From Chlorobiota bacterium (GTDB lineage Bacteria > Bacteroidota > Ignavibacteria > OLB7), in contig JADJXR010000001.1 of NCBI GenBank assembly GCA_016710285.1, positions 3,373,338-3,437,337 on the forward strand: a stretch of DNA of 64,000 bases, given 5' to 3'. Shown here one piece after another: positions 1 through 64,000 of the stretch. The stretch's first letter is position 1; every line of letters begins with the position of its first letter. Position numbers and translations under genes: made by a program. The notes below the pieces were generated by a model. That model made no database searches and was not told where the DNA came from. It saw nothing but the letters and a program-made list of their open reading frames with translations.

Positions 1-2
1 CG

Positions 3-215
3 GAGCTGGAATTCCGGCTGGCCGGGCACAGCACCGTCACCGTGACGATCAGCGATGTGCAAGGCAAAACCGTGAACACGGTGATGCACCAACAGGAGAT
101 GGAGCCTGGGGAGCATCAACTCACCATTCCCACTGCGGGGCTTCCGATTGGAACCTATGTGGTGACGGTGGAAGCCAACGGCAGCCGCCAATCGCAATTG
201 CTGCGGGTGAGGTAG
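3..215 (+). CDS. C-terminal fragment of a secreted protein with a T9SS (Por) C-terminal sorting domain; partial at the window edge
   Basis: Frame 3 reads ...GTYVVTVEANGSRQSQLLRVR*, a typical type-A T9SS C-terminal domain ending in a basic residue. Not in the ORF track because the 5' end is missing. Confidence 0.6.
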   Translation, partial: ELEFRLAGHSTVTVTISDVQGKTVNTVMHQQEMEPGEHQLTIPTAGLPIGTYVVTVEANGSRQSQLLRVR

Positions 216-444
216 GGGGGTGAAGCTGGAATAGAAGGCGTTGGAAATGAATCGGCCACTATCAGAGCATCTCTGCGCTGGTAGTGGCCGATAGGTTATG
301 CAGGGTGAGGTGAATGAGGTTGAACGGAAAAGAGTGTGGGTGTTATTGATGCTTGCCCCCTGGCTTGCAAGATATATTTTTGAGCCAAGCAATACATGGC
401 GTACCGGCCTACAGGAATTTTATCACTGATAAACAAACACAACC

Positions 445-729
445 ATGGTGACTCTTCGGATTGAACATCGCATCTCAAATTATGAGGGATGGAAGCAAGC
501 GTTTGATAGCGACCCTATCAACAGAAAACGGTCCGGCGTCCGGCGTTTTAAAATTTACCGCCCGGTCAATGATGAATCCTATGTCATCATTGACCTTGAG
601 TTTGAAATTCTTGAGCAGGCACAAGCCGTAGAAACTGCCTTGCATAAAATATTCGGGAATATTGAGGGGAAGCTGATCTTTGGAGCAAAAACAACAATCC
701 TGAATATTGCTGAAGAAGCGGAGCTGTAA
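445..729 (+). CDS. hypothetical small protein (94 aa)
   Basis: Clean ATG ORF in an otherwise non-coding gap. No family recognised. Confidence 0.4.
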   Translation: MVTLRIEHRISNYEGWKQAFDSDPINRKRSGVRRFKIYRPVNDESYVIIDLEFEILEQAQAVETALHKIFGNIEGKLIFGAKTTILNIAEEAEL

Positions 730-755
730 GCCTGTTGAATTTGTGAGAGGGGAAA

Positions 756-782
756 AGCCGCCCCAGCTCAGCTAGGGCGGCT
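756..782 (-). terminator. hairpin downstream of rpe (AGCCGCCC-loop-GGGCGGCT), followed on the minus strand by TTTTCCCC
   Basis: 8-bp perfect stem read directly from the sequence. The T-run is short. Confidence 0.35.
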
Positions 783-808
783 GCTACCGAAGACTATCAT
801 TGGAGTGG

Positions 809-1516
809 CTATGCTGCGCAGGCTTCCCGCATTTGCTTCATGGTCAGAGTGGGGTTGGGGGTTCCAAAAATTCCTGAGCCGCTGACCACAACGTCAACGC
901 CGGAATCGTACACGGCGCGGATGTTGTCCAGTTTGATCCCGCCGTCGGCTTCCACCAAGCAATCGCTGCGCCCGCAGCTGGCAAGCATCTGGCGCAGCCG
1001 TTCGGCACGGCGGAAAAGCGTTGGGATAAACGCTTGCCCGCCAAACCCCGGCTCCACCGACATCAACAACACAAGATCAACGTAGGGGAGGATGTCCTCC
1101 AGCGTGCTGAGCGATGTCGCCGGATTGAGCGTCACCCCCGGGCGGCAGCCAAGCTGGCGGATGCGGTCAATCGTCCGGTGAAGGTGAAGCGCGGCCTCGA
1201 CGTGAACGGTGATGTACGTTGCGCCGGCGTGCGCAAAATCTTCCAGATAGCGGTCGGGGTCGCTTATCATCAGGTGGCAATCCAGCGGAAGCTCCGTCAC
1301 CTTCCGCAATGCCGCAATCACTGGCGGACCAATGGTGATGTTCGGCACAAAGTGGCCATCCATCACATCAACATGAAGGAAATCGGCACCGGCTTCTTCC
1401 AGCATCTGCACGTCTTCGCCCAATCGAGTGAAGTTGGCAGAAAGAAGGGAGGGGGCAAGGTAAAGTTTACGGGCTATGGACATGGCTGATGTTGATTCTG
1501 TTGGTTCTGGGATCAT
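809..1516 (-). CDS. rpe: ribulose-phosphate 3-epimerase
   Basis: Rpe motifs are present (APSLLSANF..., HVDVMDGHFVPN, SVEPGFGGQAF). The ATG at 1516 overlaps the Lon-like gene stop as ATGA; an alternative ATG lies at 1483. Confidence 0.9.
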   Translation of the reverse strand: MIPEPTESTSAMSIARKLYLAPSLLSANFTRLGEDVQMLEEAGADFLHVDVMDGHFVPNITIGPPVIAALRKVTELPLDCHLMISDPDRYLEDFAHAGATYITVHVEAALHLHRTIDRIRQLGCRPGVTLNPATSLSTLEDILPYVDLVLLMSVEPGFGGQAFIPTLFRRAERLRQMLASCGRSDCLVEADGGIKLDNIRAVYDSGVDVVVSGSGIFGTPNPTLTMKQMREACAA

Positions 1517-4091
1517 TCTTCTTCCTCTGCCGGAGTGTCAATCGCGCCGCTGCCATCGGGAAGTTCGGCAAGGAAGGAGGGCTGAGCCGATTCGTGGCCG
1601 CCGTAGCTCCGAAGGCTATCGGCCAGCTTGGCAAGGCGGCGTTGCACAAGGTGGTTGATGGTTCCGGCGGGATAGTTACCACGCGAGTTCGGTTCCCCTG
1701 CGGCAACGCCGGTAAGAATTTCAATCCCCTGGTCAATGGTGGTGACGGGGTAGATGTGGAACTTCCCGGCGGCAACGGCTTCCACCACTTCGTCGCGCAG
1801 CATCAGTTCGGGGATGTTCTGCACGGGGATCATCGCCCCTTGCGTTCCGGTTAGCCCACGCGCTTTGCAGACTTCGTAGAATCCCTCCACCTTCTCCTTC
1901 ACCCCGCCAATCGGTTGGATTTGTCCCCATTGATTCACCGACCCCGTCACCGCCAGGTCCTGCCGAATCGGCACGCCGCTCAGGGCCGAAAGCAGGGCGT
2001 AGATTTCGTGGAGGATGCGCTGTCGCCATCAACGCCGCCGTAGGATTGCTCGAAGACGATGTGGGCCGTCATCGAAAGGGGGCGTTGCTGCGCGAAGCGA
2101 TGCCGCAAAAAACCGGCGATAATCAGCATCCCTTTGTTGTGCAGGCTTCCGCTCATCCGCGCCTCGCGCTCGATGTTGATAATCCCATGCCCCCCAACGG
2201 CCACGGTTGCGGTGATCCGGCTGGGCTTCCCGAAACTGATCTGCCCAACGGAATAGACCGCAAGCCCGTTGATCTGGCCCACCATTCTTCCTTCGGTGTC
2301 AATCAGGAGCGATCCATCAATCATCCGCTCCATGATTTTTTCTTTCCACATGGATTGCCGCTCCACCATTTGCCGGATTGCTTTCTCAACATGGTAGCGG
2401 CCAACGATTTCGGCGGTGTCGCGCTCGGCCCAGAAACTTGCTTCGCGAAGCAAGTCGGCAATGTCGCTGAATCGAAGGGAGATTTTCCGCATATCCCCGG
2501 CTTTCTCCACCGCGTACTCCACCACTGCGGCAACGCCATCGGGATCGAAATGGAGCAGATGTTCTTCGTCCGAGAGTTTGCGGATGAACCGGGCGTACTC
2601 AATCAGGACCGTGTCGGTGCGGGCAATCTCGTAGTCGAATTCGGCACTGATCTTGAAGATTTTCCGGAAGTCTTCCTCCATCGAAAAAAGTGCTTGGTAC
2701 AGCCTGGGGTCGCCGATCATGATCACTTTCACATTCAGGTCAATCGCCTGCGGTTTCATGGCCACCCCTTGCGTGCTGGATTGCACGAAGCTCTCGAACG
2801 GCTGAATCTCCAGCTTTCGGTGAAGCAGCACCCGTTTCAGTGCTTTCCAAACACCAGGTTCGCTAAGCGCGTCGGCGGCGTTGATGATTAAATATCCACC
2901 ATCGGCGCGGAGGATTGCCCCGGCTTTAATCATCAGGAAATCGCTGACCCAAAACCCCTGCTGGGTTGGCACCCGCTCGATGGTTCCAAACAAGTTGAGA
3001 TAGGTGGGGGTGGTCTCGATGATAACCGGCGCGCCGGTGGTTCCGGCGTTGTCCAGCACCACGTTTACTTGATAGGTGCGGAGCGCGCCGTCGTCGCTTG
3101 CTGGCGGTTGTGCTTCGTCGTCGGTGCCCTGGGCGGCGGCTTCGGGCTGGGGTTGCTTGAACAGATCAAGGTTGTTCAGGATGTCGTTGCCCACCTCTTC
3201 AAGGTAAGCGATGACCGCCTCGAACGGAAACCGCATGGCTAAGTCGTCGAGCGTGGCCTCGATCAACAGCTTTGCCGAGGCGGCCTCGAAGTCGCCCAAC
3301 TCTTGCTGAAATTCTTGCGAGAGCTTCATGCCGTTGCGGGCAAGCTGGTACAGGTCGCGGTGGCGGCGGGTGTAGTTTTCGCCGATTGCGCGCGCTTGCT
3401 CGGCGGTGATTGCGTTCTCCTTCACCAGCTGGTCCAGCGCGGCAATCGGATACGCTTTCCCGTTGATAACCGGAAGAATTTCCGGCTGGACGGCTCCATT
3501 GCCGGCCTTCACCTGGCCCAGGGTGAATCCATCGGGGCGGAGTTCCTCCTCGAATGCCCGCAGCAGTTGTTGTTCGCGCTGCTGGAATTCTTCGATGATC
3601 TTCGTGCGTCCGGTGCGGAACGTCTCTTCTTCAAACATCTTCGGTATCCGCCCTTGCAGGAAGCTGATGGCGTCGTGCATGGCGCGTTGGAACGGCGCGG
3701 CTTTCCCTTTTGGGAACTTCAGCAGCGTGGGTTGGTCGGGGTCGTGGAAGTTGTTGACGTAGGCGTAATCGTGGGGAATCTGGCCGTTTGGGGTGATGCG
3801 TTCCAGAATGCTTTTGATGGTTGTCAGCCGTCCGGTTCCGCTAAGGCCACTCACAAAAATGTTGTAGCCGGGGCTGGCGATTTCTGCCCCCATTGTCAGC
3901 GCGTCCAATGCCCGTTGCTGGCCAATGATCCCGTTCAGCGGGTCAACATGGGCGGTGCTGGGGAAGGGGAATGCGGTGGAATCGGCATACCACCGAAGCG
4001 ATTTCACCGGAAGGGACGGGTGCGTTGGGGCCGGAAGAAGCCGCGCAGATTTGGAAGAAGCGGAATCGGTGGAAGCCGGAGTTTTGTTCAT
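1513..4091 (-). pseudogene. Lon-like ATP-dependent S16 protease (YcbZ/LonC-like), interrupted by a -1 frameshift near position 2007
   Basis: The 703-aa N-terminal ORF ends ...SYGGVDGDSASSTKSTPCFRP*. The Lon_C continuation (V)[31 protein letters not shown]... is in another frame as ORF 1513..1974. Inserting one G after ACG restores ...[26 protein letters not shown].... Confidence 0.8.
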
Positions 4092-4259
4092 GCTGGGCTG
4101 CTTGAATGATGTGGGCCGCCAAGATAGGGAATCCGTGGGATACAGTATCTGAACACTCTCTCAACACTCTCTGATTGGTTCGCGTTGGTGGTTTCCCCTA
4201 CCTTTGCGGAAGTTCGTTGTGCCGAAGGCACATTGGTATGATCTGAGCGAATTATCCAC

Positions 4260-5684
4260 ATGGCAACTACTTCACAAACCACTGTTTCCCTGGAGACCAT
4301 CGTCTCGCTGGCAAAACGCCGCGGGTTCATTTTTCAATCATCGGAAATCTACGGCGGGCTGAACGGCTGCTGGGATTACGGGCCGCTTGGGGTGGAACTC
4401 CTTCGCAATATCAAAGAGTCATGGTGGCGGGCAATGACCTACCGCGACGACATCGAGGGGATTGACGCGGCAATCCTGATGCACCCCCGTGTTTGGGAGG
4501 CCAGCGGCCACGTCCAAAGTTTCAGCGACCCGATGATTGACAACAAAATCTCCAAAAAACGCTACCGCGCCGATCACTTGATCGAGGGGGAGATTGAGAA
4601 GCTGCGGAAGAAAGGGCGCACCGAGCAGGCCGATGTGCTGGAAGCAAAGCTCAACGCGGCCATGGACCCGGGGGATTTCTACAAGATCATCACCGAGCAC
4701 CAAATCCAGGACCCGGAAACCGGCCAGGCGGAGTGGACCGAAGTGCGCCAGTTCAACCTGATGTTCAAAACGCACATCGGCCCGTTGGAGGAAAGCTCGT
4801 CGGCGGTGTACTTGCGCCCGGAAACGGCCCAGGGGATTTTTGTGAATTTCACGAACGTGCTGCAATCTTCCCGCCAGAAAGTTCCCTTCGGGATTGCCCA
4901 GATTGGGAAATCGTTCCGGAATGAGATCAACACCAAAAACTTCCTGTTCCGCACCCGCGAGTTCGAGCAGATGGAGATGCAGTTCTTCGTGAAGCCTGGC
5001 GAGGATGCCAAGTGGTACGACTACTGGCGCGAACAACGCTGGAACTGGTTCCGCGATCTGGGAATGCAGATGGAGCGGCTGCGGATGAAACCGCACGAAA
5101 AACTTGCCCACTACGCCCGCGCTGCCGTTGATATCGAGTATCAGTTCCCGTTTGGATGGGGGGAGTTGGAAGGAATCCACAACCGCAGCGACTTCGACTT
5201 GGGGCGGCATACCGAGTATTCTGGCAAAAAGCTGGAGTATTTCGACCAAGTCGCCAACGAACGCTACACCCCGTTCGTGATTGAAACCGCTGTTGGTGCC
5301 TCACGGTCCACCATGGCCTTCCTTTGCGATGCCTATGCCGAGGAGGAAGTAAACGGCGAAAAACGGAATGTTTTGCGGTTCCATCCAAAGCTGGCTCCGT
5401 ACAAAGTGGCGGTCTTCCCTCTAGTTAATAGGGATGGAATGCAGGAATTCGCCCAGAAACTGTATGGAGATTTGCAGCGGTCGTTCAAGGCGTTCTACGA
5501 CGACTCCGGCGCGGTGGGCCGCCGCTACCGCCGCCAAGATGAAGCCGGAACCCCTTTCTGCGTCACCATTGACGGCCAAACGCTGGAAGACGGAACCGTC
5601 ACCATCCGCCACCGCGACACCATGCAGCAGGAGCGGATCCCGGCGGAAGGGGTTGGCAGCTACGTGGGGCAGCGGATAGCGTAA
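4260..5684 (+). CDS. glyQS: glycine--tRNA ligase (alpha2-type class II)
   Basis: Full-length similarity to dimeric GlyRS (FQSSEIYGGLNGCWDYGPLG, class II motifs FRNEI, anticodon-binding C-terminus). Confidence 0.95.
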   Translation: MATTSQTTVSLETIVSLAKRRGFIFQSSEIYGGLNGCWDYGPLGVELLRNIKESWWRAMTYRDDIEGIDAAILMHPRVWEASGHVQSFSDPMIDNKISKKRYRADHLIEGEIEKLRKKGRTEQADVLEAKLNAAMDPGDFYKIITEHQIQDPETGQAEWTEVRQFNLMFKTHIGPLEESSSAVYLRPETAQGIFVNFTNVLQSSRQKVPFGIAQIGKSFRNEINTKNFLFRTREFEQMEMQFFVKPGEDAKWYDYWREQRWNWFRDLGMQMERLRMKPHEKLAHYARAAVDIEYQFPFGWGELEGIHNRSDFDLGRHTEYSGKKLEYFDQVANERYTPFVIETAVGASRSTMAFLCDAYAEEEVNGEKRNVLRFHPKLAPYKVAVFPLVNRDGMQEFAQKLYGDLQRSFKAFYDDSGAVGRRYRRQDEAGTPFCVTIDGQTLEDGTVTIRHRDTMQQERIPAEGVGSYVGQRIA

Positions 5685-5724
5685 CGGCGGGGAAATCTTA
5701 AAAAAAGCAGATTCCGCAACAGAT

Positions 5725-5756
5725 AGGCCAAATTTCACAAGCGTGAGGTTTGGCCT
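5725..5756 (+). terminator. hairpin AGGCCAAA-N16-TTTGGCCT downstream of glyQS
   Basis: 8-bp perfect stem seen in the sequence. The downstream tract is T-rich but not a clean T-run. The GTG at 5743 used by the ORF track lies inside this hairpin. Confidence 0.3.
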
Positions 5757-5997
5757 TCTGCTATCTGATTTATTGCAAGATGGAGCCGACGGGGTAAAAA
5801 AATGGAGGAGAAGGCGGATAGATTATGGGGGACTCCTGTCCTATGTGAGGCAGAATAAATGCCTTGAACGGAACAACAGAGCGTCAAGGATGAAGATTTT
5901 TTTTGAAGAGACAGGGGAAATGAAAAAAATTTTCTTGCTTTGTCTTGGAAATCCCTTATTATTGCTCCCCGATTCACAGCTGACCAATCTACGTATC

Positions 5998-7233
5998 ATG
6001 GCACGTCATCGAACCGGCAAAATCAGCGAGAGTGTTTACCTACTGCGCCAGATGGAAGAACGCCATCGTGGCCAGCCAGCCGAGGAGCGGGTTCGTGCCT
6101 TGCGGATGTTGAAAGAAGACCCCAACCTATCGGTGCAACAGCTTGCTGTGGAGATGGACTGCTCCGAACGGACGATCCGCCGCTGGTGGGCACTCTACCA
6201 AAAAGGGGGATTGGAGGCTGTAGTCCAGGAAAAAGTGAAATCCACGGCGGTGGTCGCGAAGTTGGGGGATGAGAAAGTTGCCGAGCTTGGCCAGAAACTG
6301 GCACGCCGGGAACTGACCAGTTTGGCCGAAGTGCAGGGGTGGCTGAAGTCGGAATGTAATCTCGATTATAGTATCCCTGGCGTCTGGCATCTTGTACGCC
6401 GCACCTTCAAAGTTGAGCGCTCTTGGGCTCCTCGCACGGACGCACACGGCTGGCAAGGTGGCGGTGCCGATGGACTGGTTCCGGCAAAAATAGTCCGTTT
6501 TTTGAATTCTTTGCCGCTGCTGGGGGAAACACGGGATCGCATCCTCATTTTTAGAAGCGCGCTCCAAGAACTTTTCCCAGAGATTGATCGGGTGGTTATC
6601 AATGTGAATACTTCGTTTGATCTCCAAAACCCGGAAACTTATTCTGGTGGAGTGTCTATTACCCAAGCAATCAATGTTGAGGAGCAGAGAACAGGCGTTG
6701 TCGTTACAAGCTTTTCTTCCGACGACAACGTGGAGCAGCTGATTCAAGCAATGCGAGGGCAGGGGTATCCCCTGGATGATTTCCATGCTCCCAGCTATAT
6801 CAACTTTAGTTTTGGCAACGACGGGTATATCGGGACGATTTTCCTTTTCCGGGTAATAGAAAAACCAGCGATTTCTTCCGAAACTCTCAGCGTTTTTGCT
6901 TCTTTGGATTCGTTCTTCCAGTTCATGCTTTTCGATTTAGTGGCGCATCATAGGGCCACTAAACCGGTGGACGTTGCCTTCTCGGCAGCATTAAAACAGC
7001 TATCGGTGGAGAGCAAGCTGACGCTACAGGAGCGGAAGGTGGTGATCCATCAGTTGCTGGGGGGATCCTATAAGGAGATAGCGGATCTGCTGGATATCTC
7101 GGTTGCTACCCTGAAAAAGCATATCACGAGCATCCATACAAAAACCGGGACCCGCAGCCAGGGGGAGCTTTTCGCGAAGTACTTCACGCCGCGGCTTACT
7201 CCGGTTCTGACGATGCTGAACGAAACTCTGTGA
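5998..7233 (+). CDS. LuxR-family transcriptional regulator with an N-terminal IS630-transposase-like HTH domain
   Basis: The C-terminus LTLQERKVVIHQLLGGSYKEIADLLDISVATLKKHITSIHTKTG is a GerE/LuxR HTH. The N-terminus (LRMLKEDPNLSVQQLAVEMDCSERTIRRWWALYQKGG ... LAEVQGWLKSECNLDYSIPGVWHLVRRTFKVERSW) resembles the IS630 transposase DNA-binding region. The start is uncertain (ATG at 5890, 5920 or 5998). Confidence 0.7.
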   Translation: MARHRTGKISESVYLLRQMEERHRGQPAEERVRALRMLKEDPNLSVQQLAVEMDCSERTIRRWWALYQKGGLEAVVQEKVKSTAVVAKLGDEKVAELGQKLARRELTSLAEVQGWLKSECNLDYSIPGVWHLVRRTFKVERSWAPRTDAHGWQGGGADGLVPAKIVRFLNSLPLLGETRDRILIFRSALQELFPEIDRVVINVNTSFDLQNPETYSGGVSITQAINVEEQRTGVVVTSFSSDDNVEQLIQAMRGQGYPLDDFHAPSYINFSFGNDGYIGTIFLFRVIEKPAISSETLSVFASLDSFFQFMLFDLVAHHRATKPVDVAFSAALKQLSVESKLTLQERKVVIHQLLGGSYKEIADLLDISVATLKKHITSIHTKTGTRSQGELFAKYFTPRLTPVLTMLNETL

Positions 7234-7443
7234 TAGGATGGCGGTGACAGAACCGCGGTGATAACAGCTCTTTGACAATCGAAATTCTGCGCAAGCCCTT
7301 ACTACAAAAGTAGTATTGGTAAGGGGGCTTCAAGACGGCCATATTTGCAGCCGTGATTCCGACACGAGTTCAACAAGCTCGGCCAACAACACAGGAATCA
7401 CTATTCTGCATCCAGCAACCAAAAACCGTCTTAGAGAGAAGCC

Positions 7444-8160
7444 ATGAAGTTTGCAACCTTGTTCTCAACAGCCTTGATCGCCCTGATGCTCACCGTATCA
7501 GCTTCCGCACAGCAGGGATTGGAACATCCAACCGAACAAGGTGCACAGCTTGTTGGCACGTATCCTGTATCGCTCAACTTGCCAAAGGTTGAGACTAAAA
7601 AAGGAACGGATGTTGTTACTAATATCTTAGTCTGGGCGACTGGCAATGGACAGAAGGAGCTTCAGATGAACCCAGCGATTCAGGTTACTGGCGACAGCGG
7701 TTCATCGGTCATTGATCTTCTTCCAACCTCGGCACTGTACGGGATGCTTTCGCAGGCAGCGGTAAGCAAGGCGGTAGCGCTTGGGTATATCCAGCCTTCC
7801 ACCGAAGGGCAGAACGTTCCGGTTTACCGCCCGAACTACGCAGCACGCACCGGAAGCGGAAACAGCACCCAATTTGCGATGTGCGGCGATGGAAGCTGGG
7901 GCGTTGCTAACTACAACGTGTTGTTCCCGGTTGCCGGAACAGTGGTGGTAAACCTTGACGACACGGAGTTCCAGACTGAGTTCGTAAATGGAAACTGCCA
8001 AAGCACCTTTACGGAGCCAGTGCAAAGCAACATCAGCACCGGTGGAAGCACGATTAGCAGCGGCAGCAGCATTATTAGCGGCCGTGCAGCGTTAGCAAAA
8101 AGTGCCAAGCTGGATCGGATCCGTGAGAGAATTCGCGCACGCCGCGCTGCAGTTCGCTAA
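7444..8160 (+). CDS. exported hypothetical protein (signal peptide, Ser/Thr/Gly-rich, basic C-terminal tail)
   Basis: The N-terminal MKFATLFSTALIALMLTVSASAQQ is a signal peptide. No family recognised. Confidence 0.6.
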   Translation: MKFATLFSTALIALMLTVSASAQQGLEHPTEQGAQLVGTYPVSLNLPKVETKKGTDVVTNILVWATGNGQKELQMNPAIQVTGDSGSSVIDLLPTSALYGMLSQAAVSKAVALGYIQPSTEGQNVPVYRPNYAARTGSGNSTQFAMCGDGSWGVANYNVLFPVAGTVVVNLDDTEFQTEFVNGNCQSTFTEPVQSNISTGGSTISSGSSIISGRAALAKSAKLDRIRERIRARRAAVR

Positions 8161-8194
8161 TAGAGAGTTTTTTATCAACGAATGAGTAGCTCCC

Positions 8195-8695
8195 ATGAAT
8201 TCCATCCGAATATCCGCTTGTTCGCTGCTTGCCCTCTGCATGATTACTCTTGCAGGGATGGCGCAGCCGAACAACACAGGCAAAGGAAAGCAGGTTTCGA
8301 TCTCGACAAATGGTGGTTATAGTATGGTTTCCGACGACGGAGGAAACACGTGGAGGGTGGTTGACAACGCAATGGCCGAGCAATTACGCGACGACTTGGG
8401 GCGGCAGCTTCAAGGGCTAACAACCGGCGCGATGATTGGCCGAACAAAAGTTCGGTTAGATAGAAGTTCGGCGATTGCCACAGTAACGTTCCAAGCCCCC
8501 TCCGCCGGCATCGTAACGTTAACGCTGCATGATATTCAAGGGGTGGAGGTTCTTCGCCAGGAGATGGAGATAGCAGAAGGGGGTGAGCAACTCACCGCCC
8601 TGGATGTTGCCCAGCTAAAAACAGGAACGTACGTCCTAAGAATCAACAGCAGCAACGTGATGATTGGCGGCGGAAAAATTGTGATTTCGCGATAA
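8195..8695 (+). CDS. small secreted protein with a T9SS C-terminal sorting domain
   Basis: Signal peptide and a C-terminal ...LKTGTYVLRINSSNVMIGGGKIVISR, which resembles a T9SS C-terminal domain. Confidence 0.65.
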   Translation: MNSIRISACSLLALCMITLAGMAQPNNTGKGKQVSISTNGGYSMVSDDGGNTWRVVDNAMAEQLRDDLGRQLQGLTTGAMIGRTKVRLDRSSAIATVTFQAPSAGIVTLTLHDIQGVEVLRQEMEIAEGGEQLTALDVAQLKTGTYVLRINSSNVMIGGGKIVISR

Positions 8696-9077
8696 CGTAG
8701 ATTTCTTAATAGCCAGATTTTTCTTTGACATACCAGCACATTGCGTTTACGTGCTAATAATCGGAGCGCCCGAACGGCATAGGTTAGCTAACAGTGTTCA
8801 CCACGGCCGTTAGTTAATGCTTCGCTGCAGAGCATATCGCCTTCCTCTGGCGAGATGACTGTACCTTGGCTCTGCACTGGACTTTGAATCCTTCCTCTAC
8901 ACAACAACGGGGTTCAAAAAGCCTGGCAAACCGATGACAAAGCAACGGAACGCAAACCGGCTTATATGGCTCTTTTTCTTAAATGCCTGTAAGCCTTTCA
9001 GCCGAGATTCCCAGTGGAAAGCTTGCCTGTACCTCCGCAAGATACCATCGGAAATACGACGCTGAACAACCATCAAT

Positions 9078-9170
9078 GGGGTGACGGCCGAACCTGAAGT
9101 TCCTCAAAAAAACCTGCTCTGTACCTTCAGCAGTTTTTAGGGCAAGGCCGTCACCCCAGATGTTTTTTCT
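9078..9170 (+). terminator. long GC-rich hairpin (GGGGTGACGGCC ... GGCCGTCACCCC, inner CTGAAG/CTTCAG) followed by TGTTTTTTCT; terminator-like 3' end of a possible non-coding transcript
   Basis: 12-bp perfect outer stem at 9078-9089 and 9146-9157, then a T6 run at 9163-9168. It lies in a 620-nt gap with no convincing ORF. Confidence 0.4.
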
Positions 9171-9319
9171 CACCGCCATAATTCCACACCGCCATAGCTT
9201 TGCTACCTCCGCGACTCTCATCTTGATCGGGTTCCGTATTTCAGCAATAATGAAGAAGCACTTTGGGGTTACATTGCTCATGTAGTCTGCACCCGTTCAT
9301 TTATTGGGGACAACAGAAC

Positions 9320-10228
9320 ATGAGCAACACCAAATGGCACTCTGCTATTGCTGCACTCCTATTGCTCCTTCCTGCCGCAGCAGTATTGCCGCAAAGCAAA
9401 GAAGCATCGAAAGACCGCGCCAACGAATATTTCCAACAAGGTGCCTGGGAACAGGCGGCCACGGAGTATCAGGCACTTCTCACCGTTGATCCACAATTCC
9501 GGCAAGGATGGTTTCGGTTAGGTTATGCACAGCATAGCCTGGGGAATTTTGCTGCCGCCGCCACCGCCTACCAAAAAGCAATCGAGCTTGGCGCGCCGCC
9601 AATTGCCCACTATAATCTTGCGTGTTCCTACTCCCGGCAAGGCGAACAGGAATTGGCATTAGCCACGCTGGAGAAAGCACTCAACAATGGCTACACCCAG
9701 CAAACTTCTCTGGCAAGCGATCCAGACTTTGCATCGCTGGTGAGTAATCCGCGATTGAAAGAATTAGACCAGAAAATGCTGCTTGCCGCGCTGCCATGCC
9801 AGCACGATCCACGGTATCGGGAATTTGATTTTTGGATTGGCGAATGGGATGTGTTCAACACCGCTGGGCAGAAAGTGGGAACCAATAGTGTTCAACAAAT
9901 ATTGGGGAGTTGTGTGCTGCTGGAAAATTGGAGCAGTGCATCCGGCTCGCAGGGGAAGAGCTTTAACACCTTTAATCGCTCAACGGGAAAATGGCAACAA
10001 ACATGGGTTGACGATCAAGGAACCGTGCTTGAGCTTGCCGGAAATTTGAAGGGAGCAGTGCTGAGTTTTGAGGGAACCACCCGCGACACTGCCGGAAAAG
10101 AAACCTACCACCGTCTGACATTTACCTCGATTGACCCAAACACCGTACGCCAGTTATGGGAGCAATCTTCCGACAAAGGGGCAACGTGGAGTTCAGTTTT
10201 TGATGGAAAATATGTGAGGAAAAAATAG
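9320..10228 (+). CDS. TPR-repeat exported protein
   Basis: Signal peptide MSNTKWHSAIAALLLLLPAAAV. TPR-like helices (YFQQGAWEQAATEYQALL..., LGYAQHSLGNFAAAATAYQKAIEL). The ORF track start at 9263 is a TTG. Confidence 0.75.
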   Translation: MSNTKWHSAIAALLLLLPAAAVLPQSKEASKDRANEYFQQGAWEQAATEYQALLTVDPQFRQGWFRLGYAQHSLGNFAAAATAYQKAIELGAPPIAHYNLACSYSRQGEQELALATLEKALNNGYTQQTSLASDPDFASLVSNPRLKELDQKMLLAALPCQHDPRYREFDFWIGEWDVFNTAGQKVGTNSVQQILGSCVLLENWSSASGSQGKSFNTFNRSTGKWQQTWVDDQGTVLELAGNLKGAVLSFEGTTRDTAGKETYHRLTFTSIDPNTVRQLWEQSSDKGATWSSVFDGKYVRKK

Positions 10229-10690
10229 CAAAAACGAAGAAGCATAATCGCGATTTTTCCCTTGCGCTCGCCTCGGCAGCTCGCGTATCTTCGTGCAAGG
10301 TATGATAATCCTTCGTCAGCTTGTTCGCATTGCTCAACCCTGATGAATTCCCGTACCGAATCAACGTTCCTTCCCTGCTCGGCAACGTTGAAATTCTTTG
10401 AGGTCTCTTTTTTCTAAAGATCGAGGTAGAAAAAAGGGTAATACCTGAAAACCCTCGTGAGCAGTATCGGTTGTTTACCCATATCAGCCGATCATTCGGC
10501 CCAAGTTCGTCCGCCATCTCGCCGTTCTTTTCTTTTCGCAAGAAACCGTTGCGCATTTGCGCAAACCGTTCCACGCTCTCGTTCCCTTGCTCGCAAAGGG
10601 GGAATGCGGATGGTGATTCTAAAGCAACCAACGGGCACACGCCAGGCTGCTGTTCGTTCGCACGTTTCGTTCACAACAACTGTATAACCC

Positions 10691-11053
10691 ATGCGCACTC
10701 TTCTGGTTTTTACCGCACTGTTGTTCCTGCTGCCACCGCTTGTTGAAGCCTACCATGTTGGCGAAAAACCGAGACCTGCACCCCCCAGCGATGCAGGGAA
10801 GCCGCAGATTCTCCGGGTTTCACAAACGGAGTTGGAGTTTGGATCCGCTGTGGCCGGCCCGGTCGCCTTGCGGGTTAGCGATGTGCGCGGCAACCTTCTA
10901 TCAAACAACGGACGGTACGTTACCGAGGCCGAGCCAATCAACGGCAAAGGGCGGTTCGTGCTAAATCTGGATAACCTGAGGAGTGGGGTGTATTTCATCG
11001 TCCTGAGCAACAGCGCAGGGGTTTCGTCGAGAGGGGTGCTTGAGGTGAAATAG
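10691..11053 (+). CDS. small secreted protein with a T9SS C-terminal sorting domain
   Basis: Signal peptide and C-terminal ...NLRSGVYFIVLSNSAGVSSRGVLEVK. Confidence 0.65.
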   Translation: MRTLLVFTALLFLLPPLVEAYHVGEKPRPAPPSDAGKPQILRVSQTELEFGSAVAGPVALRVSDVRGNLLSNNGRYVTEAEPINGKGRFVLNLDNLRSGVYFIVLSNSAGVSSRGVLEVK

Positions 11054-11310
11054 CGAAAAATGGGAAAAGAGCCAGAAAGAAACAATTAGGAAGGCCGAAC
11101 CGCAGGATGAGACAACCACAAACCATAGAACAACAGGAGGCTTGATGAGACCACCGTAAGCACGACGCTTCATTGCAAACCAGCAATAGGATTGCTGGAA
11201 GTACTACCACATACTTAGCAACTCCGAATCGAACAGCAGTGGCCTCTGATCGGGGCCACCGAAACAGAAGCACGACGCAAAGGTATCATAAACCTAAAAC
11301 AAACAAACAG

Positions 11311-12159
11311 ATGAAAAATCTTTTGACAGCGGCACTCTGTGCCATCAGCCTGATAACCGCCCTAACAACAACCGCCAACGCGCAATGTCCAGATCCAAAT
11401 CTTGGTGTTGAACCGCAATGCCAGCCGGCTCCGGCATGGGTTGCCAAGCGGGCAATTCTGAAACTCTCGGAACACTGTTTTGTGGAGATTGATTACTGCG
11501 AGCAGTGGGTGTGTCGTGGAATCGCAGGATTATCACGGAGCCGGATTTCCATAAGCACATTAAGATTCTTCGACGATGTCGGTGGAACAGGAACTGGAGT
11601 TGGTTGCTACCTTGATGCCATTCTTCCAGAGGGAACATTTAGTGATGAGCGGCAAATGAATGAGATGCTTGGAACAATCCTGCAAAAAATGGTAGAGCAA
11701 GGGGTAGTACTTAGCGATGGCCCACCCAAACCATGCTCTGAAAATCCAACGGATATGCTTTTCGAAATTGTGACTTCACCATGCTATAATGTTGGATATT
11801 GGTTCGGTACCGTTGATAATCACTTGGTTGGAGGTGGAAGTGGTCAGGGAGAAGGTGCACTATACTATCATTTCTGTAGTGGCACTTATAGCTGTAGGCG
11901 AAATTGGCGATTCTGCACACAGCCAGATGGTTCAATCAAAAAAGATTTGGTTAGTGTGAATCCTTTACCAAATCCCCTTCCGTGGGAAGATCCGCTTTGC
12001 CCTGAATCTCAACCTCCTGCTTTCCCTGCTAATGGGATTGTTGCAGGAACAGGGATTGTTGCAGGGCAATCATATAACCTATCGATGACAGGATTTATTC
12101 CGTGGACTGAGGAATCGCAATGCTGGTCGAATTGCTTGTGGACCCCAATTACTCCATAA
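11311..12159 (+). CDS. Cys-rich secreted hypothetical protein
   Basis: MKNLLTAALCAISLITALTTTANAQC signal peptide and many Cys. GC (about 50%) is lower than the flanks. The ORF track start at 11173 is upstream of the likely ATG at 11311. Confidence 0.6.
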   Translation: MKNLLTAALCAISLITALTTTANAQCPDPNLGVEPQCQPAPAWVAKRAILKLSEHCFVEIDYCEQWVCRGIAGLSRSRISISTLRFFDDVGGTGTGVGCYLDAILPEGTFSDERQMNEMLGTILQKMVEQGVVLSDGPPKPCSENPTDMLFEIVTSPCYNVGYWFGTVDNHLVGGGSGQGEGALYYHFCSGTYSCRRNWRFCTQPDGSIKKDLVSVNPLPNPLPWEDPLCPESQPPAFPANGIVAGTGIVAGQSYNLSMTGFIPWTEESQCWSNCLWTPITP

Positions 12160-12174
12160 GAATGAAAAACAGAA

Positions 12175-12203
12175 TAAGGCGGATAATACGATTATCCGCC
12201 TTA
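12175..12203. promoter_or_regulatory. perfect 29-nt palindrome TAAGGCGGATAAT-ACG-ATTATCCGCCTTA between the Cys-rich gene and the AT-rich delta-60 gene
   Basis: 13-bp perfect inverted repeat read directly. No T-run on the plus strand; T-rich only on the minus side. Confidence 0.4.
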
Positions 12204-12242
12204 CTCTAAAAAAATATCACAGCAAATTCAAGGAGTAAAGAC

Positions 12243-14759
12243 ATGAGTACGAAACTCTTAATGCTATTATTGATAGCATCAGTAAGCACAGCAATAGCAC
12301 AACATCTTACACCAATTCCATCATCTAATATTATTGCATTTAATGATGCTCCATTAACCGCAATTCCAATAGATGGATCATTGCTAGTAGGAGGACGATT
12401 TTTAAAATGTGCACCATATAACACTGGAATTGCCACTGTTGATCCGGTATCTGGGAAGATGTTAAATGATATCAGGTTTGATAATGGAGGGAGTCTTGTC
12501 GTATCCGATAGCGGAGGTGGGTATTATCTATTAGTAGGGGCTACCCCACCAGTGAAGTACGGTACTTCAATCCTGAAGAGGATACAATCCGATGGAAAGG
12601 TCCTGTATAGCGTCCCCCTGTTTGTTAATGGAATTGATCGTTTTTCTGGAACGATTGAATGTATGGCCGCAAAAGGAGATACTGTCTATTTAGGTGGTAG
12701 GTTCTCAACAATCAATGGCATTCCAAGAAATTCCATTGCAGCAATTGAAGCGAGTTCCGGTACAATACTGGACTTTAACCCAACTGTAGATAGCAATGTA
12801 CAAAGCATGGTGATATATGGAAATGATATTGTTATTGGCGGATTGTTTGATACCGTGTTGGGTCAGCCGAGAACTGCTCTGGCAAGAATTAATCGCTATC
12901 AAGGAGTGTTGCATGATTGGCCAATAATGCCAACGGCATTAATGCGAACAAAGTTTAATGATCTAATTCATGGTTATAATCGTTTAGTCATTAGCAAAGG
13001 TATACTATATACAATCCGAGGGGCTATTGATCTATCTACAGGAATATCAACCTCATGGAAGCCAGTGCCAGAAAATATTCCGTTAGCACCATATCCTATT
13101 CCACAGATTGTAGATGTTGATGTAAGCGCAGGTCGTATAATCGTTGTTGGTGAATTTACTGGAATCAATGGAAGAAAGCGCAATGGTATTGCTGTTTTCG
13201 ATGAAAAAACAGGTGAATTAACAGAGACGGATCCCAATAAAAACTGGTTAGACCATTATTCATTCCTATCGGCAAATTATTCTAGTGTGCAATGTGTTGG
13301 CTCAATTGCCTATATTGGGGGGATGGATAATTTTATTGGAAGAAAATCTATAGATGGACTAGCCGCGTGTGACATCCTAACTGGAGAAATACAAGAATGG
13401 GAAGTCGCATGCCTTCGACAAAAACCAGGTGCGCAGTACCCTAGTAAAGTAATATATGCTGATCAGAAGCGTGTTTTTGTCCTCGGTTCCCTTGGTTCGA
13501 TTGGTCACCAAATCGTTTCGCGTAATGGCTTTGTAGAATTGTCGAATTCAGGTGATAGAATTCTAGAATGGAATCCTAACTTCAGGAAATATGTGCGACA
13601 ACATTATAGCGATACGGTTGTGCAAATTTCATCAATTCTGATAATCGGTAATATTATTTATATAGGGGGTAATTTCGATTCAGTTAATGGTGTCGCAAGA
13701 AAAAATCTGTGCGCATTTGAACGCACAACCCGCAGCTTACTCCCATGGAACCCTGTAGTGCAAGGACAAATAATAAATGCTATGGCCTATGATAACAGTA
13801 CATTGTATATCGCTGGAAAATTCGATTCTATAAATGGAACAGAGCAACGTTTTGTAGGAGCTATTGATGCTGTAACAGGGGCAATAAAGCGGATAAATAT
13901 AAAAGTAGATACTATAGTTAATTTAATATCCATTCATGATGAACGGTTGTATATCGCCGGAGAATTTAAAGTGGTTAATGATAAAGAACGAAATGGTTTC
14001 GCGGTAATAGATATTCAAAATGGTACTCTTCTGCAAGAAGGGCCAATGCTACCAGCATTAGCTTCAGTTACTGCAATGCTAATATCAGATTCTATTGTGT
14101 ATTTATCTGGTACTCGATTGGGGGCTGAAGTGACACCAATAACAAACCCCATTGGTGGAAGAATGGCATTAGCAGGGTATAACCGTATCACAGGTGCAGT
14201 GCGATGGCAGCCAAATTATCCTATCCCAACGAACGTCAAGGCATCATCTCTAGTGCTGCATCATGGTCTATTATATGCTGGCGCGTTGATGCGCAATAGT
14301 GATAATAGCGGTAAATCATATATAACTACTACAGGGATATTCCAATATGATCCAGTAACAGGAGCAGAGATAGGAAGAACACTAAGCTCTAATACTCCAA
14401 TTATATTATCAATAGTTAATGATACGATTTTTGCAGCTGGACATTTTGATGGAGAAAATGGATGGTCAGGAATGGAGTTTTTTGCTAGATATGACCCTCG
14501 TCAAAATCTTGAAACTAATATTGTAGAAAATTATAAGAACCATTCTCTACACATATGGCCAAACCCAGCAAATAGCTTCATTGAGGTAAATAATGCTGGT
14601 ATGAAGTCAGCCACATTGAGAATCATAAATACTCATGGAGATGTTCTTGAGGAATACGACCTTGCAAAAACGAAATTGGTAGATGTTGGACATCTACCAA
14701 TAGGACAATATATAGCTCAAGTTGGTGTGTACAGCACGAAGTTCACAATATGTAGATAA
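12243..14759 (+). CDS. delta-60-repeat (DUF5122-like beta-propeller) secreted protein with a T9SS C-terminal domain; AT-rich
   Basis: Repeated GGxFxxVNGxxRNxIAAxDxxTGxLxxWNP modules. C-terminal ...HIWPNPANSFIEVNN...IAQVGVYSTKFTICR resembles a T9SS sorting domain. GC is about 37% against about 60% in the flanks. Confidence 0.8.
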   Translation: MSTKLLMLLLIASVSTAIAQHLTPIPSSNIIAFNDAPLTAIPIDGSLLVGGRFLKCAPYNTGIATVDPVSGKMLNDIRFDNGGSLVVSDSGGGYYLLVGATPPVKYGTSILKRIQSDGKVLYSVPLFVNGIDRFSGTIECMAAKGDTVYLGGRFSTINGIPRNSIAAIEASSGTILDFNPTVDSNVQSMVIYGNDIVIGGLFDTVLGQPRTALARINRYQGVLHDWPIMPTALMRTKFNDLIHGYNRLVISKGILYTIRGAIDLSTGISTSWKPVPENIPLAPYPIPQIVDVDVSAGRIIVVGEFTGINGRKRNGIAVFDEKTGELTETDPNKNWLDHYSFLSANYSSVQCVGSIAYIGGMDNFIGRKSIDGLAACDILTGEIQEWEVACLRQKPGAQYPSKVIYADQKRVFVLGSLGSIGHQIVSRNGFVELSNSGDRILEWNPNFRKYVRQHYSDTVVQISSILIIGNIIYIGGNFDSVNGVARKNLCAFERTTRSLLPWNPVVQGQIINAMAYDNSTLYIAGKFDSINGTEQRFVGAIDAVTGAIKRINIKVDTIVNLISIHDERLYIAGEFKVVNDKERNGFAVIDIQNGTLLQEGPMLPALASVTAMLISDSIVYLSGTRLGAEVTPITNPIGGRMALAGYNRITGAVRWQPNYPIPTNVKASSLVLHHGLLYAGALMRNSDNSGKSYITTTGIFQYDPVTGAEIGRTLSSNTPIILSIVNDTIFAAGHFDGENGWSGMEFFARYDPRQNLETNIVENYKNHSLHIWPNPANSFIEVNNAGMKSATLRIINTHGDVLEEYDLAKTKLVDVGHLPIGQYIAQVGVYSTKFTICR

Positions 14760-14776
14760 GGGAATAACACAACAAC

Positions 14777-14808
14777 CATCCGGCAGGTAAGCATTTACCT
14801 GCCGGATG
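14777..14808. terminator. perfect 14-bp hairpin CATCCGGCAGGTAA-GCAT-TTACCTGCCGGATG between the two delta-60 paralogs
   Basis: Read directly. No U-tract, so intrinsic-terminator function is uncertain. Confidence 0.35.
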
Positions 14809-14840
14809 CTCTAACCCATTCACGAAAAACCACAACTACA

Positions 14841-17420
14841 ATGAACGCTACAACTTCCATGTCTCGCCCACTTTTGCTCCTTCTGCTCCTCGCGTTCTTT
14901 TCCCCCGCAATGGCGCAGCAATGGGAAGTCCAGCCACTGCTCCCAGCTCCCGATAATGGAGTCTTGGATGTCGCGAAAATTCATGATCGCCTGATTTTTG
15001 CAGGGAAATTCACCGAGCTTGCCCGATGGAACGGAGGAACCGCACTGTTCGATCTCCACACCGCACAACCCAATCCTCGCTTCTTCTTCCCACGAAATGT
15101 CGAAGCTGCCATCCCGTACAACGGTGGTTGGTTGGTCTATATCCAAGATAGCGCGCTCCTCGGTAGAAATTATGGAACACTCCAGTGGCTTGGTGCAGAT
15201 GGGAACGTAAAACAGAAAATACCCCTGAAATTTAAAGACTCAGGACATGGAGCCAGTGGGATCAACACAATGGCTGCCGATGGAGATACTCTTTATGTTG
15301 CTGGTGGATTTTTTTCTATGAATGACCTAGAACGTGAATATGCCGCAGCACTCCGGATATCTACCGGAGAAATCCTGCAGTGGAAACCACGGGTCAATAA
15401 TTCTATACACTCCATAGTGGTGTCGAATACCGCAGTCTTTATGAGCGGGCTTTTCGACACAGTCTCTGGCAGCTATCAGAAGCGGATAGCACGGGTCTCG
15501 AAAGGCCAGGGTGAGTTGCAGCCGTGGCCGAAACCGATACCAGATCGGTTGACAAATCACTTTTCATTTTATATCAACAAAAAAATACTCTTATGGAAAG
15601 ACCAATTATTCACTGTCAATGGAAGCATGAACATAGAGACGGCAGAGGAAGGGATATGGAAACCATCTCCACTATTATTGGAGAAGCCAGGCCATCCGTT
15701 TTTTATTGCTGACATGACGATAGTGGGTGGGGTGATTTATACGGTTGGTTTTTTTTCATCAATGAACGATGAGCCGCGTAACGGCATGGCAGCATTTTCC
15801 GCAGAGAGCGGCAAGGTGTTGCCCTGGAACCCCAACAAGGGGTGGCAGCCAACAGCGGACAGAGTTGTCCCAACATTATATTTTATCCAGGTTGTGGATA
15901 CGATTGCGTATTGCGCAGGCAGTATCAATAATATCGGGGGCATCCCGGTTCGGGGGATTGGGGCAGTTGCAACCACCACGGGCCAATTGCTCCCCTGGAA
16001 TCCAAGCGTCTCCAACTATACAAGGATTAATAGAAATAGCATCATAGACCTTGTATCACCTGGTTTTCTTGGTGCATCGGAGGACGGAGTGTTAATGGCG
16101 ATCAGCGGAATCGGTACAATCGGCCAACCGCTGACGGCACGATCCGGAATTGCTGAGGTTGACCTCCGCACAGGAGCACTCTCGCCGTGGGACCCGGGCT
16201 TCCGCAGCCGGATGGATCCGGATAGTTTCTATCTGACCTATACGCACATCCATGCGTTGGCACTTCAAGGCTCAACCCTCTATGTTGGGGGTGTCTTCGA
16301 TTCCGTTGGTGGCGTTCCCCGCTCGCGGCTCTGCGCCTTCGATGCCACCACCCACGAACTCCTCCCCTGGAACCCATCGGTCGTCAATGGTGAGTATCCC
16401 GACAGCGTGATCCAGGGATATTGTTGCCACCCCCAAGCGATCTACATCATGGGAACCTTCGACAGCATCGGCGGGGTGGCGCAGAGGTATATCGCCGCAG
16501 TGGACCCGCAGAGCGGAGCGCTGCTGCCGTTTCAAGCAAACCCGAACCGCCCGGTAGCGGCAATGGCCTACAGCGATGGCCGGCTGTATGTTGGCGGGCT
16601 TTTCAGCACCATTGGTGGGAAGCCTCGGAACGGTTTTGCGGTGCTGGATGGGGTCAGTGGCGAGGCATTGGAGGAGGGACCGATGTTCCCGCCGCGTGCC
16701 ACGGTGCAATCGCTGGCGGTGGGCGACACGCTGGTCTATGTATCGGGGATTCGGTTAGGGAAGGAGGTGACGCCGATGATCCGTCCGATTATTGGAGATG
16801 GGAATGGTTTTGGGGGATACGACCGGACAAGCGGGGAGCTACGGTGGTTGCCGAAGTATCCAGTGCCAACGAACACCGGAGCCGCCCGTTTGGAGCTATC
16901 GCCGCGTGGGTTGATGGTCTCGGGGTTGTTTAGTCGGAAGCCATATCAATCCTTGCCTGGGCAGTGGGATTCCTCGAACAACGGGATGATGCGATTGGAC
17001 GCAAGAAGCGGGGAGGTAAAGGGTGAGTGGCCATTGATTGGGGGATCGAATTTTATTGAATGGTCAGATACGTTGCTGATCTGGGAAGAGTCTCCAGACG
17101 AGCAGCAGGGGATACGGATACCGTATTTAGCATTGCTAACGAACGAGCAGTCGAGCGGGGTTGTTGTTGGGCGGGTTGCAATGGAGGGTTCGGGGGAGTT
17201 GCGTGCCTACCCGAACCCATCGAGTGGTCGTGTTCGAGTGGAGTGTGAAGGAGGATGTGAAGGGAAGGAGTTGGAAGTGGTGAACCAGTACGGAGAGCGG
17301 GTGATGCAGCAGGGATTTGGCGAAGGCGGCGAGTGTGTGTTGGACCTTGGCGGCCTAAGCAATGGAGTCTATCTGGTTCGCATCGGAACCCGCAGCGCGA
17401 CGATTGTGGTGCAGAGGTAG
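14841..17420 (+). CDS. delta-60-repeat beta-propeller secreted protein with a T9SS C-terminal domain; GC-rich paralog
   Basis: Same repeat architecture as 12243..14759 (…LLPWNPSV…GGxFxSxGG). C-terminal ...LSNGVYLVRIGTRSATIVVQR. Confidence 0.8.
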   Translation: MNATTSMSRPLLLLLLLAFFSPAMAQQWEVQPLLPAPDNGVLDVAKIHDRLIFAGKFTELARWNGGTALFDLHTAQPNPRFFFPRNVEAAIPYNGGWLVYIQDSALLGRNYGTLQWLGADGNVKQKIPLKFKDSGHGASGINTMAADGDTLYVAGGFFSMNDLEREYAAALRISTGEILQWKPRVNNSIHSIVVSNTAVFMSGLFDTVSGSYQKRIARVSKGQGELQPWPKPIPDRLTNHFSFYINKKILLWKDQLFTVNGSMNIETAEEGIWKPSPLLLEKPGHPFFIADMTIVGGVIYTVGFFSSMNDEPRNGMAAFSAESGKVLPWNPNKGWQPTADRVVPTLYFIQVVDTIAYCAGSINNIGGIPVRGIGAVATTTGQLLPWNPSVSNYTRINRNSIIDLVSPGFLGASEDGVLMAISGIGTIGQPLTARSGIAEVDLRTGALSPWDPGFRSRMDPDSFYLTYTHIHALALQGSTLYVGGVFDSVGGVPRSRLCAFDATTHELLPWNPSVVNGEYPDSVIQGYCCHPQAIYIMGTFDSIGGVAQRYIAAVDPQSGALLPFQANPNRPVAAMAYSDGRLYVGGLFSTIGGKPRNGFAVLDGVSGEALEEGPMFPPRATVQSLAVGDTLVYVSGIRLGKEVTPMIRPIIGDGNGFGGYDRTSGELRWLPKYPVPTNTGAARLELSPRGLMVSGLFSRKPYQSLPGQWDSSNNGMMRLDARSGEVKGEWPLIGGSNFIEWSDTLLIWEESPDEQQGIRIPYLALLTNEQSSGVVVGRVAMEGSGELRAYPNPSSGRVRVECEGGCEGKELEVVNQYGERVMQQGFGEGGECVLDLGGLSNGVYLVRIGTRSATIVVQR

Positions 17421-17443
17421 CGAGGTGGTTGGCTGATCCTTCC

Positions 17444-17488
17444 TAAAAAAACAACAGCGTCCCACAACACTTTTGCTTGTGTTGTGGG
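17444..17488 (-). terminator. Rho-independent terminator of the ABC exporter operon (CCCACAACAC-N8-GTGTTGTGGG plus T7 on the minus strand)
   Basis: 10-bp perfect stem. A7 on the plus strand at 17444-17450 reads as T7 on the minus strand directly after the hairpin. Confidence 0.6.
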
Positions 17489-17523
17489 ACGCTTGGTTAT
17501 CGCGCACTTTTCCGGAGGTTTTT

Positions 17524-19299
17524 CTACGAGGCTCCTTCTTCCTCGGCCAGCTCACCATACCACAATCCTTGCATCTCATCGCTGCTTGCCAGCAGTTCAT
17601 CCAACGTCCCCTGCGATTCTATCTTCCCCTCCTTCAACAGGATGATGTGGTCAGCACGTTGCAGTGCGGCGCGGCGGTGCGAGGCCACAAGGCAGGTTGC
17701 TTCCCGTTGCTGGAAAATCTGCTCCCACAAGGTGCGTTCGGTCTCCACATCCAGCGCGCTGGAAAGGTCGTCGAAGACGTACAGTTCCGGTTGCAGCGCA
17801 AACATCCGCGCTGCGGCTGTCCGCTGCATCTGGCCGCCGGAGAGCTTCACGCCGCGTGGCCCGATGGTGCTTTGCAGGCCATGCTCCAGCAGCCGGATAT
17901 CATGCTCCATCACCGCAAGGTGCAACGCTTCGGCCACTTGGTCGGCGGGCATTGGTTGGCCCAGGGTGATATTGTCCAGCAGGGTATCGCTGAACAGCCG
18001 TGGGGTCTGCGGCGTGTAGGCCGTTCGCGGCGGCGACATGAAGGTGGCGGGGTCCATCACCAACTTCCCGTTCCAGTAGATTTCCCCCGTGTCGCGAGGG
18101 AGCAATCCCAGCAGGACTTTCAGCAAGGTGGTTTTCCCCGCGCCAATCCGCCCCGTGATAACCGTGAACGATCCCCGCCGCACCCGTAGCGAAACATCTG
18201 CAATCCCACGCTCGGTGCCCGGGTGGTGATAGCCCAGCCCAACCCCTTCCAGCGTGTAGAGTTTGTGCCGCGTGCCACGGGTGATCCGCGGGACCTCCGG
18301 CAGCGTATCGTGCAGATACACCGGCGCGTGCTCCATCAGTTTTTGCTGCGGCGCGTTTTGCAGAAGGTCGTTCATCCGCTCCACCGAAACCCCAGCGCGG
18401 CGATACTCGGAGATCATGTTCCCCACAAACCTCATGCTTCCGCTGATGCGCCCCATGTAGATCACGAACAGCGCAAAATCGCCCACGGTGAAGGACCCGG
18501 TTCGCATCGCTTCGCTGGCCAGCAGCAGCACAATGCCAATCCCGATGTTCGCCATATTTTCGTTCACGCTGTTGATTAACTCACGCCCCAACGTATCCTT
18601 CAGCGCCGCGCCGCGCCGCTGCTCGTTCAGCTTGCTGAAATGGCTCATCATCCGCTCCTCCGCCGCCGAAACCTTCACGGTCCCGACGGCATTGAACGTC
18701 TCGCCAATAAACGAAGTCACCCGCCCGGTTGCTTCGCGGTGTGCGCGGCGGTACTTCCTCATGCGGCCCCCCATGCGGTAGCTGAAGTAGCTGATAACCG
18801 CCAGCGGAGCCAACGCCACCAGCGTCATTTCCGGGGCGATGTTCGCCATGATGATAACGCTGATGACCAGCGAGACAAGAAACCCGCTGGCATCCGTCCC
18901 CGATTCCACCAGGTGCATCACGTCCTCAACGTCGTCGCGGAAACGGTTGACGGCCTCGCTGGGTGAGTCCTTCAGCCGGCGTGACCCCGGCCCCTGGACC
19001 AGCCACTCCAGCATATTCCGGCGCATCAACGCCTCGATGGTATAAAGGAAGGTTGACCAAGCGTGGATTCCAACCCGCATCACCCCAAGCCGCGCTCCGG
19101 TTGTCACCACCAGCAAGGCAAGCAGCGTCCACAATCCAAACTCGGCGGAAGCCTTCCCGCTTAGCGTGTCGAAAATCGCTTTGGTGATAAGCCCCAAGAA
19201 GATTGGGGCACTGTGAAATAGCCCCCAGCAAAGGCAGTTCAGCGCGAACAGCCAGGGCCGGTAGCGGATAAACCCAATGATGTATGTTCCGGTTGTCAT
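17524..19299 (-). CDS. ABC transporter ATP-binding/permease protein (type I exporter, heterodimer partner)
   Basis: Six-TM N-terminus, Walker [12 protein letters not shown], signature LSGGQMQR, Walker [13 protein letters not shown]. Its start ATG overlaps the upstream gene stop (ATGA). Confidence 0.9.
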
Positions 19300-21038
19300 G
19301 CTAACTCCTGTTCTAATCCGGTTTGAAGCAGTTGGTAGTATCGTGATGTCGTGTCCATCTCCAGCAGCTCGCGCTTGCCATGCTCGCGCACGTGTCCATC
19401 TTCAAGAATCATGATCTCATCGGCGCGGGCCACGGTCGAGAGGCGGTGGGCGATGATGATTGCCGTGCGGTTCTGCGTCAGCCGCGCCATTGCCCCTTCC
19501 AGAAGCTGCTCGGTTGCGCGGTCCATCTTTGATGATGGCTCGTCAAGAATCACCAATCCGGGGTCGCGAAGGAACAGCCGCGCAAAGCTGAGCAACTGCG
19601 CTTCCCCCGCCGAAAACCCGCCGCCACCGGTTGCCAGCACCGTATCCAGCCCATCGCTGAAACGGCCAAACCAGTTACGCAGCCCAAGCAGGTCCGCCAC
19701 CTCCCAGATTCTGCTGTCGGGGATGGAGTCGTCGAACCACGTAAGGTTTTGGCGAAGCGTGGCATGGAACAACTGCACATCCTGCGTCACCATTCCGATG
19801 CCGCTGCGAAGGTCGCGCTGGCGAACGTCGCGAAGGTCGTTCCCGTCAATCAGCACCGCGCCCGAGGTTGGGTCGTACAGCCGGAAGAGCAATCGGGTCA
19901 GCGTGGATTTCCCGCTTCCGGTTCGCCCCAGCAGCCCCACCACCGTCCCCGGCTTCAGCGTGAAGTTGATCCCTTTCAGGACCGGGCGTTGGCCGTAGGC
20001 AAAGGTGAGGTTATGGAAGCGGACCTCCATCGCTCCGTTGTGGGGAAGTGGCAAATGGCCATCCTTCATGCTGGCGCGTTCCCTCATCATCTCCTCCACG
20101 CGGCCCACCGCTGCGCCGGCCTTCTGCAGGTCCTGCATCTGGTGGGTGATCTGCTCGATTGGCGTGCGGAGCAGATCGGTGTATTGGAAGATCAGATAGA
20201 CCGTGCCGATCATAATGGTTCCCCCCTGGAACAGCCAGATTCCAAGCCCCAGCGCAAGCACGTCGCCAATGGCGAACAGGCCCATCACCGCCACCCACAT
20301 CACCGAGCGTTTCAGCCAGGCGTTTTTTCCGGTTCGGGCAACGCCCCCCATCACTTGGTGGAAGCGGCGCATGGTGTAGGATCCGCCACCGTTTGCGCGG
20401 ATGTCGTCAATGCCGGCAAGGCGTTCTTCAAGGAATCCGTACAGATCCGCGCTGGCTTGGCGTTCCTGGGCCGAGGCCGCCACCGCGTAATCGCGAAGGC
20501 TGTTCAGCACCAGCGCGGCGCAAATGGTGAAGGCGGTCAGAGCCGCGCCAACAATCGGGTCCTCGCGGAAGAGCATCACCAGCGCGCCCACCAGCAGCAG
20601 CGCGCTTCCCAGAACCTTTACCACGAATTGGGAGAAGAAGTTGGAAAGGGCGGTGATGTCGCCATCAATCCGCTCGATCATTTCGCCCGGGGTGCGTTCG
20701 TTGTGGTATCCCATGTCAAGCCGCAGGGCGTGCTCGGCCATGTCTTGGCGCAGCATGTTGGTGGCGCGCCAGCCCACATCGGCCCCCACGTAGGTGGCCA
20801 GCATGGAAAGCCCTTGCGTGCCAATCGCGGCGGCAAGGAATAGGAGGGCGGTGATAACCAGTTCGGTCCCATCCCCTCCGGTTTGAACGGTATTGATAAA
20901 GTGCCGCAGGATTTGCGGATTCAGCAGCTGAAGTCCGATTCCGGCAAGTAGCAGCAGGAACAGCGCGGCGGCTTTTTTCCATTGCGGCCGCAAGTACTTC
21001 AGGAAAATGTCAGCATATCGCCGTAGTGAAATCTTCAT
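19296..21038 (-). CDS. ABC transporter ATP-binding/permease protein (type I exporter, heterodimer partner)
   Basis: Walker [11 protein letters not shown], signature FSAGEAQLL, Walker [10 protein letters not shown]. The likely start is MKISLRRY at 21038; the ORF track begins further upstream. Confidence 0.9.
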
Positions 21039-21858
21039 GGAACGTCTCTCTTTCTCCAGATGTTGGTGTGATGAAAAACAGCGGAGTCGCGTGCGAAGCA
21101 ATGGCACAGCCCGTGCCGTAGTGTCACGCGATGGTCAACCTGGGCAACGTGTGATGCCGGTTGCGATGGTACTCTGGTTCCGTCAGTCGGTTAAAAAAAG
21201 AGCGGCGTATGTTGGGCGGCGAATGCTCAAGCAGAAGCAGGTATGCCAGAAGGCAACGTCCGCAGCGAAGGGCTGGTGTTCTGCGGCAGGTGTAGCGTGG
21301 GAAGAAGCGGGGTGGTGCTGCGGATTGCAGCGAATACAACGCTTCTGTGGCCTGCGTAGAACAGCCCCCAGCGCGTTGTAGCCAAATGGGAAAACGGGTC
21401 TTCCGATGAACTTACGCCCTGAGCGCCATAACCGAATTGCGTGGTCGCGATGCGAATGCGGTGGTAATGATGGTAAATAACATGGCAACAGCCTCCTTAT
21501 GGTTTGAACGTATGACTCGCCCCGGCTCATGGCGCACCTTGCACCCGCCCCGGCAGCGTGATGTTGCCCCAAACACAAAAATCAGGCCAAAGTTTCCGGG
21601 GGAGGTTTTTACTGATTGTTCGGCAAGCTATAAGCCTGTGCAGCTGGTTGTACATTTGCGGCCTCTTTGTACATTGGGGTGGTTCTTCATCGAACCATTG
21701 TCAGAGTCGGCATCTCAGGGTGCCCGCAAGAACATCACACATCACGCTGACCAAGCCCGACACCTATCGAACGTAGCGCACAGGCAATCACGCAAAAGAC
21801 TGGGATATGTTCGTGGGGAGTCTGAATGTATAGGGTACGGTAGATAAATTCAAATCAA

Positions 21859-23733
21859 ATGATGAACAACACAACACTAACCACTGGGAAGAAATACATC
21901 AAGGATATTTTTAGTGCTGAACAGTTTTTTAATATTCCAGAATATCAACGACCTTATGTCTGGGGGGATGAACAAATTAGTGCATTCCTTGAAGATGTAA
22001 GCAAGGCAATGGAAACTGACAGCAATAAAGAGTATTTCCTTGGCTGCATGATTTGGAACACTCGACAAGAAAGAGCGAGTAGAAATATTGAGTATGTATA
22101 TCAAGATATTTTAGACGGGCAGCAACGATTCATTACTTTATTTTTATTACATGGAGTTATTAGGGACATTTCGATCGAAGTTAAGCTTCAAGAGAATGTT
22201 CAAAAACGGCTTATTCAAGAGGCAGATGATTATAATAATATTCCTGCACGAAATAGAATTGAATTTGAAATACGAGACGATAAAGACTTTTTAGATAATT
22301 ATGTTATTAATTTAGGAGGCACTCTCAAGGTTAACGAAATTGAAGACGTTATCAATAGTCCAAAATCTGGTGCTTCAATAAAAAATATGGCATCAGGGAT
22401 TTTAATAATGAAAAAATGGTGGATTTATAAATTTAGTGAAAATCAAGGAAGTGAGGAAAAATATTTGGCCGATTTCTATAAATATCTTTCAACTAAAGTA
22501 CTTGCACTTTACTTAGCTACACCAAACAATCTAGATGATGCTTATAATTTATTTACTGTGTTAAACAGCAGAGGGCTCCAACTGCAGGTAAGTGATATTT
22601 TAAGAGCACAAAATCTGAGAGTAATCGAGAATGATGAATTGAGAAAGCTATACGCTTCAAAATGGTCTGATTTCGAAAATTCAATTGCGGCTCCTTACAA
22701 AGGATTCGATGATTTTCTTTGGTCACTGGTGTTTATTAAGATGAAATATCGTAGCGATGACAACAAAAGTTTGACTAAAGCATTTGAGTTTATGTTCAAA
22801 CGCAACATGCTCACAAAGGGGACGGACACTCTTGACTATGTCGGTAAGTATTTGAAGCACTATGAAGCCATCACTAACGGTAGTATAACGAACAGAGAAA
22901 GTCTAAACCTTTTTAGTAATCTAAATTTTATTCTTTCAAGTGTTTATGGTAGTCAATATATCACTCCTCTCATGCATTATCGTGAATGCTTTGGTGATAC
23001 AAGAATTGTCGAATTCTTAATCAAAATTGACAATCTGTTTTCGATTGGCTGGTTGTTGGGTCGCAGGCAGTCGTCAACAAGAACTTTTATTATCCTTCGT
23101 AAAATTGAATCATATTCTGATTTGGTGAAAAAGAAAGAATTAACGATAGACGAAGCGGTCGAAGATTTGCTCAATGATCCATGCTTACAATATGATTTTT
23201 ATGATGATGAAATTTCCTCAGATAAACCAATTGATATTGATGATTTTGCTATTCTACTTAACACCGAAAAATGGGGGAGCTTTTCCGGTACAAGAATCAA
23301 CAAGACAAGATACTTACTGTTAAAAATGGATTTGATTATGGGTAATCCATCAACTATTCTGCAATACAACAAAGATTCATCTTCTATTGAGCATTTGATG
23401 CCACAGAAAATTGAGGGGACACAATGGACTGTTCATCCAGCAAAACATAAAGAGTGGGTTCATAGATTGGGCAACCTTGTACTTATTGATAAAAACAAAA
23501 ATTCATCATTAAGTAATAAGCTGTTCAATGAGAAAAAAACAAAATATCATGGAGCAATTGAAACAAGAGCCAATACGAATTTCATTTTTATTGCTAATCT
23601 GAATTGGGACATTGATGCAATTAAAGCAAACCAAGAACGAACAATAGACCTGTTGATGCAATACTATAAAGGCAATAGTCTGAAATCCTTTCTGCAAATC
23701 AAAAAAAATATAAACTCTACTGTGTTATTATAA
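21859..23733 (+). CDS. GmrSD-family type IV (modification-dependent) restriction endonuclease, DUF262 plus DUF1524
   Basis: N-terminal DUF262/ParB-like motifs (FNIPEYQRPYVWGDEQ, ILDGQQRFITLFLL). C-terminal DUF1524/His-Me finger-like (IEHLMPQK...W...HRLGNLVLIDKNKN). GC is about 33%. Confidence 0.85.
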   Translation: MMNNTTLTTGKKYIKDIFSAEQFFNIPEYQRPYVWGDEQISAFLEDVSKAMETDSNKEYFLGCMIWNTRQERASRNIEYVYQDILDGQQRFITLFLLHGVIRDISIEVKLQENVQKRLIQEADDYNNIPARNRIEFEIRDDKDFLDNYVINLGGTLKVNEIEDVINSPKSGASIKNMASGILIMKKWWIYKFSENQGSEEKYLADFYKYLSTKVLALYLATPNNLDDAYNLFTVLNSRGLQLQVSDILRAQNLRVIENDELRKLYASKWSDFENSIAAPYKGFDDFLWSLVFIKMKYRSDDNKSLTKAFEFMFKRNMLTKGTDTLDYVGKYLKHYEAITNGSITNRESLNLFSNLNFILSSVYGSQYITPLMHYRECFGDTRIVEFLIKIDNLFSIGWLLGRRQSSTRTFIILRKIESYSDLVKKKELTIDEAVEDLLNDPCLQYDFYDDEISSDKPIDIDDFAILLNTEKWGSFSGTRINKTRYLLLKMDLIMGNPSTILQYNKDSSSIEHLMPQKIEGTQWTVHPAKHKEWVHRLGNLVLIDKNKNSSLSNKLFNEKKTKYHGAIETRANTNFIFIANLNWDIDAIKANQERTIDLLMQYYKGNSLKSFLQIKKNINSTVLL

Positions 23734-23809
23734 TTACTACCTCACCTTACGCAAGACCAAGCGGTATCTGGGAAATTGGGCATCCATGGCGTTCCATCAA
23801 GAATGCTCG

Positions 23810-24346
23810 TTACTCATGCTGAACCCTGTTGCAGTAAGGGCGAAACCGCTCCCTCATCCGAAACCGCTTCCCGATTTCCTCGCCAACGCTCATTAAGCAA
23901 CGGGTTTCTTCTTCGGTGAACTCATGCTCGGCTGGTTTGGCTATTCCAAGCGTGCCAAGCAGTTCTCCGTCCAGCATGATCGGAACGGTGATGGAGCCTT
24001 CCACCCCGGTCTCCCGCGCCGATGGTTTTGCAACGCCCGAGGCATCGGTCTGCAGGTTGCAGACCTGCACCGGAGCGCGCCGCTCGGCAGCAAGCCCGGC
24101 CATCCCTTTTCCGATGGGGATGGCTGACACTTTCTGCAGCAACATCGGGGGAATCCCAATCTCCGCCTCCAATCGCAAAAGGTTCGCCAGCTGGTCAAGG
24201 CGATGGATGGAGCCAACCACGCCCCCATATTCCTGAAGCACAAGCTCCAGCACGTTGCGGAGTTGGCGATCGGCGGGAAGGTCCGCTGTGAAGGCTGCGT
24301 GAACCGATTCCAGAAGCTCGGCGCAGCGTAGTTGTTTGGTGTCCAT
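23810..24346 (-). CDS. GAF domain-containing protein
   Basis: GAF-like core (VGSIHRLD...ITVPIMLDGELLGTLGIAKP). ATG at 24346 is assumed; the ORF track uses a GTG at 24439, 3 nt after the upstream gene stop. Confidence 0.65.
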   Translation of the reverse strand: MDTKQLRCAELLESVHAAFTADLPADRQLRNVLELVLQEYGGVVGSIHRLDQLANLLRLEAEIGIPPMLLQKVSAIPIGKGMAGLAAERRAPVQVCNLQTDASGVAKPSARETGVEGSITVPIMLDGELLGTLGIAKPAEHEFTEEETRCLMSVGEEIGKRFRMRERFRPYCNRVQHE

Positions 24347-24442
24347 GTCGGTAACGGTTGATTGGTTGATCGTTGCTGATTTCTGGCAAACTCTGCCAGT
24401 GAGGTTGAGCAATGGCTCAGCGTCTCCGCTCCCGGCCACGCA

Positions 24443-26089
24443 TCATGGCTGAATCACCACAAACCGGGATCCATCAAAGATGATGGAGCGATGCCGCTTC
24501 CGGCTTGGAAGCGGAGCGGTGATCGCGCTTGGCTGGCCACTTTCCGAAACGCGGTTAATGGTAACGGTCCCGCTTCCTGCATCGGTCTCCACCTGCGCGG
24601 CCATTCGTCCGTTGTCCGCCTGGAGGGCGTTTCCCCCCAGCAAAAAATATCCGCCATCATCGGCAGAAAGATGGATGTTTCCCCGGGCAGAGTCGTAGCG
24701 GTAACTGATGCGCGACGGGTAGCGGTCGGCCACAAATCTTCCCCATGTTCCCACCACAAGGCTATCGTTCCCCAATGCCCGTTGCAGTGTTTTCTGGAAC
24801 CCAAGATGAAACACCGGAACCGTTTGGATACGGGCAAGCAAGGATGCAACGTAGATCGTGTCGGCCCCGCTGCTGCCGCGAAGGTCACGGCGAAGCTGGA
24901 CCACCAGCGAATCGGCAATGCGGCTTGCAAAAATCCACTGGGCGGTGGCAAGCAGAAGCACCACGGCGTACAGCAGGGCAACGCCCCCGGCCAGCGCGGC
25001 GCGCAATCGCCAGCGGTGCGGGGCAAGCTGGCCAATCGCCCACGCAAGCCCAATGCTGAACCCCACCGAGGGGATGTAGAGATACCACCGCATCATCAAC
25101 CGCGAAACGGGAAGGAGGGAAAGAAGCACCCACGCAGCCGGAAGCAGCAACGGAAGAAGCCGCCCCCGATTCCGCCACGCGGCCCACGCAGCGGCAGCGG
25201 CCACAATGGCCCCGCCCCCGGCGACCGCTGTTGGATGCGCGGCCAGCAATCCTTGCAACTGATAAAGCCCCGTTGGAATAACCAGCGCAGCAAGGAACAT
25301 CCCCAAGTTGCGGGCAAGGTGCAGGATGTTGGTATCGGTGTGGGGGCCGTTTCCGCCGAACAGCATATTGTTCTCCAGCAGCAGCCAGCGCGCCGCCACA
25401 ACGCCAGCGGCAAGAAGGAAGAATGGAGCGACGATCCGAAAAGTCCGATTCGGCTGCCACCGAACCCCTTGCTTACGGTCAACCCACCACGCCACCGGGA
25501 CAAGAATGAGCGGAAGGGAAAAGGCCATCTCCTTGGAAAGAAGTGCCAGCAACATCAGCAGCAACGCCAAGCATTGATCCCTCCATTTGTTGCTTCTGGC
25601 ATATGTGGTCAGGCTGCAGACCGAGCCAAGATAGAAGACAGCGCAAAGCAAATCGGTGCGGCCCGGAATCCAAAGGATGGAGGTTTCGTGGACCGGAAGC
25701 AGCCCAAAAAAAAGCGCGGCAGCAAACGGAACAAAGGGGGCGCCGAACCACCGCTCCGCCAACCGAAACACCAACCCCGTGGCCAGAAGATGAAGCAGCA
25801 GATTCGTCAGCCGGAAGCCGACGGGGTTCCAGCCCCACAGCCAAAAATCCACCGCGCTGGAAAGCTCGCTTAGCGGGCGGTAGTAATCCTCGGTGATCCC
25901 CGCGCTTGTCAGCAGCCGCAGCGGGTCGGGGGCGTTGTCGCGGAAGAAGAGGCTGATATAGGCCGCGTCGTCGTTGATAAACCCAATCCAGAGCATCGGC
26001 AGAAGCAGCAACGCCGTGGCCCCAATCACGACCGCAAGCTGCACGGAGCGATGTTGCAGGAAAGGGGGAGCGATCGAGCGGATGGCCAT
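24443..26089 (-). CDS. GT-C superfamily membrane glycosyltransferase (ArnT/PMT-like)
   Basis: Polytopic membrane protein with the periplasmic-loop DD motif (FINDDAAY) typical of GT-C enzymes, and a C-terminal soluble domain. Confidence 0.65.
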   Translation of the reverse strand: MAIRSIAPPFLQHRSVQLAVVIGATALLLLPMLWIGFINDDAAYISLFFRDNAPDPLRLLTSAGITEDYYRPLSELSSAVDFWLWGWNPVGFRLTNLLLHLLATGLVFRLAERWFGAPFVPFAAALFFGLLPVHETSILWIPGRTDLLCAVFYLGSVCSLTTYARSNKWRDQCLALLLMLLALLSKEMAFSLPLILVPVAWWVDRKQGVRWQPNRTFRIVAPFFLLAAGVVAARWLLLENNMLFGGNGPHTDTNILHLARNLGMFLAALVIPTGLYQLQGLLAAHPTAVAGGGAIVAAAAAWAAWRNRGRLLPLLLPAAWVLLSLLPVSRLMMRWYLYIPSVGFSIGLAWAIGQLAPHRWRLRAALAGGVALLYAVVLLLATAQWIFASRIADSLVVQLRRDLRGSSGADTIYVASLLARIQTVPVFHLGFQKTLQRALGNDSLVVGTWGRFVADRYPSRISYRYDSARGNIHLSADDGGYFLLGGNALQADNGRMAAQVETDAGSGTVTINRVSESGQPSAITAPLPSRKRHRSIIFDGSRFVVIQP

Positions 26090-26214
26090 GCGGAAAATCA
26101 GCGGGAAAATGTGCGTTGGCTTAAAAATCCAGTAGCAAGCAATCGGTTCCGGGGCGTAAATTCATCCCCGTTGTAGGATTGAAAGAACTGATCGAGAGGA
26201 CGTAGCTTCTACCC

Positions 26215-28440
26215 ATGAGCAAAGTAAGAACCGGAGGCGGTTTTGCCTCCATTGGATACACAATTCAAAAAGCGTTTGCGGCCGACGGCGGGCCGATAGA
26301 GTTTTGGCGGCGAATGAAATCGCGTAACGCCTGCAAGACCTGTGCCTACGGAATGGGAGGGCAGCGTGGCGGGATGACCAACGAGGCGGGCCAGTTCCCG
26401 GAGTTCTGCAAAAAAAGCGTCCAGGCAATGGCCGCCGATATGCAGCCCCCAATCGCCCCCGATTTCTTCAACCAATACTCCGTTTCCGAACTTGCCAAGC
26501 TAAGCCCGCGCCAGCTGGAGAATCTGGGCCGCCTTTCCTATCCGATCATCCATCGTGCGGGTGAGGACCGCTACTGCCGGTTGGAGTGGGAGGAAGCGTT
26601 TGGGCTGATTGCCGGGGCGATGAAAGGGACCGATCCTTCCCGCTCCTTTTTTTATTCATCGGGAAGAAGCAGCAACGAGGCCGCGTTCCTGCTGCAATGG
26701 TTGGCGCGGGTGTATGGGACCAACAACGTCAACAACTGCTCGTTCTACTGCCACCAAGCCAGCGGCGTTGGGTTGGCGCGGAGTATCGGGTCGGGGACGG
26801 CAACCGTCACGTTGGAGGATGTTGAGCATTCCGATTTTGTGCTGCTGATTGGCGCAAACCCGGCAAGCAACCACCCCCGGCTTATCACAACGCTGGTGGG
26901 AATTCGGGCACGCGGAGGGAAAGTGGTGGTGGTGAACCCGCTGCGGGAGACCGGGTTGGAGCGTTTCAACGTTCCATCGCGGGTTGGTTCGCTGCTGTTT
27001 GGCTCGCAGGTGAACGACCTCTACATCCAGCCACGAATCGGCGGCGACATCCCTTTTCTGAAAGGAGTCCTCAAGGCTGTTATTGCATTTTCGGAAACCA
27101 ACACTGAGTTCATCGAACGCTACACCAGCGGCTGGGAAGAACTGGCCGCGTCGCTGCGGGAAGAATCGCTGGAAGATTTGGCTGCCAATGCCGGGGTGAG
27201 TGTGGGGTTGATCCAGAGCGTCGCGAAAATGTACGCCAGCGCCAACAACGCCGTTTTTATGTGGGCCATGGGGATCACCCACCACGAGCATGGGGCCGAC
27301 AACGTGCTGGCCATTGCCAACCTTGCGCTTGCACGCGGCATGGTGGGCCGCCGGAACGCAGGCTTGATGCCAATCCGTGGCCACTCGAACGTGCAAGGAA
27401 TCGGCTCAGTCGGGTTCGCCCCCGACCTGAAAGAAGGATTCTTGAAAGCGATGGAGGAATTGTACGGGCTTCCCTTGCCACGCGGAAAAGGGATGGACTC
27501 CATCCGCTCGCTTCACGCCGCCGGGCGCGATGAAATTGATGTGGCGATTCTTCTTGGCGGCAACTTCTACGCCGCAAGCCCCGACCTTGCCTACGCCGGG
27601 CGTGCGCTGGGCCGCATTCGCCACTGCGTCACCATCAGCACAAAGCTGAATCAAGGCCATGTTTGCGTTGCGCCGCAGCGGGAAGGGGGGTGGGCAATCG
27701 TGCTGCCAACCGTTGTGCGCGATGAAGAGATGCAGGCCACCACGCAGGAGAGCATGTTCAGTTTTGTTCGCCTGTCCGATGGCGGGATGCGCAGGCCGTT
27801 GGGGGACCTCCGTTCGGAAGTGGAGATTATCACCACCATTGGCGGCCATTTGCTTCCCGATGGGCCGATTGATTTCCGCGCGCTGCGGAACCACGATGCC
27901 GTGCGGCGGGTGATGGCCCAAGTGGTTCCGGGATACGACAAGGTTGCGGAGATTGGCCGCACCAAACATGAGTTCCATGTGAAAGATCGCGTGCGCCACC
28001 ATCCAGAGTTTCCGTTTCCCGACGGGCGTGCGCGGTTCGTTGCGGTCCCCACACCCCCCGACGACCGCAGCCCCGGCCAGCTCCGCTTGATGACCATCCG
28101 TTCGGAGGGGCAATTCAACACGGTGGTGTATGAAGAACATGATCGTTACCGCAATCAACCGGCGCGGGATGTTATCTTGCTCCATCCCCACGATATGGGG
28201 CGGTTGGGGATAGCCGAAGGGGAGCGCATCACCGTGGTTTCGGCCACCGGAGCAATGCCAAACATCATGGCCGTGGCGTTCTCCATCGCCGAAGGATGCG
28301 CGGCCATGTACTATCCCGAGGCAAACGTCCTGGTCCCAACTTCTGTAGATTCCGCCAGCGGTACTCCGGCATTCAAAAACGTGCTGGTGACGCTGGTGCC
28401 AAGCCAAAGCGGAACCGAGCACAAACCGCAAACCTGGTAA
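26215..28440 (+). CDS. FdhF/YdeP-family molybdopterin oxidoreductase alpha subunit
   Basis: Cys cluster CKTCAYGMGG. FYSSGRSSNEAAFLLQ...CSFYCHQASGVGL and the MGITHHEHG region match YdeP-type formate-dehydrogenase-like enzymes. Confidence 0.9.
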   Translation: MSKVRTGGGFASIGYTIQKAFAADGGPIEFWRRMKSRNACKTCAYGMGGQRGGMTNEAGQFPEFCKKSVQAMAADMQPPIAPDFFNQYSVSELAKLSPRQLENLGRLSYPIIHRAGEDRYCRLEWEEAFGLIAGAMKGTDPSRSFFYSSGRSSNEAAFLLQWLARVYGTNNVNNCSFYCHQASGVGLARSIGSGTATVTLEDVEHSDFVLLIGANPASNHPRLITTLVGIRARGGKVVVVNPLRETGLERFNVPSRVGSLLFGSQVNDLYIQPRIGGDIPFLKGVLKAVIAFSETNTEFIERYTSGWEELAASLREESLEDLAANAGVSVGLIQSVAKMYASANNAVFMWAMGITHHEHGADNVLAIANLALARGMVGRRNAGLMPIRGHSNVQGIGSVGFAPDLKEGFLKAMEELYGLPLPRGKGMDSIRSLHAAGRDEIDVAILLGGNFYAASPDLAYAGRALGRIRHCVTISTKLNQGHVCVAPQREGGWAIVLPTVVRDEEMQATTQESMFSFVRLSDGGMRRPLGDLRSEVEIITTIGGHLLPDGPIDFRALRNHDAVRRVMAQVVPGYDKVAEIGRTKHEFHVKDRVRHHPEFPFPDGRARFVAVPTPPDDRSPGQLRLMTIRSEGQFNTVVYEEHDRYRNQPARDVILLHPHDMGRLGIAEGERITVVSATGAMPNIMAVAFSIAEGCAAMYYPEANVLVPTSVDSASGTPAFKNVLVTLVPSQSGTEHKPQTW

Positions 28441-28475
28441 GCGGCCAAAACGCTGCGCAACAATTCCGGCCAACT

Positions 28476-29852
28476 ATGAAACCCTTGATTTACGTTGTTG
28501 ACGACGACCACAGCGTTCGCCGCCTGATGGAGCATTGGTTGAAGACCAAATGGGAATACACCATCCAGCTGTTCACCAGCGGGGAGCAATGCCTTGACGC
28601 GTTGGACGCAGGCCCCGACCTTGTTATCCTGGATGTGATGCTTCCCGGAATGAGCGGGGTGGAGACATTGCGGGAAATTCGCAAACGCGACGCTGATCTT
28701 CCGGTGGTCATGCTTTCGGCACAGGGGCAAATTGATGTTGTGGTGGAGACCATCAAGCTGGGAGCAATGGATTATTTCCCCAAAACCATTGACCTGAATA
28801 AACTAGAGCTGGCGGTTCGCAACGCTTTGGAGATGCACTCGCTAAAACGTGAGCTTCATCAACTTCGCGACAGCGTTGCCGAGACCGGTAGTTTTGAGAA
28901 TATCATTGCCTCGGCAGGGCCAATGGAAAATGTGCTGAAGCTGGTGCATAAAGCAAAAAACAGTGATATATCAGTGCTAATCCAGGGGGAAAGTGGAACG
29001 GGAAAAGAGTTGATTGCGCGGGCAATCCATTTTAATGGAAAGCGGAAAAACGGCCCTTTTATTGCTGTCAATTGTGCCGCAATTCCGCGAGACCTGATTG
29101 AGAGCGAAATGTTCGGCCATGAAAAAGGGGCATTTACGGGAGCGGTGGCGCGGAAGATTGGGAAATTCGAGCAAGCCAATGGTGGCACTATTTTTCTTGA
29201 TGAGATTGGGGAGTTGGATATGAACCTGCAAGCCAAATTGCTGCGGGCAATCCAGCAAAAACAGTTCGAGCGTGTTGGCGGGATCGAGGTGCTAACCAGC
29301 GATACGCGCATCGTCTCGGCAACCAACCGCGATTTGGTTAAGGCCAGCCAAAACAAAGAATTCCGGGAAGACTTATACTACCGCCTGGCCTCGTTCCCCA
29401 TTATGCTCCCTCCGCTTCGCGAACGCAGGGCCGACGTGATGCTATTGGCCGAGCATTTTCTGAAAACATACAGCAAGCGTGAAGGGAAAGCAATCCGAAC
29501 AATCTCCCGGAAAGCAATTAAAATGCTGTATGATTACCCCTGGCCCGGCAACGTCCGCGAACTTGAAAGCGCGATAGAGCGGGCGATACTGCTCTGCGAA
29601 GATGATATGATTACCGAAGGAGATTTGCCCCTTGCCGTGCGTGCATTTAGCGAAGGAGCAAGCGTTGCCGTTCCGATGGACTCAGTCTTCGAAAATCAAA
29701 GCATGATTATCCCTCTGGAAACATTAAAGGAGCAGGCGGTGAAGCATGCCTTAAAAGTCACCGAAGGGAATATCCTTGAAGCCGCAAAAAAACTTCGCAT
29801 AAGCCGCTCGACGATGTATGAGATGATAAAAAAATATGACGTGCGGGTGTAA
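28476..29852 (+). CDS. sigma-54-dependent response regulator (NtrC family: receiver + AAA+ + Fis-type HTH)
   Basis: Receiver domain (VVDDDHSV...DVMLPGMSG). AAA+ domain with GESGTGKE and GAFTGA. C-terminal HTH. No adjacent histidine kinase. Confidence 0.9.
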   Translation: MKPLIYVVDDDHSVRRLMEHWLKTKWEYTIQLFTSGEQCLDALDAGPDLVILDVMLPGMSGVETLREIRKRDADLPVVMLSAQGQIDVVVETIKLGAMDYFPKTIDLNKLELAVRNALEMHSLKRELHQLRDSVAETGSFENIIASAGPMENVLKLVHKAKNSDISVLIQGESGTGKELIARAIHFNGKRKNGPFIAVNCAAIPRDLIESEMFGHEKGAFTGAVARKIGKFEQANGGTIFLDEIGELDMNLQAKLLRAIQQKQFERVGGIEVLTSDTRIVSATNRDLVKASQNKEFREDLYYRLASFPIMLPPLRERRADVMLLAEHFLKTYSKREGKAIRTISRKAIKMLYDYPWPGNVRELESAIERAILLCEDDMITEGDLPLAVRAFSEGASVAVPMDSVFENQSMIIPLETLKEQAVKHALKVTEGNILEAAKKLRISRSTMYEMIKKYDVRV

Positions 29853-29902
29853 AAGCGATCATTCTTTCAGCAAGTAGAACCGTACCACAATCGCAATCCC
29901 CA

Positions 29903-30667
29903 GTGTACTCCATCCGGTTATTTCTCTTCATACTTATTGCCTTCGCAATGGCTGGATGCGGGAAGCCCTCCGGCCCACCGCAGCTTCTTGATGCGGTGCT
30001 GTGCCGCGCCGTTGGCGCAGATGGAACCCCAGGCAATCCCACCAAAGAATTTTCATCAACCGACTCCGCCATTCGGTGCGTGCTGGTTTTTCAGCAAAGC
30101 GAAAGTGCTGCAAAAATTCAGGGGAAATGGAGTGTGGCCCGCGTCCCAGGAATACAAAGCGGAAAGGTGATTGGCGAAGTAACGGTATCGGCTGCGCCCA
30201 ACAGCAAATATGTTGATTTATCCCTGCGACCAACGTCGCCACTGCCGGCGGGGAATTATCAGCTGGAAATTTTCATTGACCCTGATAAGAAAAAAACTCC
30301 GCAACCCAACCAAACCCTGACGTTCAAAGTGATTTCCAAAGGGGCGCAAATTTCCAACGCGTTCCTTTCGACAGATCCGCAGGGGAAGGAGCGGAGTGAT
30401 AGTTTTTCGCTCAATACTTCAGCAATTTACGCCCACCTTCGGCTGGCTGACGTTCCCCCAAAAACAACATTAACCGCAAGCTGGGTCCAGGATGGCAATG
30501 GCGAAATTGACCGCGTGCCAATCGTTCTTCGGCGCGGCGAGGAATCGGTGGTGTTTGCCCTAACATTGGAAAATGGATTGACCGCCGGAAATTATCACGT
30601 AGTATTTTTCTTCAATAATCAAACAACCCCGGCCCTTACTGTTCCGTTCCGTTCGGTGGGGGAGTAA
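29903..30667 (+). CDS. hypothetical lipoprotein
   Basis: The GTG start gives MYSIRLFLFILIAFAMAGCGKP (a lipobox). The first in-frame ATG would remove the signal peptide. Confidence 0.55.
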   Translation: MYSIRLFLFILIAFAMAGCGKPSGPPQLLDAVLCRAVGADGTPGNPTKEFSSTDSAIRCVLVFQQSESAAKIQGKWSVARVPGIQSGKVIGEVTVSAAPNSKYVDLSLRPTSPLPAGNYQLEIFIDPDKKKTPQPNQTLTFKVISKGAQISNAFLSTDPQGKERSDSFSLNTSAIYAHLRLADVPPKTTLTASWVQDGNGEIDRVPIVLRRGEESVVFALTLENGLTAGNYHVVFFFNNQTTPALTVPFRSVGE

Positions 30668-30670
30668 TAG

Positions 30671-31489
30671 ATGAACGGAAAATCGCCACACCGCACGTTC
30701 CATGCCACTGAAATTGGGGTGATTGCAACGCGCTATCGTCGTAAATCGGAGGCACCGCGCCAACCTACTCTTGCAGAAACACCCGATGAAGGAATTATCA
30801 CCCTCCATGAAGGTGCAAATTTCGAGCAAGCCTTGCGCGACCTTCAGGGGTTTGAATTTATTTGGGTGATTTTTTGGTTCGATCAGTCCAGCGGTTGGCG
30901 GCCCACGGTGCTTCCGCCACGTGGCGGATTAACGCGGCGCGGGGTTTTTTCCACCCGTTCCCCGCATCGCCCAAATCCAATCGGATTATCGCTTCTCCGA
31001 TTGTTGGAAATTCGTGGCCGCACCCTTCGCGTTGCTTCCCCCGACCTTCTGGACGGAACGCCAATTCTTGATATTAAGCCGTATCTACCTTCCATCGAGG
31101 CGCACCCGGCTGCCGCCGAAGGGTGGCTGGAAACTCTGGATGATGACCTGCGTGCCGATCCACTGTTCACCGTTGAATGGAGCCTGCTATCCGCCCAACA
31201 ACGGGAATTTTTAGAGCAGGAATGCGAAGTTGATTTCTCCGCCGCTGTTGCCTTGCTTCGGCGCGCACCCCACCCGCATCCTTACCGCCGGATTAAGCAG
31301 ATTTCTGAGCATGGATATGAGTTGGCCGTGCGCTCCTGGCGGCTGAAATTTACCTGGCAGGGAATGGAAATTGTGATCGAGGAAATCGCCAGCGGTTATT
31401 CGCCGGCGGCGATTTCCGATCCGGCCCGGGCCGGGACGCTCCATCAGGAATCGGCGCACCGTGCCTTCCATCAGCGTTGGGGGAAGTAG
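30671..31489 (+). CDS. trmO: tRNA (N6-threonylcarbamoyladenosine(37)-N6)-methyltransferase TrmO (TsaA/YaeB family)
   Basis: TsaA motifs (FEFIWVIFWFD, RSPHRPNPIGLS, ILDIKPYLP) plus the C-terminal extension domain. Confidence 0.85.
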   Translation: MNGKSPHRTFHATEIGVIATRYRRKSEAPRQPTLAETPDEGIITLHEGANFEQALRDLQGFEFIWVIFWFDQSSGWRPTVLPPRGGLTRRGVFSTRSPHRPNPIGLSLLRLLEIRGRTLRVASPDLLDGTPILDIKPYLPSIEAHPAAAEGWLETLDDDLRADPLFTVEWSLLSAQQREFLEQECEVDFSAAVALLRRAPHPHPYRRIKQISEHGYELAVRSWRLKFTWQGMEIVIEEIASGYSPAAISDPARAGTLHQESAHRAFHQRWGK

Positions 31490-32178
31490 TCGGGAAACAG
31501 CGTGGCGAACTCTTCGGGAATTGGCGCGGAGATGGTGGCCGGCGGGTAGCCATCAATCGTGGGAAGGGTGATTGAGGAAGCATGGAGCATCAGCCGATGG
31601 ATTCCAAGTTGTTGCCGGAACATCGCGGTGTGCCGCCCGTCGCCGTAGATTGTGTCGCCGATAATCGGATGGCGCAGGTGCGCAAGGTGCCGGCGAATCT
31701 GGTGGTTCCGCCCGGTTAATGGAGTAAGTGACAGCAGCGTGTAGCGTGCCGTGGCGTACCGGCCAACGGGAATCGGAAGCTCGATGCGGGCAAGGGGAGT
31801 GAAATGGGTGATGGCCTGGGCCGGCGTGCCATGCTTCTCCTCGGCAATCGGGTGGTCAATCGTCCCTTCTTCGTGCAGATGCCCGCGCGCCACTGCGGTG
31901 TAGGTTTTTAGTACGTTGCGGCTGGCAAAAGCCTCCGCAAGGATTTTTGCCGACTCGCGCCCCCGGGCAAACAGCAGCACACCGCTGGTGGCGCGGTCCA
32001 GCCGGTGAACGGGATAGACCCATTCCCCCAATCGGTCCCGCAGCACCGACATGCACGTCCGTTTGTCGGTGGCCAGTGCCGAGGGGACGGTGAGCAAGCC
32101 ACACGGCTTGTTGACGGCCACATAGGCCCCGTTTTCAGCAAGAATTTCTAGATGATGCTGTTGATGTTCTTCCATCAT
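31471..32178 (-). CDS. truC: tRNA pseudouridine(65) synthase TruC (RluA family)
   Basis: HRLDRATSGVLLFA catalytic motif. The ...TGRNHQIRRHLAHLRHPIIGD... block matches TruC. The 3' end overlaps trmO by 19 nt (convergent). Confidence 0.85.
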   Translation of the reverse strand: MMEEHQQHHLEILAENGAYVAVNKPCGLLTVPSALATDKRTCMSVLRDRLGEWVYPVHRLDRATSGVLLFARGRESAKILAEAFASRNVLKTYTAVARGHLHEEGTIDHPIAEEKHGTPAQAITHFTPLARIELPIPVGRYATARYTLLSLTPLTGRNHQIRRHLAHLRHPIIGDTIYGDGRHTAMFRQQLGIHRLMLHASSITLPTIDGYPPATISAPIPEEFATLFPDYFPQR

Positions 32179-32247
32179 TGCCTCGGAAATATGATCCCTG
32201 TTCCAAACAAACCAACAACCAATAAACGACGGAGAAGAGAACTAACG

Positions 32248-32883
32248 ATGAAACAACCATTTGGCTTGATTGCCGCAGCCTTGATGATGATTGCCACCGC
32301 TGCCGCCCAAACCGTTCCTGCGCCACCGGCAGGCGTTACGCGACCCAGGTACGTTTTCCACGTCACCCAGGCGGGGGTGCAGCTTGGCGACATTGTGATT
32401 GAGCTGTTTCCCGACGTTGCGCCAAAGCATTGCGCAAATTTCGACAGCCTTGTTGCCGCAAAATTCTACGATGGGACAGCGTTCCACCGTGTGATCCCTG
32501 GCTTTATGATTCAGGGGGGAGGGATGAACTCCAAGAACCCGAACGCGCCGCGCAACACGTGGGGGATTAGCGATCCTTCGCAGCGGAAGATCCCGGCCGA
32601 GTTCAACAAAATCTCGCACGTCCGTGGCATCCTTTCCGCCGCCCGCACCGCCGACCCCAACAGCGCGGCATCGCAGTTCTTCATCTGCGTGGCCAATGCC
32701 CCCCACCTTGACGGCCAATATACCGTCTATGGGCAGGTGGTGACAGGGTTGGAGGTGGTTGATAAAATCGTCAACGCCCAAAGGGATAACACCGATAACC
32801 CGCTCCAGCGGATTGATATGAAGGTCGAGAAGCTGGTCCAAAAAACGGTGCGCGGGAAGAACGCCCCGAAAAAAACTAACTGA
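32248..32883 (+). CDS. periplasmic cyclophilin-type peptidyl-prolyl cis-trans isomerase
   Basis: Signal peptide then the cyclophilin core (FHRVIPGFMIQGGG...SAARTADPNSAASQFFIC). Confidence 0.9.
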   Translation: MKQPFGLIAAALMMIATAAAQTVPAPPAGVTRPRYVFHVTQAGVQLGDIVIELFPDVAPKHCANFDSLVAAKFYDGTAFHRVIPGFMIQGGGMNSKNPNAPRNTWGISDPSQRKIPAEFNKISHVRGILSAARTADPNSAASQFFICVANAPHLDGQYTVYGQVVTGLEVVDKIVNAQRDNTDNPLQRIDMKVEKLVQKTVRGKNAPKKTN

Positions 32884-32952
32884 GCAAACCGCCCGGCAGC
32901 CGCTGGCCAGTTCCTTCGGCTTCCACGATGGTGAGCTTGCTCATGCTTTCTC

Positions 32953-32993
32953 AATCTGCCGTGGCACGCACAACGCCACGGCAGATTTTTTTT
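32953..32993 (+). terminator. Rho-independent terminator (ATCTGCCGTGGC-N9-GCCACGGCAGAT plus T9)
   Basis: 12-bp perfect stem followed by TTTTTTTTT, directly downstream of the cyclophilin gene. Confidence 0.85.
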
Positions 32994-33177
32994 TGGGGGG
33001 GGTGAGAACTTTCGCCCCTATCGTTGTCTTTATGATGGTAGGATTGAGCGCCGAACACGGTTTGCGGCCGGGGCGAAGCTGCCAAGATGGTAATGGTGAC
33101 AGTGGGAGAGCAGGGAAAATCATCAATTGCCACCCATTATCGGAAAGCGGCTCCGTTTCTGCCCAACCGAAATCCAA

Positions 33178-33215
33178 CAAGGGGAACCAACGCTGGTTCC
33201 CCTTGTTTCGTTTTG
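33178..33215 (+). terminator. second terminator-like hairpin (CAAGGGGAACCA-ACGC-TGGTTCCCCTTG plus TTTCGTTTTG)
   Basis: 12-bp perfect stem and a T-rich tail about 185 nt after the first terminator, with no ORF in between. Confidence 0.55.
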
Positions 33216-33334
33216 CCCCCCTTGCTTCCGTGCGGATGCTGCGGCGTGGCTCACCAATTCTCCTCACCAATTTTCTCCACCACTTGACAACCGAACATCA
33301 CATTGCCTATCTTTGCTTTTAAGTACGCTTAACA

Positions 33335-34039
33335 ATGAATCTTAACCTGACCACAGAAGATTATCTCCGCTCGCTGTACAAGCTGGAAAGCCGGGATCTG
33401 AAAGCCACGAACGCCGCATTGGCAAAGGAGCTGAACGTCACCTCGGCAGCGGTCACCGATATGCTGCGGAAGCTGGACGAGCTTGGGCTGGTCAGCTACC
33501 AGAAGTACAAAGGGGTGGCGCTGACGAAATCTGGGCTGGCGATTGCCACGCGCATCACCCGCCGGCATCGGTTGTGGGAGGTGTTCCTGATCCAGCACTT
33601 GCACTTTGCCTGGGATGAAGTCCACGACCTTGCCGACCAGCTGGAGCATATCCGCTCCGATGAGCTTACCGAGCGTTTAGATGAGTTCCTGGGCCACCCC
33701 CAGCACGATCCCCACGGCGACCCCATTCCCACCCGCGATGGAGTGGTCCCCGTCCGCATCCTGACCCCGATTGGCCAGCTTCAGCCCGGGGAGGAGGGGA
33801 CGGTGCAGCGGGTAAGCGACGAGTTCCCAGAACTGCTTCGCTACGCGGTGATGGTGGGGCTTTCGCTTGGTTCCCACATCAAGGCGATTGAGCGGATTCA
33901 GTTCGACGGCTCGGTGCGGCTGGTGGCCGATGGGCGCGAATCCGTTATCTCCGCCAAACTGGCCGAAAGCGTTTTTGTGGAGCTGGTTCCAGGAAGCTCG
34001 GTACGCCAAGCCAAGAAGAAATCAGGGGGGAAGAAGTGA
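33335..34039 (+). CDS. DtxR/MntR-family metal-dependent transcriptional repressor with a C-terminal FeoA/SH3-like domain
   Basis: DtxR N-terminal HTH (EDYLRSLYKLES...), metal-binding region (RRHRLWEVFLIQHL...DEVHDLADQLEHI), C-terminal SH3-like domain. Confidence 0.85.
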   Translation: MNLNLTTEDYLRSLYKLESRDLKATNAALAKELNVTSAAVTDMLRKLDELGLVSYQKYKGVALTKSGLAIATRITRRHRLWEVFLIQHLHFAWDEVHDLADQLEHIRSDELTERLDEFLGHPQHDPHGDPIPTRDGVVPVRILTPIGQLQPGEEGTVQRVSDEFPELLRYAVMVGLSLGSHIKAIERIQFDGSVRLVADGRESVISAKLAESVFVELVPGSSVRQAKKKSGGKK

Positions 34040-34506
34040 AAAAACGGGTGCTGTTTTTGGACGATGACCACCGCCGGATCGCGACCTTCCGCGAGCAAGT
34101 GATGCGGAATGAGTTCGAACTCACCGTGGTGGAAACCGCCCACGAGTGTATCGAGGCCTTGGCCAACCGGCAATTCGACCTCGTTCTGCTGGACCACGAT
34201 TTGGGGGGGGAGACCTTTGTTGACAGCAGCCGCGAGGATACGGGAATGGAGGTGGTGCGGTGGATTGGGGCAAAGGGATTGCCCGCCGGAGCCTTCATCG
34301 TCCACACGATGAACCCCGTGGCCGCCACAACCATGTACTTCCAGCTTCAGCAATGGGGGCATCGCGTGGAGCAGGCTCCATTTGGTTCAAGCCGATTTTA
34401 CGGGGCACTTGAGGAGCTGCTTGAAGTCCGCGCCCGCCGCACCAAGCAACGGAAATCGCTGCTGGTTCGGCTAAGGGAGTATTTCCGCTCCATTCGCTTT
34501 AAGTAG
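34036..34506 (+). CDS. stand-alone CheY-like receiver domain protein (orphan response-regulator receiver)
   Basis: LFLDDDHRR and LVLLDHDLGG acidic pockets, with a later T. The GTG start overlaps the dtxR stop (GTGA). No output domain. Confidence 0.55.
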   Translation: MKKRVLFLDDDHRRIATFREQVMRNEFELTVVETAHECIEALANRQFDLVLLDHDLGGETFVDSSREDTGMEVVRWIGAKGLPAGAFIVHTMNPVAATTMYFQLQQWGHRVEQAPFGSSRFYGALEELLEVRARRTKQRKSLLVRLREYFRSIRFK

Positions 34507-34554
34507 GAACGGGCTGGGCTTTGGGTCAGCAGAAATCATAATCCAATATCAACA

Positions 34555-35478
34555 ATGAAACTCAAGATTCTCCTTCTCCTTGCCGTTCTTCTGTTTGCCG
34601 GATGTGGCGGCGGAAGCGATAGCCCGCAGCCAAAAAAACTTCGGATCGTCACCACCACCGGCATGATTGAAGATGCGGTTCGGAACATCGTTGGCGACGA
34701 CTCCGCTGCCGCCACCATCACCGCCTTGATGGGACCCGGCGTGGATCCCCACCTCTACAAGGCTTCCCAGCAAGACCTCTCGCTCCTGACCGAGGCTGAT
34801 ATCATCTTCTATAACGGGCTGCACCTTGAAGGAAAAATGGTGGAAGTGCTGCAGAAACTTGCCCGCACAAAACCAGTGGTGGCCGTGGCCGACGGCGTGG
34901 ACCCCGCAAAACTTCGCACCCCGCCCGAGTTCAACGGCAACCACGACCCCCACATCTGGTTCGACGTGAAGTTGTGGGAGGGAGGGGTCCGGAAGATTGC
35001 CCAGACGCTGCAGGCCCAGGATACGGCCAACGCAGCGCGCTACCGCCAGCACGCCGAACGCTACGTGCGGCAGCTGGACTCGCTGGACCGGTGGGTGCGG
35101 GACCATATCGCCACCATCCCCAACGAAGGCCGGGTGCTGATAACCGCCCACGATGCCTTTGGATACTTCGGCCAAGCCTACGGCATCGAGGTGCGCGGCC
35201 TGCAAGGAATCAGCACCGTGAGTGAGTACGGGCTGGCCGATGTTCAGGCGTTGGTTGAGATGATTGCAAGCCGGAACATCAAGGCCGTGTTCGTGGAATC
35301 AAGCGTTCCGCGCCGTTCAATTGAAGCTGTAGTTGAGGGGGTGAAGGCCAAAGGGAAGAACGTGACGATTGGCGGCCAGCTTTTCTCCGATGCCATGGGG
35401 GCCAAAGGGACCCCAGAAGGGACGTACATCGGCATGGTTTCCGCCAACGTCAACACCATCGTCAACGCGCTGAAATAA
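34555..35478 (+). CDS. metal ABC transporter substrate-binding lipoprotein (cluster 9 / TroA-MntC-ZnuA family)
   Basis: Lipobox LLFAGCGG and the TroA fold pattern (LRIVTTTGMIED, DPHLY, DPHIWFD, AHDAFGYF). Confidence 0.9.
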   Translation: MKLKILLLLAVLLFAGCGGGSDSPQPKKLRIVTTTGMIEDAVRNIVGDDSAAATITALMGPGVDPHLYKASQQDLSLLTEADIIFYNGLHLEGKMVEVLQKLARTKPVVAVADGVDPAKLRTPPEFNGNHDPHIWFDVKLWEGGVRKIAQTLQAQDTANAARYRQHAERYVRQLDSLDRWVRDHIATIPNEGRVLITAHDAFGYFGQAYGIEVRGLQGISTVSEYGLADVQALVEMIASRNIKAVFVESSVPRRSIEAVVEGVKAKGKNVTIGGQLFSDAMGAKGTPEGTYIGMVSANVNTIVNALK

Positions 35479-35491
35479 TGGAGATGGATTA

Positions 35492-36340
35492 ATGGAGATG
35501 GATGGAATGGAGAATGGCATGAAGAACGGAAAAGAACATAGGCCGGAAGGAGTGGAATCGCCAGGAATTTCCCCGCTGGAAGTTCACGACCTCACCGTCA
35601 GCTACAACCGCCGGCCCGTGCTGTGGGACATTGATTTCACCGTGCCGGAGGGGAAGCTGATTGCGGTGGTGGGGCCGAACGGAGCGGGGAAATCAACGCT
35701 GATTAAAGCCGCAATGGGGCTGATCCCATCGGCCAGTGGTTACGTCCGGTTTTTTGGGCAGGGCCTTGCCGAAGCCCGCCAGCGTGTGGCCTACGTCCCG
35801 CAGCGGACCTCGGTGGATTGGGATTTCCCCACCGACGCGCTGGACGTTGTGCTGATGGGCCGCTACGGGCGGTTGCGGTTGTTCCAACGCCCCCGCCGTG
35901 CCGACGTTGAAGCCGCCCACGAAGCGTTGAACAAAGTGGGGATGCAGCAGTTCGCCAACCGGCAGATTTCGCAGCTTTCCGGTGGGCAGCAGCAGCGGGT
36001 GTTCCTTGCCCGCGCGCTTGCCCAGGATGCGGACCTGTACCTGATGGATGAGCCGTTCGCCGGGGTGGATGCCGCCACCGAGGCCGCCATTGTTGAGCTT
36101 CTTCGCCAGATGCGCGCCCTGGGGAAAACCGTCATCGTTGTTCACCACGACCTGCAAACCGTCCAAGATTACTTCGATTGGGCACTGCTGCTGAATATGC
36201 GGCTGATTGCCTTTGGCCCAATGGAGCAAGCCTTCACCAACCAGCTTCTGCAAAAAACCTACGGCGGGCGGCTGAACCTTCTGACAGAAGTTGCGGACCT
36301 GATACGCCACGAACAACGGAAGGAGCGGGACCCGCTATGA
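35492..36340 (+). CDS. metal ABC transporter ATP-binding protein
   Basis: Walker A GPNGAGKST, signature LSGGQQQRV, Walker B LYLMDEPFAGVD. The start is uncertain because several ATGs fall inside a short tandem repeat. Confidence 0.85.
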   Translation: MEMDGMENGMKNGKEHRPEGVESPGISPLEVHDLTVSYNRRPVLWDIDFTVPEGKLIAVVGPNGAGKSTLIKAAMGLIPSASGYVRFFGQGLAEARQRVAYVPQRTSVDWDFPTDALDVVLMGRYGRLRLFQRPRRADVEAAHEALNKVGMQQFANRQISQLSGGQQQRVFLARALAQDADLYLMDEPFAGVDAATEAAIVELLRQMRALGKTVIVVHHDLQTVQDYFDWALLLNMRLIAFGPMEQAFTNQLLQKTYGGRLNLLTEVADLIRHEQRKERDPL

Positions 36341-37632
36341 GCGAATCCGACCTTCTGGATTTCTTCCTGCTTCGCCAACACAACATCCGCGTGGTGGTGT
36401 TGGGGACGATGCTGCTGGGGATTGGCTCAGCGGCCATTGGCTGCTACGCCTTTCTTCGCAAACGCTCGCTGGTGGGCGATGCCGTTGCCCATGCCGCGCT
36501 CCCCGGGGTTGCGGTTGCGTTCATGCTGACCGGGGTGAAAAACCCGGCGGTGATTCTGGTTGGCGCGGCCATTGCCGGGTGGCTTAGCATGGTGGCAATG
36601 GACCTGATTGTCCGCCGCTCCAAAATCCGCGAGGATGCCGCAATCGGGATCGTCCTTAGCGTCTTTTTCGGCCTGGGAATCTTGCTGCTGACGCGGATTC
36701 AAAAAAGCGGATCGGCGGATCAAGCCGGGCTGGATAAATTCCTATTCGGCCAGGCCGCATCGCTGGTGACGGGGGATGTGGTGGTGTTCGGCGCGGTCAG
36801 TTTGGGGCTGGTGGTGGGGATTGTGTTGCTCCACAAGGAGTTCAAATCCATCTCGTTCGATGCTGACTTTGCCCGCTCGATCGGCCTTCCGGTGCGCGGG
36901 CTGGAGCTTGCCATGACCACGATGCTGGTCCTTGCCGTGGTTGTTGGAATCCAAGCCGTTGGGGTGGTGCTGATGGCCGCCATGCTGATTACCCCCGCCG
37001 CCGCCGCACGCTACTGGACCGACCGCCTGACGGTGATGCTGCTTTTGGCCGGAATCTTCGGCGCGGCGGCCGGCTACGGCGGGGCCTTTGTCAGCTACGT
37101 TGCGCCGCGAATGCCCACCGGCCCCTGGATCGTCACCGCTGGAACGCTCATCTTCCTTCTGTCGCTGCTTGCTGCCCCGCGCCGTGGGGTGATTGCCCGG
37201 GTCCTGCGTAACCGCCGCAATAGCCGCAAAACGTTGGAGGAGAATATCCTGAAAACCTTGTATCAGCTTGGCGAGGAGCCTGGGGGGATGTTCCGCCTTC
37301 ACACCGCCGCCGACGTTGCGCGCCGCCGCCGAATCCCGGAATCCCAGGCACTTCGTGGGCTGGGGGTGCTGCGCCGTAGCGGGTTTATCCAGCGGACCGA
37401 AAACGGATGGAAACTGACCCAAGAAGGGGAGAAGCAAGGGCGCAGAGTGACGCGGCTTCATCGCCTGTGGGAGGTGTATCTGACCGAGCACGTCAGCATT
37501 GCCCCGGACCATGTTCACGACGATGCCGAGTCAATCGAGCATGTGCTTACCCCCGAGCTGGAAGCTGAGTTAGAGGCCGTGCTGAACCGCCCCGCCAACG
37601 ACCCCCACCAACGCGCAATTCCATATCAATAA
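36337..37632 (+). CDS. metal ABC transporter permease fused to a C-terminal DtxR-family repressor domain (YtgCR-like)
   Basis: ABC-3 permease TM core, then a C-terminal 140 aa (ENILKTLYQLGEE...RLHRLWEVYLTEHVSIAPDHVHDDAESIEHVL...NDPHQRAIP) that aligns with the HTH and metal-binding regions of DtxR and of the dtxR gene at 33335. The start overlaps the ATPase stop (ATGA). Confidence 0.85.
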   Translation: MSESDLLDFFLLRQHNIRVVVLGTMLLGIGSAAIGCYAFLRKRSLVGDAVAHAALPGVAVAFMLTGVKNPAVILVGAAIAGWLSMVAMDLIVRRSKIREDAAIGIVLSVFFGLGILLLTRIQKSGSADQAGLDKFLFGQAASLVTGDVVVFGAVSLGLVVGIVLLHKEFKSISFDADFARSIGLPVRGLELAMTTMLVLAVVVGIQAVGVVLMAAMLITPAAAARYWTDRLTVMLLLAGIFGAAAGYGGAFVSYVAPRMPTGPWIVTAGTLIFLLSLLAAPRRGVIARVLRNRRNSRKTLEENILKTLYQLGEEPGGMFRLHTAADVARRRRIPESQALRGLGVLRRSGFIQRTENGWKLTQEGEKQGRRVTRLHRLWEVYLTEHVSIAPDHVHDDAESIEHVLTPELEAELEAVLNRPANDPHQRAIPYQ

Positions 37633-37642
37633 CCAAATACCG

Positions 37643-38455
37643 ATGGCCCAGAAACCACTCTCCATTCTCGGCTTGCTGATGGTGGCATCGGCAACCACTT
37701 TTTCCCAAGAGATGGCAACCGACCGCCCCGACCAGACGGAATCGTCGTGGGTGATACCGAAGGGATTTCTTCAGATTGAAACGGGCCTAAGCATTGGCCG
37801 CCACACGCCCCCCCAGATTTCCGGCCAAGCTGCCCTGACGCTGCAGAACCTGAATCTTGCTTCCACGCTTGTTCGCGTTGGCGTGCTGGAGCGGCTGGAG
37901 CTTCGGTTGGAAGGGGGGTATCGGGTGGAGCGGTCGGAAGCAACGCAAAGCGTGGGGCCGATTGAAGAATCAGTTGTGGAATCGCTGGAAGGAATGGACG
38001 CAGTTGCCGTTGGGGTGAAAGTCGGAATCGCCGAGGAAGATGGCCCGCTTCCAGAAACATCGCTGATCCTTCACACCACGCTCCCCGTTGGCGATTCTCC
38101 GTTCGGCCCCAGCTACGTTCTCCCCGATTTCCGTTTCACCCTTAGCCACTCGCTGGGGAAGTCACTCAGCTTGGGGTACAACATCGGTGCCGAGTGGGGC
38201 GATGCCGGAAACCCTCCCGACGGCATTTACACGCTGGTGGTTGGGAGCGATCTTGCCGAAACCATTGGCGGGTTTGTTGAGCTGTTCGGGACGCTTTCGC
38301 CTGGGGGACCGCCGCAGCATACGCTGGATGGAGGGCTGACCTGGGCCGCAAGCGATGACGTGCAGCTGGATGCCTCGGCAGGAATCGGCCTGACCGAATC
38401 GGTCGAGGATTTTTTCGCCAGTGCAGGGGTCTCCTTCCGGCTGAGTGCCTGGTAG
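37643..38455 (+). CDS. putative outer-membrane beta-barrel protein (MetA-pathway/transporter-like family)
   Basis: Signal peptide, alternating amphipathic beta-strand pattern, C-terminal ...GVSFRLSAW (aromatic terminal residue). Confidence 0.55.
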   Translation: MAQKPLSILGLLMVASATTFSQEMATDRPDQTESSWVIPKGFLQIETGLSIGRHTPPQISGQAALTLQNLNLASTLVRVGVLERLELRLEGGYRVERSEATQSVGPIEESVVESLEGMDAVAVGVKVGIAEEDGPLPETSLILHTTLPVGDSPFGPSYVLPDFRFTLSHSLGKSLSLGYNIGAEWGDAGNPPDGIYTLVVGSDLAETIGGFVELFGTLSPGGPPQHTLDGGLTWAASDDVQLDASAGIGLTESVEDFFASAGVSFRLSAW

Positions 38456-38610
38456 CCGCCCCGACCTTCGTCGGAATGACCGCCCCGACCTTCGTCGGGG
38501 TAGCCGAAGGTCTTTAGCCTTCGGTGTCTTCTTTCTAGAAATGACTGGGCCCCGACGGAGGTCGGGGCCGCTACCCCGTCTGTTATCAACCCCGTCGGGG
38601 GTCGAAACTG
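38452..38610. repeat. cluster of GC-rich palindromic repeat elements (CCCCGACCTTCGTCGG twice, CCGAAGGTCTTTAGCCTTCGG, CCCCGACGGAGGTCGGGG)
   Basis: Direct and inverted repeats read directly. A related copy lies at 54135-54270 and a shorter one at 44284-44313. Confidence 0.55.
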
Positions 38611-38641
38611 CTTCCCTTCTAACTCTATTTTGGTTTCCATC

Positions 38642-39559
38642 ATGGACCTCAACGCATTCTGGATTATTCTTACTGGCGCGCTGGCGGCGGGGGCTTGCGC
38701 GTTGGTGGGATCGTTTTTGGTGCTGCGGAAAATGGCGATGCTGGGGGATGCGATTAGCCACGCCGTGCTTCCCGGGATTGCCATTGCCTTTTTCCTGACC
38801 GGAAGCCGCGCGCCGTTGCCGATGCTGATTGGCGCGGGGGTGCTGGGGGTTGCCGCCTCGGTGATGATCGAGGCGCTTCACCGCAGCGGAAAATTGCAGC
38901 AGGATGCCTCGATTGGCATCACCTTCACGTGGCTGTTTGCTGTTGGGGTGATCCTGATCTCACTCTTTGCCGGCGCGGTGGACCTGGACCAGGATTGCGT
39001 GCTGTATGGTGAGATTGCCTACGTCCCGCTGGACCTGATCACCACCGGAAGCGGCGCAAGCCTTGGGCCGCGTGCGGTGTGGGTGGTGGGTGGAATCTTC
39101 CTGCTGAACCTTGTGTTTGTGGTGGCGTTCTTCCGGCGGCTGACCATCGTCTCGTTCGACCCCGCGCTGGCCGCCTCGCTTGGGATTTCCACCGCGCTGT
39201 GGCACTACGCGTTGATGGGGATGGTCTCGCTTACCACCGTTGCTTCGTTCGAGTCGGTGGGGGCAATTTTGGTGGTGGCAATGTTGATTGCCCCGGCGGC
39301 CACCGCCTACCTTCTTACCGAGCGATTGAAACGAATGCTTGTTCTTTCGGTGGCTTCGGGGGTTCTTTCGGCGGTTGGTGGATACTATCTTGCAGCACTT
39401 CTTGATGGATCGGTTGCCGGAGCAATGGCAGTGGTTGCCGGGGTGCAGTTTGCGCTGGCGGCGATTGCAAGCCGATGGTGGGCGATAAAGGAGCAGAAAT
39501 CCGCGGCGCGAAGCCATTTGCCCGAAATCGGAGAACAGCTGCCAGCGGCTGGCGGATAA
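38642..39559 (+). CDS. metal ABC transporter permease (second ABC-3 permease)
   Basis: ABC-3 permease TM pattern (GDAISHAVLPGIAIAF...). ATG at 38642 (MDLNAFW) is taken; the ORF track uses a TTG at 38630. Confidence 0.85.
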   Translation: MDLNAFWIILTGALAAGACALVGSFLVLRKMAMLGDAISHAVLPGIAIAFFLTGSRAPLPMLIGAGVLGVAASVMIEALHRSGKLQQDASIGITFTWLFAVGVILISLFAGAVDLDQDCVLYGEIAYVPLDLITTGSGASLGPRAVWVVGGIFLLNLVFVVAFFRRLTIVSFDPALAASLGISTALWHYALMGMVSLTTVASFESVGAILVVAMLIAPAATAYLLTERLKRMLVLSVASGVLSAVGGYYLAALLDGSVAGAMAVVAGVQFALAAIASRWWAIKEQKSAARSHLPEIGEQLPAAGG

Positions 39560-39684
39560 GGATTGGCGGGGAATGTTGGATGTGAAAGCAAGTGTGGTGG
39601 GACCCGTCTGCATCGTTACCCATTTGCCAAGCAAGCCATCATCAAGACGGTTCCTTGCACAATCAATATCAACGCGCTACTCCC

Positions 39685-40254
39685 ATGAAAAAAGCCTTGA
39701 AGTGGATCGGCATTGGCCTGCTTGCTGCCTTCGTCATCATTCAATTCTTCCGTCCCGAACGCGAAAACCCGGCCAGCATTGCCGGCCAAAGCATCTGGGC
39801 CGATCCCACAATGACCCCAAAAGTGGAGCAGATACTGCGCCGCTCCTGCAACGATTGCCACTCCAACGAAACCGTCTGGCCCTGGTACAGCAACATCGCC
39901 CCTGTCTCCTGGCTTGTGGCGCATGATGTGGAAGAAGGGCGGAAGCATCTCAACTTCTCCACGTGGCTTACCCGCCCCGCCGAAAAACGGGAGCATAAGT
40001 TGGAGGAGATTGCCGAAGAAGTTCAGAAACGGGAGATGCCGCTGCCGATCTATCTTATCACCCACGGCGACGCAGCACTGAGCAACGAAGACGTAGCGGC
40101 CCTGAAAGAATGGAGCGATTATGCCCGCCGCCAACTAACCGCTCCACCCGCGCCAAGCCCAACAACAGCCGACTCGGGGGCAATCCCAGAAAAAAGTGCC
40201 GAGCTGAAGAAAATGGAAGAGAAGCGGGAGTTTATCCCCGAGCATCACCGCTAA
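39685..40254 (+). CDS. heme-binding domain-containing membrane-anchored protein
   Basis: N-terminal TM helix and a CNDCHS...W motif with a conserved Trp-rich segment (PF14376-like). Confidence 0.6.
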
Positions 40255-40303
40255 AGCGGGTGGATGTTTCCTTGATGTTACGCGGTTGTTCTCCAAATAT
40301 TCA

Positions 40304-41011
40304 ATGCCTACACAAACCCTTGTTATCGCGATTGACGGGCCAGCCGCCAGTGGGAAAAGCACCACTGCGCGGCTGGTTGCCGAACGGCTTGGCTACACCT
40401 ACATTGACACCGGCGCAATGTACCGCGCCGTGACGTTGGCGGCGCTCCGCCGGGGCCTGGACCCATCCGATGAAGCCGCCGTTAGTGCCCTTGCCAACGC
40501 ACTCCAGATTGCCTTTGTGCGCAACCCCGGCACCGGAAACCTGCAGACGCTGCTTGATGGCGAAGATGTCTCGCAGGAAATTCGCACCCCCCAGGTGACG
40601 CGGAACGTCTCGCTGGTAAGCAGCTATGCCGGCGTGCGTGGGCCGGTTGTGGCGTTGCAGCAACGGATGGGGGAGCAAGGTGGGGTGGTGATGGATGGCC
40701 GCGACATCGGGACCGTGGTCTTCCCAAACGCCGATCTGAAAATTTTTATGGTGGCCAATTTGGACGCACGCGCCGCGCGCCGCCATGTTGAACTGCAACA
40801 CCAGGGGACCGCGATTGGGCTGGATAATCTTGCCAACGAACTTGCCGAACGGGACCGCCAAGACAGCACCCGCCACCACAGCCCACTCCGCAAAGCCGAT
40901 GACGCGGTGGAGATTGATACTTCGGGGCTGACGATTGAGGAGCAGGTGGAGAAAGTGCTGGCGTTGGTTGCAAGCCGGCAAGCCCAGCACCAGCAGAACG
41001 AACATCAGTAA
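40304..41011 (+). CDS. cmk: cytidylate kinase
   Basis: [14 protein letters not shown]-loop. [10 protein letters not shown] matches Cmk. The ORF track start is a TTG at 40286. Confidence 0.9.
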
Positions 41012-41037
41012 AACCACCGCCACCTTCTTGTGAAGCC

Positions 41038-41397
41038 ATGACCTTCGACACCTTCCGCAGCTACTGCTTGGCCAAGCCGCACACGGACGAAAGTATGCCG
41101 TTCGATAACCAAACGCTGGTGTTCAAGGTTGCCGGGAAGATGTTCGCCCTTGCCAGCACCGATAGCTTGCCGTTGAGCGTGAACCTAAAATGCAAGCCAG
41201 AGCTGGCGTTGGACCTGCGCGAGCGGTACGAATCTGTCCGCCCGGGTTATCACATGAACAAAAAGCATTGGAACACAGTGGTGATGAATGGCGAAATTCC
41301 CACCCGTGAAATCCGCCAAATGATTGACCACTCCTACGATTTAGTGGTTTCCGGATTGCCGCAAAAGGTCCGCAAGGAGCTTTTCCCCCCGCAGTAA
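41038..41397 (+). CDS. MmcQ/YjbR-family DNA-binding protein
   Basis: Length and pattern (SYCLAKPHTDESMPFDNQTLVFKVAGKMFALA...KHWNTV) typical of the YjbR family. Confidence 0.65.
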   Translation: MTFDTFRSYCLAKPHTDESMPFDNQTLVFKVAGKMFALASTDSLPLSVNLKCKPELALDLRERYESVRPGYHMNKKHWNTVVMNGEIPTREIRQMIDHSYDLVVSGLPQKVRKELFPPQ

Positions 41398-41529
41398 CCG
41401 GTCCTGCCCGCTTCCGCCCGATGGGCAGTTCGCACTTGGTTCGGAAAAATCTGTTGGATTCTTTCCGCGCCGTTGTATCTTCGGCCCCGGTGCTTCAACT
41501 GTCCCATTCTTCCGAATCCCTGCCAACCT

Positions 41530-42978
41530 ATGAACGTCTGCTTCGTTGCTTCCGAAGTCGTCCCCTACGCAAAAACCGGCGGCCTTGCCGATGTCTCCGG
41601 TGCCCTTCCAAAATATCTGGCGCGCTACGGCTGCGATGTCCGCGTCTTCCTTCCGCTGTACAACATGGTGGAGACGCAGAAATACAACCTGCGTCCCGTG
41701 GATTCGATGCAGCGGATCGGGCTGCAATTTGGCGGGCGTTGGATCCATTTCTCGGTGTGGGGGGGGATGCTTCCCGACAGCAACGCCAGGGTCTTCCTGA
41801 TTGATTGCCCCGAACTGTACCACCGTGGCTCGGTCTATACCGACTCCGCCGACGAATACCTCCGTTTCGCGCTTCTTTCCAAAGCTGCCATCGAGTGCTG
41901 CCAGCGGATGGGGTTCGCCCCCGACATCATGCACTGCAACGACTGGCAAACCGGGCTTATCCCGCTGATGCTGAAAACCTTGTACTCCTGGGATCGCCTG
42001 TTCAGCCGCACCCGCACGGTGCTGACGTTGCACAACGTGGCCTACCAAGGGGTGTTTTCCGCAAGCACGATTGATGTTGTGGGGATGGGGGAGTACCGCC
42101 TCCGGTTCGACAACGACGACCTTCGCTACGGCATCGTCAATTGGATGAAAACGGGGATTTTCTACGCCGATGCCATCACCACGGTCAGCAAAACCTACGC
42201 CAAGGAGATCAGAACAGCAGAAGGGGGGGCGGGGCTGGATCACTTCCTGCGGCAGCGTGGCGGGGCGGTGGTCGGGATCGTCAACGGGGTGGATTACAAC
42301 GAATGGAGCCCCGAGAAAGACACGTTCATCAAATACAACTACTCCATCAACGACCTGAGCGGGAAAGAAGCCAGCAAGCAGGACCTTCTGCACCGGGTGA
42401 ACCTTACGTACGACCCCCAGGCTCCGGTCCTCGGGATCGTCTCGCGGCTGACCGACCAAAAAGGGTTCGATCTGATGTTCGACACGATTGACCAAGTGCT
42501 TTCGCGGCGGAACATCCGGCTGGTGGTGTTGGGAAGCGGGGATGAGCGATATGAGAAATTTTTCAGCGGGGTCCAAGCTCGCCACCGGGGGAAGGTCTGC
42601 TACTACAAGGGATACAGTAACGAACTGGCGCATTTGATTGAGGCCGGAGCGGATATTTTCCTGATGCCTTCACGGTTCGAGCCGTGCGGACTCAACCAGA
42701 TTTACAGCCTTCGCTACGGCACGGTTCCGGTGGTTCGGAAAACCGGCGGCCTTGCCGATACCGTCCAGCAGTTCGACCCAACCACCGGAAACGGCACGGG
42801 GTTCGTCTTCCGGCGGTTCTCACCGAAGGAGCTTTACTGGGCCATTGAGTTCGCAATCCACACGTGGCACAACCGCCCGGTGTGGCGGCAAATCATGCGG
42901 AATGGCATGAAGAAGAACTATTCGTGGGAGGCACAGGTGCAGCAGTACCTGCGGCTATATCTGCGATTGACATCATAG
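41530..42978 (+). CDS. glgA: glycogen synthase (GT5)
   Basis: MNVCFVASEVVPYAKTGGLADV N-terminal motif. Full-length GlgA architecture. Confidence 0.9.
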   Translation: MNVCFVASEVVPYAKTGGLADVSGALPKYLARYGCDVRVFLPLYNMVETQKYNLRPVDSMQRIGLQFGGRWIHFSVWGGMLPDSNARVFLIDCPELYHRGSVYTDSADEYLRFALLSKAAIECCQRMGFAPDIMHCNDWQTGLIPLMLKTLYSWDRLFSRTRTVLTLHNVAYQGVFSASTIDVVGMGEYRLRFDNDDLRYGIVNWMKTGIFYADAITTVSKTYAKEIRTAEGGAGLDHFLRQRGGAVVGIVNGVDYNEWSPEKDTFIKYNYSINDLSGKEASKQDLLHRVNLTYDPQAPVLGIVSRLTDQKGFDLMFDTIDQVLSRRNIRLVVLGSGDERYEKFFSGVQARHRGKVCYYKGYSNELAHLIEAGADIFLMPSRFEPCGLNQIYSLRYGTVPVVRKTGGLADTVQQFDPTTGNGTGFVFRRFSPKELYWAIEFAIHTWHNRPVWRQIMRNGMKKNYSWEAQVQQYLRLYLRLTS

Positions 42979-42996
42979 TTACCGACATCCTAACGA

Positions 42997-44253
42997 ATGC
43001 CCAACCCATTGTCGCAGCTTGGCGCAAGGGTTCGCGAACTTGCACACGAAGTAAGGGAACTATTGCGCTGGCGGCATTTCTCTGGACGATCAACCGACAG
43101 AATGAACAAACTGAAAACATACGAGCAGCAACTGGTAGATCTGCATGACATTGAGGACAAAGCCGAGCGGGAAAAGAAAGCAGCGGCGTTGTATGCTACC
43201 ATAAAGCGGGAGTGCGGAACCCCAATGGCATTGGAAGGCCGGGCGCATTTCTTTTTCTATGGCGATGCCAGCCATGTCATGCTGGCAGGGGATTGGACCT
43301 ACTGGCAAATGGCGGTTCCGTTCGAGCGTGTTGCCGAAACCAAGCTGTTCCAGGCGGTGATAGAGTTCCCCCGCACGGCGCGGCTTCAGTACAAATTGGT
43401 GGTGGATGGAAACTGGATTCTTGATCCCGGAAACACCCACACTTCTGCCGAAGGGTTCGGCGTGAACTCCGAATTCTGGATGGATGAGTACGAAGACCGC
43501 TCCTTCCTAACGCCCCCCCCAGGCAGCAAAACATTGCAGCGGGGAACCATCACCCGCCACAGCCTGCATAGCGAGGCGTTGCATGAGGATCGCGAGTTCT
43601 TCCTGTTCACCCCCCACAACGCCCCTGCCGATCCGCTGGTGGAGCACCAGTTGCTGATGGTTCACGATGGTGGGGAAGCGATCAGTATCGGGCGATTCCA
43701 TTATATCCTGGACCATCTGATGGCGGCCGGGAAGCTCCCTTCAACCTGCGCAATTTTTATCCCCCCTCACAATCGCCACACGGAGTACGCGCTCAACAAA
43801 AACTACGAGCGGTTCTGCGCGGAAGAAGTGATGTCGAAAGCGGTGGAAATCTGGAAAGAACGTGGCGTAACCATCAGCCAGGACCCGCAGGACCGCTGCG
43901 TTACGGGGGCTTCGCTTGGCGGGCTGCTTGCCACGCAAACCGCGCTTGACTTCCCCAAACAGCTTGGTGCGGTAATCGCCCAAAGCCCTGCCTACTGGGT
44001 GACCCGTGGCGCAATCTTCCGCCCGTCGGCCTTGAAAAACGCGCCCGACATCTTGTTCGTTCTGCAAACCGGAACCGTTTGCGATGCCCGTGAGCTAACC
44101 CGCATCATGTACGCACGATTGCGAAACGTTGGCGCAGAAACCACGTGCTTGGAGTACGTCCAGGGCCACACGTGGGGGAACTGGCGCACCAACCTTGCCG
44201 ATGGATTGCTGGCATGGCAACGCCTGAAAAATGTGGTTCTGGAACACGGGTAA
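42997..44253 (+). CDS. esterase-family alpha/beta hydrolase with an N-terminal glycogen-binding (CBM48/E-set-like) domain
   Basis: The N-terminal beta-sandwich region (FFFYGDASHVMLAGDWTYW...) precedes a putative-esterase fold (GASLGGLLA nucleophile elbow). It follows glgA. Confidence 0.65.
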   Translation: MPNPLSQLGARVRELAHEVRELLRWRHFSGRSTDRMNKLKTYEQQLVDLHDIEDKAEREKKAAALYATIKRECGTPMALEGRAHFFFYGDASHVMLAGDWTYWQMAVPFERVAETKLFQAVIEFPRTARLQYKLVVDGNWILDPGNTHTSAEGFGVNSEFWMDEYEDRSFLTPPPGSKTLQRGTITRHSLHSEALHEDREFFLFTPHNAPADPLVEHQLLMVHDGGEAISIGRFHYILDHLMAAGKLPSTCAIFIPPHNRHTEYALNKNYERFCAEEVMSKAVEIWKERGVTISQDPQDRCVTGASLGGLLATQTALDFPKQLGAVIAQSPAYWVTRGAIFRPSALKNAPDILFVLQTGTVCDARELTRIMYARLRNVGAETTCLEYVQGHTWGNWRTNLADGLLAWQRLKNVVLEHG

Positions 44254-44283
44254 CGGCCAAAAACAGAAGAGATATTTGAGAAC

Positions 44284-44313
44284 GGTAGCGGCCCCGACGT
44301 AGCCGGGGCTGCC
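44284..44313. repeat. short copy of the GC-rich palindromic repeat family (GGTAGCGGCCCCGACGTAGCCGGGGCTGCC)
   Basis: Shares the GGTAGC(C/G)GCCCCGAC start and the CCCCGAC/…CGGGG palindrome with the 38452 element. Confidence 0.3.
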
Positions 44314-44395
44314 TCCATTTCCCGCAAAAAATTCAGCACGTTGTTCGTGCTTCCTTCCAACTTCACACATCAACCTCCATTAACCGAGGAATCTT

Positions 44396-45580
44396 ATGGA
44401 TAACCGTCCTGCAGTACTCTGTGTCGTGGGCGCGCTGTTCGGGCGCCCGTTCCTGATTGAAGCAAAACGGCTTGGCTGGCGAGTTTTTTTGCTAACCGAG
44501 GAGAAATATTTGAAGGAAGCCTGGCCGCGAGAATCCATTGATGATATCTACGCCGTCCCCGATTTATTCGACGAGAAAGTTGTTCGCAACGTGGTCTGCT
44601 ATCTGATGCGGACGCAGAAATTCGACAAAATTGTTGGGCTTGGCGAGTTCGACATCGAGGTGGCCGCTGCTTTGCGCGAACACACCCGTATCCCAGGAAT
44701 GGGGGAGACCACGGCGCGGTATTTCCGCGATAAATTGGCCATGCGGAAAAAAGCGGAGGAGGAAGGAATCCCTGTTCCAGAATTCACCCGAATTTTGAAC
44801 CACGACGAAATTCGTGAGTATTTCCAGAACACCACCGGGCCATGGATGCTGAAGCCACGAATGGGCGCTTCGGCGATGAAGATCACAAAAATCTTCAACC
44901 CAGATGAAATTTGGCCAAAGCTGAACGAGCTTGGCGATAAGCAATCCCATTATTTGCTGGAGCGTTTTATCCCCGGCGACCTGTACCACGTTGATTCGCT
45001 GGTATCGGATGATAAAGTGGTGTTTGCAAGCTGCTCAAAATATGGCATGCCAATGCTGGACCTGAACACCTCCGGCGGCATTTTCACTTCTCGAATGTTG
45101 GAAAAAGGGAGCGAAGACGAAAAAGCGTTGCAGGCAGTCAACAAAAAAGTGATAAAAGGGTTGGGGCTGAAATGGGGATGCACTCATATTGAGTACATCA
45201 AGGGGAAGGATGATGGAAAATTCTACTTCCTTGAAGCGGGTGCGCGCGTTGGCGGTGCAAGAATCCCCGATATTATCTGGCACTCCACCGGAATTTGCTT
45301 GTGGCACGAATGGGCAAAAATTGAATTGCTGCCAAAAGGAGAGAAGTATAAACTGCCAACGCCCAACAAAGAATACGGAGCCGGAATCTTCACGCTGGCA
45401 CGCCAAGAAGAACCGAACATGGCCGCCTACACCGATCCCGAAGTGGCGTGGATCCAGAAGAAAAAACATTACGCTGGAATGATCCTGAAATCGCCCGATC
45501 CCAAGCGGTTGGAGGAAATCCTTGCAATGTATTATCCCCGGTTTGCGCAAGATTTCTTGGCGCACGTGCCAATGGCGTAA
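44396..45580 (+). CDS. ATP-grasp domain protein (carboxylate-amine ligase family)
   Basis: ATP-grasp fold signatures (WMLKPRMGASAMKI, FIPGDLYHVDSL, EYIKG..GKFYFLEAGARVGG). Confidence 0.7.
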   Translation: MDNRPAVLCVVGALFGRPFLIEAKRLGWRVFLLTEEKYLKEAWPRESIDDIYAVPDLFDEKVVRNVVCYLMRTQKFDKIVGLGEFDIEVAAALREHTRIPGMGETTARYFRDKLAMRKKAEEEGIPVPEFTRILNHDEIREYFQNTTGPWMLKPRMGASAMKITKIFNPDEIWPKLNELGDKQSHYLLERFIPGDLYHVDSLVSDDKVVFASCSKYGMPMLDLNTSGGIFTSRMLEKGSEDEKALQAVNKKVIKGLGLKWGCTHIEYIKGKDDGKFYFLEAGARVGGARIPDIIWHSTGICLWHEWAKIELLPKGEKYKLPTPNKEYGAGIFTLARQEEPNMAAYTDPEVAWIQKKKHYAGMILKSPDPKRLEEILAMYYPRFAQDFLAHVPMA

Positions 45581-45592
45581 CGGCGCATCGCA

Positions 45593-45634
45593 GCTGGGTC
45601 GGAAAAAATACTTTCCGGCCCAGCGTTTTTTTTA
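45593..45634 (+). terminator. Rho-independent terminator (GCTGGGTCGGAAA-loop-TTTCCGGCCCAGC plus T8)
   Basis: 13-bp stem with one G·U pair, followed by TTTTTTTTT. The T-run overlaps the glcF stop on the opposite strand. Confidence 0.8.
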
Positions 45635-46888
45635 TTGGCCGAACTCCATCACCCAATCGGCAATGTGAACCACCCTAACACCGTTGGCCCCGGCAGCCGA
45701 AAGGCTTGCACGAATCTGCATGATGCACCCAATATTTGCCGCCACCACCACCGTTGCTTCGGTTGCAAGAATATTTTTTGCTTTCCGTGCGCCAAGCCGC
45801 TGCGCAAGCTCTGGCTGGGTGATGTTGTAGCTTCCCGCGCTGCCGCAACAAATATCTGCTTCGGGAAGCTCAACAAAGTTTTCGCCAAGAATGCTCCGCA
45901 GCAATGTGCGCGGCTGTTCGGCGATATTCTGCGCGTGACATAAATGGCAGGCATCGTGGTAGGTCGTGCGCGGGTGGTTCGTTGCCTTTTTGTTGAAATC
46001 ATCCGGCAGTTCGTGCAATATCTCCGTTACATCCCGCACCTTGCTGCTGAATTGTTCGGCGCGTGCGTGCCACTGCGGGTTGCCGTTGAATAATTGAGGA
46101 TATTCCTTCATCGTTGAGCCACACCCGGCGGCATGTACAAGAACAACATCAACCTCAGCGCGCTCAAAAAAAGCGATCATTGCTTGTGCGCGGGCTCTTG
46201 CCTGCTCCATATTTCCAGAGTGTGCATGAATTGCCCCGCAGCAGGCACTCCCCGAATCAGCAGTTATCTGATAGCCACACGCTTGCGCCGCCGAAATTGT
46301 GGCGCGATTTGTCTCAGGAAATAGCACGCTGGCAACGCATCCACCCATTATTCCTGTCGCAATTTTCTTTTCACGTACCCCTTGCCTGGTAATTTTTTCT
46401 GCCGTGTTATTGCTGGATTTTGGTGGGAGCAATGCAGCCATTGCGCGTAGTCGTTGCGGAAGCAATGCCATTCCCCCAATCCGCTGCATCCACCGTGCTG
46501 AAACGGTGGATAACCGCAACGCCGTTGGCGAAATAAGCAGCCGTTCCACCACGACGCGTTGCAGCAATCGTTTTGGCAGCGGCATGGTGCGGTGCTGGCG
46601 AATAATTTCGCGAGTTCTTTCTATCATCGCTCCATATTCCACTCCGCTTGGGCAAACCGCTTCGCAGGCACGGCAACCCAAACAGCGGTCAATGTGGTTG
46701 GCAATGCCATTGGTGAGCGGAAATCTGCCATCGTCCAATCCGCGCATTAAATGGATGCGCCCGCGCGGGGAATCGTTCTCGTTTCCCGTTTCTAAAAATG
46801 TTGGACACGCTTGCAAACATAGCCCGCAATGGATGCAAGCATCCGATTTTTCCCGATCAAGAAATGGCGGAATCGGGGCCGGATTCAT
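45632..46888 (-). CDS. glcF: glycolate oxidase iron-sulfur subunit
   Basis: Two 4Fe-4S ferredoxin motifs (CIHCGLCLQACP, CLGCRACEAVCP) plus C-terminal CCG domains. Confidence 0.85.
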   Translation of the reverse strand: MNPAPIPPFLDREKSDACIHCGLCLQACPTFLETGNENDSPRGRIHLMRGLDDGRFPLTNGIANHIDRCLGCRACEAVCPSGVEYGAMIERTREIIRQHRTMPLPKRLLQRVVVERLLISPTALRLSTVSARWMQRIGGMALLPQRLRAMAALLPPKSSNNTAEKITRQGVREKKIATGIMGGCVASVLFPETNRATISAAQACGYQITADSGSACCGAIHAHSGNMEQARARAQAMIAFFERAEVDVVLVHAAGCGSTMKEYPQLFNGNPQWHARAEQFSSKVRDVTEILHELPDDFNKKATNHPRTTYHDACHLCHAQNIAEQPRTLLRSILGENFVELPEADICCGSAGSYNITQPELAQRLGARKAKNILATEATVVVAANIGCIMQIRASLSAAGANGVRVVHIADWVMEFGQ

Positions 46889-47553
46889 GGCAGGGAATCT
46901 CCTTTCCGAAGCAGAAAAACTTTTTCCTGCAAGGCGGTTATTCCCCGCTCGCGCAGGTGTGCATTTCCCGACAAAACATCGGCAGTGTGGAGCAATTCAA
47001 CGTCCTTCCAATTGCTGAATAATTCCCGCACCTCGGCCTCTTCAAGCGAAAAAGGTGGTCCCGACATTTCGTGCTGCGGATACTCCACCGTTACCAGCAG
47101 CGTCTTGAACAATGGCGGATAGATGTTGTTGAAATGCTCAACGTATCGGCGGCGCATTTCTGGCGGGAAGGCGAACAACGCTGCACGGTCGAAACTGGCC
47201 GAAGTGCCGGCAAGGTGATCCTTGCGCAAGTGAAAAATATCGCCGCAAAGAATGGTGATTCCGTCCGATTCAAACCGCAAAAAACGGCCATTTTGCGATT
47301 CGGTGAACGCGAGTTCGTTCTCGGAAAAAAATGCTCGAACAGCAAGTTCGCTTAGCTCGACCCCAACCACGCAGAAGCCTTGATCGCGCAGATAGAGTAT
47401 GTCCAACGATTTGCCGCACATCGGCATAAACACCGAATTACCCAATTCCAGGCGCAAGGCGGGCAGATATTCCTTCAACAACGGATTTGCTTCGGACAGG
47501 TGAAATCCAATTTGATTTTTCCGCCACCGAGCTTCCCAAAATGATGGTTCCAT
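46885..47553 (-). CDS. tpm: thiopurine S-methyltransferase (TPMT family SAM-dependent methyltransferase)
   Basis: WEARWRKNQIGFH...VFMPMCGKSLDILYL...VVGVELSELAV matches the TPMT signature. Confidence 0.8.
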   Translation of the reverse strand: MEPSFWEARWRKNQIGFHLSEANPLLKEYLPALRLELGNSVFMPMCGKSLDILYLRDQGFCVVGVELSELAVRAFFSENELAFTESQNGRFLRFESDGITILCGDIFHLRKDHLAGTSASFDRAALFAFPPEMRRRYVEHFNNIYPPLFKTLLVTVEYPQHEMSGPPFSLEEAEVRELFSNWKDVELLHTADVLSGNAHLRERGITALQEKVFLLRKGDSLP

Positions 47554-47597
47554 GAGCGTGATTGTTTACGTGATATTTGCTGATCGTATTTCCGTTT

Positions 47598-48542
47598 CTA
47601 CTCTGTGTCTGAATTTCCAATGCGAAACACCCCAGCTGGGTCAAATTTCTGGACTAATCGTCGGAGAAGATTCGCGTTGGCGTTGGAGCTTTTTTGCCCC
47701 GCTGTTCCGTTGCGAAAAACTCCATTCCCGGCATGGGCAAGGATCGGGATGTTTGGCAGGGATGCAATCGCCGCGCATAATTGCGAGGGAAGAACGGAGT
47801 TCGCCCTATGTATTTCCGGAATTCTCTGAATTGCCGAATCAATATATCCGCCGTCGCATTCCCGAAATCGGCCGATGGAATCCAGAATATCCGCTTGCCA
47901 CGCCACATCCTCGCTTGCCCCCGCAAAACCGATAACAATATTCCAGCTTCCGGCATCGTTGCAGTTGTGCAGATCGAGCAATATTGGGGTGACGGGGGAT
48001 TGGAGTATTTGAGCGATGAAGGCATCCGCTTCGGAAAGGGTGCGAAATTCCCGCACGAACAATTTTTCGGATTCCGGCAACGGGCGCAGCTTGAAGGTGG
48101 CTTCAAGAATTATCCCGATTATTCCCTGGCTTCCAACAAACAGCTTGCAAAGGTCAAACCCCGCCACATTTTTCACGACCTGGCCTCCCGAGCGTATCAC
48201 CCGCCCATCCGGCAGCATCACGGTGATGCCGATACTCTGTTCCCGAATGGTTCCGTAGCCGTAGCGGCGCGAACCGCTTAGATTGCTGGAAATTATTTGC
48301 TCGATTGTTGGCGATGTTGTTGCCGGTGGGTCAATCGGAAGCCATTGCCGGTGCGGGGCCAGTGCCAACTGTAGTTCGGCCAACGTGACGTTCGATGAAA
48401 CCGTCACCGTTAGGTCGTCGGCACGGTGCAGGATGGAGCGGGGGAGCAGCGACAAATCCCAACCAACGATCTGCGCGCCGGTTGCTGCCGCGTTTCGCAA
48501 GCTGCTGGCAAGCTGTTCGATGGAAATTGGCTGCGGTATCAT
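47598..48542 (-). CDS. glcE: glycolate oxidase FAD-binding subunit
   Basis: FAD-binding PCMH-type domain (GTIREQSIGITVMLPDGRVIRSGGQVVKNVAGFDL). ATG at 48542 overlaps the glcD stop (ATGA); the ORF track start at 48578 is a TTG. Confidence 0.8.
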   Translation of the reverse strand: MIPQPISIEQLASSLRNAAATGAQIVGWDLSLLPRSILHRADDLTVTVSSNVTLAELQLALAPHRQWLPIDPPATTSPTIEQIISSNLSGSRRYGYGTIREQSIGITVMLPDGRVIRSGGQVVKNVAGFDLCKLFVGSQGIIGIILEATFKLRPLPESEKLFVREFRTLSEADAFIAQILQSPVTPILLDLHNCNDAGSWNIVIGFAGASEDVAWQADILDSIGRFRECDGGYIDSAIQRIPEIHRANSVLPSQLCAAIASLPNIPILAHAGNGVFRNGTAGQKSSNANANLLRRLVQKFDPAGVFRIGNSDTE

Positions 48543-49978
48543 GCGGGAATTTGCTTCCGTTGGAAAAAATCGGCGCAACGCATTGCGCCGGGGAACATTT
48601 TATGGGGGTTGCATCTCCCTTCGGGGTCGAACACCGTGCGGAGCATTCGCATGGCATCCAGGTCATCGGGGGTGAATTGCTCGGCCATAAAATCAATTTT
48701 CTCCACGCCGATTCCATGCTCGCCGGTGACGGTTCCGCCAAGCTGGATGCATTTCCGCAAGATTTCATGGCTGGCAGCGATTGCCTGCCGGATTTGCTCA
48801 GGGTTGCGTTCGTCGTACAAAATCAGCGGATGGAGGTTGCCATCGCCGGCATGGAAGACGTTCGGAATCTGCATCCCGTAGCGTTCGGCAACGGTGCTGA
48901 TAAACCGCATCATCTCCGGCAATTTGGACCGGGGGACAACGCCATCGTGGGTCATAAAATTGGGGCTGAGTTTGCCAACCGCGCCGAATGCGCGTTTGCG
49001 GCATTTCCACAGTTCGGCGCGTTCGTGCGGGGTGTTGGCTTGGCGGACTTTGCGCGCGCCGTTCCCCGTGCAGAAGGCGATTGCTTGCTCGGCTTGGCGG
49101 CGAAGCCCTGGGTGCAGGCCATCCAGCTCGATAATCAGCACCGCCCCGGCATCCAGCGGGAACCCGAATCGGTAGCGTTCCTCCACGGCTTGGATGATAA
49201 TGCCCTCCATCATCTCCAACGCTGCCGGCACGATTCCGCTGGCAATAATTTGGCTGACGGCGCGGCTTGCATCCTCGACGGTTTCAAAAATGGCAAGCAT
49301 GGTGCGGTACTCTTGGGGCAATCGCGTCAGCCGCAGCAATGCCCGCGTGACAATCCCAAACATCCCTTCGCTTCCGATTGCTGCGCCGCGCAGATCGGGG
49401 CCATCAACATCTTCGCCGCCATCTATCTCGGTTCCCAGCCAAACGATTTCTCCATCGGGCAGGACCATCTCGAATCCAAGGATATGGTTGGTGGTGACAC
49501 CATACTTCAGGGTGTGTGGGCCGCCGGAGTTGGTGGCGATGTTCCCGCCGATGGTGCAGGCCATTTGGCTGCTGGGGTCGGGGGCGTAATACAACCCAAA
49601 TTCTTGCGCGGCCCTTGTCACCCAGATGTTCACACACCCTGGCTCAACAACTGCGCGGCGGTTGCGTGGGTCCACCGAAAGGACACGGTTCATTCGGGTG
49701 GTGGCCATCACCACCCCGCCATCAACGGCCAGCACCGTTCCGCTGAGCGAGGTTCCGGCACCGCGAGGAATGATTGGAAGCCCGTGGTTTGCGCAGATGC
49801 GAACCACCGCCGCAACTTCTTCCGTTGTTGCCGGAAGCACCACTGCTTGCGGGGCGTTCCGCTCCAGCGTGTAGGCATCGCACTCATAAACGATCAGCTC
49901 GTCGGGCTGAACGATCACGTGCTCAGGACCGACAGCCGCCGCAAGTTGCCGAATAGCTTCAGTGGGGACCGGTTTCAT
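48539..49978 (-). CDS. glcD: glycolate oxidase subunit GlcD (FAD-linked oxidase)
   Basis: FAD-binding domain (IIPRGAGTSLSGG) and C-terminal FAD-oxidase domain (GTVTGEHGIGVEK). Confidence 0.9.
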   Translation of the reverse strand: MKPVPTEAIRQLAAAVGPEHVIVQPDELIVYECDAYTLERNAPQAVVLPATTEEVAAVVRICANHGLPIIPRGAGTSLSGTVLAVDGGVVMATTRMNRVLSVDPRNRRAVVEPGCVNIWVTRAAQEFGLYYAPDPSSQMACTIGGNIATNSGGPHTLKYGVTTNHILGFEMVLPDGEIVWLGTEIDGGEDVDGPDLRGAAIGSEGMFGIVTRALLRLTRLPQEYRTMLAIFETVEDASRAVSQIIASGIVPAALEMMEGIIIQAVEERYRFGFPLDAGAVLIIELDGLHPGLRRQAEQAIAFCTGNGARKVRQANTPHERAELWKCRKRAFGAVGKLSPNFMTHDGVVPRSKLPEMMRFISTVAERYGMQIPNVFHAGDGNLHPLILYDERNPEQIRQAIAASHEILRKCIQLGGTVTGEHGIGVEKIDFMAEQFTPDDLDAMRMLRTVFDPEGRCNPHKMFPGAMRCADFFQRKQIPA

Positions 49979-50128
49979 GGTGGGATGAAGTTAGGGGAAA
50001 TCAGCTGATGGAAAGGGGCGAACCTGCCGAATCCTACAAAGTTGGCCAGAAAGCTGACATGGCTCAGGAACGCCCAGCGTAGGCCTTGCTAAATTACAGG
50101 CATCAACTAATCCAGAAAGGAGTGTGCC

Positions 50129-51040
50129 ATGAAGATTATCATTGCCTACGACGGCTCGCAATGTTCACGCGATACGTTGGCTGAGTTAGACCGTGCAGGG
50201 CTTCCATCGGAGGGGGTGGAAGCGATGGTTGTAACCGTTGCCGAGATGGGGTTCTCGGCGGGAAAATTGGGGGCTGGCGTTTCCGCCGGACGGATGCAGC
50301 AGGCAATGGAGCTTGCACACTCCACAGCCAAGGAAGCGGCGGAATACTTGCGGCAACGCTTTCCGGCATGGACCGTGGAAACCGAGGAGTCGGGAGGGTC
50401 GCCGACTGGGGCCATTATTCACTGCTCGCGCCGGTGGAATGCTGATCTTATCATCATCGGTTCACACGGGCGTTCGTTGCTTGGCAGAATGTTTATGGGG
50501 AGCGTTTCGCAATCGGTGATGTCGGAAGCGGATTGCTCGGTGCGGGTTGCCCGTGGGCGCGCATCGTTTAGCAAGGAAACTCGATTGCTTCTTGCTGTTG
50601 ATGGTTCTTCTCATTCATTAGATGTTGCCGCTGCGGTTACTTCACGGAAATGGAGGGTTGGGACCGAAGCACGGGTTATTGCTGCTGTCGAACCGATCTT
50701 TGAAGCCATGGCTCCCCCGGTTGTTCCCGAAATTTCGGTGTGGGACGCTACGGAAGGATTATCCACCGAAGCCCATCTGCAACGCACCGTGGAGGTGCTC
50801 CAACAGCGATTGCAGCAAGCCGGGCTGGTGGCCTCGGCAGTGGTTGGATATGAGGATCCAAAACAGATGATCCTTCAAGAAGCGGAGGGGTGGGGGGCTG
50901 ATTGCATCTTTATGGGTGCGCGAGGGCTGAACCCGATAGACCGATTGCTGCTGGGGAGCGTCTCGCGTGCGGTTGTTCCCCGTGCACATTGCAGCGTGGA
51001 GGTGGTGCGGAAACGGGCAACGGCGGCCTTGCTTGTGTAA
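50129..51040 (+). CDS. tandem-domain universal stress protein (UspA family)
   Basis: Two Usp domains, each ending in the ...GSHGRS...G.GSVS..V....C.V.VVR pattern. Confidence 0.85.
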
Positions 51041-51061
51041 CACTACAACAGGATCAACAGA

Positions 51062-51856
51062 ATGAAAATCTTAATCGCCTATGATGGTTCGGCAGATGCC
51101 GAACGTGCTATTGCCGGATTACAACGAGCAGGGCTTCCTACCGAAGCCGAAGCAATCATCATTTCTGTTATTGAGCCATGGCACAACGCTCCAGAATTTG
51201 ATTGCACACTGCAAGCACTTCCAATGCTTCAACAAGCCTTCCCAAAATGGGAAGCACACGCTGAACTTCGTCGTGGCACGCCTTCCCGTGAGGTCCTTTT
51301 ATTCGCCCAAGAATGGAAGCCCGATCTGATTGTTCTTGGTTCACAGGGGCTTTCGCGGCGGCCCGATTTGGCGATTGGAAGCGTCTCGCAGCAAATCCTG
51401 ACAGCAGCGGCAACATCGGTTCGGGTTGTTAAAGGCGAGGTTCGCGATAGTGATTATCCCGTGCGGTTGTTGCTTGCGGTTGATGGCTCGCCTGATAGTG
51501 AGCATGGGGTGCAATCCTTGCTGGAACGAACATGGCCAGAATCCACAAAAGTCTGGATTGTAACCGCTGTTTCTGGTGGATACTCAATGGAAGAAATAGA
51601 AAGCGAACGCCAGGCTGCAATGGAATTGCATGAGCGTATTGGGAAGAAATTGCAGCAGGCTGGGCTATCCTATACATCTATCATTGGCATGGGGGATCCG
51701 CGTAGCGTGATCCTTTCCGAAGCAGAAGCATGGGAAGTTGATTGCATCGTTATCGGTGCCCGTAGCATGACCCCTTACCAACGGACGTTACTGGGAAGTG
51801 TCTCGGCAGCGGTGGCCGCGCGTTCACGATGCACGGTTGAAGTGAGCCGTTTATGA
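51062..51856 (+). CDS. tandem-domain universal stress protein (UspA family), paralog of the previous gene
   Basis: Same architecture. The N-terminus MKILIAYDGSADAERAIAGLQRAGLP parallels the upstream paralog. Confidence 0.85.
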   Translation: MKILIAYDGSADAERAIAGLQRAGLPTEAEAIIISVIEPWHNAPEFDCTLQALPMLQQAFPKWEAHAELRRGTPSREVLLFAQEWKPDLIVLGSQGLSRRPDLAIGSVSQQILTAAATSVRVVKGEVRDSDYPVRLLLAVDGSPDSEHGVQSLLERTWPESTKVWIVTAVSGGYSMEEIESERQAAMELHERIGKKLQQAGLSYTSIIGMGDPRSVILSEAEAWEVDCIVIGARSMTPYQRTLLGSVSAAVAARSRCTVEVSRL

Positions 51857-51984
51857 GCACGCACGTACGGGGAAACGCAGCGTGTAACATTCGCCTGTAG
51901 CTTCCGTTGTTCCCCGCGCCACCGCGACGTTCGGTGGTGCAATCAGTTTTCCAAATAACATCAAGACCCACCAACGGAACAACC

Positions 51985-52554
51985 ATGGATAACTTCAACA
52001 TCACCATCAACGACGACGATACCCCGCAAGGGAACAACCAGAACAACCGCCAATCGAACCAGGACGAGCCAACGTTCGATGCCTTCCGCAAAAACATTGC
52101 GGACCAGCTGAAAAAAGCTGCCGAGGAAGTGGAACGCGTCACCACACAATGGAAAACCGGAAGCTGGCCAAGCGTCCGCACGCGAATCAACGAGCTTTGG
52201 AAAGGATTGGCGGAGAACGAAACCGGAAGCTGGAGCCCGCAGATTGAAATCCGTGAAGAACCAAACGCCTACGTTATCTACCTTGATGCCCCGGGGATGC
52301 AGCGTGGCGATGTGGAAGTTGAAATCAGCGACGACGCGCTGATCCTGAAAGGGGAGCGGAAGATGGAACCAACGGAAGAAGGGAAGCGAATTTTGATGAC
52401 CGAACGGGGCTACGGGGCGTTCGCCCGCACGCTTCCGCTGCCGGAGGATGCCAACCGCGAGGAGGTTTCGGCAACGTTCAAGGAAGGGGTGTTGGAGATT
52501 CGTTTTGGGCGGGTTCAGGTCCAGAAAAATCGCCGGATTATTGACGTTCAGTAG
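51985..52554 (+). CDS. Hsp20/alpha-crystallin family small heat shock protein
   Basis: Alpha-crystallin domain (PQIEIREEPNAYVIYLDAPGMQRGDVEVEI...GVLEIRF). Start ATG at 51985 (MDNFNI). Confidence 0.85.
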   Translation: MDNFNITINDDDTPQGNNQNNRQSNQDEPTFDAFRKNIADQLKKAAEEVERVTTQWKTGSWPSVRTRINELWKGLAENETGSWSPQIEIREEPNAYVIYLDAPGMQRGDVEVEISDDALILKGERKMEPTEEGKRILMTERGYGAFARTLPLPEDANREEVSATFKEGVLEIRFGRVQVQKNRRIIDVQ

Positions 52555-52599
52555 CGGAGCAAGGGGGATGGGAGGGGAGCGGAAAAGAGAACGATAACC

Positions 52600-52640
52600 T
52601 GTGGGGGCATGGCACGCCATGTCCCCACAAGTGTTTTCAC
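52600..52640 (+). terminator. hairpin TGTGGGGGCATGG-CACG-CCATGTCCCCACA followed by AGTGTTTTC
   Basis: 13-bp stem with one mismatch downstream of hsp20 and about 85 nt upstream of mgtE. The U-tract is weak. Confidence 0.45.
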
Positions 52641-52723
52641 GGTAATCGTTGTTTCCCCGTTATCTTGCGCCCCGTTACTCCCTTCATTACTGTCCATGCC
52701 CATCGCTTACTCAGCGCAGCCTG

Positions 52724-54103
52724 ATGATTGAAAAACTCCTTCGACCGGAACTGCAAGATTTAATCGCCGTTGGGGATTTCGAGACCTTCCGCGACATCAT
52801 CGAAGATTGGGAGCCGGCGGACTTTGCCGCCCTTGTTGATGATCTTTCCGAAGGGGAGCAGCTGGCCGTTTTCCGCAACATTGATAACGAGGTGGCGGCG
52901 GCAATGTTTGCCCACCTTGATCTGCCGCAGCAGTACCAGCTGGTTACCGAACTCCCCTACGATAACGTCCGCAACATCCTGAACGCGATGTCGCCGGACG
53001 ACCGCACCGCCTTGCTGGAAGGGCTTCCCGACGAGACTGCCGAGAAGCTGATGCGGATGCTGACCCGCGAGGAACGCACCGTTGCCGAAACGCTCCTTTC
53101 CTACCCCGAGAACAGCGTTGGCCGCCTGATGACCCCGGACTTCCTTGCCATGAAGCCGGACTGGGCCGTTCGGCAAGTGCTGGATTACATCCGCCGCCAA
53201 GCAAAGGATATCGAGACGCTGGATTGGATCTACGTGGTTGACGACGACAACCGCTTGATTGATGACATCCGCATCCACGAATTCCTGGTCGCGCCGCTCT
53301 ATGCCACCGTCCGCTCCATCATGGATAACCAGTACGTCCAGCTGTCGGTGATGGATGACCAAGAATCGGCCATCGAGAGCTTCCGCAAGTACGACCGCAC
53401 CGTGCTTCCCGTTGTGGACCAGCAAGGGGTGATGGTCGGCATCGTCACCGTTGACGACGTGCTGGACGTGGTGGAGGAAGAAGCCACCGAGGACATCCAA
53501 AAGTTCGGCGGACAGGAAGCGTTGGACGAGCCGTACATTGACACCCCCATGCTCCGGCTTGTGCAAAAGCGGGCAACATGGCTGGTGGTCCTGTTCGTGG
53601 GGGAGATGATGACCGCCACGGCCATGCAATATTTTGAGGATGAGCTGGCCCGCGCAATCGTCCTTGCCTCGTTCGTTCCGCTGATTATCTCTAGCGGCGG
53701 AAACTCCGGCTCGCAGGCCGCAACCTTGATTATCCGTGCGCTGGCGTTGGGCGAGGTCCGGCTGCGCGATTGGTGGATGGTGATGCGGCGCGAGCTGTTC
53801 AGCGGCGCGATGCTGGGGCTGATTCTTGGCATCATCGGTTTTTGCCGGATTGCTGTCTGGCACACGGTGTTCGATTTTTACCCGGAGCATTGGTTCCTGC
53901 TTGGGCTGACGGTTGCCCTGTCGCTGATCTGCATCGTGCTGTTTGGGACGCTGACCGGCTCCATGCTTCCGTTCATCCTGAAACGCCTAGGGCTTGACCC
54001 CGCCACCTCGTCGGCTCCGTTCGTGGCGACGTTGGTGGACGTCACCGGGCTGGTGGTCTACTTCTCCATCGCCCTGATGATCTTGCACGGAACAATGCTC
54101 TGA
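52724..54103 (+). CDS. mgtE: magnesium transporter MgtE
   Basis: N-terminal domain, tandem CBS domains and C-terminal TM domain with PLIISSGGNSGSQAA. Confidence 0.9.
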   Translation: MIEKLLRPELQDLIAVGDFETFRDIIEDWEPADFAALVDDLSEGEQLAVFRNIDNEVAAAMFAHLDLPQQYQLVTELPYDNVRNILNAMSPDDRTALLEGLPDETAEKLMRMLTREERTVAETLLSYPENSVGRLMTPDFLAMKPDWAVRQVLDYIRRQAKDIETLDWIYVVDDDNRLIDDIRIHEFLVAPLYATVRSIMDNQYVQLSVMDDQESAIESFRKYDRTVLPVVDQQGVMVGIVTVDDVLDVVEEEATEDIQKFGGQEALDEPYIDTPMLRLVQKRATWLVVLFVGEMMTATAMQYFEDELARAIVLASFVPLIISSGGNSGSQAATLIIRALALGEVRLRDWWMVMRRELFSGAMLGLILGIIGFCRIAVWHTVFDFYPEHWFLLGLTVALSLICIVLFGTLTGSMLPFILKRLGLDPATSSAPFVATLVDVTGLVVYFSIALMILHGTML

Positions 54104-54134
54104 AAAAAACGGCCGCCGTGATTGAATTGGGATT

Positions 54135-54270
54135 GATAAAAGGTCGTTATCCTTTGGCCGACCGAACGGTAGCCGTCCCGACCTTCGTCGGGATTTATAA
54201 AAGGTCTTTAGCCTTCGGCGCCTCACTCCTCAAAAAAGACTTGGCTCCGACAAAATCGGGGCGGCTGCCC
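54135..54270. repeat. second copy of the GC-rich palindromic repeat element (…GGTAGCCGTCCCGACCTTCGTCGGGA…AAGGTCTTTAGCCTTCGG…CTCCGACAAAATCGGGGCGGCTGCCC)
   Basis: Same order of sub-motifs as 38452-38610, plus a duplicated ATAAAAGGTC(G/T)TTA. Immediately upstream of the COG0523 GTPase gene. Confidence 0.55.
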
Positions 54271-54293
54271 ATTGGCAATTACCAAACTCCCCG

Positions 54294-55253
54294 ATGCTTC
54301 CGATTACCATCATCACCGGATTTCTTGGATCCGGCAAAACAACACTGCTGAACAACCTGCTTCGCACCGATCACGGGGTTCGGTTTGGCGTGATCCAGAA
54401 TGAGTTCAGCGATGTTGGGATTGATGCGGAACTGATGGTGCAGGTGGATGCCGACATCTACGAGCTGAACAACGGTTGCCTTTGCTGCACCTTGCAGGAT
54501 GACCTTCTGCGGGTGATAGATGACCTGTTGGAACGCCGCCACCGCCTAGACCACCTGCTGATTGAAACCACCGGCGTTGCCCTGCCCACATCCACCATTA
54601 TCTCACTCTTCAACCATCCAGAGTATGGGGAAACTTTCCGGCTGGATGGAGTGGTTGCCCTGGCCGATGCGCGCCACCTTCTGGGGCAGATTTCCACAAC
54701 CCAGGAAGCCGCCCAGCAGTTGGCCTATGCGGACCTGATCCTTCTCAATAAAATTGATCTTGTCACCCAGCCGGAGCTTGCGGCGGTTCGGGGGGCAATC
54801 CGTGCCATCAACCCGTTGGCGCAGATTCGGGAAACGGAGTGGGCCGCTGTGGAGAGCGATGCAGTGATTGCCGTGGGCGGGTTCGGGGCCGCAGAGTTGA
54901 TCCAGCAGGAGGGGGACCACGACCACAGCCATGACCAGGGCCACACGCATCAATCGCCGATTGGCGCGGTGGGGCTGGCGATTCCCGGGCAGATGAACCT
55001 TGTGGCGTTCGAGGCGTGGCTGGACCTGACGCTTGCCTTGAACCATGAAAACATCTTCCGAATGAAGGGGGTGCTGAATCTTCCCGGGGCGTTGCGGCGG
55101 TACGTTCTGCAAGGGGTGCACCGTTTATGGAGCGGTGAGTATGGGAACCAGTGGGGGGAATCCGAGCGCATCAACCGCCTGGTGTTCATCGGGAAAAATC
55201 TTGACGGCGAGCAATTGAAAGAAGGGGTGGAGGGGTGTTTGGTGGCGGAGTGA
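54294..55253 (+). CDS. CobW/COG0523-family GTPase (putative zinc metallochaperone)
   Basis: GxxGxGK(T) P-loop (ITGFLGSGKTTLL), CxCC motif (GCLCCT), His-rich stretch (EGDHDHSHDQGHTH). Confidence 0.85.
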   Translation: MLPITIITGFLGSGKTTLLNNLLRTDHGVRFGVIQNEFSDVGIDAELMVQVDADIYELNNGCLCCTLQDDLLRVIDDLLERRHRLDHLLIETTGVALPTSTIISLFNHPEYGETFRLDGVVALADARHLLGQISTTQEAAQQLAYADLILLNKIDLVTQPELAAVRGAIRAINPLAQIRETEWAAVESDAVIAVGGFGAAELIQQEGDHDHSHDQGHTHQSPIGAVGLAIPGQMNLVAFEAWLDLTLALNHENIFRMKGVLNLPGALRRYVLQGVHRLWSGEYGNQWGESERINRLVFIGKNLDGEQLKEGVEGCLVAE

Positions 55254-55479
55254 AAGAAGCAGAGGGGGAGGGGGGGGGTGAGAGATGCCACAGAAAGCAC
55301 GAAAAAAGGCTGATCTGCGTCAGTGTTGCCGGCGCGGCGTGGGGCGTATGTTTATTGTAACTCTTGGGGAACCCGTCTCTGGTTCCTTCTTTGCGTAACT
55401 TGCTCGCCGCCGGAAACCGGCCCGAACTATCTGGGCGTAATCCAGCATCCAACCAGCAATCCTACCCGGAGCATCAGCG

Positions 55480-56466
55480 ATGTACGGAAACCTTTCCATT
55501 GTTGACACACCTGTCGGCCAGCAGACCGCCGCCGACGATCCCGAACTTCTTGCTGCCTTCGAGGCACGCATTGATCGTGGGGAAAAGATTGAGCCGCACG
55601 ATTGGATGCCGGCCGAGTATCGCCGCCAGCTTATCCGAATGATCGAGCAGCACGCCCATTCCGAAATCATCGGCGCATTGCCGGAAGGGACGTGGATTAC
55701 CCGCGCCCCGGGGTTCAAACGGAAAATGGCACTGATGGCAAAAGTGCAAGATGAAGTTGGCCACGCCCAGCTTCTCTACAGCGCAGCCGAAACACTAGGC
55801 AAGCCACGCGAAGCAATGATTGACGACCTGCTGAACGGCAAGTCCAAATATTCCAACGTCTTCAACTACCCGGCCGTCACCTGGGCCGACACCGCCGTGA
55901 TTGCTTGGCTGATTGATGCTGGGGCAATCATCAACCAGCACACCAACGCCAAAGGGAGCTACGGCCCCTACTGCCGCGCGCTTGATCGCATCTGCATCGA
56001 GGAGTCGTTCCACCTGAAGTATGGCTACGATAACGTCGTCACGCTTGCCACCGGAACGCCAACCCAGCGGGCCATGCTACAGGAAGCGCTCAACCGCTGG
56101 TGGCGGCCAATCATGCACTTCCATGGCCCCCCCGATAAGGTCTCGCAGCACACCGAAAAGCTGGTGCGGTGGAAGGTGAAAATGGCCACCAACGATGAGA
56201 TGCGCCAAGAGTTTTTGGAGACCTACGTCCCAAAAATCTGGGAACTGGGGCTGACGGTTCCGGACCCGAACCTTCGGAAGAACGAGGAGACCGGCCAGTG
56301 GGAATTCAGCGACCCCGATTGGGATGAGTTCAAGCGGGTAATCAACGGCAATGGCCCCTGCAATGCCGAGCGGCTTGCGGTTCGCCGAATGGCCGAAGAG
56401 CAAGGCCGCTGGGTTCGCCAAGCGCTTCGCAAACCCAACCATGCCTACGTTGCGCCGTTGGCGTAA
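55480..56466 (+). CDS. paaA: 1,2-phenylacetyl-CoA epoxidase subunit A
   Basis: Ferritin-like di-iron PaaA motifs ([12 protein letters not shown]..., [13 protein letters not shown]). Confidence 0.9.
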
Positions 56467-56592
56467 CTCCAACATCTACTCCGTACAACGTGCACGCGGC
56501 ACAGGGCGCATCTGCGCCAGGGGGGTTGGGGGAACCAGCCCTTTCTGTGCCGTTGCTTCCCTTTGGAAGAAGCCAACGAACAACCATCCAGC

Positions 56593-56994
56593 ATGACGAT
56601 TCAATCACTTGACCCTCGCATCACGCGAGCAGGCATTCCAGCAGAAGATTCCAGGCCATTGGAGCCAAAAGAAAATCTTGACCAGTTCGAGACCTGGGAG
56701 GTGTTCCACCAGCAGAAGCGGGGGGCGCATCCTGAGCACGTCGGTTCGCTTCACGCGCCCAATGCGGAGCTTGCGTTGGTGATGGCGAAGGAGCAATATG
56801 CCCGCCGGTTCAAGTGCGTTGGAATCTGGGTGGTCCGCACCGCCGACATCCTTACGTTAAGCACCGAGGACGAGGACATCTTCGTCACCAACGCCGAAAA
56901 GAAATACCGCGATGCTGGTGGGTATCGCGTTGGCAATCGGGTAAGCGCGTTTAAGCAACAACAAGCACAAGCCAACACCGAGGGCGCAGCATGA
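56593..56994 (+). CDS. paaB: 1,2-phenylacetyl-CoA epoxidase subunit B
   Basis: PaaB pattern (WEVFHQQKRGAHPEHVGSLHAPNAELALVMAKEQYARR). ATG at 56593; the ORF track start is a TTG. Confidence 0.85.
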   Translation: MTIQSLDPRITRAGIPAEDSRPLEPKENLDQFETWEVFHQQKRGAHPEHVGSLHAPNAELALVMAKEQYARRFKCVGIWVVRTADILTLSTEDEDIFVTNAEKKYRDAGGYRVGNRVSAFKQQQAQANTEGAA

Positions 56995-57758
56995 ACGAAG
57001 CCGCAATCACCGACCTTCTTTTCCGATTGGCCGACGATGCCGTCATCATCGCCCATCGCAATTCCGAGTGGACCGGGCTTGGGCCAATCTTGGAGGAAGA
57101 CATCGCCTTCTCCTCCATCGCCCAAGATAAGCTGGGCCATGCCCAGGCACTCTACAACATCCTTCACACCAACTTCGGCCACCCCGATCCCGACACCATC
57201 GCTTTCACCCGGGATGAGGCGCAGTTCCGCTGCTGCCACCTTGTGGAGCTTCCCATCGGCGATTACGCCTTCAGCCTTGTGCGCCATTTCCTGTACGATG
57301 CTGCCGAGTGGGTTCGGTACGAGGCGTTGGAGTCATCCACGTTCCTCCCGTTGGCGCAGCTTGCGCGGAAGATCAAAGGGGAGATCAAGTATCACCTGTT
57401 CCATGCAAAAACATGGGTGGTGCAGCTTGGTGCGCAAGGGAACGAGGAAAGCCACGCCCGAATGCAGTCGGCATTGAACGAAACGTTTGCGCTGGCGTTG
57501 GGGATGTTCGAGCCGTCGGAGTTCGATTCCGAGCTTGCTTCCGGCGGGGTGTATCCGGGCGAGGCAGAGATACGGCAACGCTGGTTGGAGTTGATCTCCC
57601 CGGTGCTGCAACAAGCCACGTTGCAGCTTCCATCGCTGGAAGAACTTGACCACGCAACCGGCCACGGTGGAAGGAAAGGATACCACACCGAGCATCTTCA
57701 GCCGATGCTGAACGAGATGACGGAGGTGTACCGGATTGACCACACAGCCGAGTGGTAA
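56991..57758 (+). CDS. paaC: 1,2-phenylacetyl-CoA epoxidase subunit C
   Basis: Ferritin-like PaaC fold (DDAVIIAHRNSEWTGLGPILEEDIAFSSIAQDKLGHAQ). The start overlaps the paaB stop (ATGA). Confidence 0.85.
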   Translation: MNEAAITDLLFRLADDAVIIAHRNSEWTGLGPILEEDIAFSSIAQDKLGHAQALYNILHTNFGHPDPDTIAFTRDEAQFRCCHLVELPIGDYAFSLVRHFLYDAAEWVRYEALESSTFLPLAQLARKIKGEIKYHLFHAKTWVVQLGAQGNEESHARMQSALNETFALALGMFEPSEFDSELASGGVYPGEAEIRQRWLELISPVLQQATLQLPSLEELDHATGHGGRKGYHTEHLQPMLNEMTEVYRIDHTAEW

Positions 57759-57761
57759 ACA

Positions 57762-58244
57762 ATGCCAAGCGTTGATGAAATCTGGGAAGCGTTGAAATCG
57801 GTGAAGGACCCGGAGATTCCGACCATCTCGCTGGTTGATCTTGGGGTAATCACCGATGTTCGCTTGGATGATGCCGGAGTCCCCCACGTACGGATGACCC
57901 CAACGTTTGTGGGATGCCCGGCAATGGAGTATATGCAGCAGCAAGTTCGGGAACGATTGCTGGAGCTTGGCTTCCCAACCAGCGATGTGCGGATGACGTT
58001 CGAGCAGGAATGGAACACCAACAAGATCACCGAAGAAGGGCTGCGGGCATTGAACCAACACGGGCTTGCAGCCCCGCCACGCTACGAAGGGGTCCTGGAG
58101 TTGGAGGTCCTGAACAACACCCCTTGCCCCTACTGCGGAAGCCACAACACCACGCTGCACTCACCCTTCGGCCCAACGCTCTGCCGTTCGCTTCACTACT
58201 GCAACAACTGCCGCCAAGCCTTCGAGGGGTTCAAGCCGGTGTAG
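57762..58244 (+). CDS. paaD: phenylacetate-CoA oxygenase subunit PaaD (DUF59/MIP18-like)
   Basis: N-terminal DUF59 (LKSVKDPEIPTISLVDLGVI) plus C-terminal Cys pairs (CPYCGS...CNNC). Confidence 0.8.
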   Translation: MPSVDEIWEALKSVKDPEIPTISLVDLGVITDVRLDDAGVPHVRMTPTFVGCPAMEYMQQQVRERLLELGFPTSDVRMTFEQEWNTNKITEEGLRALNQHGLAAPPRYEGVLELEVLNNTPCPYCGSHNTTLHSPFGPTLCRSLHYCNNCRQAFEGFKPV

Positions 58245-58304
58245 GGGTGGAGGGGGGAGGTCGTCTCAGTATCCGCGTGCGCGCGGAGCTTACGCTATCA
58301 GCCT

Positions 58305-59866
58305 TTACCCCCCACCCATCGCCCGATAAACCCCTTCCGCCACCCGCGTGCCGTCCATTGCGGCTGATACGATTCCGCCGGCGTAGCCTGCGCCTTCGCC
58401 GCAGGGGAAAAAATGGCTGATGTCGGGGTGTTGCAGCGTTTCGACGTTGCGGGGGATCCGCACCGGGGAGCTTGTTCGCGACTCGACCCCCACCAACACC
58501 GCTTCCTCGGTCACGTATCCAGGCATTGTTTTCCCGAAGGCCTGCAATCCTTGCTGCAACCGCTTGGCAAGCGTTGGCGGAAGCAGCGTGTGAAGCGGCG
58601 CGGAGGATAGCCCCGGCTTGTAGCTGCAATCGGGAAGGTTCGCCGAAAGGCGGCCAGCAAGGAAGTCGGTGAGCCGCTGCCCGGGGGCGCGCTGTTTTCC
58701 CCCGCCAGACTGCGCCGCCATTACCTCCACCGCTTTCTGGTACGCCATTCCTGCTAATTCGTGATGCTGGCCATATGGCTGAAGGTCTTCTTTCTCCACC
58801 GAGACAACCATCCCGGAGTTTGCAAAAGGGGAGTCGCGGCGGGAAAGGCTCATCCCATTTACCACGACTTCATCACCCTCGGTTGCCGAAGGCACAATGA
58901 ACCCTCCGGGGCACATACAGAAGGAGAAAACCCCGCGCTCGGAAATGGTGGTGGCCAGCCGATAACTGGCCGCTGGCAGCCGGTCATCGCGGAGCGGGCG
59001 GCGGTACTGAATCGAGTCAATCAGCGGCTGGGGATGCTCAATCCGCACCCCCATGGCGAACGGCTTTGCTTCAATCCGCACCCCGCGGGATTGCAGCAGC
59101 GTGAAGATGTCGCGGGCGGAGTGCCCGGTGGCCAGGATCACGGCATCACCCAAGTGTTCATCTCCATCGGCAGTGATAACCCCGCGAATCCTTTGTTCGG
59201 CCAGAACAATATCCACCACACGCTTCCCAAAATGGACCTCCCCTCCGGCATTGATGATGCTTTGCCGCATTGCCGCCACAACCTTCGGCAGTTTGTTCGA
59301 TCCGATGTGGGGATGCGCCTCGATCATAATCTCCGGCGGCGCGCCGTGGGCCACCAGCGTTTGCAGAACCGATTCAACGCTTCCCCGCTTGGTGGCGCGG
59401 GTGTAGAGTTTGCCGTCGGAGTAGGTTCCGGCTCCGCCTTCGCCAAAGCAGTAGTTGCTGTCGGGATTGACGATTCCGAAGCGTTGAATTCCCGCAAGGT
59501 CGCGGCGGCGTGCGCGAACGTCAAAGCCACGTTCCAGAAGGATTGGGCGAATGTTCAACTCAATCAACCGCAACGCCGCGAACAATCCCGCCGGACCCGA
59601 CCCCACGATAATCGCCCGATGCTTCCCCGTCACCTCACGGTAGTTTGGTGTGGGGAGCGGCTCCTCCGTTGCTGGTTCATCGGTGGTGACCTCCACCACC
59701 AACTGCACGCGAATGCTCCGTTGGCGTGCATCCAGCGACCGCCGGCGGACGCGAACCGCAGTGATGCGCTGTTCGGGAATGCCAAGCTGCGTGGCCGCAG
59801 CACGGTGGAGCGCGGCGGGGTCGTCGGCCTGCTCGAATGGAAGAACCAGTTCAAAAATCTGCTTCA
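58305..59866 (-). CDS. COG2509-family FAD-dependent oxidoreductase
   Basis: N-terminal ...LGIPEQRITAVRVRRRSLDARQRSIRVQLVVEV..., then the FAD-binding GSGPAGLFAA and CPGG/GEGAGYAGGI motifs. A GTG start at 59866 is inferred; the ORF track ATG at 59996 adds an unlikely 43-aa extension. Confidence 0.7.
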
Positions 59867-60118
59867 CGAAGCGTTGGAAATAGTGAGTTTGCAACCAAGT
59901 GTTGAATCCGCACAGCAAGCGAAAAAACTTGGGAACCAGCAAAAGGAAGATAGCTCTAAGCCGCCAGTTGCCGCAGCGACAGTGAGCAACGGACAATAGA
60001 TTGAGAAGTCAATGACCCCACTGCAACCAGTTACAGCAAACGCTGTCCGTCCGGCCAACGTATCATTCACCGGCTTGACGCAACGCAACAACAACACGTC
60101 CCGACAGGAACAAACACC

Positions 60119-60631
60119 ATGAACAAGCAGATGATTTTTCGCACCGCAGCCGCATCGCTGGTAGCAATCGCCGTTGCAATCGCCGCCCCATGGAGCCAGC
60201 CACTGAATGCACAGCCAGGGCATGGCGGCGGGAAAGGGCATGGAAAACAAATGGAGAAGATCATGGGCAAGCTGAACCTTACCGAACAGCAAAAAGCCCA
60301 GATCAAAACCCTCCGTGAGAATTTCAAGAAGGAACATGAGGCGGAGCTGACCCAGATTAAATCGCTCCGTGGCCAAATGAAAGACCTGAAAGGAAGCGGG
60401 GATAAGGCAAAAGCAACGGAACTCCGCAGCCAGATCAAAACCCAAATGGCAACGCTGAAAGAGGCACGCGAGAAACTCAAACAGCAGATTGTCGCGATCC
60501 TAACCCCAGAGCAGCAGCAACAGCTTGAGCAATTGAAGGCCGAGCGCAAGGAGCACCGCAAGGAGATGAAAGAAGGGCGTATGGGTCGCAAGCACAACGG
60601 CGTAACCGGCGAAGGAAAGAAACTAGAGTAA
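60119..60631 (+). CDS. Spy/CpxP-family periplasmic chaperone (LTXXQ motif protein)
   Basis: Signal peptide and repeated LTXXQ motifs (LNLTEQQKAQI, LTPEQQQQL). Lys/Glu-rich coiled coil. Confidence 0.75.
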   Translation: MNKQMIFRTAAASLVAIAVAIAAPWSQPLNAQPGHGGGKGHGKQMEKIMGKLNLTEQQKAQIKTLRENFKKEHEAELTQIKSLRGQMKDLKGSGDKAKATELRSQIKTQMATLKEAREKLKQQIVAILTPEQQQQLEQLKAERKEHRKEMKEGRMGRKHNGVTGEGKKLE

Positions 60632-60675
60632 AAAAAACTTAGAGCGGGTAAGTGCCATTACCCTGCCTTTCACAC

Positions 60676-60712
60676 AGCCCTGCTGAAGCCATTTCAGCAG
60701 GGCTTTTGCTTG
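60676..60712 (+). terminator. Rho-independent terminator (AGCCCTGCTGAA-GCCAT-TTCAGCAGGGCT plus TTTTGCTT)
   Basis: 12-bp perfect stem followed by a T-rich tract, directly after the Spy/CpxP-like gene. Confidence 0.7.
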
Positions 60713-60742
60713 AGGTTGCGGCCTTGCTCCCTATCTTTCGGC

Positions 60743-61558
60743 ATGACCGATGTTCCTCAATTGCCGGATGGCGTAGCACGCGGTTTTCACGACCGCAGGG
60801 TCCACCGCCATTTATCGCTTCGCAGTGCCGACGTTATCGGCGATGTCCATGGATGCTTCGATGAACTGGCTGAGCTTATCACCCAACTTGGCCATGCCGA
60901 ACTTCTTCGCAGCGATCTTCCGCCAGCACTGGCCGGCGCGAAGCCACGGCTGATGTTTGTTGGCGACATCGTGGACCGCGGCGATCAGATTGTGGAGACG
61001 GTCCGGTTGGTGGAGCGGCTTTGCCGTGGTGGCCACGCCCTGATGGTGATGGGGAACCACGATTACCGCTTCCTCCGCTGGCTGCATGGTCGCGATGTGG
61101 AGCCGCAGCATGGGTTGGAGATGAGCATCGAGCAATTCCGTCGGCTGCCCCACGACCAGTTCCAGCAATGGAGGTCCAAGCTGATTGAGTTCTTTGAATC
61201 GCTCCCGTGGGCCATTCGGTTCGATGGCGGAAGGGGGGTGGTGGTCCACGCAGCGTGGCACGCCGAGCTTCTGCACGATCACGTCAGCGAAGAGCATTTC
61301 CGCCGCTACGCGCTGCATGGGCCAGTCACCGGAAAAAAACGCCCGGATGGATTGCCCGACAGGATTGATTGGGCTTCGAAATATTCCGGACCCGAGTTTG
61401 TGGTTTTTGGCCACCAGGTCTATCCCGAGCCGTACCGCCAGCAGCACGCCATTGGCATTGACACCGGCTGCGTGTTTGGCGGCGCGCTGACGGGGCTGCG
61501 GTATCCCGCGATGGAGGCCATCAGTGTTCCAAGCAAGCGGGTCCGCTACAAGCGGTAG
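60743..61558 (+). CDS. PPP-family metallophosphoesterase (ApaH/PrpE-like diadenosine tetraphosphatase or Ser/Thr phosphatase)
   Basis: GDVHGCFDEL, GDIVDRG, GNHD and VVHAAW motifs. ATG at 60743; the ORF track start is a TTG inside the upstream terminator. Confidence 0.8.
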   Translation: MTDVPQLPDGVARGFHDRRVHRHLSLRSADVIGDVHGCFDELAELITQLGHAELLRSDLPPALAGAKPRLMFVGDIVDRGDQIVETVRLVERLCRGGHALMVMGNHDYRFLRWLHGRDVEPQHGLEMSIEQFRRLPHDQFQQWRSKLIEFFESLPWAIRFDGGRGVVVHAAWHAELLHDHVSEEHFRRYALHGPVTGKKRPDGLPDRIDWASKYSGPEFVVFGHQVYPEPYRQQHAIGIDTGCVFGGALTGLRYPAMEAISVPSKRVRYKR

Positions 61559-61606
61559 GTTCGGTGGTAATCGCGGGCTGCACGCTGCGGAAACTATCAA
61601 GTCAAG

Positions 61607-62368
61607 TTAGACGGTTGCCAAAAGATCATCCACCTTCACCGGGCCGCCCCAGGAAACGAAGCCTTCGCCATACTGCACGCCAATTTGGAACCCCAAGCGG
61701 CGCATCCGTGCCAGATAATACTCCATGAAATCGTTCCCCGAAATGAACGTTTGCGGGCCGTAGGATGGGTCCTCGGTGGTGCGTCCGGGGATTGAAAATT
61801 GGGACCCGTAAGCCGCCAGCGCATCAAGTTTCCGTTCGATAAACGGGCTAACATCCACCACAATGTCTGGGGTTCCTTCCCACGAATGGTCAAACATGAA
61901 CATCCGCGCAGGGCGGTGGGGCGTTTGCGGGATTCCTTCATGCTGGCTTGCAACGGCCACCAACCCAGCGTCGAAGTAGGCGTGGTGAACAATCCGGTGC
62001 GCCGCTTCATGGTCGGGGTGGCGGTCCTTCTCCCACGGGAACAGGATCACCTGCGGGCGGAAATGCCGGATGGTCCGCACCACGCTCAGGATGTTCTCCT
62101 GCGAAAGCGCGATGTTCCCATCGGGGATTCCAAGATTCCACCGGAAGCCCTCTTCGATCCCCAAAATGGAGTTCGCCGCCGCCGTCTCCTTCGCGCGCAA
62201 TTCACGCGACCCGCGCGACCCACGCTCGCCGGCGGTAAGGTCGCAAATCGCCACGCGATGCCCCTGCCCGATTGCTTTCATCACGGTCCCGGCAATGTGA
62301 AGTTCCACGTCGTCGGGGTGGGCGGTGATTGCAAGAATATCAGCTTGATGGCCTTCCAGTTGCGCCAT
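61607..62368 (-). CDS. PIG-L/LmbE-family N-acetylglucosaminyl deacetylase (BshB1-like)
   Basis: AHPDDVE motif and a downstream HPDHxxA zinc-binding motif. Confidence 0.8.
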   Translation of the reverse strand: MAQLEGHQADILAITAHPDDVELHIAGTVMKAIGQGHRVAICDLTAGERGSRGSRELRAKETAAANSILGIEEGFRWNLGIPDGNIALSQENILSVVRTIRHFRPQVILFPWEKDRHPDHEAAHRIVHHAYFDAGLVAVASQHEGIPQTPHRPARMFMFDHSWEGTPDIVVDVSPFIERKLDALAAYGSQFSIPGRTTEDPSYGPQTFISGNDFMEYYLARMRRLGFQIGVQYGEGFVSWGGPVKVDDLLATV

Positions 62369-62380
62369 TGGGTTGCTCCT

Positions 62381-63190
62381 TTATTGCTGCAGTTTCAGGG
62401 TGATGACGTTGCTGTGCGCCACCTGCTGGGAAGCGTTCAGCATCATTCCTGGCTCATCCATCACCGCAAGCTCGATGCTGACGGAGTCCTTCGCGCTGGT
62501 GGTGTGGACCGAACGCTGCGGCGCGGTTTGCAGCCATCCCAGCGTGGTGTGAACAACGTCATACCGAATCCCAACAACCGCGTGCAGCGATTCCTGGGGC
62601 CAGAACTTTGGCGTGCGGAGTGCCCGCGAGTAATCGGCGTAATATTTCGGGTTCAGGGTCTCGGTCAGGAGTGATTGGCTTGCCCATTTCGGGGTTCGGC
62701 ACAGCCATTCTTTGGGCACGACTCCGGTAAGCCGCACCTGCTTCCCCGCCGGAAGCCGATGGAACAGCAGCCGCGAATCGGTCCGTTCCAGCAGGTCCCC
62801 GTATTGGATTTGCCGGGCAATCCGCACCGGGTTTTCTTCATTCATCACAATCCAGGGGAACAGCCGGATGGTTCCCGAGTCCAGCTCGTGGGAAATGGGG
62901 ATATACTGGCTGCTGTCGCTGTTGTTGGCAATCACCAGCGGGACCCGCAGCTGGCCGCCACACTCTGCCGAAACTGTGTCCTGAAGGAACCGCACGGTCA
63001 GCCCATTCCCGGGCACGGTTGCCGGCTCGGTCCCGGGGAAATCGGTTACTTGATACCGAAGCGTTCGGCAGCAGACGTTCCCGTTATCGGTTGCCACGGC
63101 GTAGGAGACCACCGCCGGCGCGCCGCCGCCACAGGAGCAAAGCAAGGGAAGCAAAATCAGCAGAGCAGAAAGTTGGAAACGTTGGTTCAT
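62381..63190 (-). CDS. hypothetical lipoprotein
   Basis: From the ATG at 63190: MNQRFQLSALLILLPLLCSCGG (lipobox). The ORF track start further upstream adds an unlikely leader. Confidence 0.55.
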   Translation of the reverse strand: MNQRFQLSALLILLPLLCSCGGGAPAVVSYAVATDNGNVCCRTLRYQVTDFPGTEPATVPGNGLTVRFLQDTVSAECGGQLRVPLVIANNSDSSQYIPISHELDSGTIRLFPWIVMNEENPVRIARQIQYGDLLERTDSRLLFHRLPAGKQVRLTGVVPKEWLCRTPKWASQSLLTETLNPKYYADYSRALRTPKFWPQESLHAVVGIRYDVVHTTLGWLQTAPQRSVHTTSAKDSVSIELAVMDEPGMMLNASQQVAHSNVITLKLQQ

Positions 63191-63396
63191 GGGTTGGAAA
63201 TTGCGATGCATTGGTCCCACAATATGCGAAAACCAACAAGGGGAGCGAAGCCCCCGAACGTGCCGTTTCATTCTGTGGGAAAAGCCGCCGGCCCGTTGCA
63301 CACGTACCGTTTCTTCACGACCTTTGCCCGTTCATTGAATCCACAATGGAAGATCTATCAGAGTATCTATCACCACTCATTGTTGAGTTATCTACA

Positions 63397-64000
63397 ATGC
63401 CAAAACATTCACACCACACCCTTGAAGCCGTCCGCGAAGAGATCGTTCGGCTGCTGACTGAAGCTGCCCCGGACCACCTGAAGACCAACGAGCTTTCCAA
63501 AAAACTGGGAATCCCCGCAACCGCTCCCGATTACGAGCTGGTGCGCGAAGCGTTGGACCAGTTGACCGATGAAGGAACCATCACCCGTGGCGCGCGCCGC
63601 CGCTACCACCTTGCAATCCCCGACGTTGCCATTGAAGGGGAGCTGCAAATGGCCGGGCGCAACCGTTGGATAGTGATGCCAAGCAAGGGGATGGACACCC
63701 CAATCGAGATTGACCCCCGCAACACCTGGACCGCACTGCATGGCGATACCGTCCGCGTGAAGATCACCATCCCGGCCCGGTTTGGCGAACGCCCAGAAGG
63801 TGAGGTTGTTCGCGTGCTCCACCGCGCTGCCGACACCGTTGTTGGCACGTTGAAGCATGGGAAACGCACCTACTATCTGGAGCCGGACGACAAGAAAATC
63901 CACCGGGTAATCGGCATCTTCAAAAACCAGATTGGCGTGGCGAAAGTTGGGGAGAAGGTGCTGGTGAAACTGCGCGAATGGAACGACCCCTACGACGATC
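63397..64000 (+). CDS. rnr: ribonuclease R, N-terminal region (HTH plus cold-shock domains); 3' end lies outside the window
   Basis: Own translation from the ATG at 63397: MPKHSHHTLEAVREEIVRLL...ITRGARRRYHL...GDTVRVKI...GEVVRVLHRAADTVVGTL..., which matches the RNase R N-terminal architecture. Not in the ORF track because it has no stop in the window. Confidence 0.65.
   Translation, partial: MPKHSHHTLEAVREEIVRLLTEAAPDHLKTNELSKKLGIPATAPDYELVREALDQLTDEGTITRGARRRYHLAIPDVAIEGELQMAGRNRWIVMPSKGMDTPIEIDPRNTWTALHGDTVRVKITIPARFGERPEGEVVRVLHRAADTVVGTLKHGKRTYYLEPDDKKIHRVIGIFKNQIGVAKVGEKVLVKLREWNDPYDD

Follow-up and report, generated by a model that had tools for sequence, protein, structure and literature searches.

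A TroC-type permease with a C-terminal DtxR-family module, encoded beside a free DtxR in a Tro/Ytg-like operon of a Chlorobiota bacterium

Results

Gene content and control region of the operon

The window, that is the whole stretch of 64,000 nucleotides of Chlorobiota DNA analysed here, carries an operon in which a free dtxR gene is followed, in this order, by genes for a receiver protein, a TroA-like binding protein, an ATPase, a permease–DtxR fusion, an outer-membrane barrel and a second permease. The features are the following (E-values in brackets).

33284..33315, + strand: promoter-like site, best sigma-70-like match, made of TTGACA (33284-33289) and TATCTTTG (33308-33315)
33317..33334, no strand assigned: palindromic operator TTTTAAGTACGCTTAACA, with the core TTAAG-N4-CTTAA at 33319-33332
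33335..34039, + strand: free three-domain repressor of the DtxR/MntR family, with HTH, metal/dimer and FeoA/SH3-like domains (Pfam, NCBIfam)
34036..34506, + strand: small receiver-domain protein, cREC_REC (Pfam PF20274, 9.8e-19)
34555..35478, + strand: TroA-like periplasmic metal-binding lipoprotein of the ZnuA family (Pfam ZnuA, 4.1e-78)
35492..36340, + strand: ABC ATPase subunit (Pfam ABC_tran, 8.2e-31)
36337..37632, + strand: fusion gene
37643..38455, + strand: predicted outer-membrane beta-barrel of the Phenol_MetA_deg family (Pfam PF13557, 3.3e-21)
38630..39559, + strand: second ABC-3 permease, TroD/YtgD-like, without a C-terminal module (Pfam ABC-3, 6.2e-53)

The three domains of the free DtxR were each matched by Pfam (PF01325, 2.3e-16; PF02742, 1.1e-30; PF04023, 4.5e-12), and the protein also matched the Thermus-type MntR model of NCBIfam (6.8e-51). 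The binding protein aligned with Treponema pallidum TroA (1TOA) at an E-value of 1.7e-83, including the DPH, DPH, HDAF and SDAMG motifs, which supports the view of the initial annotation that the fusion belongs to a metal-uptake ABC operon. The ATPase (282 aa) carried no extra domain according to Pfam. A Tro-type set, namely a TroA-like binding protein, an ABC ATPase and two ABC-3 permeases, is thereby found in one operon, for which a Tro/Ytg-type ABC importer of Mn, Zn or Fe is the best explanation. The fusion is the first permease gene in the order binding protein, ATPase, permease, permease. The gene of the second permease, presumably the heterodimer partner of the fusion, lies downstream of the fusion in nearly all related loci. 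In this clade the barrel gene is inserted into that order: it separates the two permease genes here and stands in the same place in the related loci L001, L003 and L006, and it is located elsewhere within the cluster in L031, L039, L058, L082 and L083. We infer that its product is a candidate outer-membrane metal channel. The receiver-domain gene is accessory, being present among related loci in L001 and L006 only, the closest relatives.

A single promoter, with one DtxR-type palindromic operator, appears to drive transcription of the operon. The promoter-like site scored 10/12 and was the top sigma-70-like match in the region scanned (32800-40400); we take TAnnTTTG to be the Bacteroidota -7 motif and TATCTTTG to be a -7 element of this type. 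The operator lies between the promoter and the ATG of dtxR, occurs as a single copy in the window and is found at the equivalent position in L006 and L001. In most related loci, a related palindrome, TTTAGAnnnnTCTAAA, precedes the first operon gene by 35-60 nt. The arms of the operator match those of the published operator ATTTTAGTCGCGCCTAAAAT of DR2539, a regulator of Deinococcus radiodurans. No further inverted repeat was found in 33210-33345. A separate operator type for the fused module was also considered and rejected, since loci with two palindromes have both of the same type. Finally, no riboswitch or other known RNA was detected in the operon at the Rfam gathering thresholds, the sole match at E<=1 being a chance similarity to a microRNA model.

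Architecture and predicted fold of the fusion protein

The gene at 36337-37632 is a single uninterrupted ORF of 431 aa, and its ATG shares bases with the stop codon of the preceding ATPase gene (ATGA, 36337-36340). Its product is an ABC-3/TroC-type permease extended C-terminally by a two-domain DtxR module (a winged helix and a metal-binding/dimerisation domain), with the following parts.

36337..37179, + strand: permease domain, ABC-3 (TroC/YtgC/PsaC-type), residues 1-281 (Pfam, hydropathy, AF2, Foldseek)
37180..37233, + strand: short basic linker, residues 282-299 (AF2, alignment)
37234..37416, + strand: winged HTH subdomain, residues 300-360, with E302/N303 in α1, α3 at 335-347 and the wing at 351-360 (alignment to DtxR residues 9-60, AF2)
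37417..37632, + strand: metal-binding/dimerisation subdomain, residues 361-431 and stop codon (PF02742, ligand mapping)

Pfam placed the ABC-3 domain at residues 16-278 (E 1.9e-65) and Fe_dep_repr_C (PF02742) at residues 361-429 (E 2.1e-22). Its N-terminal DNA-binding domain, PF01325, gave no match on the fusion at E<=0.01, nor on the ten divergent fusion relatives scanned at E<=0.001. Residues 301-430 aligned to positions 10-142 of the NCBIfam MntR and DtxR models (E 9e-13 and 4e-10, respectively), and in phmmer searches against the PDB the last 141 aa matched the two-domain core of DR2539, SloR, ScaR, DtxR and IdeR throughout (E 1.5e-15 to 1e-7, the aligned DtxR part being residues 9-133). 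The extension thus covers both the HTH and the metal-binding/dimerisation regions, as had been claimed from the sequence, and its likeness to the DtxR encoded at 33335 amounts to 34% identity over 129 aa (E 6e-20). Unlike the free DtxR, the fused module has no third SH3/FeoA domain.

The AF2 model of the fusion had a pLDDT of 95.7 and a pTM of 0.90, with no residue below pLDDT 70. Its permease part, with about nine membrane helices judging from hydropathy and the AF2 helices, superposed on PsaC (7KYP) with a TM-score of 0.90, an rmsd of 2.4 A and 33% identity (Foldseek). The module superposed on DR2539, HTH included, with an rmsd of 1.7 A over 131 columns, and the winged-HTH fold was modelled with α1-α3 and the beta wing at pLDDT above 90. 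Taking Pfam, NCBIfam, phmmer and AF2 together, the proposed fusion of a YtgC-like permease with a YtgR-like DtxR module was borne out, and we regard its identity and architecture as nearly certain.

The alternative that the assembly, through a sequencing frameshift or the loss of a stop codon, joined a neighbouring permease gene and a small DtxR gene has practically no chance of being correct. We found no support for it. Unfused arrangements do occur in nature: in the tro operon of Treponema, the two-domain TroR has its own gene (PMC2628430). A merger was excluded because at least 23 independent contigs, from independent assemblies, carry the identical 431-aa gene call, and because the extension is shared by the orthologous permeases of relatives, with the same continuous architecture in 80/80 of the best related loci. 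Besides, the junction is modelled by AF2 as a confident continuous helix. The initial annotation was therefore right to treat the ORF as a single-gene fusion.

Distribution of the fusion and its pairing with a free DtxR

Using an alignment of 11 sequences as query, we matched at least 578 stretches of species-representative genomes, mostly from Bacteroidota and allies, that encode relatives of the fusion. Among proteins clustered at 50% identity, with each cluster represented by a single sequence, end-to-end fusions of 405-470 aa made up 109 of the 150 best-matching representatives. The initial description of the fusion as unusual outside Chlamydia was thus wrong: fusions of this known type occur in hundreds of bacterial species, and the present one is ordinary among them. 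NCBI already contains a protein identical to it. According to a 2017 review (PMC5599777), Thompson et al. 2012 had reported orthologous fusions in 11 phyla.

A canonical dtxR does coexist with the fusion and heads its operon, as had been pointed out, but this is not peculiar to the present locus. The order free dtxR, TroA-like binding protein, ATPase, fusion, second permease was observed in 53/84 related loci, and a free dtxR accompanies the fusion in the majority of them. At 16 loci with enough upstream sequence, the operator was present and a linked free dtxR absent.

Two kinds of variants were also found. In Planctomycete proteins of 824 aa, encoded on 4 contigs and adjoining a free dtxR, the module stands between the two permease halves and is followed by an additional hydrophobic segment. 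In about 12 of the best 150 cluster representatives, the extension consists of the winged helix only, without the metal domain. An apparent permease-DtxR-permease protein (P0143) was left out of the evidence, as its end looks frameshifted.

Divergence of the DNA-reading head in the fused module

We compared the fused and the free modules within the same 53 genomes by mean pairwise identity. The metal/dimer domain was conserved similarly in both (0.66 in fused vs 0.68 in free modules), whereas the HTH reached only 0.37 in the fused modules vs 0.56 in the free ones. The positions that are conserved in the free and variable in the fused proteins (T26, N27, A30, A38, S39, D42, Y55, K57 and G60, free numbering) fall at the start of α2, in the recognition helix and in the wing. 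The top-residue frequency at DNA-contact positions was 0.1-0.35 in the fused modules vs 0.8-0.9 in the free DtxR, which shows high conservation of recognition helix and wing throughout the 53 genomes; the fused HTH has kept its core residues and varies at these contact positions. The net charge of the winged helix was higher in the fused than in the free proteins (+5.1 vs +2.8). A more strongly conserved fused HTH in loci without a linked free dtxR was not seen (0.34 vs 0.37).

Metal ligands and dimer patch

Mapping onto DtxR and DR2539 indicated that the module has kept the ligands of the primary site (N303, E398, E401 and H402) and of the ancillary site (H375, E379, H394, D422 and H424); the conserved fraction per ligand is 0.62-0.97 among 120 diverse fusions. 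This O/N-type ligand set resembles that of manganese sensors. In the dimer patch, W378, Y381 and L382 were present in 53/53 genomes, and positions L386, I388, A389, I400, L408 and L412, the equivalents of the DR2539 patch, were mostly hydrophobic. The metal/dimer consensus is nearly shared by the fused and the free proteins, including HRLWE.(Y/F)L, and a set of interface residues is fixed differently in the two classes (fused/free: Y385/K, I388/F, T399/Q, I404/K and L415/F). Conservation of this patch with class-specific residues suggests that pairing of the module with a partner has been maintained. We found no specific signal of co-evolution between the free and fused interfaces, same-genome co-variation giving z ~2 at interface and non-interface positions alike.

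Junction between permease and module

The linker consists of an APRRG turn followed by ARVLRNRRNSRK. In the AF2 model, a single helix spans residues 285-312 at pLDDT above 90; it leaves the last membrane helix after the five-residue turn, so that the linker is continuous with DtxR helix α1, and no flexible or disordered linker is predicted. The net charge of the linker averages +6.3 across the 53 genomes. No conserved cleavage-like motif was found in the linker across the fusions aligned, in which G284 alone is conserved (0.98). Internal translation starts that might yield the module on its own were rejected as well: the in-frame GTG285, TTG300, TTG308 and ATG318 are not conserved, and a start at ATG318 would in addition cut off helix α1.

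Comparison with known systems

Like YtgCR of Chlamydia trachomatis (CT069), the fusion joins an ABC-3 permease and a C-terminal DtxR-family module in one ORF, and as in ytgABCD, which also encodes a Tro-like transporter, the fusion gene comes third in the order binding protein, ATPase, permease, permease. YtgCR is cleaved, and its C-terminal product represses transcription in an iron- and operator-dependent manner. This product is 28-30 kDa, the cut not being at the domain boundary, whereas the module described here is 15-17 kDa. Cleavage and DNA binding are established in Chlamydia only, and our comparison with CT069 is one by description. [quoted passage not shown] A WWW motif is absent from the 431-aa fusion protein.

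Treponema TroR is a DtxR-like regulator without an SH3 domain. The Tro system resembles the present one in its binding protein, T. pallidum TroA being very close to ours, and in its two ABC-3 permeases. It differs in that TroR has a gene of its own, located last in the operon, whereas here the equivalent two-domain module is attached to the first permease and the operon begins with a further, three-domain DtxR. The TroR operator has dyad symmetry (PMC2628430).

The nearest solved homologue of the module is the Mn/Fe-dependent DR2539 (PDB 8PVT and 8PW0; 33-34% identity, TM 0.83). Equivalents of its primary- and ancillary-site ligands are kept, with N303 in place of D11, and the operator arms are shared; D130 is lost, however, and the tertiary site is absent (L374 for H78). 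Furthermore, the DR2539 repressor is soluble and dimeric and possesses a third, ancillary domain, whereas the fused module is anchored in the membrane.

The MetN C2 domain and the ModC C-terminal domain are substrate-sensing domains of ABC importers that act by trans-inhibition. They offer a functional analogy for the mechanism proposed below, in which an attached cytoplasmic domain binds the imported substrate and lowers transport, but they have an unrelated fold and are carried by the ATPase, whereas the module here is on the permease. To our knowledge, no DtxR-fold domain and no metal importer works in this way.

Discussion

Fusions of this type are common and have been on record since 2011-2012, so one more example is not news. 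What is noteworthy is that in hundreds of free-living Bacteroidota and allies the fused module accompanies a free DtxR, and that its metal sites and dimer patch have been kept, while its DNA-reading face is no longer conserved and its joint to the membrane domain is rigid. This raises the question whether the cleave-and-repress mode of Chlamydia is general, or whether a transporter-attached metal sensor is the ancestral and common role.

Because the recognition helix and wing of the free DtxR are conserved, matching the conserved operator, we take this protein to be the operator-specific repressor, with which transcriptional control would stay. The fused DNA-contact positions have diverged and the module is rigidly tied to the membrane domain; for these reasons we tentatively propose that the fused module works tethered, as a metal sensor in the cytoplasm, and that the free DtxR reads the operator. 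The two-domain module, which lies in the cytoplasm, is joined to the last membrane helix via the helix continuous with α1. Metal binding would clamp α1, through N303, onto the metal domain, and the movement of α1 would pass along the continuous helix to the transporter, providing a fast feedback on uptake. Both the 824-aa Planctomycete proteins and the winged-helix-only extensions fit a role at the membrane. With still more reserve, this might be extended to fusions outside Chlamydia, in which the module would be a transporter-attached regulatory domain that shuts import once Mn, Zn or Fe builds up in the cytoplasm rather than a transcription factor, the winged helix being retained as a structural or docking element. 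If this is true, a trans-inhibition domain would be described for the first time in a metal ABC importer, and the DtxR fold would have found a new use. Several observations count against a tethered sensor, however. The sole experimental precedent, Chlamydia YtgCR, is cleaved and represses, and no ABC metal importer is known with such a regulatory domain. In the fused module, the winged helix retains its fold and has the more basic surface, which would fit DNA binding, and a lone sensor on a heterodimeric transporter has no obvious need of a conserved dimer patch with class-specific residues. Also, the operator is found at the 16 loci without a linked free dtxR.

This last observation would suit a release of the YtgR kind, in which the module is cut off by a protease, dimerises, binds metal and represses the operon or other genes, either redundantly with the free DtxR or in a hierarchy with it. 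Such a release would follow the C. trachomatis precedent of cleavage and of iron- and operator-dependent repression, and it would account for a complete two-domain DtxR fold within 1.7 A of DNA-bound DR2539, for conserved metal ligands and dimer patch and for an HTH surface that is still basic. Nevertheless, we consider it somewhat less likely than a tethered sensor. The comparative evidence speaks against release as the main mode, because a flexible linker is missing from the predicted structure and the fused DNA contacts are not conserved, varying in the same genomes in which the operator and the free DtxR contacts are conserved. The lack of a conserved cleavage motif and the size of the Chlamydia product also argue against it, as do the Planctomycete variant, which is anchored at both ends, and the winged-helix-only variants, which cannot be metal-dependent repressors. 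Another way in which a tethered module could act is as a membrane decoy that heterodimerises with a free DtxR monomer by way of the dimerisation domain common to both and holds the repressor at the transporter, as PtsG does with Mlc, thereby tuning the threshold of repression. The co-occurrence of a free dtxR in 53/84 loci, the near-identical metal/dimer consensus of the two proteins and a DNA-reading head that is dispensable are in line with a decoy. We find it improbable, though, as the class-specific interface residues form a pattern typical of insulated paralogues, co-variation is no higher at the interface than elsewhere, and the fusion persists equally without a linked free dtxR. The tethered metal sensor remains the reading that we prefer.

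The same operon is present in cultivable Pontibacter and Reichenbachiella, and in Pontibacter pudoricolor (CP048106, locus L005) the operator palindrome reads TTTTAGAnnnnTCTAAAA.

The permease-repressor fusion and its distribution

The ORF at 36337-37632 (+) is a genuine and widespread fusion of the YtgCR type, that is, like the permease-repressor fusion of Chlamydia. It is unbroken and encodes 431 aa, and its ATG overlaps the stop codon of the preceding ABC ATPase gene. Pfam assigns residues 16-278 to the ABC-3 permease domain (E 1.9e-65) and residues 361-429 to PF02742, the DtxR metal-binding/dimerisation domain (E 2.1e-22). PF01325, the Pfam DtxR DNA-binding domain, had no match in the protein; the NCBIfam MntR and DtxR models cover residues 301-430 at profile positions 10-142. 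By PDB sequence search, the last 141 aa align over their full length with the two-domain core of the Deinococcus radiodurans repressor DR2539, SloR, ScaR, DtxR (residues 9-133) and IdeR. An AlphaFold2 model, with 119 homologues as input, reached a mean pLDDT of 95.7 and a pTM of 0.90, with 0 residues below 70. Foldseek matched its membrane part to PsaC of PsaBC (7KYP; TM 0.90, rmsd 2.4 Å) and its tail to DR2539, a manganese repressor (8PVT/8PW0; rmsd 1.7 Å over 131 columns). Profiles, PDB alignment and structural matches bear out the initial annotation, which had proposed a permease fused to a DtxR module with both helix-turn-helix (HTH) and metal/dimer domain. Its term "complete" holds for these two domains and not for the third, SH3/FeoA domain, which is present in the free DtxR encoded at 33335. 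The close likeness that it saw between the tail and this free DtxR also stands (34% identity, E 6e-20).

An identical 431-aa protein is present in NCBI from Chlorobi-bacterium MAGs, named metal ABC transporter permease or DtxR family regulator. In independent assemblies, the 431-aa call recurs on at least 23 contigs, and all of the best 120 homologues (56-90% identity) share the architecture, which rules out an assembly artefact. A library with one representative per 50%-identity cluster gave 12,233 matches. Of the best 150, which we examined, 109 are fused end to end and 405-470 aa long, the most distant at 33% identity. By scanning one genome per species, we confirmed at least 578 relatives. 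The best 80 of them are full-length fusions, hosted by Cytophagales, Chitinophagales, Flavobacteriales, Saprospiraceae, Balneolia, Rhodothermaceae and one Hydrogenedentota MAG. According to a review (PMC5599777), Thompson et al. (2012) found orthologous permease-repressor fusions in 11 phyla. These counts contradict the earlier view that the fusion is unusual outside the Chlamydia lineage. Permease-DtxR fusions as a kind have been known since 2011-2012, and this exact protein is already public; in the literature we found no functional test of such fusions outside Chlamydia.

The closest species-representative locus (L006, JADZEY010000132.1; 90% identity, the same gene order) bears the label Armatimonadota MAG, whereas the protein identical to that of the window is called Chlorobi bacterium elsewhere. 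Probably one of the two labels reflects an error of binning or classification.

Operon and operator

The fusion lies in a Tro-like operon together with a free DtxR and a DtxR-type operator.

Features of the operon (genes assigned by Pfam)
33284-33315, promoter-like site TTGACA ... TATCTTTG, the best such match of the region
33317-33334, palindrome TTTTAAGTACGCTTAACA, just downstream of the promoter-like site
33335-34039, free three-domain DtxR
34036-34506, cREC_REC receiver protein
34555-35478, ZnuA-family binding protein
35492-36340, ATPase
36337-37632 (+), fusion permease
37643-38455, Phenol_MetA_deg outer-membrane barrel
38630-39559, second ABC-3 permease, without extension
39592-40254, Haem_bd protein

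The binding protein very closely resembles Treponema pallidum TroA (E 1.7e-83), with which it also aligns at the metal-site motifs, and the operon is a Tro/Ytg-type importer for Mn, Zn or Fe. By BLAST of all ORFs in 84 related loci, we found free dtxR, binding protein, ATPase, fusion and second permease together in 53; another 16 have sufficient upstream sequence and no linked free dtxR.

The palindrome TTTTAAGTACGCTTAACA occurs once in the whole 64-kb window. Most related loci have a TTTAGAnnnnTCTAAA-type palindrome 35-60 nt in front of the first gene of the operon, at the same position whether that gene encodes DtxR or the binding protein. The clade of the window, L006 and L001 carries the variant TTAAG-N4-CTTAA, with symmetric changes in both half-sites, as expected of a real operator. 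The arms also match those of the published DR2539 operator, ATTTTAGTCGCGCCTAAAAT. In Pontibacter, the palindrome stands in front of an extra upstream gene, about 1150 nt upstream of dtxR (L005, L008, L017, L022, L025, L028, L037, L040 and L061). In L005, the sole Pontibacter locus with gene calls, it precedes a FabH-like (ACP_syn_III) gene, which suggests that this gene is part of the metal-regulated transcription unit.

Several accessory features were noted. The barrel gene sits between the two permease genes, as in L001, L003 and L006, and at other places of the cluster in several Bacteroidota loci; its product, for which no sequence relative was found in the PDB, may be an outer-membrane metal channel. 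The cREC_REC (cyclic-phosphate processing receiver) gene overlaps the end of dtxR and is found only in the closest relatives, L001 and L006, L001 having an additional methyltransferase gene at this point. The 174-nt gap between barrel and second permease genes (38456-38629) is dense in mutually exclusive GC-rich hairpins (for example 38483-38500, 38487-38512, 38504-38524 and 38548-38569), one followed by a T-rich tract. It had no Rfam match and could hold an attenuator or processing site acting on second-permease expression. Upstream of dtxR, the 450-nt intergenic region 32884-33334 contains two strong terminator-like hairpins on the + strand (~32957-32995, and 33176-33207 with a 14-bp stem and a T tract). 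No convincing ORF was seen between them, nor any Rfam match in the region; a small RNA or a remnant is conceivable.

Conservation of the fused and free modules

Mapping the fusion through alignments to DtxR and DR2539 gave the following ligands.

Metal ligands of the fusion
Primary site: N303 = M10 (DtxR) / D11 (DR2539)
Primary site: E398 = C102 (DtxR) / E102 (DR2539)
Primary site: E401 = E105; H402 = H106
Ancillary site: H375 = H79; E379 = E83; H394 = H98; D422 = D126; H424 = H128

O and N ligands at the M10 and C102 positions are typical of manganese-responsive family members. Unlike DR2539, the fusion does not keep D130 and lacks the tertiary site. Residues corresponding to the dimer patch of DR2539 are hydrophobic and conserved; three of them (W378, Y381 and L382) are the same in 53/53 genomes.

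Comparing fused and free modules within these 53 genomes is most informative, since the species tree is then the same for both proteins.

Mean pairwise identity across 53 genomes
Free HTH: 0.56
Free metal/dimer domain: 0.68
Fused HTH: 0.37
Fused metal/dimer domain: 0.66
Permease domain of the fusion: 0.65
Linker of the fusion: 0.32

Position by position, T26, N27, A30, A38, S39, D42, Y55, K57 and G60 are strongly conserved in free DtxR but variable in the fused module; they form the start of α2, the recognition helix and the wing, i.e. the DNA-contact face. In the fused winged helix, the hydrophobic core is kept (L338, L342, L345, G349, W358 and L360), hence the fold is maintained. A more diverse set of 120 fusions agrees: conservation there is 0.62-0.97 for ligand and interface residues and 0.14-0.35 for surface residues of the recognition helix. 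Loci without a linked free dtxR showed no better conservation of the fused HTH (0.34 vs 0.37). The α2-α3-wing region is more basic in the fused than in the free module (charge +5.1 vs +2.8), which leaves room for non-specific or lineage-specific DNA binding. The paired-conservation result offers a concrete, testable alternative to a cleave-and-repress model.

Possible roles of the fused module

We tentatively favour a division of labour in which free DtxR would read the operator while the fused module would remain tethered to the membrane, sense cytoplasmic metal and feed back on uptake. The C-terminus is inferred to be cytoplasmic from the charged loops and from where the coupling helix lies (~166-181). 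In the AlphaFold2 model, the last membrane helix (261-279) is followed by an APRRG turn, with G284 98% conserved, and then by one helix, 285-312, that comprises the basic linker and DtxR helix α1. Metal bridging N303 (in α1) to E398, E401 and H402 might move this continuous helix running to the last membrane helix, giving post-translational feedback on metal uptake.

The main rival, that the module is released and represses like the Chlamydia product YtgR, seems to us only somewhat less probable. The Chlamydia experiments, the intact DtxR fold, the basic HTH surface and the conserved dimer patch speak for it. At the junction, the model contains no disordered stretch, we found no conserved cleavage-like motif between the last membrane helix and the HTH, and no internal start codon for the module is conserved. 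Residues 300-431 amount to 15.2 kDa and the YtgR product reported from Chlamydia to 28-30 kDa, so that even in Chlamydia the cut is not at the domain boundary. That the module acts as a decoy, sequestering free DtxR by heterodimerisation, is improbable. Interface residues are class-specific, with positions fixed differently in fused/free modules (Y385/K, I388/F, T399/Q, I404/K and L415/F), and co-variation is lacking: same-genome agreement between free and fused modules was not higher at interface than at other positions (shuffle test, z ~2 for both). The probability left over goes to other roles that we have not conceived.

Natural variants suggest that the appended module acts at the transporter itself. 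Isosphaera/Planctomyces MAGs encode, on four contigs, an 824-aa protein (L087/L088, 5001-7475) with permease, DtxR module, hydrophobic segment plus Ala/Pro-rich spacer and second permease in this order. Its gene adjoins a divergently transcribed free dtxR, without a separate second permease gene. If the number of permease helices is odd (N-terminus outside, C-terminus inside), topology requires the extra hydrophobic segment. The DtxR module is here anchored at both ends, and the protein amounts to a natural single-chain heterodimeric transporter. Two cluster representatives (P0125 and P0151) have the order permease-permease-DtxR, and about 12 of the best 150 have a winged-helix-sized extension only, the metal domain being missing. 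Extensions are found on both permeases in the L092 operon and on the second permease in L086.

These winged-helix-only extensions are C-terminal on ABC-3 permeases and 85-95 aa long (L092 5001-7249, L086 5879-6994, P0173, P0204, P0250 and similar); on the second permease, the extension has a faint HemN_C match.

Other features of the window

A GmrSD-type (type IV, modification-dependent) restriction endonuclease gene at 21859-23733 lies in a low-GC island (GC 0.36 vs ~0.57 for the window) and was probably acquired horizontally. At 12243-17420, sorting domains for type IX secretion (Por_Secre_tail) are present in two large beta-propeller proteins, which fits a host of the Bacteroidota/Chlorobi/Ignavibacteria group; the first of their genes lies in a region of ~40% GC.

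Follow-up and report, generated by a model that had tools for sequence, protein, structure and literature searches.

Probable GTAG-tagged REP repeats, arranged as REPIN-like doublets, between co-directional genes of a Chlorobiota bacterium

In a wastewater Chlorobiota bacterium, the genes for an outer-membrane channel and for the second ABC-3 permease of a metal-uptake operon are separated by a GC-rich block of palindromic repeats (block A), and similar sequence recurs between mgtE and a gene for a cobW-family GTPase (block B). The arrangement raises the question of whether such blocks are mobile intergenic repeats or a structured RNA leader shared by metal-homeostasis genes; an earlier note on this DNA had named both possibilities. 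We analyzed a stretch of 64,000 nt (the window), whose coordinates are used throughout. The operon encodes, in this order, a DtxR-family regulator, a cREC domain protein, ZnuA, an ATPase, an ABC-3 permease, the outer-membrane channel and, beyond block A, the second ABC-3 permease and a Haem_bd protein. The genes that frame the two blocks, together with the regulator gene, were as follows.

33335-34039, DtxR-family regulator gene, start of the metal-uptake operon
37643-38455, plus strand, outer-membrane channel gene (Phenol_MetA_deg family), upstream of block A, ending in TGG TAG
38642-39559, plus strand, second ABC-3 permease gene, 186 nt past the outer-membrane gene
52724-54103, plus strand, mgtE gene, upstream of block B
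54294-55253, plus strand, cobW-family GTPase gene, downstream of block B

Three assemblies, one of them GCA_001567195.1 (LMYZ01), contain proteins identical to those of the window. LMYZ01 is bin CHB4, the 'Chlorobi' bin from the anammox granules of Speth et al. 2016. The nearest CobW homologs were 76 to 79% identical and the next ones 45%, and the lineage is sparsely sampled.

Anatomy of the repeat units and blocks

All of the motif strings quoted in the earlier note were recovered at their positions. The first motif indeed occurs as two direct copies in block A: the 19-mer CCGCCCCGACCTTCGTCGG is present at 38456-38474 and at 38480-38498. The ordered set of submotifs that had been described as recurring at a second locus was likewise found in block B, which contains GGTAGCCGTCCCGACCTTCGTCGGG, AAGGTCTTTAGCCTTCGG and the inverted partner, and the shorter copy noticed near 44284 proved to be a single unit (C). 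The string CCCCGACGGAGGTCGGGG, listed as a palindrome of its own, is present but does not constitute a separate motif; it is an inverted copy of the first unit (Y) and carries its GGTAGC head at 38570-38575 of the minus strand. The resulting units and blocks are listed below.

38451-38601, block A, cluster of hairpin modules between the outer-membrane gene and the second permease gene
38451-38474, plus strand, unit Y1 of block A, with a GGTAGC head (38451-38456), CCGAC (38461-38465), a CTTC loop and GTCGG (38470-38474)
38475-38500, plus strand, unit Y2 of block A, a head-to-tail copy with the degenerate head AATGAC and the perfect hairpin CCCCGAC-CTTC-GTCGGGG (38483-38500)
38500-38524, plus strand, unit X_A of block A, a GTAGCC head followed by the perfect hairpin CCGAAGG-TCTTTAG-CCTTCGG (38504-38524)
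38525-38547, no strand assigned, dimer spacer of block A, TGTCTTCTTTCTAGAAATGACTG, conserved in part in block B
38548-38575, minus strand, unit Z_A (inverted Y) of block A, read on the minus strand as GGTAGCGGCCCCGACCTCCGTCGGGGCC
38548-38569, hairpin arms of Z_A, GGCCCCGAC-GGAG-GTCGGGGCC, with a 9-bp stem and a 4-nt loop
38590-38601, no strand assigned, small GC hairpin CCCC-GTCG-GGGG with the sequence CCCCGTCGGGGG, in block A
44284-44314, plus strand, singleton unit C, GGTAGCGGCCCCGACGTAGCCGGGGCTGCC, with an esterase gene on one side and an ATP-grasp gene on the other
54110-54269, block B, cluster of hairpin modules between mgtE and cobW
54110-54157, plus strand, decayed Y''-X' pair in the upstream part of block B, with Y'' = CGGCCGCCGTGATT... 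and X' = AAGGTCGTTATCCTTTGG (54140-54157)
54168-54193, plus strand, unit Y_B, with a GGTAGC head and the hairpin TCCCGAC-CTTC-GTCGGGA; GGTAGCCGTCCCGACCTTCGTCGGG spans 54168-54192
54201-54218, plus strand, unit X_B, AAGGTCTTTAGCCTTCGG, without a GTAG head
54244-54269, minus strand, unit Z_B (inverted Y) of block B, with a GGCAGC head, read on the minus strand as GGCAGCCGCCCCGATTTTGTCGGAGC

Unit Y follows the consensus GGTAGC(C/G)G plus CCCGAC-CTTC-GTCGGG, that is, an unpaired GTAG tag, a GC stem of 6 to 7 bp and a loop of 4 nt. The tag reads GTAG (within GGTAGC) in Y1, Y_B, C, X_A and, on the minus strand, Z_A; it reads GCAG (within GGCAGC) in Z_B and is missing from Y2 and X_B. The modules of block A are ordered Y1, Y2 and X (all forward), spacer and inverted Y, and those of block B are ordered decayed Y''-X', Y, X, spacer and inverted Y. 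Z is the reverse complement of Y, and the Y-X-inverted-Y doublet measures approximately 105 nt, with the GTAG tags at its outer ends. Both blocks are head-to-head REP dimers around a conserved spacer of approximately 50 nt that carries the second hairpin, X. The decayed pair at 54110-54157 had been missed in the earlier description; its X' is a degenerate version of AAGGTCTTTAGCCTTCGG. The small hairpin at 38590-38601 is possibly the collapsed leftover of a Y unit.

The two blocks and C each lie between co-directional genes, near the 3′ end of the upstream open reading frame (ORF), and start 0 to 32 nt past its stop: block A within the stop codon, block B 6 nt past mgtE and C 30 nt past the esterase gene. 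The outer-membrane gene is terminated by the TAG in the head of Y1 (38453-38455). Because TGG TAG is the ancestral ending of this gene and coincides in part with the GGTAG of Y1, the tag may be partly fortuitous there.

The similarity among the copies exceeds chance. With up to 3 mismatches allowed, the Y core gave 5 matches in the 64-kb window versus 0.83 expected, and the X 18-mer gave 3 versus 0.01 expected (none of 100 shuffles reached 3). This 18-mer, AAGGTCTTTAGCCTTCGG, is identical letter for letter in both blocks. In a global alignment, A (38475-38578) and B (54166-54272) were identical at 78 of 109 positions, with a score of 52 compared to -79 ± 12 in shuffles; the two are homologous across approximately 105 nt. 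A hairpin scan of the whole 64 kb showed the Y/X family to be confined to A, B and C.

Folding, regulatory signals and comparison with relatives

A cis-regulatory RNA, a shared riboswitch or leader by which the downstream permease and cobW genes would respond to a metal or a metal-dependent factor, would fit the placement of two of the three copies, which stand ahead of metal-homeostasis genes and are oriented with transcription. Block A is, moreover, strongly structured as RNA. It was predicted to fold into one long hairpin in which Y1 is paired with Z_A and the Y2 and X hairpins lie inside (-94.7 kcal/mol; z = -7.2), and Y1 and Z_A are complementary at 22 of 24 positions, forming 24-nt terminal inverted repeats. 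Block B, however, folded into the same layout only weakly and marginally above shuffles (z = -2.5), with Y'' pairing with Z_B in the prediction, and the two blocks differ in the number and order of their modules. A check for covariation on the aligned Y units, as proposed in the earlier note, gave no significant signal: observed pair counts were equaled in 104 to 250 of 500 shuffles, in a small set of 7 units that has no statistical power. The sole compensatory change among these units is a C-G to T-A replacement in Y_B, at the outer stem pair, which is C-G in Y2. The copies are alike through near-identical sequence and reshuffled modules, not through structure-preserving substitutions.

Rfam 15 at gathering thresholds returned no match in the whole window. 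At permissive settings, the best match in block A was BSnc120, a Brucella sRNA model, with 19.5 bits versus a threshold of 114, and there was none in block B. No sigma-70-like promoter was detected in block A or B. Weakly terminator-like sites were found at X_A, which precedes a T-rich run, and at one other place in A; block B contains no terminator-like site, and the Y hairpins are without U-tracts.

The mgtE-cobW gap, 190 nt long here, measures 4 nt in two related species and 59 nt in a third, and neither Y nor X is present in these three gaps. Therefore, block B is a lineage-specific insertion and not a conserved leader. At locus A, the orthologs of the outer-membrane gene end in TGG TAG in all relatives compared, and the spacers that follow them vary. 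Relative L126 has an 89-nt gap with one decayed unit, GGTAGCGGCTTCCACTAAGTCGGGGC, that retains a GGTAGC head; in L140, the closest relative, the gap is decayed and 115 nt long; and two other relatives have unrelated tandem repeats, one array of which has CGGAGGTCGGGG in common with inverted Y. Alignment placed Y1-Y2-X (approximately 70 nt) as an insertion immediately past TGGTAG and aligned the inverted Y with the decayed L126 unit. The spacers of the relatives at locus A did not exceed shuffled sequences in predicted folding stability (z = -0.3 and -1.3). The pattern is one of decaying and re-expanding repeats and not of a conserved RNA.

The string GTCTGTAGCC of L140 was considered as an X-like sequence; the alignment gave no support for this, and the resemblance was attributed to chance. 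The sequences of the relatives suggest that locus A was already occupied when the species diverged, and part of the pattern could reflect local evolution rather than transposition.

The leader reading is further contradicted by copy C, which lies ahead of the ATP-grasp gene. A metal-responsive leader is very unlikely because Rfam, promoter and covariation signals were lacking, the mgtE-cobW site is empty in relatives and C stands beside unrelated genes. Of the possibilities named in the earlier note, the shared leader for metal genes was thus not borne out, while the REP-like one stood, given the GTAG tag, the GC stem-loop, the inverted dimer and the position downstream of ORFs.

Palindromic units that adjoin metal genes at two loci could alternatively serve as sites at which a protein binds DNA, such as the DtxR-family regulator (33335-34039), whose operators they would then be. 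However, the units lie at gene ends inside the operon and not at promoters, and no promoter-like site was found in these places. Neither Y nor X occurs upstream of the first genes of the operon, searches allowing up to 3 mismatches returned only A, B and one near-match in a coding region, and B is absent from relatives. An operator function is extremely improbable. As a candidate DtxR- or Zur-type operator, X was rejected, with no X-like site elsewhere in the window, the upstream region of the operon included.

The position of all three copies just past the stop of a co-directional gene, the terminator-like score of X_A with its T-rich run and the Y-like hairpin at locus A that predates the species split are also what one would expect of hairpins that evolved locally for transcript ends or processing (as terminators or stabilizers) and came to resemble each other by selection or gene conversion, without transposition. 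However, the Y hairpins without U-tracts and the lack of any terminator-like site in B do not fit this explanation, nor does the insertion of B at a junction that formerly measured 4 nt. The identity of 16 to 24 nt across unlinked loci, which extends to a contig of another metagenome-assembled genome (MAG; see below), is unexpected under convergence, and the assembly breaks described below imply more near-identical copies. A purely local origin is unlikely.

Further copies and mode of spread

Short-read assemblies pointed to copies of the repeats beyond the window. Among k=31 contigs from independent sequencing runs, all 7 contigs at block A ended inside it at base 38509, and all 8 at block B started at 54170 or 54191; C, in contrast, was traversed by 9 of 10. 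Each break-point 30-mer occurs once in the window, and exact matches of A or B to other parts of the window do not exceed 18 nt. Since the breaks occur at 30-mers that are unique here, sequence outside the window is needed to explain them, either Y-X junctions at other places in the genome or variants among strains. One further copy was identified in another MAG: contig QWHP01000049.1 (L088) opens with the reverse complement of GTAGCCGCCCCGACCTCCGTCGGGG-TTGGTAA-AAGGTCTTTAGCCTTCGGCG, a Y-X composite at a contig end, whose X plus flank is identical to block B at 22 of 22 positions. This contig has a GC content of 64% and is labeled Actinobacteria bacterium ATB1; it may be misbinned. The contig breaks and this copy provide indirect evidence for more copies outside the window. 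Strain polymorphism in the samples could also produce contig breaks.

Wider searches added no other members. A scan of genome-collection contigs with the loose pattern GTAGCSGNCCCGACNNNNGTCGG returned at least 100 matching stretches; among the matches listed, almost all were chance occurrences in high-GC genomes, exact Y was present in none and the L088 contig was the only true member. A scan of metagenome contigs with AGCCGNCCCGACCTTCGTCGG gave 3 matches, all within coding sequence of high-GC organisms and attributable to chance. Six-frame translations of A and B matched none of 5.8 billion predicted proteins at an E value of ≤1, the Y-X composite had no match in viral contigs and a BLAST search of block A against plasmids found nothing. 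Approximately 18 kb of additional flanking sequence contained no further copy, bringing the total to three loci with approximately 10 units in approximately 82 kb of the genome.

The inverted repeats of block A, its lack of coding capacity and its behavior as an insertion compared to related species could suggest a conventional MITE, a noncoding element of approximately 125 nt with Y1 and Z_A as terminal inverted repeats that was moved by the DDE transposase of an insertion sequence (IS) located elsewhere. No direct repeat indicative of a target-site duplication was found at the flanks of A (…GTGCCT and CCGTCT…) or of B, which argues against a MITE, although weakly, as only two cases are available. 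The unit also occurs singly (C) and in tandem (Y1-Y2), as is seen in REPs, and the ends bear the GTAG tag that is typical of substrates of a REP-associated tyrosine transposase (RAYT). Neither a Y1/RAYT gene nor any other transposase gene or IS was present in the approximately 100 kb annotated, and this too counts against the MITE, which we regard as improbable. The lack of a RAYT gene within this distance is expected for REPs because the RAYT gene is single copy.

Relationship to known REP families

The super-family of GTAG-tagged repetitive extragenic palindromes (REPs; Di Nocera, De Gregorio & Rocco 2013, PMC3733652) comprises units of 20 to 40 nt, present in a genome in many dispersed copies, whose stems of 6 to 13 bp enclose short loops and are flanked at one end by an unpaired GTAG, which may degenerate to GYAG. 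Its head-to-head dimers carry the tags outside and enclose conserved spacers of 20 to 100 bp, sometimes with small stem-loops. The units favor gaps between co-directional or convergent ORFs, where they lie near the 3′ terminus of the upstream ORF and often supply its stop codon with their TAG (PMC3733652). The blocks described here share with this group the tag, the GC stem, the 4-nt loop, the head-to-head dimers and the structured conserved spacer; they likewise abut the upstream co-directional ORF and use TAG as a stop. They differ from it in lineage. GTAG families have been reported for Proteobacteria, Cyanobacteria, Chloroflexi and the PVC group, whereas only CGTC repeats were described for Chlorobi and Bacteroidetes (PMC3733652); here, three loci were found in approximately 82 kb. 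The Y strings that were searched for are absent from the text of five supplementary files of that survey.

CGTC-tagged REPs have a terminal CGTC tag, stems of 8 to 9 bp that open with A/T pairs and a CCA tail, and they occur mostly as head-to-head dimers (PMC3733652). The units of the window resemble them as short tagged palindromes in head-to-head dimers, but Y is tagged with GTAG, its stem of 6 to 7 bp consists purely of GC pairs and it has no CCA tail. No CGTC-type feature was detected in Y, in which the only CGTC is internal and runs across the loop and the 3′ arm.

A second comparison concerns the REPIN-RAYT systems of Pseudomonas and Enterobacteria (Bertels & Rainey 2011; Bertels et al. 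2017, PMC5581495). In such systems, the RAYT, a Y1 HUH transposase (PF01797), is encoded by a single-copy gene that has the REP or REPIN of the system on its flanks. Like REPINs, the Y-X-inverted-Y element is a doublet of inverted REPs of approximately 100 nt that forms one long hairpin, lacks a target-site duplication and is lineage specific. Unlike REPINs, it carries the additional conserved hairpin X in its spacer, and units are duplicated head to tail, an arrangement that is rare in most described REP families (PMC3733652). The E. coli BIMEs (for example, the malE-malF REPs) are similar as mosaics of REPs and linkers that separate co-transcribed genes within operons but show no sequence relation. 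BIMEs of E. coli stabilize upstream mRNA and attenuate transcription.

The blocks are probably clusters of a GTAG-tagged REP family that are organized as REPIN-like doublets and would have been spread by a RAYT, with copies known from three loci in approximately 82 kb. The elements would be nonautonomous DNA, mobilized as single-stranded hairpins by a single-copy RAYT (Y1 transposase) that would read the hairpin and the GTAG tag. Replication slippage or recombination could then have duplicated units locally in tandem, giving rise to Y1-Y2 in A and to the decayed Y-X pair in B. Once transcribed, the very stable hairpins that follow the upstream cistron at its 3′ end may incidentally block 3′-to-5′ exonucleases or act as a partial transcription attenuator and would uncouple the levels of the upstream and downstream cistrons. 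We infer both the spread by a RAYT and the effects on mRNA from known REP-RAYT biology (E. coli TnpA-REP and Pseudomonas REPINs).

A bolder reading holds that the doublet is an active REPIN-type replicator in this Chlorobi/Kapabacteria-like lineage and that the element or its transposase crosses between unrelated members of the reactor community. On this reading, the near-identical Y-X copy on the L088 contig, with its 64% GC and its Actinobacteria label, would be a product of such a crossing. This is quite unlikely; if true, such cross-lineage movement would contradict the view of strictly vertical REPIN-RAYT inheritance.

The elements are not a shared metal-sensing RNA, and nothing points to a metal-specific role. 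For annotation, the blocks should be labeled as REP/REPIN-type repeats and not as riboswitches, terminators or metal-uptake operators. They also explain why short-read assemblies break past the outer-membrane gene and ahead of cobW. This kind of repeat is well known, and we found no earlier description of it for this lineage; the data suggest that GTAG-tagged REPs reach the Chlorobi/Kapabacteria-like lineage. The mgtE-cobW junction provides a clean pair of occupied and empty sites for dating insertions, and if the cognate RAYT is found, the repeats would allow REPIN dynamics to be studied in a compact system beyond the Proteobacteria.

Relation of the second hairpin to the GTAG-tagged unit

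The GTAG-tagged GC hairpin unit, Y, and the second hairpin, X, stand side by side in block A, which lies between the outer-membrane gene of the metal-uptake operon and the second ABC-3 permease gene:
38475-38500, Y2, the tandem second Y of block A
38500-38524, X of block A

The stretch GACCTTCG in Y2 (38487-38494, covering the loop and part of the stem) is the exact complement of CGAAGGTC in X (38505-38512). Because of this exact complementarity, X appears to be derived from Y by rearrangement. It is also possible that Y2 could pair alternatively with X. A further hairpin, GCAGCCGCCC-tagctgagct-GGGGCGGC followed by TTTT, was observed on the minus strand at about 745-790, immediately 3′ of the gene for ribulose-phosphate epimerase (809-1516, also on the minus strand). 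This hairpin resembles an intrinsic terminator of the ordinary kind, and its stem is similar to the head region of Z_B, the inverted Y (Y on the minus strand) of block B.

Related units in other assemblies, and low-GC stretches

A Y-X composite was found at the extreme start of contig QWHP01000049.1 (1-125), which has a GC content of 64% and is binned as 'Actinobacteria bacterium ATB1'. Its X plus flank is identical to X of block B at 22/22 positions, and the core of its Y agrees with the inverted Y in block A. After the composite, at 68-125, there is a second, unrelated inverted repeat of 22 nt. Either the contig has been mis-binned or the element is shared between lineages. A single unit very similar to Y, GTAGCCGCCCCGAC-CTCG-GTCGGGG, was present in the Verrucomicrobiales MAGs HK-STAS-VERR-3 and -4 (L007, about 953-975, and L015, 3155-3177), with identical flanks in both; related GTAG units may be present in activated-sludge Verrucomicrobia.

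Within the window, a gene for a GmrSD-type (type IV) restriction endonuclease (21859-23733) lies in a sharp low-GC island, and the GC content of this island (0.36 versus about 0.57 for the window) suggests horizontal acquisition of the gene. The stretch at 12243-17420, with a GC content of 0.40-0.45, also below that of the window, encodes two large beta-propeller proteins, each with a C-terminal sorting domain for type IX secretion; the secretion domain is in keeping with an organism of the FCB group.

The metal-related loci in related species

At its C terminus, the first ABC-3 permease of the metal-uptake operon (36337-37632) has an Fe_dep_repr_C domain, which in DtxR-type repressors serves metal binding and dimerization. 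Such a metal-sensing domain built into a permease is unusual; the fusion was retained in every related species compared, where the gene product likewise comprises 431 aa.

In related species, different repeats occupy the intergenic spot of block A (L141-L145, last 37 nt; L127-L129, 3′ of the outer-membrane gene). They comprise a (GAAGGAT)n microsatellite and a G-rich 14-mer in tandem, (GGGGATCGGAGGTC)n, the latter having CGGAGGTCGGGG in common with the inverted Y. These repeats are also break points of short-read contigs. The spot 3′ of the outer-membrane gene behaves as a clade-wide repeat hot-spot.

Block B separates mgtE, a Mg2+ channel gene, from cobW, a COG0523 metallochaperone (GTPase) gene. 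The two genes are adjacent clade-wide (L114, 4610-4615; L119, 2741-2746; L118, 2491-2551), with a gap of 4 nt in two species, and this conserved adjacency suggests that they are co-transcribed. If so, transcription in the window species must now cross block B.
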